A stretch of DNA of 63,876 nucleotides, the filler included. It is 6 parts of 6 records of this genome, joined end to end, with 100 filler letters (N's around TTAATTAATTAA, not from the genome) between each part and the next. Parts side by side here need not be neighbours in the genome. Positions count along the whole stretch, not along the records: positions 46,167 to 63,876 come from DRR723986_25581; 5 more parts are not named here. One strand, 5' to 3'. This document shows positions 1-63,876 of this stretch, piece after piece (the stretch's first letter is position 1; each line of letters opens with the position of its first letter). The notes below the pieces were generated by a model. The model made no database searches. It was not told where the DNA came from and saw only the letters and a program-made list of their open reading frames with translations. The position numbers and the translations under genes are program-made.

Positions 1-497
1 TCGAGGCCATGACCATGGCCGACAAGATCGCGGTGCTGCGGCTTGGTGAACTGGAACAGTTCGGCCGACCTCTAGACCTGTATAACAATCCGGCCAACAT
101 CTTCGTCGCGGGCTTTATCGGCAGCCCCAAGATGAACTTCCTCAAGGGGCGTGTCGCCACCGAAAATCGTGAGCTGTTGGAGCTTGAGACCGGGGAAACC
201 CTGCCCCTGCCCGCGACAGGTTTCGCGCAACGCCCAGGGCAGTCCGTAACGCTTGGAATCCGGCCCAACCATCTGGCAATTGTCCAGGGCGGACCCGTGA
301 CCATGGAGGTCAAAAGCGTCGAGCAACTGGGCGGCGAGGCCTATGTCTATGGCGCATTGAAGACCGGCCAGCCGATTTCTCTGCACCTGCCGGGCCAGAT
401 CGGCGCGGGCATTGGCGAGGTTCTGGCGCTTGCGCCCGATGGCGATGAAATCCACCTCTTCGATACCGAGAGCGGCCTGACGCTGCGGATGGGCTGA
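1..497 (+). CDS. Sugar ABC transporter ATP-binding protein (MalK/UgpC family), 5'-partial
   Basis: Frame is open at the contig edge. EAMTMADKIAVL...[24 protein letters not shown] and LGIRP...VEQLG are the post-H-loop and TOBE segments of MalK-type ATPases. Confidence 0.93.
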   Translation, partial: EAMTMADKIAVLRLGELEQFGRPLDLYNNPANIFVAGFIGSPKMNFLKGRVATENRELLELETGETLPLPATGFAQRPGQSVTLGIRPNHLAIVQGGPVTMEVKSVEQLGGEAYVYGALKTGQPISLHLPGQIGAGIGEVLALAPDGDEIHLFDTESGLTLRMG

Positions 498-505
498 GGC
501 GGCAC

Positions 506-1693
506 ATGAAAGAGACCTGGCGCTGGTTTGGCCCCGCAGATGAAATCTCGATCCCCGAGATAAGACAGACCGGGGCCAGCGGAATCGTTTCGGCGCTGCA
601 CCATGTTGCTTCGGGCGAGGTCTGGACGGTTTCGGAGATCAAAGCCCGCAAGGAGCAGATCGAAGGTGGAGGATCAGGACTGACCTGGGACGTGGTGGAA
701 AGTCTGCCGGTCTCTGAGGCGATCAAGACCCAGTCAGGGCCGCACAAGCAGCATCTGGATGCCTATCGGCAAAGCCTGCGGAACCTTGCTTTGTGCGGGA
801 TGGAAACGGTCTGCTACAACTTCATGCCGGTTCTCGACTGGACGCGGACGGCCTTGCGTAAATCGCTGCCGACCGGTGGCAGGACCATGGATTTCGACCT
901 TGTCGATTTCGCGGTTTTTGACTTGCACCTTTTGGCCCGCCGCGGGGCCGGTGCGGATTACGCCGATCATATAAAAGAGGCCGCAACACAGCGCTTGTCA
1001 CAGCTTGATGACAACGCACAGGCGGCCCTGGCTTCCAACATCGTGGCCGGGTTGCCGGGTGCAAACGAACGCTGGACGCTGGATGACGTCCGAACGCAAC
1101 TGGCCAGCTATGACGGGATCTCGCCTGACCGGCTGCGACAAAACCTTGTCGACTTCCTGTCCGAGGTGGTGCCGACGGCCGAAGCCCTCGGGATAAGGCT
1201 CTGCTGTCATCCTGACGACCCGCCCTTTGCGTTGCTGGGTCTGCCCCGGGTCATGTCCACGGCCGAAGACTATGCCCATGTACTGGAGGCGGTAAGCAGC
1301 CCCGCCAGTGGCGCAACGCTCTGCACTGGATCGCTTGGCGTGGCTGCCGATTTCGATCCGGTTGCCTTTGTCGACCGGTTTGGCCCGCGCATCCATTTTG
1401 TCCATTTGCGCAACACCCGACGGCAAGGCCCGGCTGATGGAATGCGGCTCAGTTTTCACGAGTCCGCGCATCTGTCGGGTGATACCGACATGGTGGCGAC
1501 AATCCGTGCGCTGATGGCTGAAGAAGCCCGTCGCAGGGCCGAGGGCCGCATTGACTGGCAAATCCCGATGCGCCCCGATCACGGGCAATCCCTATTGTCC
1601 GATCTCGACCGCCCGATGATGCCCGGCTATCCGCTTGTTGGACGTCTGCGCGGTCTGGCGGAATTGCGCGGGATCATGGCGGCGCTCAGCTGA
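506..1693 (+). CDS. uxuA: Mannonate dehydratase
   Basis: N-terminal TWRWFG, VVESLPV, CYNFMPVLDWTRT, HPDDPP, HFVHLRN, MRPDHG and PGY..VGRLRGLAELRG motifs; 395 aa. Confidence 0.97.
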   Translation: MKETWRWFGPADEISIPEIRQTGASGIVSALHHVASGEVWTVSEIKARKEQIEGGGSGLTWDVVESLPVSEAIKTQSGPHKQHLDAYRQSLRNLALCGMETVCYNFMPVLDWTRTALRKSLPTGGRTMDFDLVDFAVFDLHLLARRGAGADYADHIKEAATQRLSQLDDNAQAALASNIVAGLPGANERWTLDDVRTQLASYDGISPDRLRQNLVDFLSEVVPTAEALGIRLCCHPDDPPFALLGLPRVMSTAEDYAHVLEAVSSPASGATLCTGSLGVAADFDPVAFVDRFGPRIHFVHLRNTRRQGPADGMRLSFHESAHLSGDTDMVATIRALMAEEARRRAEGRIDWQIPMRPDHGQSLLSDLDRPMMPGYPLVGRLRGLAELRGIMAALS

Positions 1694-1777
1694 GCACATC
1701 CTTTGAACGACATTGGATGACCGAGTTCACCGGCTGACATCGGGTTTCGAGGGGGCGTTGCCGGGTTCGAAGCGGAT

Positions 1778-2058
1778 CAGAAGCCCAACACCAGCAGGCC
1801 GTCGAAGGGGCACAAGACCCATCCTTACCTGCTGAAAGGCCTGCGGGCGGATCGTCCGAACCAAGTCTGGTGCCCGGACATCACCTACCTGCCCATGCGG
1901 CGCGGGTTCCTCTACCTCGTGGCGATCATGGACTGGCACACCGCAAGGTTCCGTCTTGGCACCTATCAAACACGCTGGACGCCGACTTTTGCGTCGAGGC
2001 ACTGACAGAGGCCATTCAATAGTTCGGCCCGCCCGAGATCATGAACACCGATCAGGGA
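1778..2058 (+). pseudogene. IS3-family transposase (rve integrase core) fragment
   Basis: Reads QKPNTSRPSKGHKTHPYLLKGLRADRPNQVWCPDITYLPMRRGFLYLVAIMDWH, shifts frame near 1941, continues RKV.SWHLSNTLDADFCVEALTEAIQ*FGPPEIMNTDQG with an internal TAG near 2020. Confidence 0.9.
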
Positions 2059-2099
2059 GTAGATAAGTGACCAGCCGCGCCCGAAGCGAGGCGCAGCCG

Positions 2100-3548
2100 T
2101 CACTCAACTTCCAGATAGGTATGCTTTGTTTCCAGAAACTCGTTCAGTCCTTCAGGGCCGTGTAGCCGTCCGATACCGCTATGACCGAACCCTCCCGTTT
2201 CCGCTTCGGCAAACAGCCGATTGTGAGCGTTTATCCAGACTGTCCCACTCCTCAGCTTGCGTGACATCCGCATCGCGAGGTTGAGGTCACGGGTATAGAC
2301 GCTGGCCGCCAGACCATACCGAGTCGCATTCGCCTTTTCGAGCGCATCCCGCTCAGAACTGAACGTCTCGAAGGTAACAAACGGGGCAAAGTGTTCTTGC
2401 TGCACGAGATCGTGTGACGTGTCCTCGATCCCTATAAGTGTGGGGGACACGAATGCACCCTTCGACAAGGCACCCTCAGGGGCGCACCCGCGCAAAAGAA
2501 GGGTGGCTTCGTCCCCGGCGCGTTCGATCAGGTCCAGAACACGCCTTTGGTCGGTCTTGCTGATCAATGGACCCAGATCAGTGTCAGGCATCAGGCCGTG
2601 ACCGAGGCGCACTTTTGAGAAGGCGGCGTGCAGCATCAGGGAGGCTGCGTCGGCAATGCTATCATGCACCAACACACGACTGACGGCGGTACACATCTGC
2701 CCGGCCATAACGATCGAACAGCGGGTGATTTCCAGAACAGCCTTCTCCAGGTCCGCGTCGGGAAAGACGATGGCGGGTGCCTTGCCGCCAAGTTCCAACG
2801 ACACGCGCTTGATACCCGTGGCCGCGCCAGCCATCACCGCCATGCCGGTCTGCGTGGACCCTGTGAACGAGATCACATCCACGTCCGGGTGCACCGTCAG
2901 AAGCCTGCCGACCTCGCTGCCGTTTTCATTTACCGAGTTGACCACGCCTTTCGGCAATTCGGAAACGGCCTGGAAACAAGCCATCAACCGGGAATTGACC
3001 AGCGGGGTTTGCGGAGCGGGCTTGATGACAACTGTACAGCCTGCGGCCAAGGCCGGAGCCACGGACCGGACAAGCAGGGTGACCGGCGCATTCCATGGAA
3101 CGATGACCGAGACGACTCCGCAGGGCTCCCGTGTCAGGTAAGACAGTTTTCCACGCCCGGTCTCCATCGTGCGGCCGAAGATATTTCGCGCCAGACCCGA
3201 ATAGTAACGCGCTTCGGACACACCGGCTGCGATTTCATGCGCGGCTTGGGATCGAAGCTTTCCGTTTTCTCGAACAAGCAGCTCAACGAGTTCTTCACCC
3301 TGGCTTTCCAGCTGATCGGCGAATGCGTCCAGCACCCGGGCGCGCAATCTGGGTTCTGACGCCCAGTCGGAATGCTCGAAGGCGGTTCGTGCTGCCATGA
3401 TCGCCTGCTCGGCCAGACCAGCTGATCCAAGAGCGGCATCGCCGATTTGCTCACCTGTGGCCGGGTCGATCACGTCGCCCAAACCGGAAGCGATGTCCAA
3501 CGCCCATTCGCCGCCGATATAGTGCCTTGCTGTCGGGTACATCCGCAT
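2100..3548 (-). CDS. NAD(P)-dependent aldehyde dehydrogenase
   Basis: IVPWNAP, VVIKPA, SFTGST, SLELGGKAP, catalytic AGQMC, EHFAP and YGLAASV motifs. Substrate not assignable. Confidence 0.95.
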   Translation of the reverse strand: MRMYPTARHYIGGEWALDIASGLGDVIDPATGEQIGDAALGSAGLAEQAIMAARTAFEHSDWASEPRLRARVLDAFADQLESQGEELVELLVRENGKLRSQAAHEIAAGVSEARYYSGLARNIFGRTMETGRGKLSYLTREPCGVVSVIVPWNAPVTLLVRSVAPALAAGCTVVIKPAPQTPLVNSRLMACFQAVSELPKGVVNSVNENGSEVGRLLTVHPDVDVISFTGSTQTGMAVMAGAATGIKRVSLELGGKAPAIVFPDADLEKAVLEITRCSIVMAGQMCTAVSRVLVHDSIADAASLMLHAAFSKVRLGHGLMPDTDLGPLISKTDQRRVLDLIERAGDEATLLLRGCAPEGALSKGAFVSPTLIGIEDTSHDLVQQEHFAPFVTFETFSSERDALEKANATRYGLAASVYTRDLNLAMRMSRKLRSGTVWINAHNRLFAEAETGGFGHSGIGRLHGPEGLNEFLETKHTYLEVE

Positions 3549-3724
3549 CTCCCGGGTTGCTGCGATTTCGTGTGGGACCCTAGCAGCCCCACCGCGAAAA
3601 CAAAGCGGCCTTTCACCGCGTGTCGCAGCATTTCGGATGCCGGTAAGAATGCGCTCTGGCCCTAGGGAATCCAGCAGCTATAGTCGGCGCACGCTTTCTA
3701 CGCCCCCGAGAAACCAATGCGATC

Positions 3725-5098
3725 ATGACAAAGACTGTTGCTCAAAGCTTCCTGGACCAAGCTCGCAAGAGCCCGCATAAGCCAGCCATTTGCGCCGAGG
3801 GGTTCTCGATCAGCTTCGATCAGCTGGCAGGGCTGGTCATCACCTACGCGCTTCACTTGCAAGCAACCGGAGTGACGCGCCGATCCACAATTGCCATTCG
3901 GACCGATGACCCCCTGATCGTCATCACCACGGCGTTGGCGGCGGCACTAATGGGCTGTGGATGGGTGTTCGATGGCAAGGCCTTGTCGCAGACAAGCGCC
4001 GTACAGGTCACGCATCGCTTCCAGGCCGTCGATAAGGGTCAGCAAGCCAAAGAAGGCGTCCTGCCGATCGACGAATCCTGGAGCATGCCGCCCGCGCCGG
4101 TGAACCCGGCCGCGGCGATGCGTTTTCCGGGCTTTGAATCAGACGATCACATCTGGCTGTTTTTTCCGTCCTCTGGCACGACCGGCACACCGAAATTCAT
4201 GGCGCTCAGCCATCAGATCGTCCGGGACAGGATCAAAGCGAACGCAGTCGAATTTCCGCACGGCGATGAGGTGTGTGTATTTCTTTTCGCGGTGCATTCA
4301 CCGCCCACCTTGATGCGGGCGATCTGCGCTTTGACCCAAGGGGCGGGGCTTGTCCTGAGCTCCGACACCGAGTTGTGGTTGGACAGTGGCGTCACTCATG
4401 TGTTCGGGTCACCGTCCCAGATCGCACATGTTCTGCCCGCGCAGCCATTGAGGCGAAAGATCCGAAAGGCGTTGATCGGCGGAGATTTCCTGCCCGACAA
4501 GCTGACCGCAAGGATGTTGAACAGTTTTGAGGCAGTGGTGAACACCTACGGCTCGACTGAAGCCAATCTTGTGGTCGAAAACACCAAACATCTCTTACCG
4601 GACGGCAATATCACGACCAAAACCTTCTGGCACGATTCGGTCATCGAGATTGTGGACGACACAGACCAACCGGTGGCAAACGGAACCGAGGGAACTGTGC
4701 GCATCAAGAACGGCTATCTTGTGCCCGGCTACGTCGACAGCCCGGAAGCCCAAGCCGCCGCTTTCCGGGATGGATGGTTCTATCCGGGGGATCGGGGCGT
4801 CATTTCGGCCGAGGGGGATTTCACGGTCACGGGGCGTACCAACGACATCTTCAACCTCGGCGGCATCAAGGTGAACGCCGCCTTGCTGGATTTCGTGCTG
4901 CAATCCGTGCCCGGCGTCGCGGATGCCGTATGCTTCATGATGCCAGCCAATGACGGGCTGAAGGAGTTGGTCGCGCTGATCCGGGTTCTGCCCGACGCTG
5001 TCATCCCGAACGTGACCAGCGACGCCAGAATACAGATCGCCAGAACCATCTCGGTCGCGGCCACTCCGGCCAAGTTCATCTATTCCGATCTTGTCTGA
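3725..5098 (+). CDS. AMP-binding (ANL superfamily, acyl-CoA synthetase-like) enzyme, C-terminally truncated
   Basis: SSGTTGTPK P-loop, YGSTE, GWFYPGD, GRTNDIFNLGGIKV. Stops at KFIYSDLV, before the terminal P-x4-GK lysine motif. Confidence 0.85.
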   Translation: MTKTVAQSFLDQARKSPHKPAICAEGFSISFDQLAGLVITYALHLQATGVTRRSTIAIRTDDPLIVITTALAAALMGCGWVFDGKALSQTSAVQVTHRFQAVDKGQQAKEGVLPIDESWSMPPAPVNPAAAMRFPGFESDDHIWLFFPSSGTTGTPKFMALSHQIVRDRIKANAVEFPHGDEVCVFLFAVHSPPTLMRAICALTQGAGLVLSSDTELWLDSGVTHVFGSPSQIAHVLPAQPLRRKIRKALIGGDFLPDKLTARMLNSFEAVVNTYGSTEANLVVENTKHLLPDGNITTKTFWHDSVIEIVDDTDQPVANGTEGTVRIKNGYLVPGYVDSPEAQAAAFRDGWFYPGDRGVISAEGDFTVTGRTNDIFNLGGIKVNAALLDFVLQSVPGVADAVCFMMPANDGLKELVALIRVLPDAVIPNVTSDARIQIARTISVAATPAKFIYSDLV

Positions 5099-5121
5099 CG
5101 TCAACGCCTTTGGGACAGATT
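5092..5121. mobile_element. Possible insertion-sequence terminus (IS481-like, 5'-TGT end) at the contig edge
   Basis: TGTCTGACGTCAACGCCTTTGGGACAGATT supplies the premature stop of the upstream gene and runs into the contig break. Resemblance to IS481-family ends is from recollection only. Confidence 0.35.
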
Positions 5122-5221
5122 NNNNNNNNNNNNNNNNNNNNNNNNNNNNNNNNNNNNNNNNNNNNTTAATTAATTAANNNNNNNNNNNNNNNNNNNNNNN
5201 NNNNNNNNNNNNNNNNNNNNN
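5122..5221. other. Synthetic contig spacer
   Basis: 44 N + TTAATTAATTAA (stops in all six frames) + 44 N; identical to the four other spacers. Confidence 0.99.
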
Positions 5222-5280
5222 AAAACTCAAAAAAGCCGAGCGCAGCAGAGCAAGCTCAAGGCGCTGTATTTGCCGTGAAT

Positions 5281-5928
5281 TCAGGGCGTAAATGCCAAAA
5301 CCAGAAAGTGATTGTCAATGCCATTATTCGGCGCTTTTAGGCTAGCGTTGGAGATATGCCGAAAACGATATTGCAGGTCAAAACCCGTCAACCCCGGAAT
5401 GTTAAGTGCAGCGCCCACAATAAAATTATCTGAGAAGATGAACCCACCAGCCTGCATTTTGGTAGTGACCGTCACGTAATGTGGGCCGGTTCCTATCGCA
5501 GCGTATAACGACAGAGATTGATGCACGCGCAATGAATACTGCAGTCCGGCATTAACACCGAACTCTAGATCCTGCACGGAATTGTTAACAGAGACAGGAT
5601 TAAACTGAGGCTCAGCATAAAAACTCAATCCACTCAATTCCCTTTGCGGGCCAAAGGTGTAATGTAAACGCGCCAGCATCAGGACCGGACTGTAACTGCC
5701 TTCGGGCATACCTTCGGGGACAATCGTGGCACCCAATGCATAGCTGGTTTTTAAGAGACAAAGTGTGCAATCGTCCGCCTGATAGACATCCAGACTATTC
5801 GGCACTATGCGTTTAACTGTTGAACCAATCGTTGTAGAATTCACACTTGAATTTTGCGCAAACAAACGTTGCGGCACCAGTAAACAGGCCAATGCAATCA
5901 ACATTGGCACACAACTACGGAGTTTCAT
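5281..5928 (-). CDS. PagL-family outer-membrane acyloxyacyl hydrolase / lipid A deacylase-like beta-barrel
   Basis: Signal peptide, alternating beta-strand pattern, and C-terminal YRFRHISNASLKAPNNGID with the H-x-S-N catalytic motif. Confidence 0.85.
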   Translation of the reverse strand: MKLRSCVPMLIALACLLVPQRLFAQNSSVNSTTIGSTVKRIVPNSLDVYQADDCTLCLLKTSYALGATIVPEGMPEGSYSPVLMLARLHYTFGPQRELSGLSFYAEPQFNPVSVNNSVQDLEFGVNAGLQYSLRVHQSLSLYAAIGTGPHYVTVTTKMQAGGFIFSDNFIVGAALNIPGLTGFDLQYRFRHISNASLKAPNNGIDNHFLVLAFTP

Positions 5929-6065
5929 TGGTCAGGGACCGTTAATAATTGAACAAGGTCAATTACGTATTAACGGTTTGCAGTGCTAGCTTAAAGTTTC
6001 GACCTGCGCGTGTGAATCGCAGTTCGAATATACGAATTACTTAAAAAATGTCAAGCAGTGATCAC

Positions 6066-6118
6066 AAAAATACTGCTCGTGGTCCAAAGCTTCAGCGAAT
6101 TGTACCACGAGCTATTTT
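6066..6118. terminator. Probable intrinsic terminator downstream of the giant repeat gene
   Basis: GCTCGTGGT (6075-6083) pairs with ACCACGAGC (6104-6112), flanked by AAAAA and TATTTT. Confidence 0.5.
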
Positions 6119-6152
6119 AAGCCTTGTGCCCAGGTGCCGGGGCCAATTTTGA

Positions 6153-9100
6153 TCAATGTATGATTAAAATCAGTTTGGCTTCAACGGCGTTCGGACCGCG
6201 CAGAACCAGGTAGTAGTTGCCCGAGGAGAACTGCGTAAGCGGAATCTGGAATTCGTATTCACTGAGTTCCGTGCCCAGTTCATGCTCAAATTCAATCAGA
6301 TATTCGGTGCGGCCATGCATGCCGATCAGCTGCAAGGTGTAAGACCCAAAATCGGCCGCTGTTGCGACAACATCAAGTAAGTCATTAGCCGGAATTGGCG
6401 ATGCTTCGAGTGCCAGGTCCTGGACTCCCACAAATCCTTGATTCTCCTTGACCTTAATTAATCCATCGATCAGTTCAAACTGTTGAATCTCAACCGGAAG
6501 GTCCAGAGTAACGTTTGTGAGGCGTGTGATTGTGCTGTCCGGGCCACCAAAGAGGAAGTCGCCGACAACTGATGTTAACACAAAGTCTTCACCGAGCGGA
6601 ATGTTTACGGCCGCAACACGGACGGTAATCACACGATCCTCACCGTCAAACCTGTCGTTCGTAATTTCACCAACGGTCACGGCAGTCGGATCAAAGGCGC
6701 GGAAATCGGCGCGGAATTCAAATTCGACAACGATATCCTCACCGGCGTCAAACAGGGGCGCAAGGCGCATTGTTACCGGCACTTCAACATCTACGAACTT
6801 GTCTTCCAGCTCCAGCTGCGGTAGGCTCAGGACGAGCGGGAATACGGCCTCGCCATCTACTGGAATCACAAATTCGCGCGGACATGGGTCACTGATGTTT
6901 AAGCGCAGCGAGTCGTTAAACTCACCTTCTACAAGTCCATTAAATACAAGTGTTAGAATTGCACTTTGTCCGGCATCAATGATCAGCGGATCCGGCAGAT
7001 TTGGCGCAATACTGAACTCGGGGCTGATTCCATCCAATGCCGCACTGTTAAACACAATGCTTTCTGTACTATTGTTCTGCAAAGTCAGTTCAATTGCATG
7101 TTCAAAGCCCAACTCGCGTACACCAAAGTCAACAAGTGCGTCAACCTCCAGAATAGTCTCGCGGCGTTGCACATCAATAGTATTCGAAACACCATCGCAG
7201 CCTTCGGCACTGGTTACGGTCACAGAATAGCTGCCGGGCTCGCTGACTTCGATTGTACGTGTTGTAGCGCCGTTTGACCACAGGTATTCGGCATAAACAT
7301 CACCGGCATCCAGCAGCAGTGTTTCTCCCGCGCAGATATCCGCACGGCCCGTCAGAACAATCAGCGGCTCGGGACGCGGGTTAACAACAATCGCAAGTTC
7401 CGCGGAAGTCTCGCTGCAGCCATTAATATCTGTTGTTGTGACAGTAAACACTTCGGAGGCTGTGACTTCGATTGTGCGCGTTGTCGCACCATTTGACCAC
7501 AAGTAATTACTGAATCCCGCACCGGCATCCAGCGTCAGGACTTCCCCGTCGCAGGCCGGATTATTACCGGTCACTGTTATCTCCGGAATGTTGCGTGTAA
7601 AGACAGTAACTGTGACCTCGTCGGCACTTACACAAGTGTTAACATCACTGATGCGCAGGCGATATGTTGTGGTCTCACTTGGGCTAAGCAACGGGCGTTC
7701 GTCGTTGGAAACAAATGTGCCGTCAGTTAACTCCCAGGTAAATGTATATGGCCCCTTACCGCCGGAAGCAACGAAGTCGCCGCCCAGTTCGGTGTCGCTG
7801 CCAAAACAGATACTGCGGTCGTCACCGGCATCGGCAATTGGATTTTCGTTAACTGTCACCGTCACAAGACTTGCTGAAGTACAGCCGGATTCGTCGGTCA
7901 CCAATACACGGAAAACAGTTGTGCTCGTTGGGGTCGCCAGTGGATTTGCTGCCGTCGGATCATCCAGCTCCGCGGCGGGTTGCCACAGATAACTGAGGTT
8001 GCCCGTGCCGCCCTGCCCCGTCGGTGCGCCGCCCAGTGTCAGGTTCTCACCAAAACAAATCGCACTGTCGCTACCGGCATCCGCCACGGGAACGGGAAGA
8101 ACGTTAACAGCAAACTGCGTCGTTCCGGTACATGCATTATCGGCTGCAACCGTAATACTCAGTGTACCCGCCCCGGCATTTGCCCAGCGCACCTGAACCG
8201 TGTTCGCATCATTGACTCCAACAATTTCACCACCGGTTACTTCCCACAAATACGTCGCTCCACTGAGTTCAATGCTCGTATACTGCAAGACCTCGTCACC
8301 GGCACAGACTTCATTCGTACCGATAATTGTCGGACCTGGGTTCGGGTAAATCGTAACTGTTAAGCTTGTTGAACTCTGGCAATCGTTAAACCCGGTTGTA
8401 AGGACACTGATTGTACGCTGTGTTGGCGAGTTAACCGGGGCCCAGTTTACTTCTACCTGATCCTGCGGACCGGGCGTTGTAATTGTTCCACCTTCTACGT
8501 TCCAGCTGTACGTTATACTTGTCTGATTTTGATCGAGTAATTGGTAGGTCGAAAGCGAATCGCCGCACACGTCCAGATCACCAGTAAGTGTTAGCGCCGG
8601 ATGCGGGAATACGGACACGACAGCTTCGGCACTGGCATCGCAGCCATTGTTGCCAAGAGCTTCAACCAGCACATTGCGCGACTGCGTTGCTGCAACTGCG
8701 TCCCAGAGTATTTCCACCTGGCTTCCATTCTCCGCTCCTACAATCGTGCCACCTTCTATTGTCCAGGTGAATTCGTCTGCGCCACTATTGTGTGCATCTT
8801 GCACAAACAGAAATGTTAATGTTGTATCACATACCGTCAGGTCACCACTGATCTGCAGGTTCGGACGCGCAAAGACTGTCAGGTTTAATGCCGTCGCTGA
8901 AGTGCAGGAGTTAAAGCCGGTGGCATTGAGCGACACATGACCACTTAGTTGGGCCGTGACGTCATCCCAGAGTACCGTTACACTCTGCGCATTTGTGACT
9001 CCGACGATCTGTCCGCCGACAACCGACCAGTTAAACTGCGTGATTCCCGTGTTGTTGGCATCGGCGGCGCTAAATGTACTTTGTGCGGCACCACAGACGG

Positions 9101-12100
9101 CAGTCGTGCCGCTGATGCTCAGTTCTGGATTGGGAATGACCTGAATCGAGGTTGAGGTTTCAGCCAGGCAGTCATTTTGCCCAAAGACTGCGACTGTGAG
9201 GGTTGCGGCAGAGCTGTTGTTGACATCATCCCAGAGGATGGTGGCATTGGGCAGGTCGGCATTACCGACGAGCTGCCCACCTGTGACTGACCAGCTGATG
9301 GCTTCCAGTGAATTGCCGTTGGCATCACTAACCAGATACGTTGTTTGAGATGTGGCACACACCGTCGCAATTCCGCTAATCTGTAACACAGGGTTAGGAT
9401 AGACTGTTACGCTAAAGCTCGTACTGGTTTGACAACTATTTTGTCCAACTCCGCGTACGCGCACTTCACGCTGCGTTTGTGTGTTAACCGCGTCCCACTG
9501 CACCTGAGCTATCGTTGCAATTGTCGAAGTCAGCAATATACCGCCGTCAACTTCCCATACGTACTGCGTGATGACTGCGGCAGAGTTGTTTGTGACGCTG
9601 TATGCGTGCACCGAATCACCACAGACACCACTGCGTCCATCGATTAACAACAATGGATTCGGGAAAACTTCAACTGTAAAGCTGGTAGTACTTAAACAAC
9701 CGGCGGAACTTGCGCCGGCAACGCTGATACTGCGCGTTGTTGTTGAACTCACAGCCAGCCATTCGATTTCAATTTGCGCGCCGTCATTGGCGCCATTTAT
9801 TACGCCGCCTTCCACTGTCCAGTTCCAGGTACTAATGCCCAGGTTGTTGGCATCACTGACTGTGTACTGTGCCGTAGACCCGACACACATCGAGTCATCG
9901 CCATTGATACTTAAGGCTGGATTCGGCTGGACTGTGACTGTTAGACTTGTGGCGGCGGCACAAGAATTTGCACCGGCGTTAATAATCGACGCGCCATCAA
10001 CACTAATGAGGCGCTGCGTCGTCACAGATACCGTTTGCCAGCGAACTGAAATACTCGCACCGGAAGTATTGCCGATGATATCTCCGCCGGCCACCTGCCA
10101 GTTCCAGGTCTGCACACCAACATTATTGGCATCACTAACTGTGTAGACTTCGGTTGAGTCCGAACAGATGTCGGCTGGACCGCTGAGTGTCAGCAGCGGA
10201 TTCGGATAGATTGTTAAGCTGAACGTCGTTGTAGCCGCACAGTCATTATTGCCAATTGCTGTGACAGTTATCAGTCGCTGAGTCGGCGTGTTAACATCAT
10301 CCCAGTCAACGTCAATGCTGTTGGCGTCGCTTGGCCCGTTAATGCTTCCGCCTGCAACCGTCCAGCTCCAAACTGTAACACCTGTCAGATTGAGGTCGGC
10401 AGCAGTATAACTCTCGCTTGCCAATGCGCAGGCACTGCTGCTTCCGCTGATGGTCAGGCGCGGATTGGCAAAGATCGTCAGCGTGGTTGTAAGCTGCGAC
10501 GTACAGGCATTGTCGCCACTGGCGCTTACAAGAATTTGCGCCGAACTTGAAGTCTGCAGATTATCCCAGCGAATGGTAACAGTCTCGCCATTGTCAGGCC
10601 CAACAATTGTTCCACCCGTGACAGTCCAGAGCACATTTAATGTGCCGCTGTCATGCGCATCGCTAATCTGATAGGTCTCGCTGGAATCGGCACAGACGGC
10701 AAAGGCTCCGCTCAGGCTCAAATTCGGATTGGCAAATACTGTAATAGTTGTTGTTGTAACATTCGCACAGGCATTTGGCCCGGCTCCGCTGACTCGCAGT
10801 GTAAAGTCTTCAGCTTGAGTGACCGTATTCCACTGCACCGTAATTGTGGTTCCACTTTTTGGTCCAACAATGACGCCACCGGCGACTTCCCACTCAAAGT
10901 CAACAATCCCGGCATTGCGTGAATCACTAACTGAGTACACTGAGCTTGAGTTGGCGCAAACCTCTGCCGGACCACGCAATCCGAGCAGCGGATTCAGGAA
11001 AACTTCAACGTCCAGGCTGGTGGAATTACTGCAGCCGCTGGATGCTGTTGCCGCAACACTAATAGACTGCGTTGTGATCTGATTGGCAGACGTCCAGCGC
11101 ACGCTGACCTGATCACTTCCCTGGCCGGCTTCAATCACACCACCGCTCAGTGACCAGCTAAAGTTTGTGTTAACTGTGTTATTGGCATCACTGACCGTGT
11201 ATACAAAGAGTGAATCCGGGCAAGCCTGTGTAACACCACTAATCATCAAATCCGGATTCGGCTCGACATTAACATCCAAAAATGCAGCATTCGCGCAGAG
11301 TCCGGCGTTAATCGCTTCCAAATCAATTCGGCGCGTCGTGGGCACGATAACTCCATCCCAGCGTACTTCAAGCGTCGCATCCGTGCTGGAGCCGACAATC
11401 TGGCCACCAGCGACACTCCATTCAAGTGCCAGGCCATTAATTGAATTGTTATCCGTGAATGTATAGACATACACAGAGTCGGCACAGACGTCATTTGCGC
11501 CCGTGATTGTCAGGTCTGGATTCGGCAGAACCTGCAGGCTTATACTCGTCGATGCGGCACAGGCATTTGCGCCTGCACCGCTGACCGTAATTGTGCGCAT
11601 TTGGGCAGCACTCTCAGTATTCCAACGGATATCAACACTTGCACCGTCGCTGGCGCCCTCAATTACACCACCGTTGATTGTCCAGGCAAAAGAACTTATT
11701 CCAGTATTGTTAATGTCACTAACTGAATACGAGAGCAGCGAATCGGCACAAACAATGTTGGCACCCGTCACTCGCAGGTTTGGATTCGGGAAGACGCTAA
11801 TTGGCAAAGCAACATCCACAGCACAGGCGTTGTCTCCTGCAGCAGTTAAGCGCAGCTCCACAGGCGTTTGTGTATTAACACGATCCCAATGTACTTGGAC
11901 ACTGTTCGCATTCGTGGCGCCCACAAAAGTTCCGCCATCGACTTCCCATTCAAAACTGTTAAGTGGATTGCCGTTCTGGTCAAGGGCGGTGTATGTCGTC
12001 AGTGAATCGCTGCAGACTTCCGTCAGACCCGTAACCTGAATATCCGGATTCGGAAAGACCTGAATCACAGCACTTGTTTGACTGCCACAGTTGTTGTTCC

Positions 12101-12860
12101 CGAGTGCCGCAACAGAAACCGTTCGGTCTGTTTGACTTGTAACTGCATCCCAGCTGACCGTTAGAGTTGTTCCATTATCCGGACCAAGAATTGTTGCTCC
12201 CGGAACGGTCCAGCTGTACTCAGTTGCACCGCTGTTATGTAGATCGCTAACCAGCAATATGGATGTAGAGTCACCACAAACCGCCGTTGGGATGTTCAGT
12301 TGCAGCAATGGGTTAGGATACACAGTCACGGCTGTTGATGCGGTGTTAAGGCAGCCATTGGCACTTAACCCCTGCACAAACAGAACGGCCGTAGTTGCCG
12401 TTGAGACATCGTCCCAGATGACATTAACCGCTGAAGCATTGTTGGCTCCGTTAATCACACCACCGTCAATCGTCCACAGTATGTCAAGTGTTCCAGCATT
12501 GTTAAGATCGCTGACAGTATAAGTCTCACTCGAATCCGCGCAGACATCCAACGCACCCGCTATGCTAAGCAATGGGTTGGGACGCACTGTAACGTCATAG
12601 TTTTCCTGTGCAGCGCAGTCATTATCACCGACGACTGTCAAGGATACTTGACGCACTGTGTTAACACTTACGCTGTTCCACGTTACCGTCACAGTTGCTG
12701 CAGTTGCCGAGCCCTGGATACTGCCGCCCTCAACTTCCCAAAGAATTGAAGCAAGGCCACTTTGGTTTGCATCGAGATAGGAGTACACAGCTGTTGAGTC
12801 GCCGCACAGCTCGTTCGGACCATTAATTGTCAAGTCCGGATTCGCAAAGACCGTCACAGT
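6153..12860 (-). CDS. Giant surface/adhesin-like protein with PKD/Ig-like repeats and a T9SS-type C-terminal sorting domain, 5'-partial
   Basis: At least 2234 aa, open at the contig edge. 18 repeats, then two ADAG.D..IC and two LDAG...YLWSNGATTRTIEV units, an ASH/HYDIN-like domain (VDFG...LTLQNNS), a cohesin-like domain and the tail SPIPAND...FSSGNYYLVL...KLILIIH. Confidence 0.88.
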   Translation of the reverse strand, partial: TVTVFANPDLTINGPNELCGDSTAVYSYLDANQSGLASILWEVEGGSIQGSATAATVTVTWNSVSVNTVRQVSLTVVGDNDCAAQENYDVTVRPNPLLSIAGALDVCADSSETYTVSDLNNAGTLDILWTIDGGVINGANNASAVNVIWDDVSTATTAVLFVQGLSANGCLNTASTAVTVYPNPLLQLNIPTAVCGDSTSILLVSDLHNSGATEYSWTVPGATILGPDNGTTLTVSWDAVTSQTDRTVSVAALGNNNCGSQTSAVIQVFPNPDIQVTGLTEVCSDSLTTYTALDQNGNPLNSFEWEVDGGTFVGATNANSVQVHWDRVNTQTPVELRLTAAGDNACAVDVALPISVFPNPNLRVTGANIVCADSLLSYSVSDINNTGISSFAWTINGGVIEGASDGASVDIRWNTESAAQMRTITVSGAGANACAASTSISLQVLPNPDLTITGANDVCADSVYVYTFTDNNSINGLALEWSVAGGQIVGSSTDATLEVRWDGVIVPTTRRIDLEAINAGLCANAAFLDVNVEPNPDLMISGVTQACPDSLFVYTVSDANNTVNTNFSWSLSGGVIEAGQGSDQVSVRWTSANQITTQSISVAATASSGCSNSTSLDVEVFLNPLLGLRGPAEVCANSSSVYSVSDSRNAGIVDFEWEVAGGVIVGPKSGTTITVQWNTVTQAEDFTLRVSGAGPNACANVTTTTITVFANPNLSLSGAFAVCADSSETYQISDAHDSGTLNVLWTVTGGTIVGPDNGETVTIRWDNLQTSSSAQILVSASGDNACTSQLTTTLTIFANPRLTISGSSSACALASESYTAADLNLTGVTVWSWTVAGGSINGPSDANSIDVDWDDVNTPTQRLITVTAIGNNDCAATTTFSLTIYPNPLLTLSGPADICSDSTEVYTVSDANNVGVQTWNWQVAGGDIIGNTSGASISVRWQTVSVTTQRLISVDGASIINAGANSCAAATSLTVTVQPNPALSINGDDSMCVGSTAQYTVSDANNLGISTWNWTVEGGVINGANDGAQIEIEWLAVSSTTTRSISVAGASSAGCLSTTSFTVEVFPNPLLLIDGRSGVCGDSVHAYSVTNNSAAVITQYVWEVDGGILLTSTIATIAQVQWDAVNTQTQREVRVRGVGQNSCQTSTSFSVTVYPNPVLQISGIATVCATSQTTYLVSDANGNSLEAISWSVTGGQLVGNADLPNATILWDDVNNSSAATLTVAVFGQNDCLAETSTSIQVIPNPELSISGTTAVCGAAQSTFSAADANNTGITQFNWSVVGGQIVGVTNAQSVTVLWDDVTAQLSGHVSLNATGFNSCTSATALNLTVFARPNLQISGDLTVCDTTLTFLFVQDAHNSGADEFTWTIEGGTIVGAENGSQVEILWDAVAATQSRNVLVEALGNNGCDASAEAVVSVFPHPALTLTGDLDVCGDSLSTYQLLDQNQTSITYSWNVEGGTITTPGPQDQVEVNWAPVNSPTQRTISVLTTGFNDCQSSTSLTVTIYPNPGPTIIGTNEVCAGDEVLQYTSIELSGATYLWEVTGGEIVGVNDANTVQVRWANAGAGTLSITVAADNACTGTTQFAVNVLPVPVADAGSDSAICFGENLTLGGAPTGQGGTGNLSYLWQPAAELDDPTAANPLATPTSTTVFRVLVTDESGCTSASLVTVTVNENPIADAGDDRSICFGSDTELGGDFVASGGKGPYTFTWELTDGTFVSNDERPLLSPSETTTYRLRISDVNTCVSADEVTVTVFTRNIPEITVTGNNPACDGEVLTLDAGAGFSNYLWSNGATTRTIEVTASEVFTVTTTDINGCSETSAELAIVVNPRPEPLIVLTGRADICAGETLLLDAGDVYAEYLWSNGATTRTIEVSEPGSYSVTVTSAEGCDGVSNTIDVQRRETILEVDALVDFGVRELGFEHAIELTLQNNSTESIVFNSAALDGISPEFSIAPNLPDPLIIDAGQSAILTLVFNGLVEGEFNDSLRLNISDPCPREFVIPVDGEAVFPLVLSLPQLELEDKFVDVEVPVTMRLAPLFDAGEDIVVEFEFRADFRAFDPTAVTVGEITNDRFDGEDRVITVRVAAVNIPLGEDFVLTSVVGDFLFGGPDSTITRLTNVTLDLPVEIQQFELIDGLIKVKENQGFVGVQDLALEASPIPANDLLDVVATAADFGSYTLQLIGMHGRTEYLIEFEHELGTELSEYEFQIPLTQFSSGNYYLVLRGPNAVEAKLILIIH
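8097..12845 (-). repeat. 18 tandem ~88-aa repeats
   Basis: Consensus PNPxLxIxGxxxVCxxSxxxYxVSDxNNxGxxxxxWxVxGGxIxG...VxW...NxC...VxV, counted directly in the translation. Confidence 0.92.
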
Positions 12861-12960
12861 NNNNNNNNNNNNNNNNNNNNNNNNNNNNNNNNNNNNNNNN
12901 NNNNTTAATTAATTAANNNNNNNNNNNNNNNNNNNNNNNNNNNNNNNNNNNNNNNNNNNN
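12861..12960. other. Synthetic contig spacer
   Basis: Same 100-bp N/TTAATTAATTAA/N block. Confidence 0.99.
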
Positions 12961-13098
12961 GGTCGTTACCTTCCCGGCCAGGACGATCTTGATCCATTCC
13001 GACGCGGCGGCATTGTCGGCGTCGGCGCTGGTCGTAGCGATTTCCGTTACCACGGTGCCTTGGGCAATGTCAGAATGAGAGGCGTTCTGCTTTGTCAT
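12961..13098 (-). CDS. Mu-like prophage protease/scaffold (gpI) N-terminus, cut by the contig edge, possibly decaying
   Basis: MTKQ...EIATTSADA...SEWIKIVLAGKVTT matches the PEWIxxxPAG...RDGR start of Mu-type I proteins and aligns with the longer copy at 20164. Confidence 0.7.
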
Positions 13099-13110
13099 AG
13101 CACCAAGCTA

Positions 13111-13128
13111 GGCTGACACCTGTCAGCC
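13111..13128. promoter_or_regulatory. Palindrome GGCTGACA-CC-TGTCAGCC upstream of the phage protease start
   Basis: Perfect 8-bp arms. A degenerate counterpart CTAACA-GA-TGTCAG lies at 20113-20126 upstream of the second protease copy. Confidence 0.55.
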
Positions 13129-13308
13129 GCCGTGCTCAGATCAATTTGGTGAATAACTGGACGGTATTAGACCAGATTTGAAAGCCCACCCGCCCGGGCA
13201 GAGTCAAATTTAAGCGGGCACTAAACAGGCGAGAGCGTCCTCGCGCCTTTTCGTAGTGGTTAAGCGCGCGAACCCTCTCGGCGGCTTTGTGAGGCGATTT
13301 TCTCGGAA

Positions 13309-13782
13309 CTAAAATCTCTTGCCTCCACTGGAGATGGAGAATTTGTGTAACACCCGACCACAAATGAAGAAGTGATGCTGATATTGTTTGAAGTCGGCTT
13401 CCCGACCGAACTGCGGAGCACCCGGCTTGCTCAGTTGGATTGCGTGTTCTGCGAGGTACGTCGCGGCAAGTGTGCAAGAAGAATATCGATCCATCTCGCT
13501 TCCGACGTCAGAATGAGTACCTGCAATCGCCGCAAGGTCGCGAACGCGGCGCTCCTGATATTGGATTGCGGCACCAAGTAGCGTTGAACCGGACTGCAAT
13601 AACCGGTTGCTGTCTTCTTCGGTGACCTGGCCATTCTTGATTTTCAAGCCGTACTGAGAGACGAACTCGATGTGCTCAAAAAGACCGTCGGCCTCTTCGC
13701 GTGCCTCGTTCTTGGTAACGACACCAGATGCGTGGGCGGCAAACGCACAAAATATGAAAGCGGACGATAGAAAAAATCTCAT
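13309..13782 (-). CDS. Hypothetical secreted protein (157 aa)
   Basis: GAGG RBS-like site, ATG start, Sec signal peptide ending AHA, mostly helical mature part with two Cys. No family recognised. Confidence 0.7.
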   Translation of the reverse strand: MRFFLSSAFIFCAFAAHASGVVTKNEAREEADGLFEHIEFVSQYGLKIKNGQVTEEDSNRLLQSGSTLLGAAIQYQERRVRDLAAIAGTHSDVGSEMDRYSSCTLAATYLAEHAIQLSKPGAPQFGREADFKQYQHHFFICGRVLHKFSISSGGKRF

Positions 13783-13869
13783 ACGGATTACCTTGAGGTA
13801 CCCAAAAGGGCAAATTCCAACCGTGGTGGCGCGAAGCCGATGGTGCCGGCCGAATGTGGCCGCGAGGGG

Positions 13870-14448
13870 TCACGTCCTCCCGCTACCTTCCTCCCATTTA
13901 GCCGAATTCTTCTTCGCTCTATCCCAAATTTGGGGCGGAATTTCATAGTGCGCTTTTCCGTCCAAAGCGCCTGTATGTCTTATGAAACCTCTCTTCAGTA
14001 ACGCTTCCAACGTTCTCTTGTTTTCTCGATTTTCCTGGGGTGCATAGGTGCCAATAGACCGGGTGCGCGTTGAAAGTTCAACGCGCTGGAAGGCGTCGTT
14101 CATCAGGAAGTCTCTTCGGTTTTCCAACACAAGATTTCGTAAAAAACGTTGTTCTTCAGGATACATTTCGCGAAAGCCGGCGTCGATGGTGGCATTGCGA
14201 GCCAGCTTGTTAACGAACGAACCGATCTTTCCGACCATCTCTCGCAAGAACCCAACAGCAGATACAGTAGTACTAATCGCTGCCGCAAAGTACAAACCCA
14301 AAGCGACCCAATCCGGCGTGTAAACAAACTCAGAAGGCCATGCGACCAATCCAAAATAAATGAGCGCCCAAATTGCTGCAGCAACCGCAGCAATCGTGGA
14401 TCAATGCAAGGAAAGGTACTTTAACCAACCGGGTTCAAGCTTAAACAT
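13870..14448 (-). pseudogene. Superinfection-exclusion protein B (SieB)-like membrane protein with a nonsense codon
   Basis: ATG at 14448 reads MFKLEPGWLKYLSLH*STIAAVAAAIWALIYFGLVAW..., in frame with the 13870-14349 ORF; single TGA at 14401-14403. Two TM segments followed by EEQRFL...LEALLKRGFI...YEIPPQIW, the layout of SieB-family proteins. Confidence 0.55.
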
Positions 14449-14699
14449 TGTGTCTCGTCCTGCTAATTCAGTCGATATGTTTCATCGCTATAGCGTTGGT
14501 TTCAACTTCTGATCAGTCTCGCCACACCCATTTCAATGATCGGCGCTCATCAACCTGATCGATTGTGTGCAGTTGCAGGAAGCCAACCACACTGTTGCTG
14601 GAAAATATGCACGTCACCTCCTTGCGACCTCCTGAATTGGACGTGCAGTAGGTAGCGGAATGGGCAATTTCATCGCCGGCGCACAAGACAGATGGCATT

Positions 14700-15461
14700 T
14701 CATGAGACCACCCCTGACGTTCTAAAGCGCCTAAGCCAATCTCTTGGCTCCCGGGTTGGCCGATATTCCGCACCCACAAAACCCGAGTAAGATATCCGCT
14801 GAAGCAACCAATGCATGTCGACTTCCCCTCGGTCTGGTTCCGTGCGATCGGGAACCGCGGCGATTTGAACATGTCCCACCGTGTCGCCAAGTCCCTCCAA
14901 AGTACGGACATGATCACCCTGCATGATCTGCATGTGATAAACATCATATAGGATCCGTAGGTTGGACCGGCCGGCGGCGGCTATGACCCGTCTGGCATGG
15001 TCCGTTCCAGTCAGAAAATACCCCGGGACGTCTCGAAGGTTCAGTGGCTCAATCAAGATGCCTATCCCGTGAACAGCAGCGCGGTCGCAGGCGTATTGGA
15101 GGTTCTCCACAAACGCCGCTTCAGCAGCAGGGCCTTCCACCCGGCCTGCCATCACGTGAACCGTGGTTAGTCCTGACGCTGCCGCATAATCGACTGCCTC
15201 CATGATCGCCGCCTGAGCCTCATTTTCCCGGCCAGGAAGCGCGGCAAGACCAAACTCCCCGGCTTCAAGGTTGCCTCGGCGCGTGTTGAGCGAAAGGCCA
15301 GAAACTCCGGCAGCCGCCATTGCGTTGCGTAATTCCTGAGGTGTGACGTCATAAGGCCAGTGAAACTCCACCGCCTCAAACCCGTCCTCCCCCGCGGTTG
15401 CGATCCGCTCCGATATGGAAAGGTGCGTGTAGAGAAACCCCAGATTAGCCGAAACCTTCAT
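14700..15461 (-). CDS. Hydroxypyruvate isomerase family (Hyi/OtnI-like) TIM-barrel protein
   Basis: SANLGFLY, GFEAVEF, HVMAG, LIEPLN.RDVPGYFL, YDVYHMQI, HVQIA.VPDRTEPD.GE and VGAEYRP motifs. Confidence 0.92.
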   Translation of the reverse strand: MKVSANLGFLYTHLSISERIATAGEDGFEAVEFHWPYDVTPQELRNAMAAAGVSGLSLNTRRGNLEAGEFGLAALPGRENEAQAAIMEAVDYAAASGLTTVHVMAGRVEGPAAEAAFVENLQYACDRAAVHGIGILIEPLNLRDVPGYFLTGTDHARRVIAAAGRSNLRILYDVYHMQIMQGDHVRTLEGLGDTVGHVQIAAVPDRTEPDRGEVDMHWLLQRISYSGFVGAEYRPTREPRDWLRRFRTSGVVS

Positions 15462-15605
15462 GATTGGTCGTCCCACTCAGTGTCGAAATGGCCATGAACC
15501 AAGCGCCCTGGCACGCAACTTAGAGATTGGCGTGTCCCAGGACTTGGTTTCCTGAGATGACCGAGGCTGCATCGTTGAACGGAGGACGCCATGATTTTTG
15601 CCAAC

Positions 15606-16862
15606 CTATACCAACCCGTGCAGCGATTTATGGAGATGAAGTTTCCCCTCCCCTGCCCGATCGATCATGGCACGGAAGTAACCGCCAGGGGATACGATCT
15701 GCTCCGGATCCCGCAGAGCTTTTTCGGCGACCACCACAAGGCAAGCAGCGGCCAAATACTTGCCCTGCCGTTCAACAGCCAACTGATATCCTGAGGGACT
15801 GAGGCCGATCAGCAAGCGCAAATGTTCCGCCGCGCCACAAAGGGCCGGCCAACTGTTCAAGCTGAGGCCTGTTTCCGCCTGCACCGCTGAACATGCGGAC
15901 TGAATAAGCCCAATAGAAACGCCATCCAGGTTTGTTTCCGGAAGTTTGCTCAGTCCCCCCCTCCCCGCTTGCTGTTTCGGTTGTTGAGATTTGATGCCCG
16001 CGCTGCAAGGCTCTTTTTCTAGAGCCATTTCAACGGCGGAGCCGTTGTTATTCTTTAGGCTGGTTTCTTGCTCGTTAGAGCAAGTCCGATTGTTATTACT
16101 TCTTAGAGAGTCGGTTTGGGTTGTAATAGATAAAGGGCTGACACCAATGTCACCCGTGGATGACATTTTTTCCTTTATTTCCAACGACTGGACATCCTGG
16201 GAAGCCAACGTTTCCTGATAAAGTGATTCCAGAACCACTGCCTTTTCCAAAATTGTCAGTTCATTCCGGTTCACAATCGCATGTGCCTGCGTGGCAAGAC
16301 TCTCAAATTCGGCTGGATCTAGATCCGCCAAGTCAGCAATCGCACGCGAATACCTTGTAACGGCCCTTTTGGCGTCCTGTTCAGCCTTAATGCGTCTCTG
16401 AAAAGCGTCCGCCTGGTCTCTGAAGGCTTCCAGGTTGAAACAGGCAGGAGTAAAATCCAATCCATATGCCTGTGCGAACTCATCCTCTGAACCACGGTAG
16501 ACAAAACGTCGTCCAGTCGGGCTATCCCGATATGCCAGTACACCAGCTTCCACGAGCTTCTTCAGACAACGCGTGACGGTGCGGGTGGTGCGCCGCGTAT
16601 ATTCTGCCAGGCGTTGATTGGAAATCGCGACGACCGGCCGCTTTCCTGACTGAAAGTCATCAGCCTGGACGAGGCCCAGAAGAATATCCAGAACGTGGTA
16701 AGCCGTGCCATCTATACCGATTGCCGGCGCGACACGTTTCAAAACCAGAGAGATTTCTTTTTTGGTGACTTTAGGCCGATCCTCTTGAGACGCCAGATGC
16801 GCGCTCGCAAGAATTCCTGGCGTCACTCTTCTGAAAGAAGAGACGTTCGAAACAGTAGGCAT
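15606..16862 (-). CDS. repC: Plasmid replication initiator RepC
   Basis: GGAGG RBS before the ATG at 16862. SNQRLA HTH, L..LVEAGVL.YRDSPTGRRF, AYGLDF and I.SPGGYFRAM..RA..G.L.L.KSL motifs; third gene of a repABC unit. Confidence 0.95.
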   Translation of the reverse strand: MPTVSNVSSFRRVTPGILASAHLASQEDRPKVTKKEISLVLKRVAPAIGIDGTAYHVLDILLGLVQADDFQSGKRPVVAISNQRLAEYTRRTTRTVTRCLKKLVEAGVLAYRDSPTGRRFVYRGSEDEFAQAYGLDFTPACFNLEAFRDQADAFQRRIKAEQDAKRAVTRYSRAIADLADLDPAEFESLATQAHAIVNRNELTILEKAVVLESLYQETLASQDVQSLEIKEKMSSTGDIGVSPLSITTQTDSLRSNNNRTCSNEQETSLKNNNGSAVEMALEKEPCSAGIKSQQPKQQAGRGGLSKLPETNLDGVSIGLIQSACSAVQAETGLSLNSWPALCGAAEHLRLLIGLSPSGYQLAVERQGKYLAAACLVVVAEKALRDPEQIVSPGGYFRAMIDRAGEGKLHLHKSLHGLV

Positions 16863-16966
16863 AACAACCTCCGTTCGCCGGCACAATTTTGCATCCGGCG
16901 TCTATCAATTTGGGAGGTTCAGTTTTGGAAAATCGGCAGAAATCCACCGTTCACGCGAGAAGCCTC

Positions 16967-16995
16967 TTGCGTGGTGATTCGGGATGCACTACAAC
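16967..16995 (+). promoter_or_regulatory. ctRNA promoter overlapping an S-element-like hairpin
   Basis: TTGCGT-17 nt-TACAAC with an internal GATTC (GANTC) site; overlaps the hairpin CACGCGAGA-AGCC-TCTTGCGTG (16952-16973). Confidence 0.65.
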
Positions 16996-17082
16996 GGAAT
17001 TGCTTAGGGTTTCCGTTGGGACTTTCCCATCTGAACCATGGAATTTGGGGCTATCTGGTTGCAGCCAGATGGTCCCTTTTCA
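16996..17082 (+). ncRNA. repABC counter-transcribed antisense RNA (ctRNA); ends approximate
   Basis: Antisense in the repB-repC gap, downstream of the promoter above; ends in the hairpin GGGGCTATCTGG-TTGCAG-CCAGATGGTCCC followed by TTTT (17047-17080). Confidence 0.75.
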
Positions 17083-17145
17083 TTTTGTCTCTACTCTCTC
17101 GCGTTCTCCTTTCTCTGAAAGCCAGGCCACCCATAAGCCCGGAAA

Positions 17146-18132
17146 CTAATTCTGATCACCGTCTTGACGAAGGAAATCAGCATGCAGTTCCGGGAGTCTC
17201 TCATTGAGCCATCTTGCAAAACGAGTTTCAGCTTTTGGAAACGTCAACGACGATGAAGAAGTCGTTTCTTTGAACTTACCCAGGACTTTTCCAGCCGAAC
17301 GGATCTCGATTTGGGCTGATTTTGTCGTATCTGACTTTTGTCTTCCCCTTGCAGCTCGAGTAGCAAGCTTCATGCGCTCCGCGCCATCCCCTTCCAGGAA
17401 GGAACGATCCTCAACAATCTTACGGATGCGATCAGCTACATTTTGATCATCGAACAGCTTTGAAAACTCGACCCATGCCGGTCGCCCTACCCCCTTGGCT
17501 CGGCCTATGGCATGCACAATATCGTCAGGAATTGCATTGGCGACCTTAAGAAGGACCGAAATATTCGTTTCCTTTTGGCCGAGAATCGGTTCCATCTCGC
17601 GCTGCTTGATGCCGGCGTTCTTCAGCTGCACGGCCCAGAGTGCCTGCTCAATCCAGCTCAAATTCTCGCGAACACCGTTTTCCAGAGACTGCTCCCTGAT
17701 CAATTCGGCATCGGTAAGTTCGCGGACATAGGCGCGAACTCGGACAGTTTCCGGTTTGTCTGTTTCTCTGTGCAGTTCCTGTAGAACAGCAGTCCTGCGA
17801 TGACCATACGCCAGCTGATAGCGGCCTTCTTCGCTAGGATGTGGACGGACAAGAACGGGCAGTTTCTGCCCTTCCCTCTCAATAGATACTTTCAGCTCCT
17901 GCAATGCATCAGCTGCTGCCGCATCTTTTTCAAACCGATCGCTGAATGGGGACGGATCTATCTTGTCAGGATTTAGCGAGAGTACAGTGTCCCCCGACAG
18001 GCTCGTCAGCGCCTTGCCGACGTTGCCAACCACTGGGGATCCCATACGGCGATGGCGAGGCGACTTTGGCACCACGTCGGCCACGTCTTTCCCCTCACCT
18101 TCAGCCATCTGTTGGAGAATCGATTTCTTCAT
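17146..18132 (-). CDS. repB: Plasmid partitioning protein RepB (ParB family)
   Basis: ATGA overlap with the repA stop. IDPSPFSDR, SIEREGQKLPVLVRPHP...YQLAYGHRR, ENGVRENLSWIEQA and AIGRAKGVGRPAW motifs. Confidence 0.95.
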   Translation of the reverse strand: MKKSILQQMAEGEGKDVADVVPKSPRHRRMGSPVVGNVGKALTSLSGDTVLSLNPDKIDPSPFSDRFEKDAAAADALQELKVSIEREGQKLPVLVRPHPSEEGRYQLAYGHRRTAVLQELHRETDKPETVRVRAYVRELTDAELIREQSLENGVRENLSWIEQALWAVQLKNAGIKQREMEPILGQKETNISVLLKVANAIPDDIVHAIGRAKGVGRPAWVEFSKLFDDQNVADRIRKIVEDRSFLEGDGAERMKLATRAARGRQKSDTTKSAQIEIRSAGKVLGKFKETTSSSSLTFPKAETRFARWLNERLPELHADFLRQDGDQN

Positions 18133-19355
18133 GCCTCTCGTCCCCAAACTCGTTTGATGATGTCGAGAATTTCCTCATTGACCCGATCGGAGCTTTCGCG
18201 GGCCCGCTTGTAGGCGTCCCTGCCCACTTCTCCAGTCTCCAACTCGTACAGCGACTTCTTTGCTACACCACCTGCAGCGATTGCAGTGGATTCCCAAGCT
18301 TCGGCAACCAGTACATCTTCTGCGAACAGACGTCGGATTATCCCACTCATGTATTTTTGCGGTCCGTCGTTCGGGTTCACCCTGGTAAGCAGGAACCGGA
18401 TCCATTCGTGATCAAACTTTGCCCCGAAAGCCTCCAACGTTTCAGCCAGCTCGGAAATCATGATCAGGAACTGATTGCATGACGCCACATCAAGCATCGC
18501 CGGATGCACAGTGATAACGAGCGCTGTCGCCGCATAGAGAGCTGCAAGTGTCGAGTATCCCAGCGATGGAGGCGTATCCAAAACGACTACGTCATAATTA
18601 CTCTCGACAGAGGCAATCGCGTTACGCAGTCGTTCGAAGAATAGTCCGAGCTCATCCCTGTGGTTGTTCGCTAGATAGGAAGGTGTATCAAATTCGAAAT
18701 CCATCAATTCCAAATTTCCAGGAACGATGTGAATTCCCGGGAAGTAGGTCGCTTGGATAATTTCTGCGAACGCCTTGCGGTCGTCGTCATACCGAAGGGC
18801 CGCATAAGCGGTCTCGTTCGAGTCGAGGTCGAATTCGGGCTGTATCCCAAATGTCGAGGTCATAGAAGCCTGTGGATCGAGATCGATGCACAGTACGCGG
18901 TATCCTTGGATGGCCAGATAATGCGCCAGATGAACCGAGGTCGTCGTCTTACTGGATCCGCCCTTAAAATTCGCTGTCGCAATAACTTGAAGGCGCTCGC
19001 CTACCCGGCGGTGCGGCAGAAGGCGTAATGCGTCTTCGGGCCGCTGTTCCGCTAGATAGTTCCGGAGTTCCCAGACTTGTTCAATGCTGTAAATACGCTT
19101 GTTGTTATCAGTCCTGGTTGGCTGCGGCCCCTTGCCTTCTAGAGTTAAAGACCGAAGAGTACTTTCCGGAATCCCCAGCAGCTTCACCAGATCCAGGGTC
19201 GAAAAAGTACGCCCGAAGACTTTTTGCGACTCTGGTGGATACATCCGCGCACGCATGGAATTCAACTCTGCAGAGAGTTGGCGCGTATAATCCTCAATCT
19301 TCTTTGCCGTATCCGGCTTGAGAAGAATGTGTGCTGGATTGTCGCTTACTGCCAT
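18129..19355 (-). CDS. repA: Plasmid partitioning ATPase RepA (ParA family)
   Basis: N-terminal HTH, NFKGGSSKTTT deviant Walker A, IDLDPQAS, VVLDTPPSLG and HPAMLDVAS motifs. Confidence 0.96.
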   Translation of the reverse strand: MAVSDNPAHILLKPDTAKKIEDYTRQLSAELNSMRARMYPPESQKVFGRTFSTLDLVKLLGIPESTLRSLTLEGKGPQPTRTDNNKRIYSIEQVWELRNYLAEQRPEDALRLLPHRRVGERLQVIATANFKGGSSKTTTSVHLAHYLAIQGYRVLCIDLDPQASMTSTFGIQPEFDLDSNETAYAALRYDDDRKAFAEIIQATYFPGIHIVPGNLELMDFEFDTPSYLANNHRDELGLFFERLRNAIASVESNYDVVVLDTPPSLGYSTLAALYAATALVITVHPAMLDVASCNQFLIMISELAETLEAFGAKFDHEWIRFLLTRVNPNDGPQKYMSGIIRRLFAEDVLVAEAWESTAIAAGGVAKKSLYELETGEVGRDAYKRARESSDRVNEEILDIIKRVWGREA

Positions 19356-19361
19356 TCGGCT

Positions 19362-19407
19362 CTCCTGACGGCAAACACCTTGTTGGTGACCTATTTGCCG
19401 TCAGGAG
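19362..19407. promoter_or_regulatory. 14-bp inverted repeat over the repA leader (operator / RBS-occluding hairpin)
   Basis: CTCCTGACGGCAAA (19362-19375) and TTTGCCGTCAGGAG (19394-19407); the gene-proximal arm contains the AGGAG RBS on the minus strand. Confidence 0.75.
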
Positions 19408-20163
19408 TGAATGATGTCACTAGAAATTGCAAGGAATATTAGGTTAACGAGAGTTTAACGCCGTTTTGGCCTGAACCATCGCTTCGATGTTGCTACGACG
19501 CAATATTTGGCAATCGACCTGTCTGTGAAGTAACATGATATGATAGACGACCCTGCTATTCTCTCTATATTACAATAGGTTGCGTTGAATCCGCCATTGT
19601 TGTCGTCTAAAAGAATACCAGATTGATTTCTCGACAAATTCGCCAAAAAGACACTAGCTCGATCGCGGGTTCCACGTGCGAATTCCACAGCTAGCAATTA
19701 CCAAGGCGTTATTTGCTCCCTGCGATTGGTGACGAACCTGATTCTTTGGCAGGTGTTCAGCTGGATACAGTAGTGAGTCGCCCTAGCTTATCCATGGCGG
19801 CAACTTAGACATCACCGATCATCAAACGCTCTGCAGATGACTTCCAGCGACTACATACTAGGTAGATGAGTGCCCGGATCTGACATGAGAAGGCGAAAAG
19901 CAACAAACGGGCGTGCCCCCTCGCCGACGCATTCAGGTGGCCTCATCGGCTTCGCCCCCAATGCCCCCGGGTAGGCGCAACGCATTCAAGCCTGTTTAAA
20001 CGCTGCTCAAAAACGTTCATTCCCGCGAAAGTGAGATTCAGATACGGACGGTGCTTTCAAGGCTGGTTTGATACGGGCCACCCATACTCAAGATTCAATC
20101 TTGGTGCTGTGGCTAACAGATGTCAGGCTCTCTGGAACGCGCGCGCCAGCCTAGCTTGGCCGC

Positions 20164-20830
20164 GTGATAAACCAGACCACCTCTTCTTCTGACAGCGCCC
20201 ATGTTGTTATTGAAATCGCCACAGCCAGTGCTGACGCCACAACGGCGACCACCCTGGAAAGGATCAAGATCCTTCCTACCAGCAACTCAATGTCTCGCGA
20301 TGGTCGCTCCTACATTTTTCACGTCAAGGCGTTCAATGCCGACGGCGTCGACATCCGTGTCGATCTCGAATACGACATTTCGAAAACCGATGAGCCGGAT
20401 CGGCTGTGTGTCCGTTTCAACTGGGTGGGCGCCGTCAAGGACATATTGTAAACAAGAAGCTGGCGGTTCATTTCCCCAGCTTACTCTCACCAAAAAGGCA
20501 GTGTCACTTGGCTGTTTTCCGTCGTGCTTGTGGAGGGGCCCGGCACTCGCAATGCAGACGCTCGCTAACGCCTCACCAGAGTCAGTTCCGATAGTGTTTA
20601 TTGCCAGGCTGTTGGCTGGGCACGAATACGGACGACGGGACCTGCCTGACCGTCATGCTTGCCCTGTCGACCTGCAAGTTCAACAGATCCGTTCGTGGGT
20701 AAACCTTGGCCAAACTGTCGGCCGCCACTGAAGATCCTGCACCCTGACAGCGTGAAGCCACACGAAGGATATTGATGAGCTACTTGAAAGCCCGCTCGCA
20801 GAGAAGGTGATCTTTCCTGCTGCAGACAAG
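20164..20830 (+). pseudogene. Decayed Mu-like prophage protease/scaffold (gpI/Z) gene; 3' end approximate
   Basis: Across stops and frameshifts reads IKILP...RDGRSY...FNADGVDIRVDLEY...RFNW...DIL*TRSWRFISPAY...SVVLVEG/PALAM...IARLL/LGTNTDDGTCL...*TLAKLSAATE.../DIDELLESPLAEKVIFPA, the motif order of Mu I proteins. Confidence 0.8.
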
Positions 20831-21070
20831 GTGCAGACGTTTGACCTTGTTTAAATGCCCTGTTCGCGAGCATACGTTACTACAATCCGGCGCGGCTGGC
20901 ATACATACGTTTCCTCTCCTTACCAGCCGTTTCAAGTGCTTTTATAATCGCGGCTCATCCTCCAGATGCCTCAGTGTTTTGGGCCTTACGCTAGACATCA
21001 GACACAGCGTTGCCGGCAAACTCGACCTAGAAAGGCCGTAGGCTTGTTGCTCGCGGCAGAGCCTCAAAGC

Positions 21071-21090
21071 AACTTATCAATTGATAAGTT
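21071..21090. promoter_or_regulatory. Candidate parS palindrome 1
   Basis: Perfect 20-bp palindrome AACTTATCAATTGATAAGTT, about 1.7 kb upstream of repA. Confidence 0.6.
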
Positions 21091-21333
21091 CCCCCTAGCT
21101 AGTCGTAAGGCGCACTTAAGGACGATAGATGCAGCCTTGCTCGCGAAAGTGACCACGAAGGCTGCCGAGACCCGAGATGCTTTGCCCGACATCCAGAATT
21201 TAAGTAGTATCACAAGACTAGCCCACCGCTCATAGTGGCTGAATTACTCGAGCATATTGCCAATAGGTGACGAGGCTGCGTTTTTATGGGTGCTCCTATA
21301 AGCTAATGAGCGCGGGCTGCCTTTCGAGCGAAA

Positions 21334-21349
21334 CTTATCAACTGATAAG
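21334..21349. promoter_or_regulatory. Candidate parS palindrome 2
   Basis: CTTATCAACTGATAAG, 15/16 identical to the core of palindrome 1 and 261 bp away. Confidence 0.6.
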
Positions 21350-21954
21350 CGTGGTCAGCGCGATCGGATGAGGCCGTATAATCTAAACACTCTCGCAATT
21401 TCAGATGCGCAAAACTCTTCACTCCAATGTTTCCGTGAATCATGCACATGCGTTGTTCTGTCACTAAAGGCGCATCCATTCGCCCCCCTCCCCAGGATCC
21501 TACCAGGCTGTAACAGCTGGTCCGCATGTTCATCCTTGCCATCCTGAGGCAAGCTGCTCAACAATAACAACGAAGCTATCCGCAAGAAGATGTTGAAGCT
21601 CCTTCGCTTCATCCCAGTGCGCGACCAGCCGATATCGATTTCTTCCTGCCCCACAAAAATTGGCCGGATTGATCGGTAATCAGATTTTCAGCGTTTTCGT
21701 ACGCATAGAATGGCGTCGCGCTCCGCGCACTGGTTTGCATTCCTGCTGTCTGTTTCGAGGCATGCGTGGTCAAACGAAATTTCTTCTGACCCAAAAGGAC
21801 CACTCTCTCCGGTGCTCTTACGGCGTTTTGATCGCCATGATGTGGTCGCTAACAACAAGGGCAAGGTTACGGTTCTGGGCAAGTTCAGGTTAAACTGTTC
21901 ATCAATTCCAGGAAACGATACCGGATTGCTTTGTCAGACGGCAACGCTTCCCGA

Positions 21955-22833
21955 TCAGATGTACTCGTCACCGGGAACGCAGACCGCTCTCCGGTCGTCA
22001 AACAGAAATTCGGAAATGTGCCGCATCACATTGGCCCGGTGGAGGTTCGTATGGAAGCCCAGTTGCCTCAGACCAACGGCATACTCTCTGAACGTGGGGT
22101 CCGGCGCAGCGGGATTAGGCATAAAAAAGAGTTCTTGGTAGCGGAAAACCGGCTTATATCCGGCAAACGACAGCCCGATTAGTTCCCGGGCTAACACTCT
22201 TGGTACATTATAGTTCTGGTCCCAGAGCATTCCGATGTTCCGGTTCATGAACTCCTGCCAGGCCCATGTGGGATAATCGATCCGAATGCCTTGGTTCAGG
22301 GCCTGCCATTCCCTGGCTTCTTCTTCGCACTGTCGCCAGATAGGGCCTTCCTTGGCTTCAAGCGCAATGTGGAATGTCTGATGGCCCGTCGCTGCGCCGA
22401 TGATAAGGGCGTCATTCAGAATTGGTGTCCAGTCCTTTTCACTTAAAATACTCCCGACGCCTTGTACCGCCACGGGGTTTCTGGCTACCGGGCCATTTCC
22501 ATTGCCCTGACCCTCGCCCCTTCCTCTCCTTCGCCGGTATTCTTCCTGCTGTGCAATCCAGACCGTTTGCTGGTCCTGGATCCCATTGGCAGCAGTAATC
22601 CCGAAATTGGCGATCAATTCCTTACAGGTTCGGATTCCAGTGCCTCCCAGAAGCGTCATGCCCAACTGGTTCCGTGCAGTCGCATCGTAAAGCCGGAAAG
22701 CAGCATCGATGTAATGGTCCATGTGATTGCGCTGGTTCCAACGTGCCCAGCGATTAACCCAGGCGTTGTCCGCTCGGTAGACGTCTACGACCGCATTGAT
22801 GTCACGCCCGAATTGTTGCCTGGTAAGTGGCAT
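21955..22833 (-). CDS. Hypothetical 292-aa protein with a toxin-like motif pattern
   Basis: Intact ORF with a GAGGG RBS-like site and no signal peptide. Motifs GSILSEKDW..ILNDALIIG...FHIAL and LWD...RVLARELIGL...GY. Confidence 0.8.
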   Translation of the reverse strand: MPLTRQQFGRDINAVVDVYRADNAWVNRWARWNQRNHMDHYIDAAFRLYDATARNQLGMTLLGGTGIRTCKELIANFGITAANGIQDQQTVWIAQQEEYRRRRGRGEGQGNGNGPVARNPVAVQGVGSILSEKDWTPILNDALIIGAATGHQTFHIALEAKEGPIWRQCEEEAREWQALNQGIRIDYPTWAWQEFMNRNIGMLWDQNYNVPRVLARELIGLSFAGYKPVFRYQELFFMPNPAAPDPTFREYAVGLRQLGFHTNLHRANVMRHISEFLFDDRRAVCVPGDEYI

Positions 22834-23260
22834 AGTCTCATCCCTCAGATAAGTCTGGATTGCTGTTGACGTACAAATAAGCTTCGCAAGGAGACCTTGC
22901 CTATGACCGGCGACACAGCAAGCGCCAGGCCATTAGATTGGAAATCAGGAGAAGTGTTTCAGTCGGTCGAACACGCGACAGCTCCCCAGTTACGAGGCCG
23001 CAATAAAGCTGTTATATCCTGCCCTCAGCAACGTGGTTCAAGAATGGAAACGGCTCGTCAGAAAGTGACGTAACCAGGCCTCGAGTAAAAAATACCCGAA
23101 CCGTCGCAAGCGTTACACTCAAGGACTACATCAAAAAAGACCCTTTACTTTGCTCAAAATTGTAGAATTAATAAATGCAAAACAAGAGGTACCAACCTAT
23201 TCTTCTAAAACTAACTATCGGCGCTTCTTTTTACGAGACACCCGTCCCACAAGGAAATTC

Positions 23261-23698
23261 ATGACCAATAAATCAGAGAACGACATCGCGCAGGACGCTG
23301 CATTCGTTGAACTTACATGCGAAATCGTTTCGTCCTATGTGTCCAATAATACGGTTGCCTCTCCGGAATTGGCAGACCTGATATCATCCGTTCACATGGC
23401 TCTGACTTCAGCAGCACAGAAGGCGCAGGAACCATTAGTAGAAGAACTGGTTCCCGCAGTACCGATCAAGAAATCCGTTACTGGCGACTACATCATCTGT
23501 CTGGAAGACGGCAAGAGGTTCAAATCTCTCAAGCGACATTTGCGTTCCCACTACGACCTTTCACCCGAAGATTATAGAGCCAAGTGGAACCTGCCGCTGG
23601 ACTATCCGATGGTTGCCCCAAACTACGCTGCTACACGATCTGCTTTGGCCAAAAAAATGGGCCTAGGACAAAGAAACGCAAGGAAAAACCGAAGCTAA
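23261..23698 (+). CDS. mucR: Ros/MucR family transcriptional regulator
   Basis: AAGGA RBS. ELT.EIVSSYVSNN, PAVPIKKSVT.DYIICLEDGKRFKSLKRHL..HY and KWNLP.DYPMVAPNYA..RS.LAK.MGLG motifs. Confidence 0.95.
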   Translation: MTNKSENDIAQDAAFVELTCEIVSSYVSNNTVASPELADLISSVHMALTSAAQKAQEPLVEELVPAVPIKKSVTGDYIICLEDGKRFKSLKRHLRSHYDLSPEDYRAKWNLPLDYPMVAPNYAATRSALAKKMGLGQRNARKNRS

Positions 23699-25027
23699 AC
23701 CCCGCAACACCCTAGCTTCGCTACCCCGCGCCTATAATCTTCTTGTGACGGGGAGGAGTAAGGCTATACCTGAAGCAATTTGGCTGCGATTGGCATCGAT
23801 TGCGAAGAATAGATCTGACCGAATTTCGAAAAATAACCGGCCAGATCGGCTTGGTATCAGGTAATGCCCTCGATATCCTGACAGAACAGCAACTGCATGC
23901 CGAATATGCGATGTTCGCACCGAACTGTGCGGGGGAGGGGCGCACGAGCTGGCCAGAAAACGAGTCTCGGTCCGCAATGAACTCAATTGACCAGAAACTC
24001 GGCCCAAGAATAGCTTCCAAGACTAAGCTACGTGTCATACCCTAACAATCTGGCGGATAGCTTGCCGCAAACGCTAGGTCTTTTCGCTTTCGCGTGTTTG
24101 CAACGGGGCAAATTGACGTTCGGCAAAGATCTCCACCAACGACGGTTCGACAATATTGGCAAGGGCGAGGGACTAGTGTTCAAAATTCGCGATATCAACA
24201 TCGTCCGGTGCGGCTGATGCGGAAGTAATCATACAAACCGATTTTCGTACTGATCGATTTGGATCGCGGAACTCTTCCGAGGTTCGAAACAACACCGTCC
24301 ATCAAAAATCGCCGCAGACAGACCAAACACCAGTTCCGATTGAGCTTTGGTAACTCACGGACATATTTACCCAACGCTAATTTCGTTGTGGGGTAAGGGT
24401 GGTACAACTGCCACCTCTTAAACCATGTTTTGCCGGGAATTTATTGAAATCGCTCCAAAATGAAAAAGCAGCGCGCTCTCACTCACAGGCGAATTCGTTG
24501 AGAGCACGCTGCAGTGACAATGCACTTGATCAACGGTGCCTAGAAATACTATCAGTTCTTAGCCAAAGAACATACTCCGGAATATTGACATTTTTACTTT
24601 ACTAAAAGTTGTCTTTATTTTGATCACTCTTCGTATTAGTCGCTACGAGAGGCCTATTTTCTGAGACTTATCGAGGCTCGTTTCAGCCTTTCTGACGCTA
24701 AGTGTTTACCTAGAACATCAGTCTTAAATGGCGCAAATATGAGAAAATTGGCCTTTTCCATTTTTTAAACAACAAGATATCACAGTGCACCGCATACACG
24801 AGTTCACTTTTTCGCCTCAACCGTCAGTCGCTTGCTTGCCGCGAAGTTATTCGCAAAGCTAAAGTATTGCTAAAATCTTACTAGCGGTCGATGGGGCCGT
24901 GCATTCATTGCAACAAAAAGATCTGGCCGGACGTCAATCGACATCCGACCAGATCGATACGGTTCCACAATCTCACCCCAACAATCTGGCCGACCGTCGT
25001 CTGCTGCGCCCGGCATCGCTGTAATAG

Positions 25028-25127
25028 NNNNNNNNNNNNNNNNNNNNNNNNNNNNNNNNNNNNNNNNNNNNTTAATTAATTAANNNNNNNNNNNNNNNNN
25101 NNNNNNNNNNNNNNNNNNNNNNNNNNN
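25028..25127. other. Synthetic contig spacer
   Basis: Same 100-bp block. Confidence 0.99.
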
Positions 25128-25958
25128 GCTGAAGCTGACCGCCGAGAACACGCCGATGCCCCGCGCGCCGGGGTTGTAGGGCAGAGTGACGGGATCGTAG
25201 TAGCTGCGCACCTCGCCGATGCTTTCGTCGTACCAGATCTCGATACGCGAGGTGTTGTCGGGATAGGTCGCCCGGACGGTGCCCCGGTCATCGTTGTTCG
25301 AGGTCGGCGAGATCACCGCGCCGCCGTCGATGAAAAGACACTGGGCCTCGTTGGGCTGAAGCAGCCCCGTATCGCCGGACCCCGGCCCCGGTCCGACCAC
25401 GACCGAGGGTGAGGCGCTCAGCGTCGTGAGGGTCGGGTTGCCGTTGTCCCCGAAGGCGGTGATGAAATCGCAGCGGTCGGCGGTGTTGAAGTTGTCGGTG
25501 CTGTCGATGTCGAGAATATCGACCGTCAGGTTGTCGACCTGAACCGCGATGCCGCCCGAACTGGCCGAGACGGTCGCCACGATGCGGTCGTCCCCGCGCC
25601 GCCCCCGGTTCAAGGGCGCATCGCCGATGATGATGAGCGATTCCTGATTGCCACCGAAGATTGCGGTATCGTCGGGCGAGGGCGTCGGCGCGTTGCCGTT
25701 GTTCGGATCCGGATAGGTGCCGAGCGCGCCGGTGATCTCGACCGTGCCGTCGATCTGAAAGCCGTATTGGTCGCGCAGGGTCCTGACCAGGGGCCCCCGG
25801 TTCCCGGCGGGCCAGTCGAAGGTGCTGAGATCGAGCTCGAATTCGCCGGCCTGCGCCACGGGGGCAGCGGCCTGCGAAAGAAACGCCGCAAGAAGCGCGC
25901 AGGTCGCGCTGCGGTGTCGGGGCGACAGTCTTTTCAATGAACCAACCTCGTTCTGCAT
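25128..25958 (-). CDS. Secreted/surface protein N-terminus, 3'-partial
   Basis: Signal peptide ending AQA, then a beta-rich Asp/Gly/Thr-rich domain with LDIDS and two Cys; GC-rich third codon positions; runs off the contig. Confidence 0.75.
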
Positions 25959-26260
25959 TCTTTGAACTGGGTTGCGAAACCGGCTGAGGTTGCGCGAACG
26001 ACCAACTTAGGGAATGCCACGCCCCGGCCCTCCCGCGCATGGGGAAGAGAGGCAGGTGGGGACTGCCATCGGCTATCGCTCTATGCTTCGGGATAGCGGC
26101 GGGCACCTCGGGCCCGACCGCCGTCGAGGCATGGGCTTTCGGATAGCCGTCTATCCGCAATCCATGGCGGTTCGTCTTTCGCCACGGCATATGGCCCGGC
26201 CGTCTCGGGCATCCTGGGCATGGGTCGTAAACCCGAAACCCTCAGAGCGAGGAGACCGCC

Positions 26261-26530
26261 ATGCACAGGACAACCGACCACCAGGACGACGGGCAGCGTG
26301 GATCGCTGATGGCCGCGCTGATCTGCATCGTGCTGATCGGCTTCGGGGCCTTCGGGGCGTTCCTCACCATGGAGTTCGGCATTCTGAAGGCCTATGCCCT
26401 GGCCTCTCTGCTGAGCAGCCTAGGCGGCTTTCTCCCCGTGACCCTCCAGACGATCGTCGACCGCCGCCCCTATGGCGGCGCGGCTCGCACTCGGCCCACG
26501 CCCTACGGCGGGGTGCGCCGCCTGCCCTGA
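26261..26530 (+). CDS. Small two-TM membrane protein
   Basis: GAGGAG RBS before the ATG, two hydrophobic segments, 89 aa. Confidence 0.6.
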   Translation: MHRTTDHQDDGQRGSLMAALICIVLIGFGAFGAFLTMEFGILKAYALASLLSSLGGFLPVTLQTIVDRRPYGGAARTRPTPYGGVRRLP

Positions 26531-27562
26531 GGCCGCTCGCGCCCTGAACGCGAAGGGCCTCCCTCCGCCCGGGACCGTGACGTGCCGTGCCGCCGCTGAT
26601 TACCGGCACGCGGCAGCGGGCCGGGACATTGCCGCTCCGGTCCTTCGGGCGGCATCGCGTCGCCGCTCGCTCCCTGATCCCGGGCCCGGGTCCTTTCGCC
26701 ACCAGAACGCGTCCGGCACGGCACGGGCGTTTGGGACGCCCCATGGCCAAGGGCCCGCCGCTGCGACGGTGGACGCCCCCAAACGGCGCATGTCACGCAA
26801 ACCCCCCCACCCGTCTTGCACCAGTGCCCCCTCGGTCTGTTTCATGACACGACCGCCCATCCCCGGCTGACAGGCAGACCCGCCCCATTCCGCCGCCGGA
26901 CCCGTCGCTGCGGGTGGGGCGGCCCATGGCTCGGGCGGCGCGCATGTCCCCGAAGAACGGCGCACCGGCGCGGAGGGGCCCCATCCGGTTCGCACCAAGC
27001 AGAGCGGCGCCCGGGCGGCGGTCGAGGCCCAAGCCCTCGGCAGCCTGTCCGCTTCAAGGGTTGGCGGCGACTAGCGTCCCCGGGCTGGCGGTCAGGCGGC
27101 CTCGCCCCGGCCCATACTCCCCCCACCCCCCCAAAGCGCGGCATGAACCGCGCATGTGCTCAAGGTCCCGGCGGCGGTGGTCGAACGGCCCCACCGACAG
27201 GCAAGCCGGCGAACAGACCATCCTTTCGGCTCATTCTGCGCGGGACGTATAGCCGGCCCATACGGTCGGCGGACGCAGCGTAATCTTCGGCCCATGGGAA
27301 TGCCCTTGCAGCAAAGGCGTGATCCTTCCGCGCCCTGAAAGGCCCGGCGGTTTGATGGTTCATTAACCTTGTACCGCAGCAAGACCATAGACCGCCACAC
27401 AGCCGACATCCGCCCCTTCCGATCCCTGACGCCGCGCCCCGACCGGGCGTGAGCGACGCCGTTTTCCCGAATGCGCACCGACTGGCTTCGCCAAGGAACC
27501 AGCCCCGTCAGAGGTCCTGTCGGGGAACGGTCCCGGTGTGCCTGCCCTCCGGAGGCCCCGAC

Positions 27563-29854
27563 ATGCTCACGACACCCCTGTTCCCGACCCTCGCCCTGCC
27601 GACCCAGAGCGGCGAAAGCGCCAGCCCCGGCCTCTTCGGCGGCAATATCCTCGCCCCGCGGACCGAGATGACCGGAGAGGGCGGATACGCCCGCCTCGTC
27701 AGCGATCTGGGGGTGACCGATCTGCGCTACCCCGGCGGCTCTCTGACCGAAGAGTATTTCGACATTGCCAATCCCGACGCGGTGTCGGTGACGGGGAACG
27801 AAAATGGCCAGACCGTGGACTTCATCCCGCTGTCGGATTTCATGGCGGCGGCGGCCGATCTGGGCTCTGCCGTGACCATCGTGATCCCGACGCGCACGCA
27901 ACTTTCGGACCGGGTCGATGCGAACGGCGACCGGCTTCCGGATATCGACGTCGAGACCCTGCAGGACTTCGTCCATGACGTGGCCACCGGGGTCTATGGC
28001 GACGCCAAGGTGGCGGCTTTCGAGATCGGCAACGAGTACTGGGGATCGGGCCGGATGAGCACGGCAGAATACGGCCGCCTCGCCGCAGAGATGACCGGGA
28101 TCATCCGCGACGAGTTGCGCCTCGTCGAAGAGGTCATGGGCACCGATCCCGGCATCGACGTCGTCGTGCAGACCGGGTGGAATTTCGGCTACGCCAAGTT
28201 GAGCAGGGACTACGAGGATGTGCCCGGCACCGAGGTGATCGACGATCTGAACGAGAAATACGACCTTGGCCTCGACGCCTCGGACCTTGGCCGCACCGGG
28301 GCGCCGAACTGGGCGAAGCTGTCGAACGAGCTGATGATCTCCTTCTTCGAGGGCGAGGGGGCCGAGGTCCCGGACGGGGTGGTGACGCATCTCTATTCGA
28401 AGGGTCAGGTGGCCGAGGATCAGCGCAGCTTCATGCTGCGCATGATCGACAAGACATGGGGCCAAAGCTTCGACGACATGGACGTCTACGTCACCGAATG
28501 GAACAGCTCTGCCGCCACCAGCCTGCTGGAGCGGGACGAGGACTACGGCCTGTATCAGGCGCATGAGATGCTGGAGATCGTCGAGGAATTCATGCTGAGC
28601 GGCGTGGATGTGGCCCACGCCTGGCCCCTGCTGCAGAACTCGGCGAACTCGCTCGCCATGGGGCGCGATTACGTCGAACTCAGCCCGGCGGGCCAGATGT
28701 TCGGCATGATGTCCTCTTCGCTGCCCGGCAAGACGATGCTGGATTTCGCCCCGGACAGCCTCGAGACCGAAGAGAATTTCGACGGCATCGAGCTTCATGC
28801 CTTCTACGGCGCGGGCGAGATGGTGCTCTACCTCGCCTCGACCGCCGATACGGTGGAAACCAGCACCGTGGATATCTCGGGGCTGGTCCTCGATGCCGAC
28901 GCGGTCTCGGGGCGCGTGCTGGGCGTGGCGGAAGGGCAGGGAGCGGGCTCGAACCGCTCCGACGCGGTCATCGAAACGCTGGAGGCGGAAAATGTCTTCG
29001 AGGATGGCATCCTGACCGCGGTCCTTGCCCCGGGCGAGATCCTGCAAGTCACCCTGTCCGGTCTGCAGCCGTCCGCCGGGTTTGCCGAGGTGATGCGCGA
29101 GATCGACGCGCCGCAGATCGCGGAGGACCCCGAAGCCGCGCCGGAGATCGCCGCCGCGGAAGAGGCCGTCGTCGCATCGCAGGTCCTGTCGGGTGAGAAC
29201 GGGCGGGGCGAGATCCGGTTCGGCGGCGACGGGGGCGACAGGCTTTCGGGATCGGCGGGCCGCGACTGGATCAAGGGCGCCCGCGGCGACGATACGCTGG
29301 ATGGCGGCGCCGGCTCGGACACGCTGATCGGCGGGCGCGGCGACGACCTTCTGACGGGCGCCGGCGGGCGCGACCGGCTGCGGGGATCGGAAGGCGAGGA
29401 TACGCTGGAAGGCGGAGAGGCCCGCGATCACCTGATCGGAGGGGAAGGCGACGACCTGCTGCGCGGCGGCGAGGGTCACGACCGGCTCAAGGGCGCCCGG
29501 GGCGACGACACGCTGTACGGGGGCGAGGGCGACGACACGCTGCACGGCGGGCAGGGCGGCGACACCCTGTACGGCGGGACCGGGGCAAACGAGATCACGA
29601 CCGGCTTTGGCCGGGATACCGTGGTGGTCAACGATGGCGACGAGGACTTCGTCACGCATGTGACCGACTTCACGCTCGGGCGGGACGTCCTGAAGATCCA
29701 GTCCGAGACCATCACCGATTTCGACGGCCTTCGGTTCGAGGAAACCGGCGAGGCGCTGATCCTGCTGCTGGGAGACGGGAAGCGGGTGGTGTTCGATGGC
29801 GCGTTTGACGAGGACGACCTGCGGGACCACGAGGCGATCGCCTTCGACGCGTGA
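27563..29854 (+). CDS. Clan GH-A-like glycoside hydrolase fused to RTX Ca-binding repeats (type I secretion substrate)
   Basis: GGAGG RBS before the ATG at 27563. LFGGN, LRYPGG, FEIGNEYW (acid/base) and VYVTEWN (nucleophile), then GGxGxDxLx repeats and VTDF..GRDVL. Confidence 0.88.
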   Translation: MLTTPLFPTLALPTQSGESASPGLFGGNILAPRTEMTGEGGYARLVSDLGVTDLRYPGGSLTEEYFDIANPDAVSVTGNENGQTVDFIPLSDFMAAAADLGSAVTIVIPTRTQLSDRVDANGDRLPDIDVETLQDFVHDVATGVYGDAKVAAFEIGNEYWGSGRMSTAEYGRLAAEMTGIIRDELRLVEEVMGTDPGIDVVVQTGWNFGYAKLSRDYEDVPGTEVIDDLNEKYDLGLDASDLGRTGAPNWAKLSNELMISFFEGEGAEVPDGVVTHLYSKGQVAEDQRSFMLRMIDKTWGQSFDDMDVYVTEWNSSAATSLLERDEDYGLYQAHEMLEIVEEFMLSGVDVAHAWPLLQNSANSLAMGRDYVELSPAGQMFGMMSSSLPGKTMLDFAPDSLETEENFDGIELHAFYGAGEMVLYLASTADTVETSTVDISGLVLDADAVSGRVLGVAEGQGAGSNRSDAVIETLEAENVFEDGILTAVLAPGEILQVTLSGLQPSAGFAEVMREIDAPQIAEDPEAAPEIAAAEEAVVASQVLSGENGRGEIRFGGDGGDRLSGSAGRDWIKGARGDDTLDGGAGSDTLIGGRGDDLLTGAGGRDRLRGSEGEDTLEGGEARDHLIGGEGDDLLRGGEGHDRLKGARGDDTLYGGEGDDTLHGGQGGDTLYGGTGANEITTGFGRDTVVVNDGDEDFVTHVTDFTLGRDVLKIQSETITDFDGLRFEETGEALILLLGDGKRVVFDGAFDEDDLRDHEAIAFDA
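29222..29626 (+). repeat. 15 contiguous RTX nonapeptides
   Basis: GGDGGDRLS through TGFGRDTVV, counted in the translation. Confidence 0.92.
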
Positions 29855-30135
29855 GCAGCGCCCTCGGGGCGCCCGCGCCCGGGGTCGGCAAGCGGCTTCG
29901 GGGGCGCGATCTCTCCTGCGGTCGCGCCGGAACCCGAAGGTCCGCCGCCGCCGCTGATCATGCGGTGGCGGCCTGCCGAACCGTGCTTTGCGTGCCAGCC
30001 CGCCGCCTCGACCCTCAAGCCCTGCCGCCCAGCCGCCGGTGACGAAGCCGCTTCTCGGCTGGCTAGAGGCCGCCCGGGCAGCGTCGTCCTGCCCGGGCGG
30101 TCAGCCCCCTTGGGCCAGCCGATCCCGGCCTGCGG

Positions 30136-30621
30136 TCAGGCGGGTTCCGGCACCCGCGTGATGGCGAGGCCCCCGGCGTCGAAGAGGTGCATTTGCTCGG
30201 GCGCAAAGCCCAGATGCACGGTATCCCCCGGCTCCACCATCGTCTCGCCCGGGCTTTGCACGAGGAACAGGCTGCCATCGGCCACCAGAACATGCAGCAG
30301 GGAACCGCCCCCGGTGTATTCGCTGACCGTGACCTGTCCGGACAGGATGCCCTCCTCCGGCGGAACGAGGCTCAGGTGCTCGGGCCGCAGACCCACCTGC
30401 GCCGCGTCGCCGGTGTGGATGCCGTGGCGCGACAGCTGCGGGCGGATCACGTCGGCGGGGCAGATGTTCATCTTGGGGCTGCCGATGAACTGCGCGACGA
30501 AGGTGTTGGCGGGATGCGCATAGAGTTCCTTCGGGCTGCCGACCTGTTCGATCCGCCCGTCGCGCAGCACCACGATGCGGTCCGCCAGCGTCATCGCCTC
30601 GATCTGGTCGTGGGTGACGTA
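30136..30621 (-). CDS. Sugar ABC transporter ATP-binding protein (MalK family), 5'-partial
   Basis: [19 protein letters not shown]...[16 protein letters not shown]...GLRPEHL; open at the contig edge. Confidence 0.93.
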
Positions 30622-30721
30622 NNNNNNNNNNNNNNNNNNNNNNNNNNNNNNNNNNNNNNNNNNNNTTAATTAATTAANNNNNNNNNNNNNNNNNNNNNNN
30701 NNNNNNNNNNNNNNNNNNNNN
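30622..30721. other. Synthetic contig spacer
   Basis: Same 100-bp block. Confidence 0.99.
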
Positions 30722-31110
30722 TAAGGGCTCGACCCTGTTGTAAAAAATTCGGCTTGCAGATTTTGATGCGATTTTCCGGCTTTTAATCCCACTTACTCCA
30801 GAGAAGGCTACTATTCAACGCTTTTGCCTTGTTTCTTTTCCAATGCCGACATCTCTACAGGATTGAGCTCAGAGCCATCCAAATTCGCTGAAAATGGCAT
30901 AACAATTGGAGCCTCGGGCCTGCTTATTCGTGTGCTATTTTACGGCTGGTTTAAGCGTCTGAAGCTCGCCGCCCCGCTGTCGGACTATGTTTTATTACTA
31001 CAAACTCGCCGTGCACCGACTAACAAAAAGAAACAGCAAGCCACACACCGCAGGTGAAAGGGGGCGAAGCGCTCAGGAGTTCAGCAGGGTAGACGTGTTA
31101 ATAATCGCAA

Positions 31111-32820
31111 TTATCCGCCGGCCGGACTAGGTGTGCCATAGGTGAAACTTGCGAGTGCTGTGCCGATAGAATTTTCCAGTTTTTTAAAGCTGGACACGGA
31201 ATAACCATTAAACAAAATTGCGAAACTAAGTAACTCGCCGTCCAGGGTGCGCACGTAACCCGAAAGGGCACTGGCATTGCGGAGAGTGCCCGTCTTGGCG
31301 CATAAATTGTCATGTGCCGGCGTGCCGCGCATGCGTCCCTTGAGTGTACCGTCGATCCCGGCCACCGAAAGTGAACTATAAAAAGACTCACCAAAAGGTT
31401 GATCGTAGGCATTGTTTAACAGGTCTACCAAAGCACGTGGTGAGAGCAGGTTGCGCCGCGAAAGGCCGGAGCCGTCGTTGACTTTACAGGCTTTGAAGCG
31501 AATGTTCTCTTCCTGCATTGTATTCGATGTTAAAATACGCGATTCTTTGCTGGTGCTGCCGCCGCGCGGTGCCGAATACGATCCGATTAACTTAAACAGA
31601 TTTTCGGCAAAGAAATTGTTGCTGTTTTTGTTAGTGACGGTGACGATGTCCTGCAGCGTTCTGTGCGCCGAAGTCAGCACCATGGCATAAAGTGGCGGCG
31701 ACTGGACTTCGAATCCACCACCAATTCCGATTCCACCAGCTTGCAGACGGCTGTGCAAAAGCGCTGCTGCAACCATTGCCGGGTTTTTAACTTCAAACTT
31801 GTACGCGTAGCTGCGTCCCGGTTTAAGGTATCCACTTACCGTAAAATGCTGGATGCCGGAGTCGAGCAGGGCACTGGTAAACTTAACGCTCCGGCTGTAG
31901 TAACGCCCCTGACGGGATTTGGCATTAACCGTAAAACGGAAAGCATCGGAGACGGGAATTGTTTGAACCTTAAGCGGCAAGCCCGAACGCGAGGGGGCGG
32001 TAACACGCACGGTGACTTCATTGCGATTGACTGTAATTCCGGCGACGGGCGGCAGAGCCTGCACGATATCGCGATCGCCACTGTAGTGCAGACGATTGTA
32101 AACTGTGTCAAACAATTCACCATCGGCGTAAATGCGTCCACTGATTGAGTCGACGCCGAGCGCTTTAATTTTATCGGCCAATAGTTCCAGGTCGGCTGTG
32201 TTAAGCAGGGGGTCACCTCCGCCGGAGATAAACAAATTGCCGTCGAGTAAACCATTATCAATTTCGGCTGCATCTGTAAAAATTGACGTGGCCAGCGTGT
32301 GTTCGTCCGTGTGCAGATACATCGCCATGTAAGTCGTAATCAACTTGGTGGTTGATGCCGGCGTAAAAGTTTCCGCTGCATTTTTACTAAAGAAAACTTT
32401 GCCGGTGTTGTGCGACTGAACCAGCACGCCATATTTGTTGCGGCGTGCATAGCGGCTGCTGAGAATGCGATTGAGTTTAGTGCGCAGTTCTGCAATTGCT
32501 GCGGTTGAGTCTTCAGTGCTAAACACCGGAAGCGGCGCAATCGTGTCGAGCGTAAATAGAGCCAGCGAGTCCTGCGCCAGGAGCGTATCGATCGGGGCCG
32601 GATTGCGTTCAATCAGCGAATCGAGGAGCGTAGGCAATTGCAGGGAATTACCGGTGACGGATTCCTCTTCCTCCAGCTCCAAGTCCAGGTCAAAAGTTTG
32701 GTTGTACGCGCCGTGCAGGAAAGGTGCGGCGGTAAAAACAAGCAATAGGATAATGAGCCGGACGGGCCATACCTGTCCGGCGGAACGACCGGAAATGGCG
32801 ACATTGCGTAAATGAGCCAT
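31111..32820 (-). CDS. dacB: D-Ala-D-Ala carboxypeptidase/endopeptidase PBP4 (peptidase S13)
   Basis: PASTTKL (SxxK), GGGDP, SNN (SxN), DGSGLSR.N, AGIDGTL and AKTGTL motifs. Confidence 0.95.
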   Translation of the reverse strand: MAHLRNVAISGRSAGQVWPVRLIILLLVFTAAPFLHGAYNQTFDLDLELEEEESVTGNSLQLPTLLDSLIERNPAPIDTLLAQDSLALFTLDTIAPLPVFSTEDSTAAIAELRTKLNRILSSRYARRNKYGVLVQSHNTGKVFFSKNAAETFTPASTTKLITTYMAMYLHTDEHTLATSIFTDAAEIDNGLLDGNLFISGGGDPLLNTADLELLADKIKALGVDSISGRIYADGELFDTVYNRLHYSGDRDIVQALPPVAGITVNRNEVTVRVTAPSRSGLPLKVQTIPVSDAFRFTVNAKSRQGRYYSRSVKFTSALLDSGIQHFTVSGYLKPGRSYAYKFEVKNPAMVAAALLHSRLQAGGIGIGGGFEVQSPPLYAMVLTSAHRTLQDIVTVTNKNSNNFFAENLFKLIGSYSAPRGGSTSKESRILTSNTMQEENIRFKACKVNDGSGLSRRNLLSPRALVDLLNNAYDQPFGESFYSSLSVAGIDGTLKGRMRGTPAHDNLCAKTGTLRNASALSGYVRTLDGELLSFAILFNGYSVSSFKKLENSIGTALASFTYGTPSPAGG

Positions 32821-32909
32821 ATCTATGCTTTCCGCTTGCTATGGAATACTGTGGGAAGTGCCGTGGGACTGATGTCCGCACGACGGGGAATCACATGGTT
32901 TGTGAGGTA

Positions 32910-33908
32910 TCACACACCATGATCCGGGCTGCTGCTGCGCCGAATATAATCTACGGCGATTGAATCTGCAATTTCTTGTACAGATCCTGTTAATAATTTC
33001 CGCGGATCAGCGCGCCGAAACCAGGTTAATTGGCGTTTGGCATAGTTGCGCGTTTTCTGGGCACATAACTCTGCGGCGCGCTCCAGGCTGATGTCTCCGG
33101 CCAGGTGTGCCAAGACTTCTTTGTAACCAACGGTGTTAAGTGCATTGTGGGCCGCATTGTAGCCGCGCTGCAGCAGCGCTTCACATTCGGCTACGAGGCC
33201 CTGGTCAAACATTTTTTTTGTGCGCTGATTAATTCGCTCGTAGAGTTCGCTGCGCGGCTGGTCAATCTGAAAAAATAAACATTGCAGATCGCTTGGCGTT
33301 TTGCCGTCGGCCTGTGCCTGCGTGAGTGGGCGGCCATGGGTTCGCGCGTATTCGAGCGCGCGTAGAATGCGGCGTGGATTGCGATCCTGATAACGCGCGG
33401 CAGCGTCCGGATCGACGCTTTCGAGTTCGGTGAACAGAGCGTCGATGCCCCTTTCTTGTAGCTCGGATTGCAGCGCTGCACGGATGGCGTCGTTCGTGCC
33501 GCCGTCATCAAAGAGTCCATGGCAGGCGGCGCGGATATAAAGTCCGGAGCCGCCCACAATTACGGGCGTGCGTCCGGCGCGGCGCGCAGCGGCAATTGCG
33601 GCATGCGCATCTGCCGCAAAGACCCCGGCGCTGTAAGACTCGTCGGGATTGCGGATGTTGATGCAGGCGTGTGGGAAGGTTTCCAGTTCGGCGGCTGTAG
33701 GTTTGGCGGTCCCGATGTCCATGTAGCGATAAATCTGGCGGGAGTCGGCCGAAATCAATTGCAGGGGCATGCGTACGGCAAGTTCGCAGGCGACGGCTGT
33801 TTTGCCCGAAGCTGTTGGCCCCTGAATGACAATTACAGCGGAGTTTGGATCAATTTGCGTGTCTGAAGGTAGAGCTACGTCGCTGCCGGGAGCATTCATA
33901 TGCGGCAA
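32910..33908 (-). CDS. miaA: tRNA dimethylallyltransferase
   Basis: GPTASGKT, SADSRQIYRYMDIGTAKP, VGGSGLY and TRNYAKRQLTWF motifs. Confidence 0.97.
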   Translation of the reverse strand: MPHMNAPGSDVALPSDTQIDPNSAVIVIQGPTASGKTAVACELAVRMPLQLISADSRQIYRYMDIGTAKPTAAELETFPHACINIRNPDESYSAGVFAADAHAAIAAARRAGRTPVIVGGSGLYIRAACHGLFDDGGTNDAIRAALQSELQERGIDALFTELESVDPDAAARYQDRNPRRILRALEYARTHGRPLTQAQADGKTPSDLQCLFFQIDQPRSELYERINQRTKKMFDQGLVAECEALLQRGYNAAHNALNTVGYKEVLAHLAGDISLERAAELCAQKTRNYAKRQLTWFRRADPRKLLTGSVQEIADSIAVDYIRRSSSPDHGV

Positions 33909-33963
33909 AAAACCTGCGCCTGCTTAGTGTCTAATCGAATCATTCTTGGGTATCGGACCCGTC

Positions 33964-34626
33964 TCATTCGCTCCAGCCCTGGCGACCGAGCAGAGGGACA
34001 AAGCGGAAATCGTGAAATTCTTCGCCGCTCAGTTCACCATCGGCGCCGCGTGTGATGCGGTAGAGCGTCTGTTTTTCTTTATCGCCCACCGGAATTACAA
34101 GGCGTCCGCCCTCGGCAAGCTGATCGGTCAATGCCTTGGGGACGTCCGGCGCACCGGCCGTAACGATAATGCCGTCATAGGGCGCAAACGTGGTCCAGCC
34201 GATAGTGCCGTCGCCGCAGTGGCAAGCGACATCAATTCCGAGGCGACTAAATGCCGCACCGGCGCGCTCATGCAGTTCAGGATGCCGTTCTATGCTGAAA
34301 ACTTTGAGGCCCAGAGCGTGCAGGACAGCGGCCTGATATCCGGAGCCGGTTCCAATTTCCAGAACCTTTTGACCGGGCTGCAGGCCCAGGATCTGCGTCA
34401 TAAATGCAACGGTGTAGGGCTGTGAGATTGTCTGGCGGCAGTCGATCGGCAGCGCGGAGTTCTCGTAGGCGCGTGCGTTAAACGCATCGGACACAAATTC
34501 TTCGCGTGGTACGGAGCGCAGGGCCTTGAGTACGGCTTCATCGCTGATGCCTTGTTCCTGTAGTTCGCGCACCAGTTCGTTGCGTGAGATTTCGGTTCTG
34601 CTTAATAATCGCGAGCGTGTGGACAT
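33964..34626 (-). CDS. pcm: Protein-L-isoaspartate O-methyltransferase
   Basis: VPREEFV, QTISQPY, VLEIGTGSGYQAAVL, APYDGIIVTA and FVPL motifs. Confidence 0.97.
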   Translation of the reverse strand: MSTRSRLLSRTEISRNELVRELQEQGISDEAVLKALRSVPREEFVSDAFNARAYENSALPIDCRQTISQPYTVAFMTQILGLQPGQKVLEIGTGSGYQAAVLHALGLKVFSIERHPELHERAGAAFSRLGIDVACHCGDGTIGWTTFAPYDGIIVTAGAPDVPKALTDQLAEGGRLVIPVGDKEKQTLYRITRGADGELSGEEFHDFRFVPLLGRQGWSE

Positions 34627-34750
34627 CGTAATTCTGGTTTAGCGTAGGATGGATGTTTTTGTTTGCAAATGAGTCTTAAGCCCAAAGTCTGTGCCTAGCA
34701 AGCACTGTGCTGCTGGTTTGACTTCGCGTACTATTTGTGTGCCGGCGCAG

Positions 34751-35566
34751 TTATCCATTGCCGAAGGAGAAAGTTTTGCGTTCGCGTTGCGGGTTCTCAA
34801 GCGTCAGGCTCTCGCGCAGCTGTTCTTCCAGCTGATCAAGCGTTAATCCGCGCTGCATGCGTCCCTCTTCGGCCACGGAAATAAAACCGGTTTCTTCGGA
34901 AACTACAAGTGCCAGGACGTCTGCCTGTTCTGAGATACCCAGCGCGGCGCGATGGCGCGTGCCGAGTTTAGTATTATCAATCCGCGTTGTTAAACTCAGC
35001 GGCAAAATGCAACCGGCCGCCTGCACCTGGCCGTCCTGCACGATGACGGCGCCGTCGTGCAGCGGCGATTTTACATTAAATATTGAGATTAACAGCTCTT
35101 TGGTCAGCTGCCCCTGAATCGCTACACCTGTATCGGTTGATATCGCCGTGTTGCGGTCGCGCGCAAATACAATCAATGCGCCCGTGTGTTTTTCTGACAT
35201 TTCGCGGACGGCATCCAGGACTTCGTCGATCGTCTCGGTAATGTCGGTTTTGGCAAAGAAGTTAAACAGCGGCGCGCGCAGGAGCGGCATCAGCAGCCGC
35301 CGGATTTCAGGCTGGAAGAGAATAATAAATGCTATCAGCCAGATATCGGAAAGAGAACCAAGCAGCCAGTTGAGAGCGCGGATGTCAAAGGCCGTGGTAA
35401 ACAGGTAGAGCGCCATGACGATTAACACGCCGGAGATCACCTGAAATGTGACGGTGTTGCGCAGTGACTGGTATAAACGGTAGAATATGGCGGTGACTAC
35501 CGCGATGTCAAGCACATCGAGGAAGGTCACATCCACAAAACCGATATTAAACAGCTCTTCACTCAT
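34751..35566 (-). CDS. cdaA: Diadenylate cyclase CdaA/DacA type
   Basis: Three N-terminal TM helices, FQPEIRR, SPLHDGA, LGTRHRAALGISE and VSEETG motifs. Confidence 0.94.
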   Translation of the reverse strand: MSEELFNIGFVDVTFLDVLDIAVVTAIFYRLYQSLRNTVTFQVISGVLIVMALYLFTTAFDIRALNWLLGSLSDIWLIAFIILFQPEIRRLLMPLLRAPLFNFFAKTDITETIDEVLDAVREMSEKHTGALIVFARDRNTAISTDTGVAIQGQLTKELLISIFNVKSPLHDGAVIVQDGQVQAAGCILPLSLTTRIDNTKLGTRHRAALGISEQADVLALVVSEETGFISVAEEGRMQRGLTLDQLEEQLRESLTLENPQRERKTFSFGNG

Positions 35567-35699
35567 TGATTGCTTGTGCCTGCTGCGCGTGTTTTGATGA
35601 TTGCGGAACTCTGTGGCGTATCATCTCGCCAACGCTCAAATATAAGCGTCAGCGAGATGAGGTTCATTGAATAATGTTCTGGTGACGCCGGCGCGGCGC

Positions 35700-36782
35700 T
35701 TATTCGGCGCCTTGTGGATCGCCACTGGGCTCATCTGCCGGGCTTGCGGATGAAGTATTGTTAGAACTGCTGTGCGCATGTTTGACTTTGCGCGGCGCGT
35801 TTTCCTCGTCGTCGTCCTTCTCCGTTTCGTATGATTCATAGGCTTCAATGATGTCGGCCACCAGGCGGTGGCGCACAACGTCGCCGCGATTGAAATATAC
35901 GAACTCAATGCCTTTGACGTGATTCAGAACACTCTGAACGTTAACCAGTCCGGACATTGAGCGTGAAGGCAGGTCGATTTGAGTTATATCACCCGTGATT
36001 ATCGTCTTGGAGTTGCGTCCAAGGCGCGTCAGGAACATCTTCATCTGTGTGACGGTCGTGTTCTGGGCTTCGTCCAGCACGATAAATGCGCCGTTGAAAG
36101 TTCGCCCGCGCATGTATGCGAGGGGGATGACTTCAACAATGCGTTTTTCGAGCAGGCTGCGCAGCTTTTCAGCGCCGAGCATATCGGCCAGGGCATCAAA
36201 AATCGGTCGCAAATATGGATCGACTTTTTCCTGGAAGTCACCGGGCAGGAAACCCAGGGACTCACCGGCTTCCACCGCCGGGCGTGAAACCAGAACGCGT
36301 GAGACGTCGCCGCGTTTGAGCGCCGCCAGAGCCAGGGCTACAGCCAGATAGGTTTTACCAGTTCCAGCCGGGCCGATGGCAAAGACGACATCATTTTCAC
36401 GCACATGCCGCACATAGGCCAGCTGCGTAGGCGTGCGTGTGTTGATGTCTTCCTTTACGCCGCGATACACCAATTTTTCGTTGGCACCGGATTTGCCACT
36501 GCTGCTGCGGCGTTCGGGAACACCACCCACCAAATCAATGACCGTCAGGACATCTTCCTGGTTCAGTTCGCCGGTGCGGCCAATAATGTATTGTAGTTCC
36601 TTGATGACAGTTTCTACGCGCTTAATATCTTCCTGGCTACCACGGACGATGGCCCATTCTCCACGAACAGTGATCGAGGCTCCAAAGCGCTTTTCGATCA
36701 TGTTCAGGTTTGTGTCGTTGTATCCCAGGAGGAGAAGCCGATCGGCGGCTTCCAGATTGATCCTTTTTTCTGCCAGCTCCAT
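35700..36782 (-). CDS. phoH: PhoH-family ATPase (YbeZ-like)
   Basis: GPAGTGKTYLA, RPAVEAGE.LGFLPGD, YMRGRT, LDEAQN, GDITQIDLP and DVVRH motifs. Confidence 0.95.
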   Translation of the reverse strand: MELAEKRINLEAADRLLLLGYNDTNLNMIEKRFGASITVRGEWAIVRGSQEDIKRVETVIKELQYIIGRTGELNQEDVLTVIDLVGGVPERRSSSGKSGANEKLVYRGVKEDINTRTPTQLAYVRHVRENDVVFAIGPAGTGKTYLAVALALAALKRGDVSRVLVSRPAVEAGESLGFLPGDFQEKVDPYLRPIFDALADMLGAEKLRSLLEKRIVEVIPLAYMRGRTFNGAFIVLDEAQNTTVTQMKMFLTRLGRNSKTIITGDITQIDLPSRSMSGLVNVQSVLNHVKGIEFVYFNRGDVVRHRLVADIIEAYESYETEKDDDEENAPRKVKHAHSSSNNTSSASPADEPSGDPQGAE

Positions 36783-36934
36783 ACGATCCTATATTAGGTT
36801 AGGCAATGAATAAGTTGAGAGTCAGCAGCGCAGCAGCACTGCGGGCGGGCGTCAAAGGGGGCGTCATAGGGGGCGGCAAGGTGTTGCATAACAATCACGT
36901 ATTTCAGCGCGCGCGAAAGAAAATTGGGTAGAAC

Positions 36935-36975
36935 AAAAAAAAGTCCCGTACGCCAAACGGCGTACGGGACTTTTT
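36935..36975 (-). terminator. Intrinsic terminator after the LysM gene
   Basis: AAAAAGTCCCGTACGCC-AAAC-GGCGTACGGGACTTTTT perfect stem with an 8-nt U run on the minus strand. Confidence 0.9.
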
Positions 36976-36998
36976 AGTTTCCAGTAACCTGTTGGTCA

Positions 36999-37793
36999 TT
37001 AGTTGCCGGCGCTGCCTGCGTCAGACGATGCATCGCCTGTCGATCCGGCTTCGCTGCTTTTCTGACGCCAGTAACGGCGTTCTGCTTTCTGCTCATCAGA
37101 GGTTTTTGGACCCTTTGGCGGAATCTGCAGAACCTGACCCGGGAAGATAATGTCCGGGTTACGGATTTGATCCGTATTGGCTTGCCAGATTTTTGGCCAC
37201 ATGAAAGCATCAGCATAGATGTCGTTTTTGGCGGCGATGTTCCACAGACAGTCGCGGTCTTTCGCCCAGGTGCCAACCGTGTAGGTTGTAATTTTCTTCT
37301 CGCGGTAAAGGCCTTTGATGTCGCGACCAAGTTGAACCATGCGATCGAAGAACTGCGGCATAACCGCGATTTTGTTCTTCTGCAGTTCTTTGTATTGGCG
37401 GTCCAGTTCTTCAACTTCAGCGCGGCGGTCAGCCAACTCATCGTTGGAGAGGCGCTTCATCTCGCGAACTTTGCCCTCAAGGACACCAAGTTTCTGTGCA
37501 AATGCATCGATGTCAGCTTGTGTAGCACCAACCAGTGCGTAGAGCGCTTCGTTACATTTTTTGAGTTCTGCGTTAAGGCGATCAAGTTCGGCGCGAGCCT
37601 TGGTGATATCGCCATCGACTTCAGAGAGGCGCTTTTCCAGATCGGCAACTTTTTCTTTCAGTTGCGTGATGCGGATTACAGCATTTTCTTCGGTCAATCT
37701 TTCATCTGGCGTTGATGCGCTATACTGTTGCGCCGACAAAGGAGCAACAACAACTGTCAGCGCCAGGATAAGGAGGAGAATAGAACGTTTCAT
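36999..37793 (-). CDS. Secreted coiled-coil protein with a C-terminal LysM domain
   Basis: Signal peptide MKRSILLL...LSA, heptad-rich middle, and TYTV...DCLWNIA...WPKIWQAN..I.NPD.IFPGQVL.IP. Confidence 0.9.
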   Translation of the reverse strand: MKRSILLLILALTVVVAPLSAQQYSASTPDERLTEENAVIRITQLKEKVADLEKRLSEVDGDITKARAELDRLNAELKKCNEALYALVGATQADIDAFAQKLGVLEGKVREMKRLSNDELADRRAEVEELDRQYKELQKNKIAVMPQFFDRMVQLGRDIKGLYREKKITTYTVGTWAKDRDCLWNIAAKNDIYADAFMWPKIWQANTDQIRNPDIIFPGQVLQIPPKGPKTSDEQKAERRYWRQKSSEAGSTGDASSDAGSAGN

Positions 37794-37932
37794 TCCGTGC
37801 ACTTTGCAGCTAGTTGATTGAGTTTGAATGTTCATTGTTTCGTACCGGTGTTTTCCGGGGAATATTGGCCGTTTGGGGCTTGTTGCGGGCGTGATAAGCC
37901 GGTATCAAGCCGACCCAGGGAATGTTTGGTGT

Positions 37933-38217
37933 TTATTTGGGCCAAACGTTCGGCCAGTTTGCCAGTTTTTCTTCAATAAACGCTTTCACTTCCTGGCATT
38001 TATCCAGTTCACGTTGCCGTGCCTTCATCTCCGTTTGCAATTCAGCAAGATCACCTTCGCGGTTACGAATCGTCTCTTCCAATTGGGTTTGACGTTGACG
38101 TAGTTCACGAATTTCTTGTAATTGCTCAGGCGTAATCCATGAAGTGCAGGAAAACATCACTAATGACGATACGCCCAACAGGCCACCGACCAGTAATGTT
38201 TTGAAATTTTGTCGCAT
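37933..38217 (-). CDS. Small coiled-coil lipoprotein (94 aa)
   Basis: GGAGG RBS, lipoprotein-type signal ending MFS-C, heptad-patterned mature region ending WPNVWPK. Confidence 0.8.
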   Translation of the reverse strand: MRQNFKTLLVGGLLGVSSLVMFSCTSWITPEQLQEIRELRQRQTQLEETIRNREGDLAELQTEMKARQRELDKCQEVKAFIEEKLANWPNVWPK

Positions 38218-38595
38218 GCATCCTCCGAAGTCACAGAAGCTAACAGTTGAAATCAAGATCATTAAGGTACATTCAGCTGAGAATTACGCAAATTAGCTCT
38301 TTTCTGCTGAATTATCCATAAAATCTGAAAGTATGTTGAAAAAAATGCCAATTCTCATCAATTGGTTACACTTTGAAAACTTTAGCATAACTTCGCGGCA
38401 GGACTGTGATTCGCAGCTTTGCGGAAGCGGGTCACACTGAAAGAGTTTTTACTCGCGGCTTGCGGTTCATCCACAGGCCGACTTATTTTGCGGCCCGAAG
38501 TAACAGTAAAAGCTGAAAATGTATATTTTCCCGACGGATAAGCGGCTTTTACGTATTTTTCGCCGTACTACTTCACTTCACTTTTTGCGCTAAAC

Positions 38596-39957
38596 ATGCG
38601 AAACCAGATCAGCATCATCGACGATGATGCCCACATGCTACGATATTTGGGCAAGGTCCTATCCAACTCCGGTGCGGACGTCCTGTTATATAATTCTCCA
38701 CAACGATTTTTAGCGTCATTTGAGGTCTCCGGCCCCGACGTTATCGTTCTTGACTTACTCATGCCCGAAATGAGTGGTATCGATGTCCTGCAGTACGTTC
38801 GCAAGCGCCGCCAGCATATTCCTGTAATCATGCTTACGACCGAAGCCAAGATCGAAACTGCCGTGCGCGCCATGAAAGCCGGTGTAGATGACTATATAAC
38901 GAAGCCAATAGACAAAGACGAGTTTGTTCTGCGTGTGCGCCGCGCTCTGGAAGTTGGCGCCCTGCGTTCTTCTGCCAAGTCGCAGCTGCTCTCGAATCGC
39001 GACAGATTTTCAGTCACAAGCATTGTAGGCGAAAGCAAACACGCCCGCAAACTGCGCGAAGAAGCTGTCAAGGCGATTTCCGCTCCGTCACGACCAATCT
39101 GGATTCTGGGAGACTACGGCGCCGGTAAGCGTCACCTGGCGCGCGTGATCCACTACGGTAGTGCCGCAATTGGTGGCCTTCTGGCCGGTTACCGCGCCAA
39201 CGAAATCGAACAGGATGAGCAGCGTGCCTTTTTCTTGGGGCAAATGAATCGCCCCGCCGATGGTGGGGTGCCCGTGCGTCAGCGCGGCGTGCTTGAACAG
39301 GCCGACGGCGGTACCGTCATAATTGAACATCCCGAAAAACTTGAGCCCAGCGTACTGCGCGCCTTTTACGATGCCGGTTCCGGCCACGGCGTGCGGCCGG
39401 TTGGTTCCAACGAAGACGTGCCCGTTAATGTGCGCGTCATCTTTGTCTCCGACAGCGCCGGAGTAGAAGAACTGCGCGAGCAGCACAAACTCGACCAGGA
39501 CCTGCTGCGTGACTTTGGTGATGCGATCATTCAGGTGCCGGCACTTGGCAAGCGTCCGGAAGACATTCCCGAGCTCACAGAATTTTATCTGGCTGAAAAT
39601 TCACTGCGACGCATGCGCAATTACTCAGTGGATGAAGAAGCGATGGCGCGTCTGGTGTCGTACGCCTGGCCGCATAACATTCTGGAGCTGCAGAATGCGC
39701 TCGACCGCGCGATGCTCGACGCTGAAAATGACGTCATTTCGCTGCGCAACCTGACGCTTGGGACTGCGGGCTGGTCTTCCGGTATCACCGGAACGGTCTT
39801 CTCAATTCCGCAGGGCCTCTCGATCAAGGATCTGCAGGGCGAATATGTGCGCCAGACGCTGGAGTATTTCCAGAGCAACCTCGAAAAAACTGCGGCCTCC
39901 CTCAGCATCAGCCGCAAAACGCTCTGGGAAATCCGCAAGAAGTTTGACCTTCCCTGA
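38596..39957 (+). CDS. NtrC-type response regulator (REC-AAA+-HTH) with a degenerate AAA+ domain
   Basis: Receiver IDDD / VLDLLMP / ITKP, GDYGAGK Walker A and a Fis-type HTH TAASLSISRKTLW. GAFTGA and the Walker B DE pair are absent. Confidence 0.9.
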   Translation: MRNQISIIDDDAHMLRYLGKVLSNSGADVLLYNSPQRFLASFEVSGPDVIVLDLLMPEMSGIDVLQYVRKRRQHIPVIMLTTEAKIETAVRAMKAGVDDYITKPIDKDEFVLRVRRALEVGALRSSAKSQLLSNRDRFSVTSIVGESKHARKLREEAVKAISAPSRPIWILGDYGAGKRHLARVIHYGSAAIGGLLAGYRANEIEQDEQRAFFLGQMNRPADGGVPVRQRGVLEQADGGTVIIEHPEKLEPSVLRAFYDAGSGHGVRPVGSNEDVPVNVRVIFVSDSAGVEELREQHKLDQDLLRDFGDAIIQVPALGKRPEDIPELTEFYLAENSLRRMRNYSVDEEAMARLVSYAWPHNILELQNALDRAMLDAENDVISLRNLTLGTAGWSSGITGTVFSIPQGLSIKDLQGEYVRQTLEYFQSNLEKTAASLSISRKTLWEIRKKFDLP

Positions 39958-40144
39958 CGTGTGCCTGCGTTCCGGGCCTAATCCCTGGTATTCATCGCCG
40001 ATGCAAATGCTTCGGACACATCCGATGAGTGCCTAAAAAAGTGTATTTTTGCAGCACATTTTTTGTAGAACGATACAGCAGCGTTGACAGCGCAGCCGCA
40101 TGCTAACAGTTGCGGCTGTTCGTGTTTTTGGAGTGCAGGAGACT

Positions 40145-42874
40145 ATGAGTGATCAGGGCGCGGATGCGCAAAATTCAACCGGCGAATTAGAAAAAACCTA
40201 CGATCCCGGTAAACACGAAGCCTACTGGCGTGACTTCTGGAATGACAACCGCATTTTTGCCGCTGATGAACACAGCGACAAACCCGCATATTCCGTGCTG
40301 CTGCCGCCACCAAACGTCACCGGAATGCTGCACATGGGCCACATGTTCGGCGATACGATTCAAGATATCTACTGCCGCTGGCGCCGTATGAGCGGTGACG
40401 AAGTCGCGTGGTTCCCAGGCGTTGATCACGCCGGAATCGCCACTCAAACCAAGGTGGAAGCCGAGCTGGCCAAAGAAGGCCTGACGCGCCATGACCTGGG
40501 CCGTGAAAAATTTCTGGAGCGCGTCTGGCAATGGCGCCATGACTATGGTGATATCATCCTGGACCAGCTGCGCACAATTGGTGTGTCCTGTGACTGGGAT
40601 CGCCTGCTTTTTACATTGGATGACTCTGCCTCGAACGCCGTGCGTGAAGTATTTATCAGGCTCTTTGATGAAGGCCTGATCTACCGCGGCCAGCGCATCA
40701 TCAACTGGTCACCCCTGGCGCAGACGGCGCTCTCCGATGAGGAAGTTAATTTTAAGGAAGTTCAGAGTCAGCTCTACACGCTGCGTTATCATCGGGAAGA
40801 TGGCGGTGCGCCGCTGCAGGTAGCCACTGTGCGCCCCGAGACCTTGTTTGGTGACGTTGCCGTTGCCGTTAACCCGGCAGATGAGCGTTATGCGGATTTG
40901 ATCGGCAGCAACGTGCGGGTTCCGCTCGTTGGACGCTGGATTCCAGTGATTGCCGACGACCACGCGCGCATGGACTTTGGTACCGGTGCGGTGAAAATTA
41001 CGCCGGCACATGATCCAAATGACTTTGAAGTCGGCAAGCGCCACAACCTGGAAATGCCCAATACAATCAACCCCGACGGTACGCTCAACGCGCTTACCGG
41101 TGAGTTTGACGGCGTGGACAGATTCGAGGCCCGTAAACGCATAGTCGCCAAACTGGAAGAACTTGAGCTGGTCGAGAAAATCGAAGACTACAGCCACAGC
41201 GTCGGATTCTCCGAGCGCGGCAAAGAAGCCATCGAACCCTACCTCAGCGATCAGTGGTTCGTCAACATGGTACCGCTCGCCGATCAGGCCCTGCAGCCCG
41301 TCCGCGACGGCGAAATTCGCTTCCACCCCGAGCACTGGACTAAAACCTACGAACACTGGATGACCAACGTGCGCGACTGGTGCATCTCACGTCAACTCTG
41401 GTGGGGACACAGGATCCCGGTCTATTATGCGCCCGACGGCTCCTTTACGGCCGCGCGTTCGGAAGAACATGCACGCGAAAAACTGGGCGTCCCTGCGGAC
41501 ACTAATTTGCGTCAGGATCCCGACGTTCTCGACACCTGGTTTTCATCCGCGCTCTGGCCGATGACGACCATGGGGTGGCTGGCCGACGGCGAACAGGAAG
41601 AAACTGACGTCCTCAACAAGTTTTTGCCGACGAATCTGCTCGTCACCGGCCCGGACATCATTTTCTTCTGGGTGGCGCGTATGATCGTCATGTCCAAAAA
41701 ATTTAAGCAGGCAATTCCGTTCAAGGATGTCTACTTTACCAGTTTGATTCGCGACGGTAAAGGCCGCAAGATGTCCAAGTCATTGGGCAACTCACCGGAT
41801 CCGCTCCAAATCGTAGAGCGCTATGGCGCTGATGCCACGCGCTTCTCGCTCATCTATGTTGCGCCAATCGGCCTGGACGTGCGCCTGGCGGTCGACGAAA
41901 AAACGCAGGACATCAGCACTATTGAGCTGGGCCGCAACTTTGCCAACAAAATTTGGAATGCGGCGCGTTTTCTGCTCATGAAACGCAAAGAAGTTGGAGC
42001 CACGGGCGCAACCAGCCTCAATCTGGCAAATGCCGATTTGACGGACGCCTGGATTCGCGCGCGTTTTAATCAAACAATCGTCGAAACACGCTCCGCACTC
42101 GAAATCTTCAGACTCAACGAATATTCCAGTAAACTCTATGAGTTCATCTGGAGTGACTTCTGTGACTGGTTTGTGGAAGCCGTCAAAATCCGCGTGGCCG
42201 GTACCGACGACAATCACGCCCAGCAGGTCTGTGTAGACCACGCTTTTGAAATCTTTGAAGGTGTAATGCGCCTGCTGCATCCCGTCATGCCATATCTGAC
42301 GGAAGTGCTCTGGCATGCCATCGGCGCCGGTGCTGCCGACGAAAGTCTGGCGCGTGCCGACTTCCCGGTTGAGGACGAGGCGGCTATCAACCCGGATGCA
42401 CTCGCAAATTTTGCGCGCGTGCAGCTCGTGATTGAGGAAATTCGCGGCCTGCGTGGCCAAATGAAAATTCCACCGCATGAGCGCCTGCCTGTCAGCGTGC
42501 GTTGTACTTCTGCCGCGGACGTTGAACTGCTCGAATCCGTACGCGGATTGATTCGCGATCTGGCGCGTGTAGAAAATCTTGAAATCAAGACCGAACTCAC
42601 AAAACCAAAAGGCTCAATCGCCTCGGTCGCTGCCGGTGTGGAAGTTTTCCTGACTTTGGCCGGTCACATCGATCTCGATAAAGAGCGCGAGCGTATTAAC
42701 AAAGAAATCAAACGCATTGAAGGTTTGGTAAAAGGGACGTCCAAAAAGCTCGGTAATGCGCGCTTCCTGGATAATGCGCCTGCAGAAGTCGTTGAAAATG
42801 AGCGGGCCAAGCTGAGTAATTTTGAAGCAACGCTGGAAAAACTGCGCAACAACGTGCAGCAACTTTCCGAATAA
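40145..42874 (+). CDS. valS: Valine--tRNA ligase
   Basis: PPPNVTG.LHMGH, DHAGIATQ, ATVRPET, WCISRQLWWGH, KMSKS and a C-terminal coiled coil; AGGAG before the ATG at 40145. Confidence 0.98.
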   Translation: MSDQGADAQNSTGELEKTYDPGKHEAYWRDFWNDNRIFAADEHSDKPAYSVLLPPPNVTGMLHMGHMFGDTIQDIYCRWRRMSGDEVAWFPGVDHAGIATQTKVEAELAKEGLTRHDLGREKFLERVWQWRHDYGDIILDQLRTIGVSCDWDRLLFTLDDSASNAVREVFIRLFDEGLIYRGQRIINWSPLAQTALSDEEVNFKEVQSQLYTLRYHREDGGAPLQVATVRPETLFGDVAVAVNPADERYADLIGSNVRVPLVGRWIPVIADDHARMDFGTGAVKITPAHDPNDFEVGKRHNLEMPNTINPDGTLNALTGEFDGVDRFEARKRIVAKLEELELVEKIEDYSHSVGFSERGKEAIEPYLSDQWFVNMVPLADQALQPVRDGEIRFHPEHWTKTYEHWMTNVRDWCISRQLWWGHRIPVYYAPDGSFTAARSEEHAREKLGVPADTNLRQDPDVLDTWFSSALWPMTTMGWLADGEQEETDVLNKFLPTNLLVTGPDIIFFWVARMIVMSKKFKQAIPFKDVYFTSLIRDGKGRKMSKSLGNSPDPLQIVERYGADATRFSLIYVAPIGLDVRLAVDEKTQDISTIELGRNFANKIWNAARFLLMKRKEVGATGATSLNLANADLTDAWIRARFNQTIVETRSALEIFRLNEYSSKLYEFIWSDFCDWFVEAVKIRVAGTDDNHAQQVCVDHAFEIFEGVMRLLHPVMPYLTEVLWHAIGAGAADESLARADFPVEDEAAINPDALANFARVQLVIEEIRGLRGQMKIPPHERLPVSVRCTSAADVELLESVRGLIRDLARVENLEIKTELTKPKGSIASVAAGVEVFLTLAGHIDLDKERERINKEIKRIEGLVKGTSKKLGNARFLDNAPAEVVENERAKLSNFEATLEKLRNNVQQLSE

Positions 42875-43023
42875 GCTCCTGCGCAAATTATTTCAGGCAA
42901 TTCTGAATCTGCCGAAACTAAACGTATATTACCCGTCTGGGCCCTTAAACCCGGCGGGTGATAATTTAGCTGTTACATCTACTCGTTGACGATCAGGCGT
43001 CGAAGGTAAACACACCCACTACT

Positions 43024-44205
43024 ATGGCATCTCTGTCTATTTGTGTTCTGCTCAAGAATGAAGCCAGCTCGCTTCCCGGACTGCTCGAAAATATTCGCGG
43101 GCTGGGTGATGAGATTGTTGTGCTTGACACCGGCTCAACAGACACAAGTGTGGAGCTTGCCCGCAATGGCGGTGCGCGTGTTGAAAGCTTCAATTGGACC
43201 GATGACTTTGGCGCCGCTCGTAATGTTTTGATGGGGCATGCCAAGAGCGATTGGATATTGATGTTGGACGCTGACGAGCGCCTTGCGCCGGGCAGTGCCG
43301 AAAAAATCAAAACAGCCATCCAGGGCAAGTCATTGGCCTACCGTAGTACAATTCTGAATGTGCTGCCCCAGTCCGTCGTCACGCCCTTGCTGCCGCTGCC
43401 GTCTACGCGTCTCTTCCGTCGCGATGAGCGCCTCAAGTTTGAAGGACGCGTGCACGAATCGATTGATCTCTCACTCAAACGCACTACTCGTGAACCCACG
43501 CCGTCTGAAATCGACATCCTGCATGTGGGCTACGAAAATCCCGACAGAATGCATCGCATTCGCAATCGCCGGCTCTTCGAATCCGAACTTAACAACGACC
43601 CTACCGAAGCCTGGATTCGCACACATCTGGCATTAAACTATTTTTATGCTTCCGATTACGATCAGGCCTGTGAACACTTTAAACTTGCTCTGGCCTCACA
43701 GACAAATGATCTCTCTGGTGTAGCGCGCTCAATTCTTTTGGCGCTGCAGGCGGAAGTCAGCCGCCGTGGCGGTGAAAAGTTGCGCCAGGCACGCTCCTAT
43801 GCCATTAAGGCTACCCAGATGGGCGGTAACATCTTTGCCGAACATCTCTTAGCCAGCCTCGACCTGCTGGACGATCATCCCGATGGCGCACTTAAACGCT
43901 TCCGTGAACTCGACGCCGCTTCAATCGACAAACGATTCTACCGCGTTAACCGCGGCGAACTCTACGCTGAAATCGCCAAAGTTTTGCTTAAACAACGCGA
44001 ATTGGACAAGGCCATTGAGTATTGTGAACTGGCGCGGGATCACCCGTCTTATGACGCCATGTTCATCGGTGGATATCTGTACGAGCAGAAACGCGACTAT
44101 ACACGTGCATTGGAATTCTATGAAATTGCACGGCCCCTGGCTACCAGCCAGCACGATATTCTGCGCCGTATCGCCGCCTGCCGCCAGGCCATGGCGCCCA
44201 GCTAG
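43024..44205 (+). CDS. Glycosyltransferase family 2 with TPR-like helical C-terminus
   Basis: KNEA, DTGSTD, W.DDFGAARN, LDADE, F.GRVHE and ILHVGY motifs, followed by helical repeats. Confidence 0.9.
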   Translation: MASLSICVLLKNEASSLPGLLENIRGLGDEIVVLDTGSTDTSVELARNGGARVESFNWTDDFGAARNVLMGHAKSDWILMLDADERLAPGSAEKIKTAIQGKSLAYRSTILNVLPQSVVTPLLPLPSTRLFRRDERLKFEGRVHESIDLSLKRTTREPTPSEIDILHVGYENPDRMHRIRNRRLFESELNNDPTEAWIRTHLALNYFYASDYDQACEHFKLALASQTNDLSGVARSILLALQAEVSRRGGEKLRQARSYAIKATQMGGNIFAEHLLASLDLLDDHPDGALKRFRELDAASIDKRFYRVNRGELYAEIAKVLLKQRELDKAIEYCELARDHPSYDAMFIGGYLYEQKRDYTRALEFYEIARPLATSQHDILRRIAACRQAMAPS

Positions 44206-44293
44206 TGCCTTAGTCAATACTTCACGACGTAAATCGTTTACCACGCCGATAACGTAGACAGCACTTGTCCCATCTTTTGCCGGTGTTTAAGCC

Positions 44294-45496
44294 ATGAATG
44301 AAGTATTTATCGTCGAACCCTTACGCACTCCCGTCGGCCGTTATGGTGGCGCACTCGCTTCCGTACGCCCAGATGATTTAGCCGCTACCGTAATCAGCGC
44401 AGTTGTAGAACGCGCCGGTATCCCTGTTGGAGAAATTGACGACGTCATTCTTGGTTGTGCCAATCAGGCCGGTGAGGATAATCGCAATATTGCACGCATG
44501 GCTGGTCTGCTGGCCGGTTTGCCACAATCGGTTCCCGGAGTAACTGTTAACCGCCTTTGTTCCTCATCCCTGGAAGCCGTTATTCAGGCAGCACGTGCTA
44601 TCCGTGCCGGGGAAGGTGAAATGTTTATAGCCGGTGGCGTGGAATCCATGTCCCGCGCACCGTATTCAATTCCAAAAAATGCGACGGGTAAAACGCTCTT
44701 TGGCAACTTAACAGCGTATGATACAGCGCTTGGTTGGCGTTATCCAAACCCTAAAATGAAAGAGATGTTCCCACTCGAAGCGATGGGTGAGACTGCTGAA
44801 AATGTTGCTGAACGCTGGGATATTTCGCGTGAGGCGCAAGACGAATTTGCATTGGCTTCACATCAAAAGGCCGTGGCGGCGCAGGATGCCGGTGTGTTTA
44901 ATGAGGAAATTGTGCCTGTTAACATTCCGCAGCGCAAAGGTGATCCAATTGTCGTAGATCGCGATGAACAACCGCGTCGTGATACCTCGATTGAAAAACT
45001 CGCTAAGCTCCGTCCAGCTTTCCGCAAAGGTGGAAGTGTTACGGCCGGTAATGCCTCCAGTTTAAATGATGGCGCCGCCGCGATGTTGGTTGTAAGTAAA
45101 CGCGCTCTGGAACAGTTTAACTTAACGCCGGTGGCGCGTTACGTGTCTTCCGGTGCTGCGGGTGTTGATCCCCGTATTATGGGTGTCGGGCCTGTCATGG
45201 CAACACAAATGGCAGTTAAACGCGCCGGACTGCAGCTGGCAGACTTGCAGCGTTATGAGTTAAATGAGGCGTTTGCAGCGCAGTCACTGGCCTGTGTTAA
45301 CCAGCTGAATTTTGATCCCAAAATGGTTAATATTTATGGTGGCGCAATTGCAATCGGGCATCCGCTTGGCATGAGCGGTGGGCGTCTTATCAGTACCTTA
45401 ACACGTTCAATGCGTCGCGATGGACTGCGTTATGGCGCTGCCGCATTATGTGTTGGCGTAGGGCAGGGGCTTGCCGCTGTATTTGAAGGTGTTTAA
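44294..45496 (+). CDS. Thiolase (acetyl-CoA C-acyltransferase, PcaF/PaaJ-like)
   Basis: [38 protein letters not shown] and CVGVGQG motifs. Confidence 0.95.
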
Positions 45497-45525
45497 GTTT
45501 GTGTTGTAGGTTTGCTGAAATCTTC

Positions 45526-45561
45526 AGAGCCGTTGGTCTTGTGCCGGCGGCTCTTTTTTTT
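45526..45561 (+). terminator. Intrinsic terminator after the thiolase
   Basis: AGAGCCGTTGG...CCGGCGGCTCT stem followed by a T run. Confidence 0.85.
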
Positions 45562-46066
45562 GTTTAAGTGGCAATTATTTTGCTGTCTGCTTTGTGGGGC
45601 TGGTTGCGCGCTGGTGACTGTTTGTTAATAGCTTTGACCACTGAGTTGTGTTTGTTTGTGTCGACTTGATTCAGCCTCACTCCCTTGCTGCGCGGCGGGC
45701 CTGGTCTGTTTAAGCATTTTGTTTTGCGCTGAGTGTTTAGCTTCCGGCTTTTGAGTCTGTCTTAGGTTGTTGTGCTCACAATGCAAGTGTTAATAAACTC
45801 AATTTTGCTTTGAATCACACTGTGAATCGCGTTCTGGGCCACCTGCCGGGCCACTTTTTGGGCGCGCGCGGGCTTGACTGTTTGGGGCTGTGGCTGTTGG
45901 GTGACGCGCGAAATTCGGTGGCTGACAATGGCATTGCAAACCGTAACGATGCGCTTAGGGCCGGTTATCGATTACTCAGTTAGCCTCACTTTGGGGTCTT
46001 TGAGACCAGTCACAGAGACTTGGGACTAGCAACAGTCCCCACCAACAAATTGCAAGTAAATGCGCA

Positions 46067-46166
46067 NNNNNNNNNNNNNNNNNNNNNNNNNNNNNNNNNN
46101 NNNNNNNNNNTTAATTAATTAANNNNNNNNNNNNNNNNNNNNNNNNNNNNNNNNNNNNNNNNNNNN
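46067..46166. other. Synthetic contig spacer
   Basis: Same 100-bp block. Confidence 0.99.
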
Positions 46167-46235
46167 GGTAGCTCAGTTGGTTAGAGCGCAGGATTCATAA
46201 CCCTGAGGTCGGGAGTTCAAATCTCCCTCTCGCTA
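46167..46235 (+). tRNA. tRNA-Met(CAT), probably elongator; about 5 nt missing at the 5' end
   Basis: TAGCTCAGTTGGTTAGAGC D arm, CAGGA-TTCATAA-CCCTG anticodon arm, GGGAG-TTCAAAT-CTCCC T arm. Lacks the initiator three G:C pairs; CCA not encoded. Confidence 0.93.
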
Positions 46236-46238
46236 CAT

Positions 46239-46267
46239 AAGGCTTTCGGAAATGGAAGCCTTTTTTT
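46239..46267 (+). terminator. Terminator after tRNA-Met
   Basis: AAGGCTTTCG-GAAA-TGGAAGCCTT followed by a T run. Confidence 0.88.
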
Positions 46268-46277
46268 GTTTTTATTA

Positions 46278-46538
46278 ATGGATGAATTTGTAGTCTATAT
46301 TCTTTATTCAAAATCCGCTGGCAAAACCTACACTGGTATGACATCGGATTTGATTACAAGGTTTCACTTTCACAACTACAAGTCAACCAAAGGGTTTACC
46401 TTAAAATATCGCCCTTGGTATGTCATTCATGTTGAATTCTTTACTACCAAAAAGAAAGCTTTGATGCGAGAAAAAGAATTAAAAACAGGTAAAGGAAGAG
46501 ACTGGATAAAACGTGAAATTCTAATAAATTATTACTAA
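46278..46538 (+). CDS. Small stand-alone GIY-YIG nuclease (SLX1/UPF0213-like, 86 aa)
   Basis: VVYILYS...TYTGMT.DL..RF..HN...FT..YRPW...VE.F...A..REKELK; catalytic Tyr, Arg and Glu positions present. Confidence 0.92.
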   Translation: MDEFVVYILYSKSAGKTYTGMTSDLITRFHFHNYKSTKGFTLKYRPWYVIHVEFFTTKKKALMREKELKTGKGRDWIKREILINYY

Positions 46539-46646
46539 GTACAGGTTTCATATCCGCTACAACACGGCGCACAGGCGCGGCGGTCAGCAGTTCAAGTCTC
46601 CCTCTCTCTACACAATGCTTTCGGAAACGAAAGCCTTTTTTTGTTT
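46539..46646 (+). repeat. Degenerate second copy of the tRNA-Met 3' half plus terminator, interrupted after the anticodon
   Basis: 46582-46646 matches 46207-46271 at 57/65 nt and 46539-46552 matches 46186-46199 at 11/14 nt; 29 GC-rich nt replace 7 nt between the two blocks. Confidence 0.9.
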
Positions 46647-46704
46647 GTATACTAGCTTCTCACTCTTAATTATTTACCAGCTAATTATTCTTTATTTTTA
46701 GAGG

Positions 46705-48021
46705 ATGACATCTTCCGAAATAAAAACTCCACCTACTTCACTTTTTTCTAAACTGAAGTTTCTTGGGCCTGGATTTATACTTTCGGCCTCCATTGTCGGA
46801 TCCGGTGAATTAATCGCAACAACGGTACTTGGTGCGAAAGGCGGGTTTATCACCTTTTGGGTCATTCTAGTTAGTTGTTTAATAAAAGTTGCGATCCAAC
46901 TGGAATTTGGTAAGAATACCATCGTAACTGGTAATCCATTGATGACTTCTTTTTCCACATTATCTGGACCAAAAAACTGGGCAGTTTGGAGCACTTTCAT
47001 ATTGACACTTTTTAAAATAGTGCAGCTGGGCGGGATGATTGGAGGAGCAGCCATTGCCCTTAGTATGCTTTTACCAATGCTACCTCCTATCCTACTCGCT
47101 TTTATTTTGGGAGCTATTACAAGTCTTTTAATTTACAGGAATTACTATAGTATAGTAGAGCGAACATCCTTGTTCATGGTTTTTGGATTCACTGTTTTTA
47201 CCCTGGCTTCTGTTATCGCAGTAAATTATAGTCCTTATGCCTTTTCAATTGATGATGTCTTATCTGGATTAACATTTGAATTGCCTTCAAATCTGATTTT
47301 CGTCGCGATTGGAGCTTTCGGTATAACAGGTGTTGCCAGCGATGAGATAATCGCCTACACTTACTGGTGCCTAGAAAAAGGCTATGCCAAGTATACCGGC
47401 GAAAATGATGGAAGTGAGGAATGGAAAGTCAGGGCAAATGGATGGATTAAAGTCATGTATCTAGATGCCATCTTCGCAATGCTTATTTACACCCTCGTCA
47501 CTGCAGCATTTTATCTTTTGGGCGCTTCTATTCTATATGGCAATGAGGCTATTCCAAGTGGCAATCAACTTATAGAAACCTTGGCTAGTATCTATACTCA
47601 AACCCTAGGCGGCAATGCAAGGCTTACATACATTACCGGAGCTTTCTTTGTGCTTTTTTCGAGTGTGTTTGCTACGCTTGCTTATTGGACACGATTGCTT
47701 CCAGATATCTTTGGAGAATTAGGTTGGATAGCTTATGAAAATCTGAAAACTAGAAAAAAATGGGTTGCTATACTAGCCTGGGTTCTACCGATCCTATGGG
47801 CTCTTGCCTTTGCATATGTAGAGTTACCTGCGTTTATGGTACTGTCTGGAGGAATAGTAGGTTCAGTACTTCTATTAGTAGTCGTCTATGCAGCCATTCA
47901 GTTTCGATTTAAAAACAGTGTTTTAAAATTGGACTCAGGATTTATTTCTATTCTCCTATTCTGGCTTAGCGTACTTTCCATAGGATTGGTATCTTTCTAT
48001 GGAATTGTGAAGTTATTTTAG
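46705..48021 (+). CDS. Nramp-like (MntH-related) membrane transporter
   Basis: LGPGFILSASIVGSGELIATT start and about 11 hydrophobic segments. Lacks the canonical DPGN motif, so the substrate is unassigned. Confidence 0.8.
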   Translation: MTSSEIKTPPTSLFSKLKFLGPGFILSASIVGSGELIATTVLGAKGGFITFWVILVSCLIKVAIQLEFGKNTIVTGNPLMTSFSTLSGPKNWAVWSTFILTLFKIVQLGGMIGGAAIALSMLLPMLPPILLAFILGAITSLLIYRNYYSIVERTSLFMVFGFTVFTLASVIAVNYSPYAFSIDDVLSGLTFELPSNLIFVAIGAFGITGVASDEIIAYTYWCLEKGYAKYTGENDGSEEWKVRANGWIKVMYLDAIFAMLIYTLVTAAFYLLGASILYGNEAIPSGNQLIETLASIYTQTLGGNARLTYITGAFFVLFSSVFATLAYWTRLLPDIFGELGWIAYENLKTRKKWVAILAWVLPILWALAFAYVELPAFMVLSGGIVGSVLLLVVVYAAIQFRFKNSVLKLDSGFISILLFWLSVLSIGLVSFYGIVKLF

Positions 48022-49092
48022 CTGAACAATTCCAATTGTAGGGTTTTTTTCTTCTGTTTCACTATCTGAATATTCCAATTGCTGCACGAAGTAAAAGATG
48101 TCCCTTCCTAAATCCAGCGGTCTGAGAACTACGGGGTTCCCATTACCATCTAAGACTCCCTTTTGCAAATTGTATCCGAGTGCACTCTCCTTTTCATAGA
48201 TATAAATCAGGTACTTAGAGTCTGCATAATACTCACAGAGCACATAGGAAAGCGAATTAACTACATTGTATATCTGGATTTTTTTTATGCCACCCTTGTC
48301 TAAAACCTGTTTGGTTTCAAAATTCAATTTCAAGAATGGTGTCAAAACTTTTTCCTTGAATTTATATAAGGTGTCATGAAGAATTATTTGACTACCAAAA
48401 TCCGGCACATACACAAAATGGTCAAGCCCTACTGTGGAGAAGTAATTCTTGATTGGAAAGTCAGAAGCTGAGCGTGATTTAAGTTTCACTTCCCTAACTA
48501 GTATGGTATCAACCACATCCAAAGATTTATTGATTTCATAAAATGAAGCTCGGTTAAGAAACCCTTCCTCCTGTGGTATTGACAACTCTTGCCTCAGCAC
48601 AAACAATTTATCTTCCAAAACGGAGAAAGCATTCACATTAAATGGAAGTGAATTTTCTAAGAATAATTCATCCTCCTTGGAATAAACGTACAGCTTCCTG
48701 GCCGATGCTACATAAAGAAGGTTTGATTCTTCGTCAATGGTCATTTGAGGAAAAAATTCATATTCTCCTGGCCCCTCTCCCCGTTTGCCTAATACCTTAA
48801 CAAACTTCCCTTCTTGATCAAATATCAAAATCCTCCTGGAAGCATCTGAAACATAAATTTTATCATTGAACAGTTTAATATCCAAAACACCTGTCAAAAA
48901 AGAGCTATCATTGGTCTCTAGCTGAATGAGTTTTAAAGATTTTGTCAATTGTTCTAGTTGCAATTCCTGGTCTATCTTACTAGGAATCTCAACGATTGGT
49001 AAGCTAGTTTCTAGAATTTTAGAGCACCTAAAAAATCCGAATCCTACTACAAAACAGGCTGATAGTAAAAAGAAATTTGACTTATGCTTCAT
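48013..49092 (-). CDS. 6-bladed beta-propeller lipoprotein (Bacteroidota family)
   Basis: Signal peptide with Cys, IQLETND, IFDQEGKF, GEGPGEY and a C-terminal EKNPTIGIVQLK. Confidence 0.8.
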   Translation of the reverse strand: MKHKSNFFLLSACFVVGFGFFRCSKILETSLPIVEIPSKIDQELQLEQLTKSLKLIQLETNDSSFLTGVLDIKLFNDKIYVSDASRRILIFDQEGKFVKVLGKRGEGPGEYEFFPQMTIDEESNLLYVASARKLYVYSKEDELFLENSLPFNVNAFSVLEDKLFVLRQELSIPQEEGFLNRASFYEINKSLDVVDTILVREVKLKSRSASDFPIKNYFSTVGLDHFVYVPDFGSQIILHDTLYKFKEKVLTPFLKLNFETKQVLDKGGIKKIQIYNVVNSLSYVLCEYYADSKYLIYIYEKESALGYNLQKGVLDGNGNPVVLRPLDLGRDIFYFVQQLEYSDSETEEKNPTIGIVQLK

Positions 49093-49159
49093 TTTCTTAA
49101 CAGTTCAAATTGAGAATTTATATTACTTAAATCCTATCAACAAAGCTATAGCCCAAAAC

Positions 49160-49185
49160 AAAAAAGCCTTCCCGAGGGAAGGCTT
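49160..49185 (-). terminator. Terminator after rplT
   Basis: Minus strand AAGCCTTCCC-TC-GGGAAGGC followed by TTTTTT. Confidence 0.88.
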
Positions 49186-49209
49186 CCAATAAAATAAGAC
49201 AGTGCAACC

Positions 49210-49554
49210 TTATTTTACTCTTTCAACTACAGCTTTAAATGCTTCTGGGTGATTCATGGCCAAATCTGCCAAAACCTTACGGTTAAGTTCGATTTCACCT
49301 TTCTTCAATAATCCCATCAATTGAGAATAGGATACGCCGTGCATTCTTGCACCTGCGTTGATACGTTGAATCCATAAAGCTCTGAATTCTCTTTTCTTCG
49401 CTTTACGGTCTCTGTACGCATACTGAAGACCTTTCTCATACTTGTTTTTGGCTACTGTCCATACGTTGCTACCTCTTCCGAAGTAACCTCTTGTGGCTTT
49501 TAGCACTTTTTTTCTTCTTGCTCTGGACGCTACCGCGTTTACCGATCTAGGCAT
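49210..49554 (-). CDS. rplT: 50S ribosomal protein L20
   Basis: [16 protein letters not shown]...[20 protein letters not shown]...[10 protein letters not shown]. Confidence 0.99.
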
Positions 49555-49665
49555 AGTGTTTTGTTTTTTGACAGTTGGTGCCCCGAGTGATCGAGATCTT
49601 GATTACCAAAATGTCTGGTGAATAAATAAACCTTAATTAATTGATTTTTAAGCTACTGCAGAGAA

Positions 49666-49860
49666 TCAGATTCTCAACATGTCTCTTACTCTACCCTCGT
49701 CAGACTCATGAACTAGACCAGTTTTAGTCAAGTTATGCTTTCTTTTAGTAGATTTTTTCGTCAGGATGTGGCTTTTGAAAGCGTGTTTCCTTTTGATTTT
49801 GCCGGTTCCCGTTAAAGCGAACCTCTTCTTTGCACTGGATTTGGTTTTTACCTTTGGCAT
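49666..49860 (-). CDS. rpmI: 50S ribosomal protein L35
   Basis: [34 protein letters not shown]. Confidence 0.99.
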
Positions 49861-49885
49861 TTTGCTGTATTTATTTAGTTGAAAT

Positions 49886-50440
49886 TTATTTCTTTCCTGC
49901 CTTCGGAGCGATGAAGATGTTCATTCTTTTACCTTCCATTTTCGGAAGCTGCTCTACTGCACCGTATTCTGCAAGTGCCTGAGCAAATTTCAGAAGTAGC
50001 ATCTCTCCTCTTTCTTTAAACACAATGCTACGACCCACGAAATGTACGTAAGCCTTTACTTTTGCGCCTTCTTTTAAGAAGTTGATGGCATGCTTCAATT
50101 TGAAATTGTAATCATGATCATCAGTATTCGGTCCGAATCTGATCTCCTTCAAAACAATCTTTGCTGCATTGGATTTGATCTCCTTCTGCTTCTTTTTCTG
50201 CTCGTACTTAAACTTTGCGTAGTCAAGAATTTTACAAACGGGAGGATCAACATTAGGAGAAATCTCTACCAGATCCAGGTCATTTTCCTGAGCGAGTTTG
50301 ATGGCTTTATCTGTAGGAAGTAATGCATTTCCACCTTCTACAAAATCACCAACCACCCGTACTTCACGAGCTCTGATTTTCTGGTTTACTTTATAAGGTT
50401 CTTCTTGTCTACCTCTATAGGGTTGTCTGTTGTTTCTCAA
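49886..50440 (-). CDS. infC: Translation initiation factor IF-3 (non-AUG start, exact codon uncertain)
   Basis: [20 protein letters not shown]...PPVCKI.DY.KFKYE and KEIRFGP.TD.HD motifs; no in-frame ATG near the start. Confidence 0.97.
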
Positions 50441-50527
50441 GTTAGCTTTGATTGTTTTTATGAAATTGGATGCAAATATCGGAATTATTTCTAATTAAGA
50501 AAAACTGAATTAAATAATACAGTCAAA

Positions 50528-52474
50528 TTACTTAGTTAATGATGCTGAAATAATACCCTGAAAATAATTTATAAACTCCTCCGCTGAGAAGTTACCTAGA
50601 TCTCCTTCACCATGTTTTCGAACGGAAAGTTTTCGCTCTTCCTGCTCCTTTTCCCCTACTATTAGCATAAAAGGCACTTTTTTAACTTCAGAGTCACGGA
50701 TTTTTCTTCCGATCTTTTCATCTCTGTTGTCAATTGAACCTGATATCCCCACCTCTTCGAGGATTAACTTTATTTCTTCTGCATATTCTATATATTTCTC
50801 AGAAATAGGCAAAATATTGATCTGCTCAGGAGAAAGCCATAGTGGGAAGTTGCCTGCACAGTGCTCAATAAGCACGGCTACGAAACGCTCCAAAGAACCA
50901 AAAGGCGCTCTATGGATCATCACAGGTCTATGCTTCTGATTGTCCGAACCTATATATTCCAACTCGAACCGTTCTGGTAAGTTATAATCGACCTGGATAG
51001 TTCCCAACTGCCATTTTCTTCCTAAAGCATCTTTCACCATAAAGTCCAGCTTAGGTCCGTAGAATGCTGCCTCGCCCAGCTCAGTCACAGTAGTTAATCC
51101 TTTCTCTGCTGCCGCTTCGATAATTGCAGATTCTGCCTTATTCCAGTTTTCATCCCCACCTATATATTTGGAAGGATTTTCCGGATCTCTCAAAGAGATT
51201 TGAGCAGTGTAATCTTCAAAACCCAAAGCTTTGAAAACATACAATACCAAGTCAATTACTTTGACAAACTCCTCTTTCACCTGATCTGGACGGCAGAAAA
51301 TATGTGCATCATCCTGAGTAAATCCTCGAACACGGGTCAAACCGTGCAATTCTCCACTTTGCTCATATCGATACACAGTGCCAAATTCCGCATAGCGAAT
51401 CGGCAATTCTTTATAAGAATGCGGCTTATGCTTATAGATCTCACAGTGATGCGGACAATTCATCGGTTTCAGCAAAAACTCCTCTCCTTCATGTGGAGTC
51501 GCTATTGGCTGAAAAGAATCCTTACCATATTTCTCGTAGTGACCGGAAGTCTCATATAATACCTTATGGCCAATATGTGGAGTGATCACCTGCTGATAAC
51601 CTGCTTTATCCTGCGCTTTTTTCAGGAAATTAACCAAACGCTCTCTTAGCAAGGTTCCCTTTGGCAACCAAAGTGGAAGGCCTGCTCCTACTTTCTCCGA
51701 GAATGTGAATAGCTCAAGCTCACGTCCTAGTTTCCTGTGATCGCGTTTTTTAGCTTCTTCCAGCAAGGTCAAATAGTCAGACAGCTCTTTTGCTTTCGGG
51801 AAAGTCACCCCGTAAATACGGGTAAGCATTTTGCGGTTCTCATCCCCTCTCCAATATGCGCCGGCGATATTTGTCAACTTCACAGCCTTTACAAAACCGG
51901 TATTTGGAATATGCGGTCCTCTACAGAGATCCACGAAGTTTCCTTGCTGGTAGAACGTAATTGAACCATCTTCAAGTCCTTCCAAAAGGTCTAATTTGTA
52001 CTCGTCACCTTTCTTCTGGAAATAATCGACTGCATCTTTCTTGGAAATGTCAGTACGGATATACTCATTCTTTTCACGGGCCAGCTCGATCATTTTCTTC
52101 TCAATAGCTTCCAATTCTGAACCATCTAAGGTCTTATCACCGAAATCTACATCATAGTAGAATCCTGTTTCGATCGGAGGGCCAATACCGAATTTGATAC
52201 CTGGATGAAGTGCTTCCAATGCTTCTGCGAGCAAGTGCGCGGATGAGTGCCAAAAAGTATTTTTGCCTTCTCCGTCATTCCATGTTAATAATTGAATGGA
52301 GGAATCCTCATTGATAGCTCGGGTAGCATCCCAAACTTGTCCGTTTACTTTTGCGGCTAGAACGTTTCTCGCTAAACCCTCGCTGATACTTGCAGCAATC
52401 TGTAGTCCGGAAGTTCCTTTTTCATACTCCTTCACAGTGCCATCTGGAAGAGTAATTTTAATAAGTTGTGACAT
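50528..52474 (-). CDS. thrS: Threonine--tRNA ligase
   Basis: TGS domain, [38 protein letters not shown] and AFYGPKLD motifs. Confidence 0.99.
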
Positions 52475-52767
52475 GTGTAAAATTAGTTCTGCCCATACAA
52501 AAGGGCATAAAGATTAAGCTACAAATATGCACAAGACGAAGGCAAACGAAAAATATATGGGAAGGGAATATGGAAATGAGTGGATATTTTTTAATTATCT
52601 CTAATCATGTCTGTACCTGCATTTTCTTTGCTTACTTTGGTTGGACGACCTATGACGGGCTGACCGGAGTAGCCTCAATGCTAGTGTTAAACTTAAAATA
52701 TGTAGCTTTTTTGTCTTTTACTGATCCGAATTGCAGAAACACCCACTTGCTGCTGGATAAAGACACC

Positions 52768-53982
52768 TTATTTTTTTACCGTATAGACAATTAGAACAGG
52801 ATTTTCTGAGTCTTTGGCTGCAAAAGCCACTTGAGCAAAGTTCTTCCCCTTCCCTTTCACATACTCTTCAAAGCCCTCCTGGCCGAGTTCTGCTTTCTTT
52901 TTCTGCAATTCTTTGAAAAGAGTTTTTCCGGGAAGATAAAAACCAATTTTATCCTTGCGAAAGTGATGCGAGAATGAAAAAGGATCAAAGCTTTTATCAA
53001 TATCGTTTTTTAATCGTCCGTCTATAATATGGGGCATTTGGTTTTTTCTATCAAAAAAGACATTGTAACTATCAGTTTCATACTTGAAGCTTGAATAAAG
53101 TTGGGTGTCAGATATATGCCAGGAAAATGGTATGAAGTATAATTTTGATTTATTATTGATAAAGTTCATTAGATCTGGTGGACTTAAATCTTGACTTTTT
53201 TTCTTTAACTCATCAATCTGTTGTGCATACTTTTCGAAATCAAATATAAATTTTGGAGTGGCCTTTCCTGATTTAAGCAACATTATCGTATCATTAAATG
53301 GTCTGCCAACGTATACTTCATCATTTTTCATAAAAGAACTTCTGCTTGGGTAATCCCCGTAATACCCTTCTACATCGTAAGGAAAAAATTTCAATGTATC
53401 CTTGAAATCCTCATTAACACTTTCGACAAAATAATTGCCTAGCTCCCTTACATTTTTAAAAAAATAATAGCGCTTTTCCTCTTCTAAAAAAATTCCAGAA
53501 CCTACATGTTTAGCTAATTTTTCCTCTCTGAGAAATTCGCCATCTATGCTGAACCACATCAACTTGGGCGGATAAATTCCCAATAATAAAACTTCATTAT
53601 TTACAATAATAGCATCATCAAAATCAAGGTATTTCTCCGGTCCTTCTCCGTAAGCTCTGATTTTTGAAAAATACTCCCCTTTCCTATCAAATATTTTTAT
53701 GCATTTGCAACCAAAAATATCTAGAGTAAAGATCTTGTCACCATGGAAAAAAATCTTATTCAAACCTCCTAATTGAGCATCTTCAGAATCATCTTTGAGC
53801 CAGATGTATTCTATCTCAGGCTCAAAGAATTCGGAGAGTTTTCCTTCTCTGGCTTCAGAAAGGTCAACTTTTATGATTTCTAAGCCATCACTGGATTGAT
53901 CCGAATTAGTTTCAACACTGGTAGAACAGGATATAAAAACGCTCGAGTAGACAAGCAGTAAAAAAAGACACAGGTTTTTCAT
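52768..53982 (-). CDS. 6-bladed beta-propeller lipoprotein (Bacteroidota family)
   Basis: Lipobox FIS-C, KLSEFF...EYIWL, IFDRKGEY, GEGPEKY and a C-terminal DSENPVLIVYTVKK. Confidence 0.8.
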   Translation of the reverse strand: MKNLCLFLLLVYSSVFISCSTSVETNSDQSSDGLEIIKVDLSEAREGKLSEFFEPEIEYIWLKDDSEDAQLGGLNKIFFHGDKIFTLDIFGCKCIKIFDRKGEYFSKIRAYGEGPEKYLDFDDAIIVNNEVLLLGIYPPKLMWFSIDGEFLREEKLAKHVGSGIFLEEEKRYYFFKNVRELGNYFVESVNEDFKDTLKFFPYDVEGYYGDYPSRSSFMKNDEVYVGRPFNDTIMLLKSGKATPKFIFDFEKYAQQIDELKKKSQDLSPPDLMNFINNKSKLYFIPFSWHISDTQLYSSFKYETDSYNVFFDRKNQMPHIIDGRLKNDIDKSFDPFSFSHHFRKDKIGFYLPGKTLFKELQKKKAELGQEGFEEYVKGKGKNFAQVAFAAKDSENPVLIVYTVKK

Positions 53983-54012
53983 CTACCCAATCTAATGAAT
54001 AGAATCCAATAA

Positions 54013-56490
54013 CTAAAGAATAATTTGTCCGGAGATTTTTACTGCAAATGGCTTGGCTCCAGGATTATCCAGATAGGTAATTCTATGGAAAAAGTCTATT
54101 CTGAAAAATTTGAAAATATTCTCAATCCCATAGCCCAATTCCACATAAGGTTTGGTAGGATCCAGTCTTCCAAATGTTTCTAAAGGATTGCCAGCAGGAT
54201 CTACCGTAGGAGCATTTGCTATATTTTTATTATTGACTGATCCATACAGGATATTTGCATTTCCTACGGCTCGCCATTTTAGCTTTTTGAGTAAGGGTAT
54301 TTTATTCAATAAAAAACCTTCGAAATAATGTCTGTAACGCAAGCTCGCATATTGATCCGAAGCAAATTCATTGAAATTCATCGTGTTGAAAGCTGCGGAG
54401 GTGTAGAACAACGTCTCGTTGCCCAAGTGATTTTTCAAGATCGGATAGGGCACTTCCCCAAATACTTTTCCCGCATCAAATTCATAGCGGGAAACTCCAA
54501 ACATGCCCATATTCAATCGCTGATACACATAGAAATTCAGTTTGGAATATGTAATATCCCCACCGAGCCAGTCCATGCCTTTAGCATAGCTCAATTCAAA
54601 AATCGGCCATCTCAAAGGCCCTAACGAGGTTCGCTCGTTGTCGTTGATCAGGATAGTTTCGTCACTTCCATAGCGCAGGCCAACCTTAGCCTCAGCAGTT
54701 TCAAACTGGGATTTATACTCCCCTGTTCCTTTTTCCAGGTAATAAAAATCATACAAGGGCTCAAACTCCATAAAGCTCAAATCTGAATAAAGCAAAAACC
54801 CCTTGAAAAACTCTCGCTGAAAATTAACCTGATGCTTAGTAGTGAAGTAAGGTCGTCTAAGTGTACCGAACCTGCTGGCCGCCAGAAATATGCTATTCCC
54901 CTGCAAGCTGGAAATTTCCAAACCTACTTGATCAATTTCCTTCTGCGTCGATAGGGAAATGGAAGTCCAGTGCTGCCTGTCTAATATGCGGGTTACTTTT
55001 GCAGAATATTTAAGCTCAGCGTCCTTGAAACCATAAGCTCCATACCCATATAACACCCACTTATCGCTGAATTTTAGATTGGTGCGGAACCCCATTCCTA
55101 GCCTCACTCCTTCTATATCATTGTAGTTGAAAAAGCCTGGCCAGGGGCCGATATCTACTTTTTTGAAAGGCAAATACCCCGTTCCAAAAAACTTAAGTCC
55201 CTCAGAATAGAACCGTACAATCGGGATTTTCTTTAAGGTATCCACCATTTGTAGCACTGCTAATTCTTGCTCTGACAAAACATCCTGACGATTTTCCTTC
55301 CAAAATTCCTCACTTGCCTCATCAAAGTCAGGTAATAAAGTGACAGATTGATTGAAAAAAGATGTTGGCTGAGGTTCCCCGATTTTTATGCTATCTGCCG
55401 AAGTGTAGAATTTTGCAAGAAGGCCAGCCGTTTTAGGTGTGATCTGACCTATTTTTATCTGAACTCGCGTTTTGGCAGGAATCAAAGGGCCAGCGGAAGT
55501 AGGTTGCAATTCCTGTTGAATTTTGATTCGCTCAATGAAATTCAGATTGGCTTCCTTCGGTATAGTCAAATCCACTTGTTTCAAGGCATAGGTTTCCTTA
55601 TTGATCCAGATCGTGCCAGAAAACGCCAGATCCTGCTCTCTCAGCGGATAAACTTTCAGCATATAGCAAGAATCGCTACCAACCAAAACTGAATCCATCA
55701 AATCATAATCATAAAACTGCTTCCAGCCATCTGCTATTGGCGAAACAAATTCTTTCCCAACGATACTGAGCCAATTTTTATAAAAGTTGTATTCCTGAAA
55801 AGCAGATCCTGTGATCTGCGAGGCGGTAGATCCATCTGTGATCCCTACTCCGGTCACTTTAGATTTTTCCACAACCTCCTTTCTCAGTTCGGGATTATTC
55901 CTGAAATAGAATTTGGAGAGTGTTTCTGAGAAGAATACAGGCAAGATTTTCTCCCCTTCATCATTCGTCAGCTGCTTAATAGAGTCCAGAACTGCGGTGA
56001 CTTTCTGCACTGTTTTCCGCTGAGTAAATTCCTCAGACACATGATCAATATCGATTTCTATCTTGGTATAATTCTTTGTTTGATAGGCAGATAACTCGCG
56101 TTTGTCAAAGTCCTTTTTCCGATCCACTGCTTTACGTATCACATCAAAAGCAGGGTTTTCTCCAGCTTCAAAAACAAAAGCCTCTAGCTCAAAATCTGAA
56201 GGTTTAAGCTGAAAATTGACTGTTTGTTCAGGAAGTTGCTCCAAGGATTTAATACCAGAGATATATCCAAGATAGCTTACCGTAATGCTATCTGTTAGAG
56301 ATCTTGCTGATAAGCTATAATTGCCTTCAAAATCAGTGGAAATACCCACTGTAGTCCCTTTCAATAAAACAGATGCAAAAGGAATAGGGTCTCCGGTAGT
56401 CGCATCAGTTACTTTCCCTTTTACCACAAATTGGCCAAAGGACTGTGCATAAACGAAAAAGAAGAGGAGGAGAAAGAAATTACGAAGCAT
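54013..56490 (-). CDS. Outer-membrane protein with an N-terminal carboxypeptidase-regulatory-like domain (DUF5686-type)
   Basis: KGKVTDA.TG.PIPFASV...TDFEG.Y...SYLGY, FVSPIA, YNDIEGVRLG and PYVELGYGIENIFKFFRID motifs. Confidence 0.85.
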   Translation of the reverse strand: MLRNFFLLLFFFVYAQSFGQFVVKGKVTDATTGDPIPFASVLLKGTTVGISTDFEGNYSLSARSLTDSITVSYLGYISGIKSLEQLPEQTVNFQLKPSDFELEAFVFEAGENPAFDVIRKAVDRKKDFDKRELSAYQTKNYTKIEIDIDHVSEEFTQRKTVQKVTAVLDSIKQLTNDEGEKILPVFFSETLSKFYFRNNPELRKEVVEKSKVTGVGITDGSTASQITGSAFQEYNFYKNWLSIVGKEFVSPIADGWKQFYDYDLMDSVLVGSDSCYMLKVYPLREQDLAFSGTIWINKETYALKQVDLTIPKEANLNFIERIKIQQELQPTSAGPLIPAKTRVQIKIGQITPKTAGLLAKFYTSADSIKIGEPQPTSFFNQSVTLLPDFDEASEEFWKENRQDVLSEQELAVLQMVDTLKKIPIVRFYSEGLKFFGTGYLPFKKVDIGPWPGFFNYNDIEGVRLGMGFRTNLKFSDKWVLYGYGAYGFKDAELKYSAKVTRILDRQHWTSISLSTQKEIDQVGLEISSLQGNSIFLAASRFGTLRRPYFTTKHQVNFQREFFKGFLLYSDLSFMEFEPLYDFYYLEKGTGEYKSQFETAEAKVGLRYGSDETILINDNERTSLGPLRWPIFELSYAKGMDWLGGDITYSKLNFYVYQRLNMGMFGVSRYEFDAGKVFGEVPYPILKNHLGNETLFYTSAAFNTMNFNEFASDQYASLRYRHYFEGFLLNKIPLLKKLKWRAVGNANILYGSVNNKNIANAPTVDPAGNPLETFGRLDPTKPYVELGYGIENIFKFFRIDFFHRITYLDNPGAKPFAVKISGQIIL

Positions 56491-56629
56491 GAAATTTTTA
56501 CTGATCTGAAAACAAATCCCTGCAAAATAAATTCATTAACCGGGCAAATTGCTACCTAAGTGGTTAAAAAATATAAAGCTTCCCGAGATCAGGTTAATCT
56601 CAGAACTGGAAAAATGAAAATTCCGCTAG

Positions 56630-56637
56630 TATATTTG
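56630..56637 (+). promoter_or_regulatory. Bacteroidota -7 promoter element upstream of lhgO
   Basis: TATATTTG matches the TAnnTTTG consensus, 19 nt before the ATG. Confidence 0.6.
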
Positions 56638-56656
56638 AGTTTGTAAACTGAGAAAT

Positions 56657-57859
56657 ATGATATACGATATTGCGGTAATTGGTGGTGGAATTGTTGGTTT
56701 AGCGACTGCTCTTAAAGTTCAAAAAGCCCGACCTGATTTGAAAATAGTCATTTTGGAGAAGGAGAATCAATTAGCAAAACATCAAACAGGTAATAACAGT
56801 GGCGTGATTCACTCTGGCCTCTACTATAAGCCAGGGTCTCTAAAAGCTACGAATTGCATTGGCGGATATCATGAACTGATTCAATTCTGTGAAGAAGAAA
56901 AAATTCCTTTTGAGATTACGGGGAAAGTGGTAGTTGCTACCCGGGAAGAGCAAAAACCCCTTTTGAATAACTTATACGAGAGAGGGATTCAAAATGGCTT
57001 AGAAGGCACCAGGTATATTACCATGGAGGAGCTCAAAGAATACGAGCCGCACTGTGCAGGTATAGCAGCCCTTCATGTTCCTCAAACCGGAATAGTGGAT
57101 TATTTCAATGTAGCCTTGGCTTATGGAAGAAAAATTGTTCAAAATGGAGGTGAGATATATTTAAATCATAAAGTACTGGATATTAAGCAACAGGATGGAT
57201 TTAATTACATTGAAACTTCTAAGAAAACCATTCAAAGCAAACTAGTGGTTAATTGTGCAGGACTGTACTCTGATAAAGTCGCACAGATGAATGCCGACGA
57301 AGAAATAGACGTTAAAATAATTCCTTTTAGAGGAGAATACTTCAAGCTAAAAAAAGAAAGAGAATTCTTAGTAAAGAATCTGATTTACCCTGTACCTGAT
57401 CCTAATTTTCCATTCTTGGGAGTCCATTTCACTCGAATGATGAAAGGTGGTGTGGAAGCTGGACCGAACGCTGTTTTAGCTTTTCGCAGGGAAGGATATA
57501 AAAAATCCCAGATTAACTTAAGAGAACTAGCAGAATCGCTGGCTTGGCCAGGATTTCAAAAGGTAGCTGCGAAATATTGGCAAACAGGTTTTGGTGAAAT
57601 GTATAGATCTTTTTCCAAAGCAGCTTTCACTAAAGCGCTTCAAGAATTGATACCCGAAATCCAAGAATCTGACTTAGTCGAGGGTGGTGCAGGCGTGAGA
57701 GCTCAGGCATGTGACCGTACCGGAGGATTGTTAGACGACTTCTCGATCAGAGAATCCGCACACGCCATAAATGTATTGAATGCACCATCGCCTGCTGCTA
57801 CAAGTTCCCTTGCAATTGGAGGAACAGTGGCTGAATTGGCGTTGAAAAGATTTACTTAA
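56657..57859 (+). CDS. lhgO: L-2-hydroxyglutarate oxidase
   Basis: GGGIVG, HQTGNNSGVIHSGLYY.PGSLKA, IYPVPDP.FPFLGVHFTR, AGVRAQA and NAPSPAATSS motifs. Confidence 0.95.
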   Translation: MIYDIAVIGGGIVGLATALKVQKARPDLKIVILEKENQLAKHQTGNNSGVIHSGLYYKPGSLKATNCIGGYHELIQFCEEEKIPFEITGKVVVATREEQKPLLNNLYERGIQNGLEGTRYITMEELKEYEPHCAGIAALHVPQTGIVDYFNVALAYGRKIVQNGGEIYLNHKVLDIKQQDGFNYIETSKKTIQSKLVVNCAGLYSDKVAQMNADEEIDVKIIPFRGEYFKLKKEREFLVKNLIYPVPDPNFPFLGVHFTRMMKGGVEAGPNAVLAFRREGYKKSQINLRELAESLAWPGFQKVAAKYWQTGFGEMYRSFSKAAFTKALQELIPEIQESDLVEGGAGVRAQACDRTGGLLDDFSIRESAHAINVLNAPSPAATSSLAIGGTVAELALKRFT

Positions 57860-57914
57860 CCTTTGAGGAAATCCCGAAGTCTAGTGACATTCGCGATGAA
57901 ACCTCAAAGGTTAA
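57856..57914. repeat. Long hairpin between convergent genes (REP-like element / bidirectional terminator)
   Basis: TTAACCTTTGAGG and CCTCAAAGGTTAA are perfect 13-bp arms enclosing an imperfect inner stem. Confidence 0.7.
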
Positions 57915-57915
57915 A

Positions 57916-59433
57916 CTACACTTGCGTATTTACAGAATCAGGCAAATATCTATTTGCCAGCTTGATCATTTCATCACCTTTTACTAGATCACTGGCACTA
58001 AGTTGGGAGGTATGAGTGTGCCCGGATGCCCCTAGAAGTTCCTGTACGGCGTGAACTGTATTTTTGTGGAAATTATACACTCGCTCAGATTTATCCGTAA
58101 TCACCAGACCTTTTACTAAGCTTGCCCTTTGTGTAGCCACACCAGTTGGACATTCATTGGTGTTACATCGAAGTGCTTGAATACACCCTACACTAAACAT
58201 AAAGCCCCTGGCAGAATTACACAAATCAGCTCCAAAGGCAATGTTTTTTAAGATAGCAAAAGCTGAAATAGCTTTACCGGAAGCAATAATTTTGATATGA
58301 TCCCTGATCTGAAATTTCTCCAAAGTCATCCGGACAAAAATAAGTGCCGGCTCTAACGGTAAACCCACACTATCTGAGAATTCCAAAGGAGCAGCCCCAG
58401 TACCTCCCTCTGCCCCATCCACCGTGATGAAGTCTGGATAGATGTTCTTAGCGACCATTTCCTTGCATATAGCAGTAAATTCTTCTGTTCTGCCTATGCA
58501 AAGTTTGAAGCCAACTGGTTTCCCTCCTGACAATTCCCTCACTTTAGCTATAAACTCTATCAACTCGACTGCATTAGTGAATGCACTATGCGAAGGCGGA
58601 GAAAGAATAGTGGTTCCGGCTATCACACCACGTATTTCGGCTATTTCTTTTGTGTTTTTTATTCCCGGCAATACACCCCCATGGCCAGGTTTGGCTCCCT
58701 GTGAGATCTTAATTTCTATCATTTTGACTTCCGGCCAATTTGCCTTTTCTGCAAATAGTTCCTCGCTAAAATTCCCCTGCTCATCCCGGCATCCGAAGTA
58801 GCCGGTACCAATTTGCCAAACCAAATCTGCCCCTTGACGGTGATAGGAAGAAATTCCTCCTTCACCTGTATTATGATAAAATCCGCCTTTTTTTGCACCT
58901 AAATTCAACGCTGTGATGGCATTTGAACTCAAGGATCCAAAGCTCATTGCTGAAATATTGAAGATAGATGCTGAATACGGCTGTTTACAACTACCATTTC
59001 CAATCATCACTCGAGCATCTTCGTCGTTGGTGTGCACGGCGTAAATTGAGTGCCTCAAGGCCATATAATCCTCTCCATTTATGTCTCGTTGCGTACCGAA
59101 CGGGTGAGTGTCGTTTACATTTTTAGCTCTTCTATAAACCAGGGAGCGTAGGTTTCGACTGAAAGGTCTACCATCTGTATTTGTTTCTATAAAATACTGC
59201 TGAATTTCAGGACTTATTTTTTCCAATAAATACCTGAAATGCCCTATTACAGGGAAATTCCGAAGTATAGCATGCGACTTTTGATTGATATCATAAATAC
59301 CTATACACAGAAGAATGACAAGTATACCCAGGATAAAATACCCGAACTTGAACTGAACAAATTGGAAATACCACATTAGAAAAAATGTAAGCATGACCAT
59401 AAGCGTCAAGCTACCGAAAAACATCTTTCTCAT
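57916..59433 (-). CDS. FMN-binding glutamate synthase family protein (membrane-anchored, YerD-like)
   Basis: N-terminal TM segments, ISAMSFGSLS, NTGEGG, EIKISQGAKPGHGG, DGAEGGTGAAP and CIQALRC.T..CP.GVATQ motifs. Confidence 0.93.
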   Translation of the reverse strand: MRKMFFGSLTLMVMLTFFLMWYFQFVQFKFGYFILGILVILLCIGIYDINQKSHAILRNFPVIGHFRYLLEKISPEIQQYFIETNTDGRPFSRNLRSLVYRRAKNVNDTHPFGTQRDINGEDYMALRHSIYAVHTNDEDARVMIGNGSCKQPYSASIFNISAMSFGSLSSNAITALNLGAKKGGFYHNTGEGGISSYHRQGADLVWQIGTGYFGCRDEQGNFSEELFAEKANWPEVKMIEIKISQGAKPGHGGVLPGIKNTKEIAEIRGVIAGTTILSPPSHSAFTNAVELIEFIAKVRELSGGKPVGFKLCIGRTEEFTAICKEMVAKNIYPDFITVDGAEGGTGAAPLEFSDSVGLPLEPALIFVRMTLEKFQIRDHIKIIASGKAISAFAILKNIAFGADLCNSARGFMFSVGCIQALRCNTNECPTGVATQRASLVKGLVITDKSERVYNFHKNTVHAVQELLGASGHTHTSQLSASDLVKGDEMIKLANRYLPDSVNTQV

Positions 59434-59482
59434 ATCAAATTCTTTTGATGATTAAACGCACAATATAGCAAAAGACTTAGGG

Positions 59483-60448
59483 CTAAGCCTGATTCAGAAG
59501 GAATTCTTGAACTCTCAGTTCCGCCCAGGTAAATTCCTGCCCGCTCACCATAAAACCTGTATGACCTCCCCTTTTTGGCATTTCCAATGTAAGTACTTCC
59601 TTCTTTTCTGCAAGTGCTTTTGGGTAACATTCGGGTCCCAATAATGGATCGTTAATGGCATTCACTATGAGCGTAGGAATTTGTATAAAAGGCATCCAGT
59701 TATCTGCGCTAACCGATTTATAAAAGTCTACTGAATCCTTGAATCCATGTAATTTAGCTGTGAATAGGGTATCAAAAGCATCAAAATCTCTAACTCTGTC
59801 AAGTAATTCAAGATCTATCAATTCCGGATATTGAGTTGCTTTTGCTTTTATTTTAAGTTTTAGCTTTCCTAGAAATCTATTTTTGTAAAAAGCGTTTCTT
59901 CTCAACTTCAAGGTGTTGGCACTGGAAAGCAAATTACAAGGTGTAGAATATACTGCTGCTCTCTTTATTTCCTTAGGAAGGTCCTCTCCTTTTTCGCCAA
60001 GATATTTTAGCGTCTGTGCTCCTCCCATGCTTATTCCAGTTAGAAAGATCTCATCATAAGTATGGGTTTTCAACACATGGGCTATGGTAGTCTCCAGGTC
60101 ATAACTGGCACCATGATGGTAAAGAATTGGTCCTAAATTGATCTCTCCACCACAAGAACGATTATTCCATACTAGTACATCTACATGACAGGAATTGAAT
60201 AGTTTGACCATTCCCCTCACATAATGTCGTTCGGAGTCCCCCTCTAGTCCATGAGAAATAATCAGCAATTTTGAACTACCAACTTTTGCCCAATCCAAAT
60301 TCAAAAAATCACCATCAGGCGTATCTATCTTCTCCCTTGTATAGTTTACGTCTACTATTTTTCTAAAAAGACTGGGAATAATAGTTTCCAGGTGTCCGTT
60401 GAACAGGTATATCGGTGGGCCGCTGTAAGTTGATTTGATAATAGGCAT
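59483..60448 (-). CDS. YheT-family alpha/beta hydrolase
   Basis: NGHLETI, TPDGDF..LDW, HGLEG, GISMGG, NAINDP and GGHTGF motifs. Confidence 0.92.
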   Translation of the reverse strand: MPIIKSTYSGPPIYLFNGHLETIIPSLFRKIVDVNYTREKIDTPDGDFLNLDWAKVGSSKLLIISHGLEGDSERHYVRGMVKLFNSCHVDVLVWNNRSCGGEINLGPILYHHGASYDLETTIAHVLKTHTYDEIFLTGISMGGAQTLKYLGEKGEDLPKEIKRAAVYSTPCNLLSSANTLKLRRNAFYKNRFLGKLKLKIKAKATQYPELIDLELLDRVRDFDAFDTLFTAKLHGFKDSVDFYKSVSADNWMPFIQIPTLIVNAINDPLLGPECYPKALAEKKEVLTLEMPKRGGHTGFMVSGQEFTWAELRVQEFLLNQA

Positions 60449-60625
60449 GAAACCCAAAAATAAGATGCTTTATAAGATAGTAGGAATTTGTCTTTTCTAC
60501 CTGCCGTAAAGGTGGCAAAAGCAAAGTTAGATTTATTAAAATAAGCATTGAAACCACTTCAGCCTATCCCGCCACTGCGGGTAATCACCAAAGATATTTC
60601 AGGTCCTCCTAGTTCAATGTGTAGA

Positions 60626-60979
60626 TTAAGTCAATTCAAAGACTCGCTTAATTGCTGTTTCTAGTTTGCTTTGCAAATTCTCGTAGTGAATTGCAAATTC
60701 AGGGCATTCAAAACCTTGATTTTCAATTATTTCCTTACCATTCTGAAGTTCTTCTGTAATATGAAATAATTCAAACATAGCTAAGGTAGGCTTCAATTTA
60801 TGTCTGATTTGCTGAAGTTTAACCTCATTTTTTTCGATTGAACCTTCAGCATACACCTCCTTAAGTTCCAAAAGGCCTTTATGGATAGCAAAAGTCAATT
60901 CTTTTTTGAACTCTGAGTCTCCATCTGTCATCTCACTGATTAGCTGCTCGAGTTCGGGATATATCTGTTCCATATGCAT
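60626..60979 (-). CDS. Stand-alone Hpt-like (histidine phosphotransfer) protein
   Basis: EMTDGD.EF..EL and RHKLKPT in an all-helical sequence; TAATG overlap with the upstream stop (alternative ATG at 60973). Confidence 0.65.
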   Translation of the reverse strand: MHMEQIYPELEQLISEMTDGDSEFKKELTFAIHKGLLELKEVYAEGSIEKNEVKLQQIRHKLKPTLAMFELFHITEELQNGKEIIENQGFECPEFAIHYENLQSKLETAIKRVFELT

Positions 60980-62184
60980 TATTTGGATGAAGCAGTGCCA
61001 GCAAGAAACCCCGTGGACCAAGCTGCTTGAAAATTAAAGCCACCAGTAATTCCATCGATATTCAGGACTTCCCCGGCAAAGTAAAGGTTTGGGTGATATT
61101 TACTTTCCAAGGTCTCCGGGTTCACTTCGTTTAGGGCAATTCCCCCGGCAGTTACAAATTCTTCTTTAAAGGTAGTTTTACCTTCGACTTTCAAAGTATA
61201 GCAAAATAAATTCTGTACCAACTTATTGATTTGCTTTTTCGATAATGAGCCATATAATTGTCCATTTTCTATGCCTGCAAGCTTGGTAAAATGCTCCCAA
61301 AGTCTTCCAGGAATATCAAAAAGTGAGTTACTCTCTACCTTTCGATTGGGATGCGCCAGCATATAGCTTTTGATTTGCGTACTATACTGCTCCTCACCCA
61401 ACTCTCCATTCCAATTAATCAAAGCCGTTGAGTTATAGTTTTGATCTTTCAGCCATTGAGCTCCAAAAGCAGATAATTTCAAAACCGCAGGTCCACTCAC
61501 ACCCCAATGGGTGACAAGAACAGGCCCACGGTAATTCAGTTTGGTGCCTTCGATTTTGACTATTCCATCTGCAACCGACAACCCCATTAGCTCCCTGATA
61601 GGTTCCTTTGGAGTGTTAAAAGTAAAAAGTGAAGGAATAGGGTCTAAAATACTGTGATTAAGCTTATTGAGAAAGGAATAACTAGCCACTTTGGGATGTC
61701 CACCCGTAGCTATAATTACCTTGTCAAATACAAATGAACCATTTTCTGTCTCAAGTTTATAGTGATTATCAATGGGGTTGACTGACAAGACACCGCAGGA
61801 TCGCAGGATGGTAATTTTAAGCTTTTGAGCTTCTTTCAGAAGGGCATCTATCACGGATTGAGAAGAATCTGAAATGGGAAACATACGCCCGTCCCCTTCA
61901 ATTTTCAAAGAAACTCCTCTACTTTCAAACCAATCGATTGTGTCTTCTGACTTAAATTTTGAAAAGACCTTTTTTAAAAATTTCTCTCCTCTAGGATAAT
62001 TCTTAACCAATTTAGAGATCTCCATTGGCCGGTGAGTGACGTTGCACCTTCCACCACCTGATACTTTCACCTTAGACAAAAGCTTGGGAGACTTTTCGAA
62101 AATTGTAATATCCCGATCTGCACCACTTGCATGGATAGCTGCAAAAAAACCTGCGGCTCCCCCACCAATTACACCTATTTTCAA
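60979..62184 (-). CDS. HI0933/BaiN-family NAD(P)/FAD-dependent oxidoreductase
   Basis: IGGGAAG, KVKVSGGGRCNVT, GRMFP, THWGVSGPA and GEVLNIDGITGGFNFQAAW motifs; probable TTG start. Confidence 0.94.
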   Translation of the reverse strand: MKIGVIGGGAAGFFAAIHASGADRDITIFEKSPKLLSKVKVSGGGRCNVTHRPMEISKLVKNYPRGEKFLKKVFSKFKSEDTIDWFESRGVSLKIEGDGRMFPISDSSQSVIDALLKEAQKLKITILRSCGVLSVNPIDNHYKLETENGSFVFDKVIIATGGHPKVASYSFLNKLNHSILDPIPSLFTFNTPKEPIRELMGLSVADGIVKIEGTKLNYRGPVLVTHWGVSGPAVLKLSAFGAQWLKDQNYNSTALINWNGELGEEQYSTQIKSYMLAHPNRKVESNSLFDIPGRLWEHFTKLAGIENGQLYGSLSKKQINKLVQNLFCYTLKVEGKTTFKEEFVTAGGIALNEVNPETLESKYHPNLYFAGEVLNIDGITGGFNFQAAWSTGFLAGTASSK

Positions 62185-62221
62185 AATATATAAACTATTG
62201 AAATACAAATTCTTATCACGA

Positions 62222-63766
62222 CTACCTTTTTCTAGAGAATGAACCTAAAATTCCCCTTGTTAATTCTCTGAAAATGGTTCTTCCCAACTGTCTTACCATG
62301 GTGTTTTTGCTCAATTCCTCAAATAAAGAGGCTTCTTCTACCGTTCTTTTAGTAGTCCTAGTAGAGGGTTTTGGTCCAGGTAATTCAGCTTTCTTTTGAG
62401 CTTCCTCCAACTCGTTCATTTTCTTTTCTAATAACTCAAAAGCACTTTCCCGGTCAATATCCTGATTGTACTTATAAATCAATCCGGAATTTTCCACCAC
62501 TGCATCTATTTCTTCTTCATTCAGAATATCCATCCTCGTAATCGGAGCTCTAACCAGCGTATGGGCAAGCGGAGTTGGAATACCTTTTTCATTCAATGCC
62601 GTAATCAATGCCTCCCCAATTCCCATAGCGGTCAAGACTTCTGAAGTCTCGTAATAAGGAGAATCAGGGTAATTTTCGGCTGTTTTAGTAATCGCCTTTC
62701 GATCTTTCGCAGTGAAAGCTCTTAAGGCATGTTGGACTTTTAAGCCCAATTGACCCAGAATACTGTCTGGGACATCGGTGGGAGTTTGAGTACAGAAATA
62801 CACTCCTACACCTTTTGACCTGATCAGTTTGACAATTGCTTCTATTTTCTCCAGAAGGTCATTGGAAGCATTGGAAAACACTAAATGAGCCTCGTCTATA
62901 AACAGACAAAGCTTAGGCTGATCAGCGTCTCCTTGCTCTGGAAAAGTCTCATAGATCTCTGATAGCAAACTTAACATAAAGGTCGAAAAGAGCTTTGGTC
63001 TACTTTGAATATCAGTCAATCTGATCACCGAGATCACTCCTTTTCCATCCTTCTTCCTCAAAAAGTCCTCAACTTCGAATGATTTTTCGCCAAAGAAACG
63101 TTCTGCACCTTGCTGCTCCAACTCAATGATTTTACGCATTATCGTGTTCACAGAAGCTGAAGAAACCTGGCCGTATTCTTTTTGAATAGCTTCTTTGCCC
63201 TCATTGGTGATAAATTGAAGAACCCGCTTCAAATCTTTTAGATCTAGCAGTGGCAAATGATTAACATCACAATACCTGAAAATAAGGGAGATTACACCTT
63301 GCTGAGTATCGTTAAGCTCAAGAATTTGAGCGATCAAAACAGGACCAAATTCAGAAACTGTTGCTTTCAATCGAACACCCTTCTCATCTGAAATAGACAT
63401 TAACTCAATCGGCAAGCCCATAGGTTCGTAATCCACACCTATCACCTCAGACCTATTTTTAATGAAATCATTAGCAGTCCCAGGCTGAGCTAGGCCAGAT
63501 AGATCGCCTTTCAAATCCATCAAAACAGATGGGACGCCTTTTAATGCCAACTGCTCTGCGATTACCTGCAAGGTTTTCGTCTTACCTGTACCTGTAGCAC
63601 CTGCGATTAGACCATGCCTATTCATAGTCTTCAAGGCAACCTTTATTTGTGCCCCATTAACTGGGACGCCGTCTAAAACTCCGGTACCAAGGATTATTGA
63701 GTCCTTCTTGTATTTTTGACCTTCGGCCAAATGGGTGATGAATTCTTCTGTTTTACTCATGCGCAT
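62222..63766 (-). CDS. DUF853 / YjgR-like HerA-family P-loop ATPase
   Basis: NRHGLIAGATGTGKTKTLQ, DLKGDLSG, FIDEAHL, LIRSKGVG and QHALRAFT motifs. Confidence 0.93.
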   Translation of the reverse strand: MRMSKTEEFITHLAEGQKYKKDSIILGTGVLDGVPVNGAQIKVALKTMNRHGLIAGATGTGKTKTLQVIAEQLALKGVPSVLMDLKGDLSGLAQPGTANDFIKNRSEVIGVDYEPMGLPIELMSISDEKGVRLKATVSEFGPVLIAQILELNDTQQGVISLIFRYCDVNHLPLLDLKDLKRVLQFITNEGKEAIQKEYGQVSSASVNTIMRKIIELEQQGAERFFGEKSFEVEDFLRKKDGKGVISVIRLTDIQSRPKLFSTFMLSLLSEIYETFPEQGDADQPKLCLFIDEAHLVFSNASNDLLEKIEAIVKLIRSKGVGVYFCTQTPTDVPDSILGQLGLKVQHALRAFTAKDRKAITKTAENYPDSPYYETSEVLTAMGIGEALITALNEKGIPTPLAHTLVRAPITRMDILNEEEIDAVVENSGLIYKYNQDIDRESAFELLEKKMNELEEAQKKAELPGPKPSTRTTKRTVEEASLFEELSKNTMVRQLGRTIFRELTRGILGSFSRKR

Positions 63767-63876
63767 TGTGATTAAAAATCCAAACTACAAAAAAAACCTT
63801 GATGCCATAGGCAAAAAGGTTTTTCATAAAAATGGTATTCAAATAGTATGATTATCCGCAAAGATGCCAGTCACCT

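Follow-up and report, generated by a model that had tools for sequence, protein, structure and literature searches.

The window is a stretch of 63,876 nucleotides made of six contigs joined by N spacers, and the locus analyzed here lies on the contig that starts at position 46167 (DRR723986_25581). It consists of an elongator tRNA-Met gene with its terminator, a short gene for a GIY-YIG nuclease, a partial copy of the same tRNA interrupted by a hairpin, and a copy of the terminator, followed by a host gene (Table 1). The nearest genome, Algoriphagus winogradskyi G001, is of the same species, contains a 100% identical nuclease protein and was used as the reference for locus comparison. The features described in the first-pass annotation of this DNA were recovered with Rfam, Pfam and a repeat search at the coordinates given there, apart from small corrections.

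Organization of the locus

The contig begins inside the tRNA gene, as had been noticed at first pass. Because the 5' end is missing, ARAGORN detected no tRNA in the window. The Rfam tRNA model matched 46162-46235 (E 3.7e-9, 48 bits), with N under its first five positions, and the sequence matches a full 75-nt gene in G001 that ARAGORN names tRNA-Met(CAT). In G001 this is the sole intact elongator tRNA-Met gene. The start codon of the nuclease gene (ATG at 46278) lies 10 nt past the T run of the terminator, exactly as first described, and its stop codon occupies 46536-46538.

Table 1. Features of the tRNA-Met locus, in coordinates of the whole window
Feature	Position	Strand	Evidence
Elongator tRNA-Met, anticodon CAT, 5'-truncated by contig start (first 5 nt missing)	46167..46235	+	Rfam
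Intrinsic terminator of tRNA-Met (hairpin and T run)	46239..46267	+	Terminator-like site 46239-46262, 10 pairs; T run to 46267
Gene for 86-aa single-domain GIY-YIG nuclease, stop included	46278..46538	+	Pfam PF01541, 53.8 bits
Copy of tRNA positions 27-37 (5' strand of anticodon stem, and loop to CAT-A)	46542..46552	+	10/11 identical to 46189-46199
HP1L, long variant of family hairpin HP1, in place of tRNA positions 38-47	46553..46584	+	Folding; conserved variants in relatives
Decayed copy of tRNA T arm, 3' acceptor strand and discriminator (positions 48-73)	46585..46610	+	Part of 69-nt repeat
Second terminator, copy of the first	46617..46641	+	Terminator-like site 46617-46634, 7 pairs, GAAA loop; T run after
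Nramp-family transporter gene, host gene bounding the cassette on the right	46705..48021	+	Pfam Nramp, E 4e-10

A direct repeat of 69 nt (46207-46275 and 46582-46650) is 87% identical at a spacing of 375. The offset of 375 bp reported for the duplicate was thus correct, whereas the identity of 57/65 became 56/65 when recounted over 46206-46270. The copy covers tRNA positions 27-76, less the replaced positions 38-47, plus the terminator. Its first part reads CAGGTTTCATA against CAGGATTCATA in the tRNA and breaks off exactly after CAT-A, in agreement with the first-pass annotation, and the same junction was observed in relatives of this locus. What had been taken for a plain insertion at position 37/38 is a replacement: the palindrome is there, and 32 nt that include it stand in place of the 10 nt of positions 38-47. 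The T stem of the copy is broken (CAGCAG against CTCCC). Two terminator-like hairpins were found compared with 0.6 expected in shuffles, and the changes from G:U to Watson-Crick pairs noted between them are correct on the sequence but trivial.

A tRNA intron at 37/38 was considered and rejected. Positions 1-26 and 38-47 are missing from the interrupted copy, which splicing therefore could not turn back into a tRNA, and Rfam found neither an intron nor a second tRNA in the window. The resemblance to the archaeal and eukaryotic intron site, to which attention had been drawn, is coincidental.

The 86-aa ORF is the sole gene between tRNA-Met and the Nramp gene, and no integrase was found there, as had also been claimed. 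Relatives showed the same bounds: the same Nramp gene follows the cassette or its relics at L001, L012, L014, L120 and L121, and a START-like gene is located upstream of the locus in G001.

The GIY-YIG nuclease

Judged by its sequence, the encoded protein is a minimal GIY-YIG nuclease with an intact active site, of the single-domain Ssn/UPF0213/Slx1-like kind. The GIY-YIG family of Pfam matched residues 3-71 (53.8 bits against a cut-off of 22.6; E 2.4e-14); it is the only Pfam domain, and the protein ends 15 residues past the match. In an alignment of 20 relatives, Y7, Y18, G20, R28, H32 and E65 were invariant and N33 was nearly so. An AlphaFold model (pLDDT 90.1) contained a three-stranded sheet (strands 4-11, 16-22 and 48-55) and flanking helices, and showed the core fold only.

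A Foldseek comparison with solved structures gave no match at E 0.001 or better; the best 10 structures listed were all GIY-YIG proteins, with E 0.0036 or weaker. The nearest were UPF0213 BH0048, then Slx1, with EF2693 also among the nearest UPF0213 structures (TM 0.53-0.64 normalized to the query, 25-30% identity; Foldseek, phmmer). A sequence search of solved structures gave weak matches, the best relevant one again being BH0048 (E 0.038). No NCBIfam family, PHROGs entry or PADLOC defense family matched the protein. In addition, no added DNA-binding domain was detected behind the catalytic domain by Pfam, in the AlphaFold model or in PHROGs. Free-standing GIY-YIG homing endonucleases of the SegB and I-TevI type carry such domains, and SegB itself is larger and includes additional parts. 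Slx1 cleaves DNA with branches and flaps; it acts together with Slx4 and contains an extra RING-type domain. We know of no function for the UPF0213 structures.

The hairpin and the pseudo-tRNA copies

The short form of the family hairpin, HP1, is TCCGCCnnGGCGGA, and it replaces exactly tRNA positions 38-47. We found 115 copies in 78 related loci, representing four families. Stems were exact in 103 copies, a count that is biased because the search pattern allowed at most one mismatch. The center is free (GC in 76 copies, TC in 12, AC in 6 and GT in 5), and the flanks are highly regular, with TCATA before 98 of the 115 copies and C after 112. In the window, only the long variant is present, with neither canonical HP1 nor the second hairpin type described below. 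HP1L folds into a 5-bp outer stem and a 4-bp inner hairpin (-8 kcal/mol), with a z of only -1.8 against shuffles; conserved HP1L-like variants occupy the same place at L001, L012, L013, L022 and L120.

The same 10 nt are replaced in copies of the elongator and of the initiator tRNA-Met, two different genes that both carry TCATAACCCnnAGGTC. The palindrome had been proposed to mark a duplicated target; instead, it is a conserved family hairpin that is also dispersed elsewhere in some genomes. Across the 78 loci, HP1 or HP1L occurred within 110 nt past the stop codon in 48, HP1 within 140 nt before the start codon in 16, and hairpins on both sides in 13. The gene is therefore flanked by hairpin repeats of its own kind in a looser sense (HP1/HP1L, 78 loci). 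By the patterns used, 27 of the 78 loci had neither HP1 nor HP1L near the gene, and some of these carry other hairpins.

The 18 nt after HP1 matched the local tRNA at a mean of 14.1/18 positions versus 10.0/18 for other T-arm types, implying that the copies are of local origin. The G001 locus contains, in addition, three 101-bp pseudo-tRNA units and one further pseudo-copy, all with HP1.

HP1 was also found far from tRNA genes, and it is abundant in G003 (60 copies), G008 (29) and G022 (22). Given that no nuclease of the window's clade was detected in these three genomes with the query used, a one-to-one pairing of HP1 with that clade is too simple and was rejected.

Distribution and allelic states in Bacteroidota

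The small GIY-YIG gene immediately followed a tRNA on the same strand at 26 of 33 loci found in 30 relatives. Loci of the window's clade were collected with a 10-protein alignment. In this clade, a same-strand tRNA-Met was present within 450 nt upstream at 67 of the 73 loci with room upstream; the host gene was the elongator tRNA-Met at 49 loci and the initiator at 21. On the nuclease tree, four switches between elongator and initiator were counted, at least two of them forced by well-supported branches, compared with a mean of 16 after shuffling. Other clades occur at Asp, Ala, Lys, Val, Asn and other tRNAs with a second hairpin type (TCCCG...CGGGA), which takes the place of the entire anticodon arm. 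The nuclease ORF of the Ala clade runs into the tRNA-like copy.

Several allelic states were observed. A congener (G020) has a clean, empty tRNA-Met site; G022, G025 and G008 contain relics with hairpins and no nuclease gene; and the nuclease is a pseudogene at L021 and L022. Patchy occurrence of this kind, in which close relatives have an empty cognate site, is expected of free-standing GIY-YIG homing endonucleases (SegB, I-TevI type). Tandem arrays with periods of 101 and about 350-395 nt were detected at the same locus and in the same genus. The subclade of L019 and L021 has no downstream pseudo-copy. The cassette is found across many Bacteroidota. Much of its distribution follows taxonomy and could reflect vertical descent with losses.

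As a description, the earlier picture holds: the unit carries only a nuclease, is linked to tRNA genes, and comes with a duplicated target and with a palindrome at 37/38. Its propagation at tRNA genes is inferred.

Relationship to the Ssn family and a possible mechanism

The closest parallel is the Ssn family (Chenal et al., Nat Commun 2025, PMC11893778), whose members are site-specific nucleases of single-stranded DNA associated with NTS/SRM hairpin repeats. They are single-domain proteins of about 94 aa (CDD cd10448) that bind a hairpin in single-stranded DNA and cut a few nucleotides upstream of it, and ssn genes are flanked by hairpins. The window's protein is likewise a single GIY-YIG domain of about 90 aa (86 aa), its Y-Y-E spacing equals that of Y6/Y17/E64 in N. 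meningitidis SsnA, and its gene is bracketed by GC-rich hairpin repeats (PMC11893778). As in the Ssn hairpin, the loop is free, the orientation is set by the flanks and a conserved C follows directly, and copies are dispersed in some genomes (PMC11893778). Unlike Ssn repeats, the hairpins described here lie inside disabled tRNA copies, at fixed tRNA positions and beside an intact tRNA. The published SRM pattern had no match on either strand of L002, L004, L005 and L006, and a table in PMC11893778 gives an SRM enrichment of 0.65-fold, i.e., none, for A. winogradskyi. In the portion of Supplementary Data 4 that covers this genome, an SsnA homolog is scored NO by tblastn and cd10448 YES by PSI-BLAST (gene unspecified), with a CDD score above 100 scored NO. 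The word tRNA is absent from the main text of that paper. The activity of the window's protein is a predicted one.

The layout behaves like selfish DNA. We consider it an even chance that the locus is an Ssn-like cassette of nuclease and hairpin that persists and spreads through break-induced homologous recombination at tRNA genes. In such a cassette, the nuclease would be expressed by read-through from the tRNA-Met promoter, and its DNA partner would be the GC-rich hairpin HP1, here in its long variant. The nuclease may bind the hairpin whenever replication, heavy transcription of the tRNA or DNA uptake exposes single strands, and cut beside it within the anticodon-loop sequence. Homologous recombination with the neighboring intact tRNA gene would then repair the break, creating or reshuffling partial tRNA duplicates and amplifying or deleting the cassette. 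Sometimes repair might copy the cassette into a second tRNA gene whose anticodon-loop sequence is identical, and one intact tRNA would always be left.

In weighing this cassette, we counted in its favor the active site, the fold, the tRNA linkage, hairpin conservation, the identical substitution in two tRNA-Met genes, target switching and the hairpin of other clades, together with the local origin of the copies, the allelic states and the Ssn and SegB precedents. Counted against it were the SRM mismatch, the table entries for A. winogradskyi in PMC11893778 (no tblastn SsnA homolog, no SRM enrichment), the non-exclusive HP1, the 27/78 loci without HP1 or HP1L and the z of -1.8, as well as L019/L021 without a pseudo-copy, the distribution that follows taxonomy and the biased counts of HP1 stems.

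Alternative explanations and other known systems

SegB is a free-standing GIY-YIG homing endonuclease of the tRNA gene cluster of T-even phages (PMC2330249 and PMC13096335). In both cases, a GIY-YIG gene lies among tRNA genes, and SegB targets tRNA-gene sequence (PMC2330249); moreover, the arrays found here resemble those of phage T6, where a segment with tRNA and nuclease genes is amplified in tandem by a process that depends on SegB nuclease activity and recombination (PMC13096335). SegB differs in being a phage enzyme that cuts double-stranded DNA and recognizes a T-loop motif. The window's gene encodes an 86-aa protein without a PHROGs match, is located in a bacterial chromosome and is associated with an anticodon-loop position and conserved hairpins.

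This precedent raises the possibility of a classical double-strand homing endonuclease that cuts cassette-free tRNA-Met in the anticodon region, with repair copying the gene in and the hairpin serving only to destroy the spare target and confer immunity. The fixed anticodon-loop position in two tRNA-Met genes with a common TCATAACCCnnAGGTC fits such an enzyme, as do patchy presence, the empty site, pseudogenes and relics expected of a homing cycle, and SegB, which lies among tRNA genes and recognizes a tRNA motif, does home (PMC2330249). We nevertheless regard it as unlikely. An intact, presumably cleavable tRNA gene always adjoins the nuclease gene, the small protein has neither a DNA-binding domain nor a PHROGs match, and immunity needs disruption alone, not a 14-nt hairpin kept across four families; the same hairpin is also found far from tRNA genes.

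A domesticated host function, in which nuclease-driven recombination keeps, repairs or amplifies tRNA loci, or pseudo-tRNA arrays serve the cell (e.g., as decoys or regulators), is decidedly unlikely. The cassette does always lie beside a working tRNA gene, in G001 the sole elongator copy, it is kept across many Bacteroidota, and tRNA gene amplification driven by SegB helps phage T6 escape a tRNA-cutting defense (PMC13096335). However, the amplified units are disabled copies and not working tRNAs, the nuclease gene has often disappeared or been disrupted at loci that keep their tRNA, a congener with a clean site thrives, and no PADLOC defense family matched.

The first-pass annotation had also suggested a nuclease paired with a tRNA-mimic RNA. 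Here the hairpin-bearing pseudo-tRNA would be transcribed as a tRNA-like partner of the nuclease, or would act as an element of mRNA processing or stability. The copy does lie on the coding strand, where it adjoins the stop codon and is closed by a terminator, the ORF of the Ala clade runs into its tRNA-like copy, and replacement of whole tRNA arms by hairpins keeps a cloverleaf-like outline. These features are outweighed by the decay of the tRNA-like parts: only 46 of 114 pseudo-tRNA copies retain an intact T stem, the window's copy lacks the 5' acceptor strand and the D arm, and Rfam found no second RNA in the window. N. meningitidis SsnA does not act on RNA either (PMC11893778), and we consider an RNA partner highly improbable.

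Two further systems were compared with the cassette. As in IS200/IS605 transposons and REP elements with Y1 transposase-like proteins, hairpins lie on both sides of a small protein gene and become numerous in the genome, no integrase is present, and one end of the element adjoins a short fixed sequence, TCATA in this case (compare the discussion in PMC11893778). Unlike their HUH/Y1 enzymes, the enzyme here is of the GIY-YIG type, and simple cut-and-insert at 37/38 would not leave the intact tRNA found upstream. Integrase-borne islands at tRNA 3' ends share a direct repeat of the tRNA 3' part that brackets the insert and leaves the tRNA intact; by comparison, the insert here is about 375 bp with no integrase or other gene, its repeat carries a hairpin substitution, and host genes begin within about 150 nt on the right. 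An integrase-mediated island was rejected: no tyrosine or serine recombinase gene lies between the tRNA and the Nramp gene, and relatives have the same bounds.

Finally, tRNA genes and terminators are common substrates of duplication and recombination and the window's copy is decayed, yet ordinary tandem duplication of a tRNA 3' end beside a functionally unrelated small gene is very unlikely, to the point of being negligible, as 67/73 loci of the clade share the layout and other clades repeat it beside different tRNAs, the position of the conserved hairpin is constant to the nucleotide, and variation in allelic state among loci contradicts one invariant, vertically inherited segment.

Implications of the proposed cassette

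A broader version of the Ssn-like cassette can be put forward tentatively, and we find it rather doubtful as a whole. It would be a new class of bacterial mobile DNA, a cassette of ~375 bp that pairs a minimal single-strand nuclease of the GIY-YIG type with its cognate hairpin and that would recognize a tRNA gene by its anticodon-loop sequence and copy itself in by break-induced, homology-templated repair without a recombinase, always leaving one intact tRNA, with hairpins replacing whole stem-loops of the disabled copies. Nuclease lineages matched to tRNA species and hairpin types would then form programmable nuclease/hairpin/target triplets. In the literature consulted, no description was found of bacterial chromosomes in which small GIY-YIG genes are accompanied by pseudo-tRNAs with hairpins; bacterial homologs may be listed in the supplements of PMC13096335.

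If the cassette is what we propose, the recently discovered Ssn-type cutters of single-stranded DNA would include a large unrecognized branch, linked to tRNA genes, in Bacteroidota, and a single 86-aa protein would maintain and move DNA at essential genes without a recombinase and without killing the host. Matched pairs of nuclease and hairpin (Met with HP1; Asp, Ala, Val and Lys with the second hairpin) would offer directly testable specificity, and such pairs may serve as single-strand DNA tools. Pseudo-tRNAs with hairpin-substituted arms should then be annotated as cassette remnants. The cassette would also explain partial tRNA copies, GC-rich hairpins and contig breaks at tRNA loci in many genomes. 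When contigs of four sequencing runs were compared with the G001 locus, neither joints nor a contig across the whole region were found, and only short unitigs of higher depth covered the repeats of this locus.

Organization of the locus

The last contig of the window (46167–63876) has 39% G+C, and the other contigs have 51–68% (60, 51, 52, 68, 53 and 39% for the six in order), a spread that probably reflects a mixed bin. Only this contig is Algoriphagus-like (17.7 kb, about 28% of the window; an equal share of the words of the window is found in the same-species genome of Algoriphagus winogradskyi DSM 15360, G001). The layout described in the first-pass annotation for 46167–46646, with a tRNA, a terminator, a GIY-YIG nuclease gene and an interrupted tRNA copy, was confirmed on the sequence.

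Features of the nuclease cassette and its surroundings in the window
Feature	Position	Details
tRNA	46167 (contig start)	Contig starts at tRNA position 6; Rfam tRNA, 48 bits, E 3.7e-9
First terminator	46239–46262 plus T run	Follows the tRNA
86-aa ORF	46278–46538	10 nt after terminator T run; GIY-YIG domain, 53.8 bits
Copy of tRNA positions 27–37	46542–46552	Starts three nt past nuclease stop
32 GC-rich nt	46553–46584	Between copy of tRNA positions 27–37 and decayed T arm
Decayed T arm and 3′ acceptor strand	46585–46610	
Second terminator	46617–46634	
DUF5128 six-bladed beta-propeller protein with DUF4934 domain	48013–49092 (minus strand)	Gene after Nramp; ordinary, unrelated to cassette
N spacers	5122–5221, 12861–12960, 25028–25127, 30622–30721, 46067–46166	

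ARAGORN missed the cut tRNA gene in the window; the full-length counterpart in G001, the nearest genome, was identified as tRNA-Met(CAT) by this program. The direct repeat spans 69 nt with 87% identity at an offset of 375. The duplication and the offset had thus been described correctly, but the reported identity of 57/65 became 56/65 when recounted over the same span. Similarly, the copy is broken directly after CAT-A as proposed, but the palindrome-bearing insert has 32 rather than 29 nt and replaces positions 38–47. No promoter was detected on the plus strand with a sigma-70 consensus, which does not cover Bacteroidota promoters.

The G001 locus, whose nuclease is 100% identical to that of the window, has a START-like gene upstream and opens with three identical 101-bp units, each composed of upstream flank, tRNA positions 1–37, a hairpin (designated HP1) and the greater part of the T arm. 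These are followed by intact tRNA-Met with its terminator, a spacer, a pseudo-copy (about positions 20–37, HP1, positions 48–76, terminator), the nuclease gene and a window-type copy with a long hairpin. HP1 in G001 is the perfect 14-nt palindrome TCCGCCGCGGCGGA, and in every pseudo-copy of this genome it stands in place of the 10 nt ACCCTGAGGT (positions 38–47) directly after CAT-A. The intact gene at the cassette is the sole elongator tRNA-Met in G001. In two isolate-like runs with contigs identical to G001, the locus region fragments into 40–97-nt unitigs with a depth about 1.3–3 times that of the neighboring 17.6-kb contig, which begins in the terminator before the nuclease gene. The suggestion that the contig begins inside the tRNA because the sequence is repeated fits this fragmentation and raised depth, which reveal nothing about the upstream sequence in the strain of the window.

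Residues Y7, Y18, G20, R28, H32 and E65 of the nuclease were invariant in 20 relatives. Its structure was modeled with a pLDDT of 90.1, and the nearest solved chains found by Foldseek, all with E above 0.001, were UPF0213 BH0048, the branched-DNA nuclease Slx1, EF2693, HIGLE and UvrC N-terminal domains; a sequence search of solved structures agreed weakly with these neighbors. The 86 residues leave no space for a DNA-binding domain.

Recurrence at tRNA genes

In G001, four of the five small GIY-YIG matches are located 45–50 nt downstream of a tRNA on the same strand and its terminator: one at Met, a tandem pair at Asp, of which one member has a stop, and one at Ala. After each of the four comes an incomplete tRNA copy with a hairpin in place of the anticodon arm. 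Matches were found in 30 of 41 genomes of relatives, and a same-strand tRNA (Met, Asp, Ala, Ser, Lys, Leu, Val, His or Asn) was present just upstream in 26 of 33 examined loci. Among the seven loci without one (L005, L012, L024, L025, L037, L039 and L040), L012 is truncated at a contig end, and the proteins of L024, L025, L037 and L040 fall into a subfamily with greater length (97–101 aa).

Searching one genome per species yielded 340 Met-clade relatives, and the best 78 loci came from Cyclobacteriaceae, Flavobacteriaceae, Saprospiraceae and Chitinophagaceae. A same-strand tRNA-Met was detected within 450 nt upstream in 67 of the 73 loci that had at least 150 nt of upstream sequence, and at 545–1777 nt in three more; no other tRNA type occupied this position among the 73. 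The proposed association of small GIY-YIG genes with tRNA genes was borne out at most loci of both the Met-clade and the wider set. Given that the 78 loci were picked by similarity and are kin, the counts describe recurrence and not independent events.

For 70 loci with an upstream tRNA, the host was elongator tRNA-Met in 49 and initiator tRNA-Met in 21. Although these two genes have little in common except TCATAACCCnnAGGTC, HP1 stands in for the same ten positions of each. A poorly resolved, quick-search nuclease tree (66 sequences, 87 columns) implied four host switches, at least two of them forced by well-supported branches, compared to a mean of 16 after shuffling; apart from these switches, the tree follows taxonomy.

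Several individual loci were unusual. In L004 of the tRNA-Ala clade, the ORF of the nuclease continues into the pseudo-tRNA (1470–1500, minus strand), with its stop codon within GATTAG of tRNA positions about 4–9, implying a nearly full-length pseudo-copy fused to the 3′ end of the gene. L050, a 21.9-kb contig from a MAG labeled Limnohabitans (Pseudomonadota), has a cassette with 75% identity to that of the window at an Algoriphagus-type tRNA-Met, more likely a binning error than a between-phyla transfer. A second small GIY-YIG subfamily is not at tRNA genes; L005 (1260–2010) is flanked by several CTTCGCTCAGCCTGACA-type repeats. In L011 (1540–1660, minus strand), similar repeats occur close to a solitary HP1-like hairpin located between a pair of permease genes, and a site about 170–250 nt after the ORF of L013 (oriented) was grouped with these.

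Hairpins in the pseudo-copies

With the pattern TCCGCCnnGGCGGA and at most one mismatch, 115 HP1 copies were identified in the 78 loci, 103 of which had exact stems on both sides. The central two bases were GC in 76 copies, TC in 12, AC in 6 and GT in 5, with four others once each. TCATA precedes 98 of the 115 copies and C follows 112. HP1 lies at the same position in the two tRNA-Met genes, in agreement with the suggested conserved palindrome at 37/38. HP1 or its long variant was present within 110 nt past the nuclease stop in 48 of the 78 loci, and HP1 was found no more than 140 nt ahead of the start in 16. Thirteen loci have a hairpin on each side and 27 on neither side; some of these 27 hold other hairpins in its place (e.g., L049 and L072). 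The 32 nt of the window represent the long variant, an outer HP1 stem enclosing an inner GC hairpin, and similar variants occupy this position in L001, L012, L013, L022 and L120.

Unlike the hairpin, the tRNA-like parts decay: a T stem with five pairs was present in 46 of 114 copies versus intact HP1 stems in 102 of 114, the latter figure being inflated by the way in which copies were identified. Over the 18 nt that follow HP1, the match to the local tRNA averaged 14.1/18 positions (37 of 105 perfect), compared to 10.0/18 for other T-arm types, which shows that copies derive from, or are homogenized with, the local gene.

A second hairpin, TCCCG...CGGGA, replaces the whole anticodon stem-loop in the Asp, Ala, Lys, Val and Asn clades, and in some Met pseudo-copies it occupies the place of either the D arm or a portion of the T stem plus acceptor strand. 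Some upstream pseudo-tRNA-Met copies of L014, L120 and L121 have this hairpin instead of the D arm, together with HP1 at 38–47; hairpins therefore replace whole tRNA stem-loops. A third palindrome, CCTGCCTGCCGGCAGGCAGG, was observed at the HP1 position in the Met locus L049, about 10–50 nt after the ORF, and in L023, 38 nt before the nuclease ORF at tRNA-Ser.

Locus states and proposed mechanism

Empty-site alleles and tandem arrays were looked for, as suggested on first reading of the sequence, and both were found. Within the genus, the site is clean in G020, where only tRNA-Met and its terminator are present and copies are absent. Elsewhere, tandem cassettes with a period of about 350–395 nt occur in L047, L069, L086, L096 and L105. 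G025 and G022 have hairpin pseudo-copies on both sides of the tRNA without the nuclease gene; the spacer that G025 has in common with G001 points to loss of this gene by recombination between flanking copies. G008 has a single upstream pseudo-copy, L021 and L022 contain nuclease pseudogenes with stops, and L019 and L021 have no downstream copy. An Nramp gene lies within about 150 nt past the cassette or relic in several species. The reported lack of an integrase holds: neither an integrase nor a larger island, of which the cassette might be a residue, was detected at the locus or its counterparts in relatives.

Among described systems, the Ssn family comes closest. Its members are single-domain GIY-YIG proteins with a length of about 94 aa that, according to the main text of PMC11893778, bind a hairpin repeat on ssDNA only and cut a few nt upstream; the repeats often bracket Ssn genes and reach hundreds per genome. 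The Y-Y-E spacing is equal in the window protein, the gene-between-hairpins layout is common to both, and the conserved C after the Ssn hairpin is paralleled by the C after HP1 (PMC11893778). However, the published SRM/NTS hairpin pattern had no match in four loci examined, and Supplementary Data 4 lists A. winogradskyi without SRM enrichment or a tblastn SsnA homologue and with a weak cd10448 match from an unnamed gene (PMC11893778); Ssn membership of the window protein is therefore not established. The word tRNA does not appear in the main text of that paper. The phage nuclease SegB is encoded among tRNA genes, recognizes a tRNA motif and homes (PMC2330249), and tandem amplification of the tRNA-plus-segB segment is driven jointly by recombination and the nuclease activity of SegB (PMC13096335). 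The SegB work, as presented there, concerns phages only (PMC13096335), and the window protein matches no PHROGs family. We found no published description in the literature of a link between small GIY-YIG genes and hairpin-bearing pseudo-tRNAs.

The cassette is real and recurrent, occurs in a cultured, harmless bacterium, and is best grouped with Ssn-like nuclease-hairpin pairs, with probable SegB-like behavior at tRNA genes. We favor, with moderate confidence, a nuclease-plus-hairpin cassette, in which the nuclease would bind HP1 on single-stranded DNA, the cut would fall in the anticodon-loop sequence adjoining HP1, and the break would be repaired from the neighboring intact tRNA. Such cutting and repair would explain why partial duplicates follow the local gene, as well as the 101-nt and ~375-nt arrays, relics left by deletions, survival of one intact tRNA and occasional moves between tRNA genes with common loop sequence. 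Because of the duplicated segments, any cyclic permutation of the insert is equally compatible with filled and empty sites, and the true element ends are unreadable from sequence alone. A homing endonuclease acting on double strands, with the hairpin conferring immunity against it, appears unlikely. A role in serving the host is less probable still, and a nuclease with an RNA partner somewhat less again. That these structures are mere debris is scarcely credible.

HP1 outside the cassette

Exact HP1 pattern copies numbered 60 in G003, 29 in G008, 22 in G022, 2 in G025 and 1 in G020, with 0 for the reversed control. Of the G003 copies sampled (L131–L137, L140, L141, L143, L145 and L150), most form the center of a ~150-bp repeat with inverted ends, and many are located at contig ends. 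No Met-clade nuclease was found in G003, G008 or G022 with this query; other GIY-YIG genes are present in each. Possible explanations are that this core serves other nucleases as well, that the hairpin multiplies by itself, or that the core is just a favored palindrome. This dispersal weakens a strict one-nuclease, one-hairpin picture and fits the NTS-like behavior of such repeats in the Ssn system. Dispersed copies were also sampled in G008 (L146–L149).
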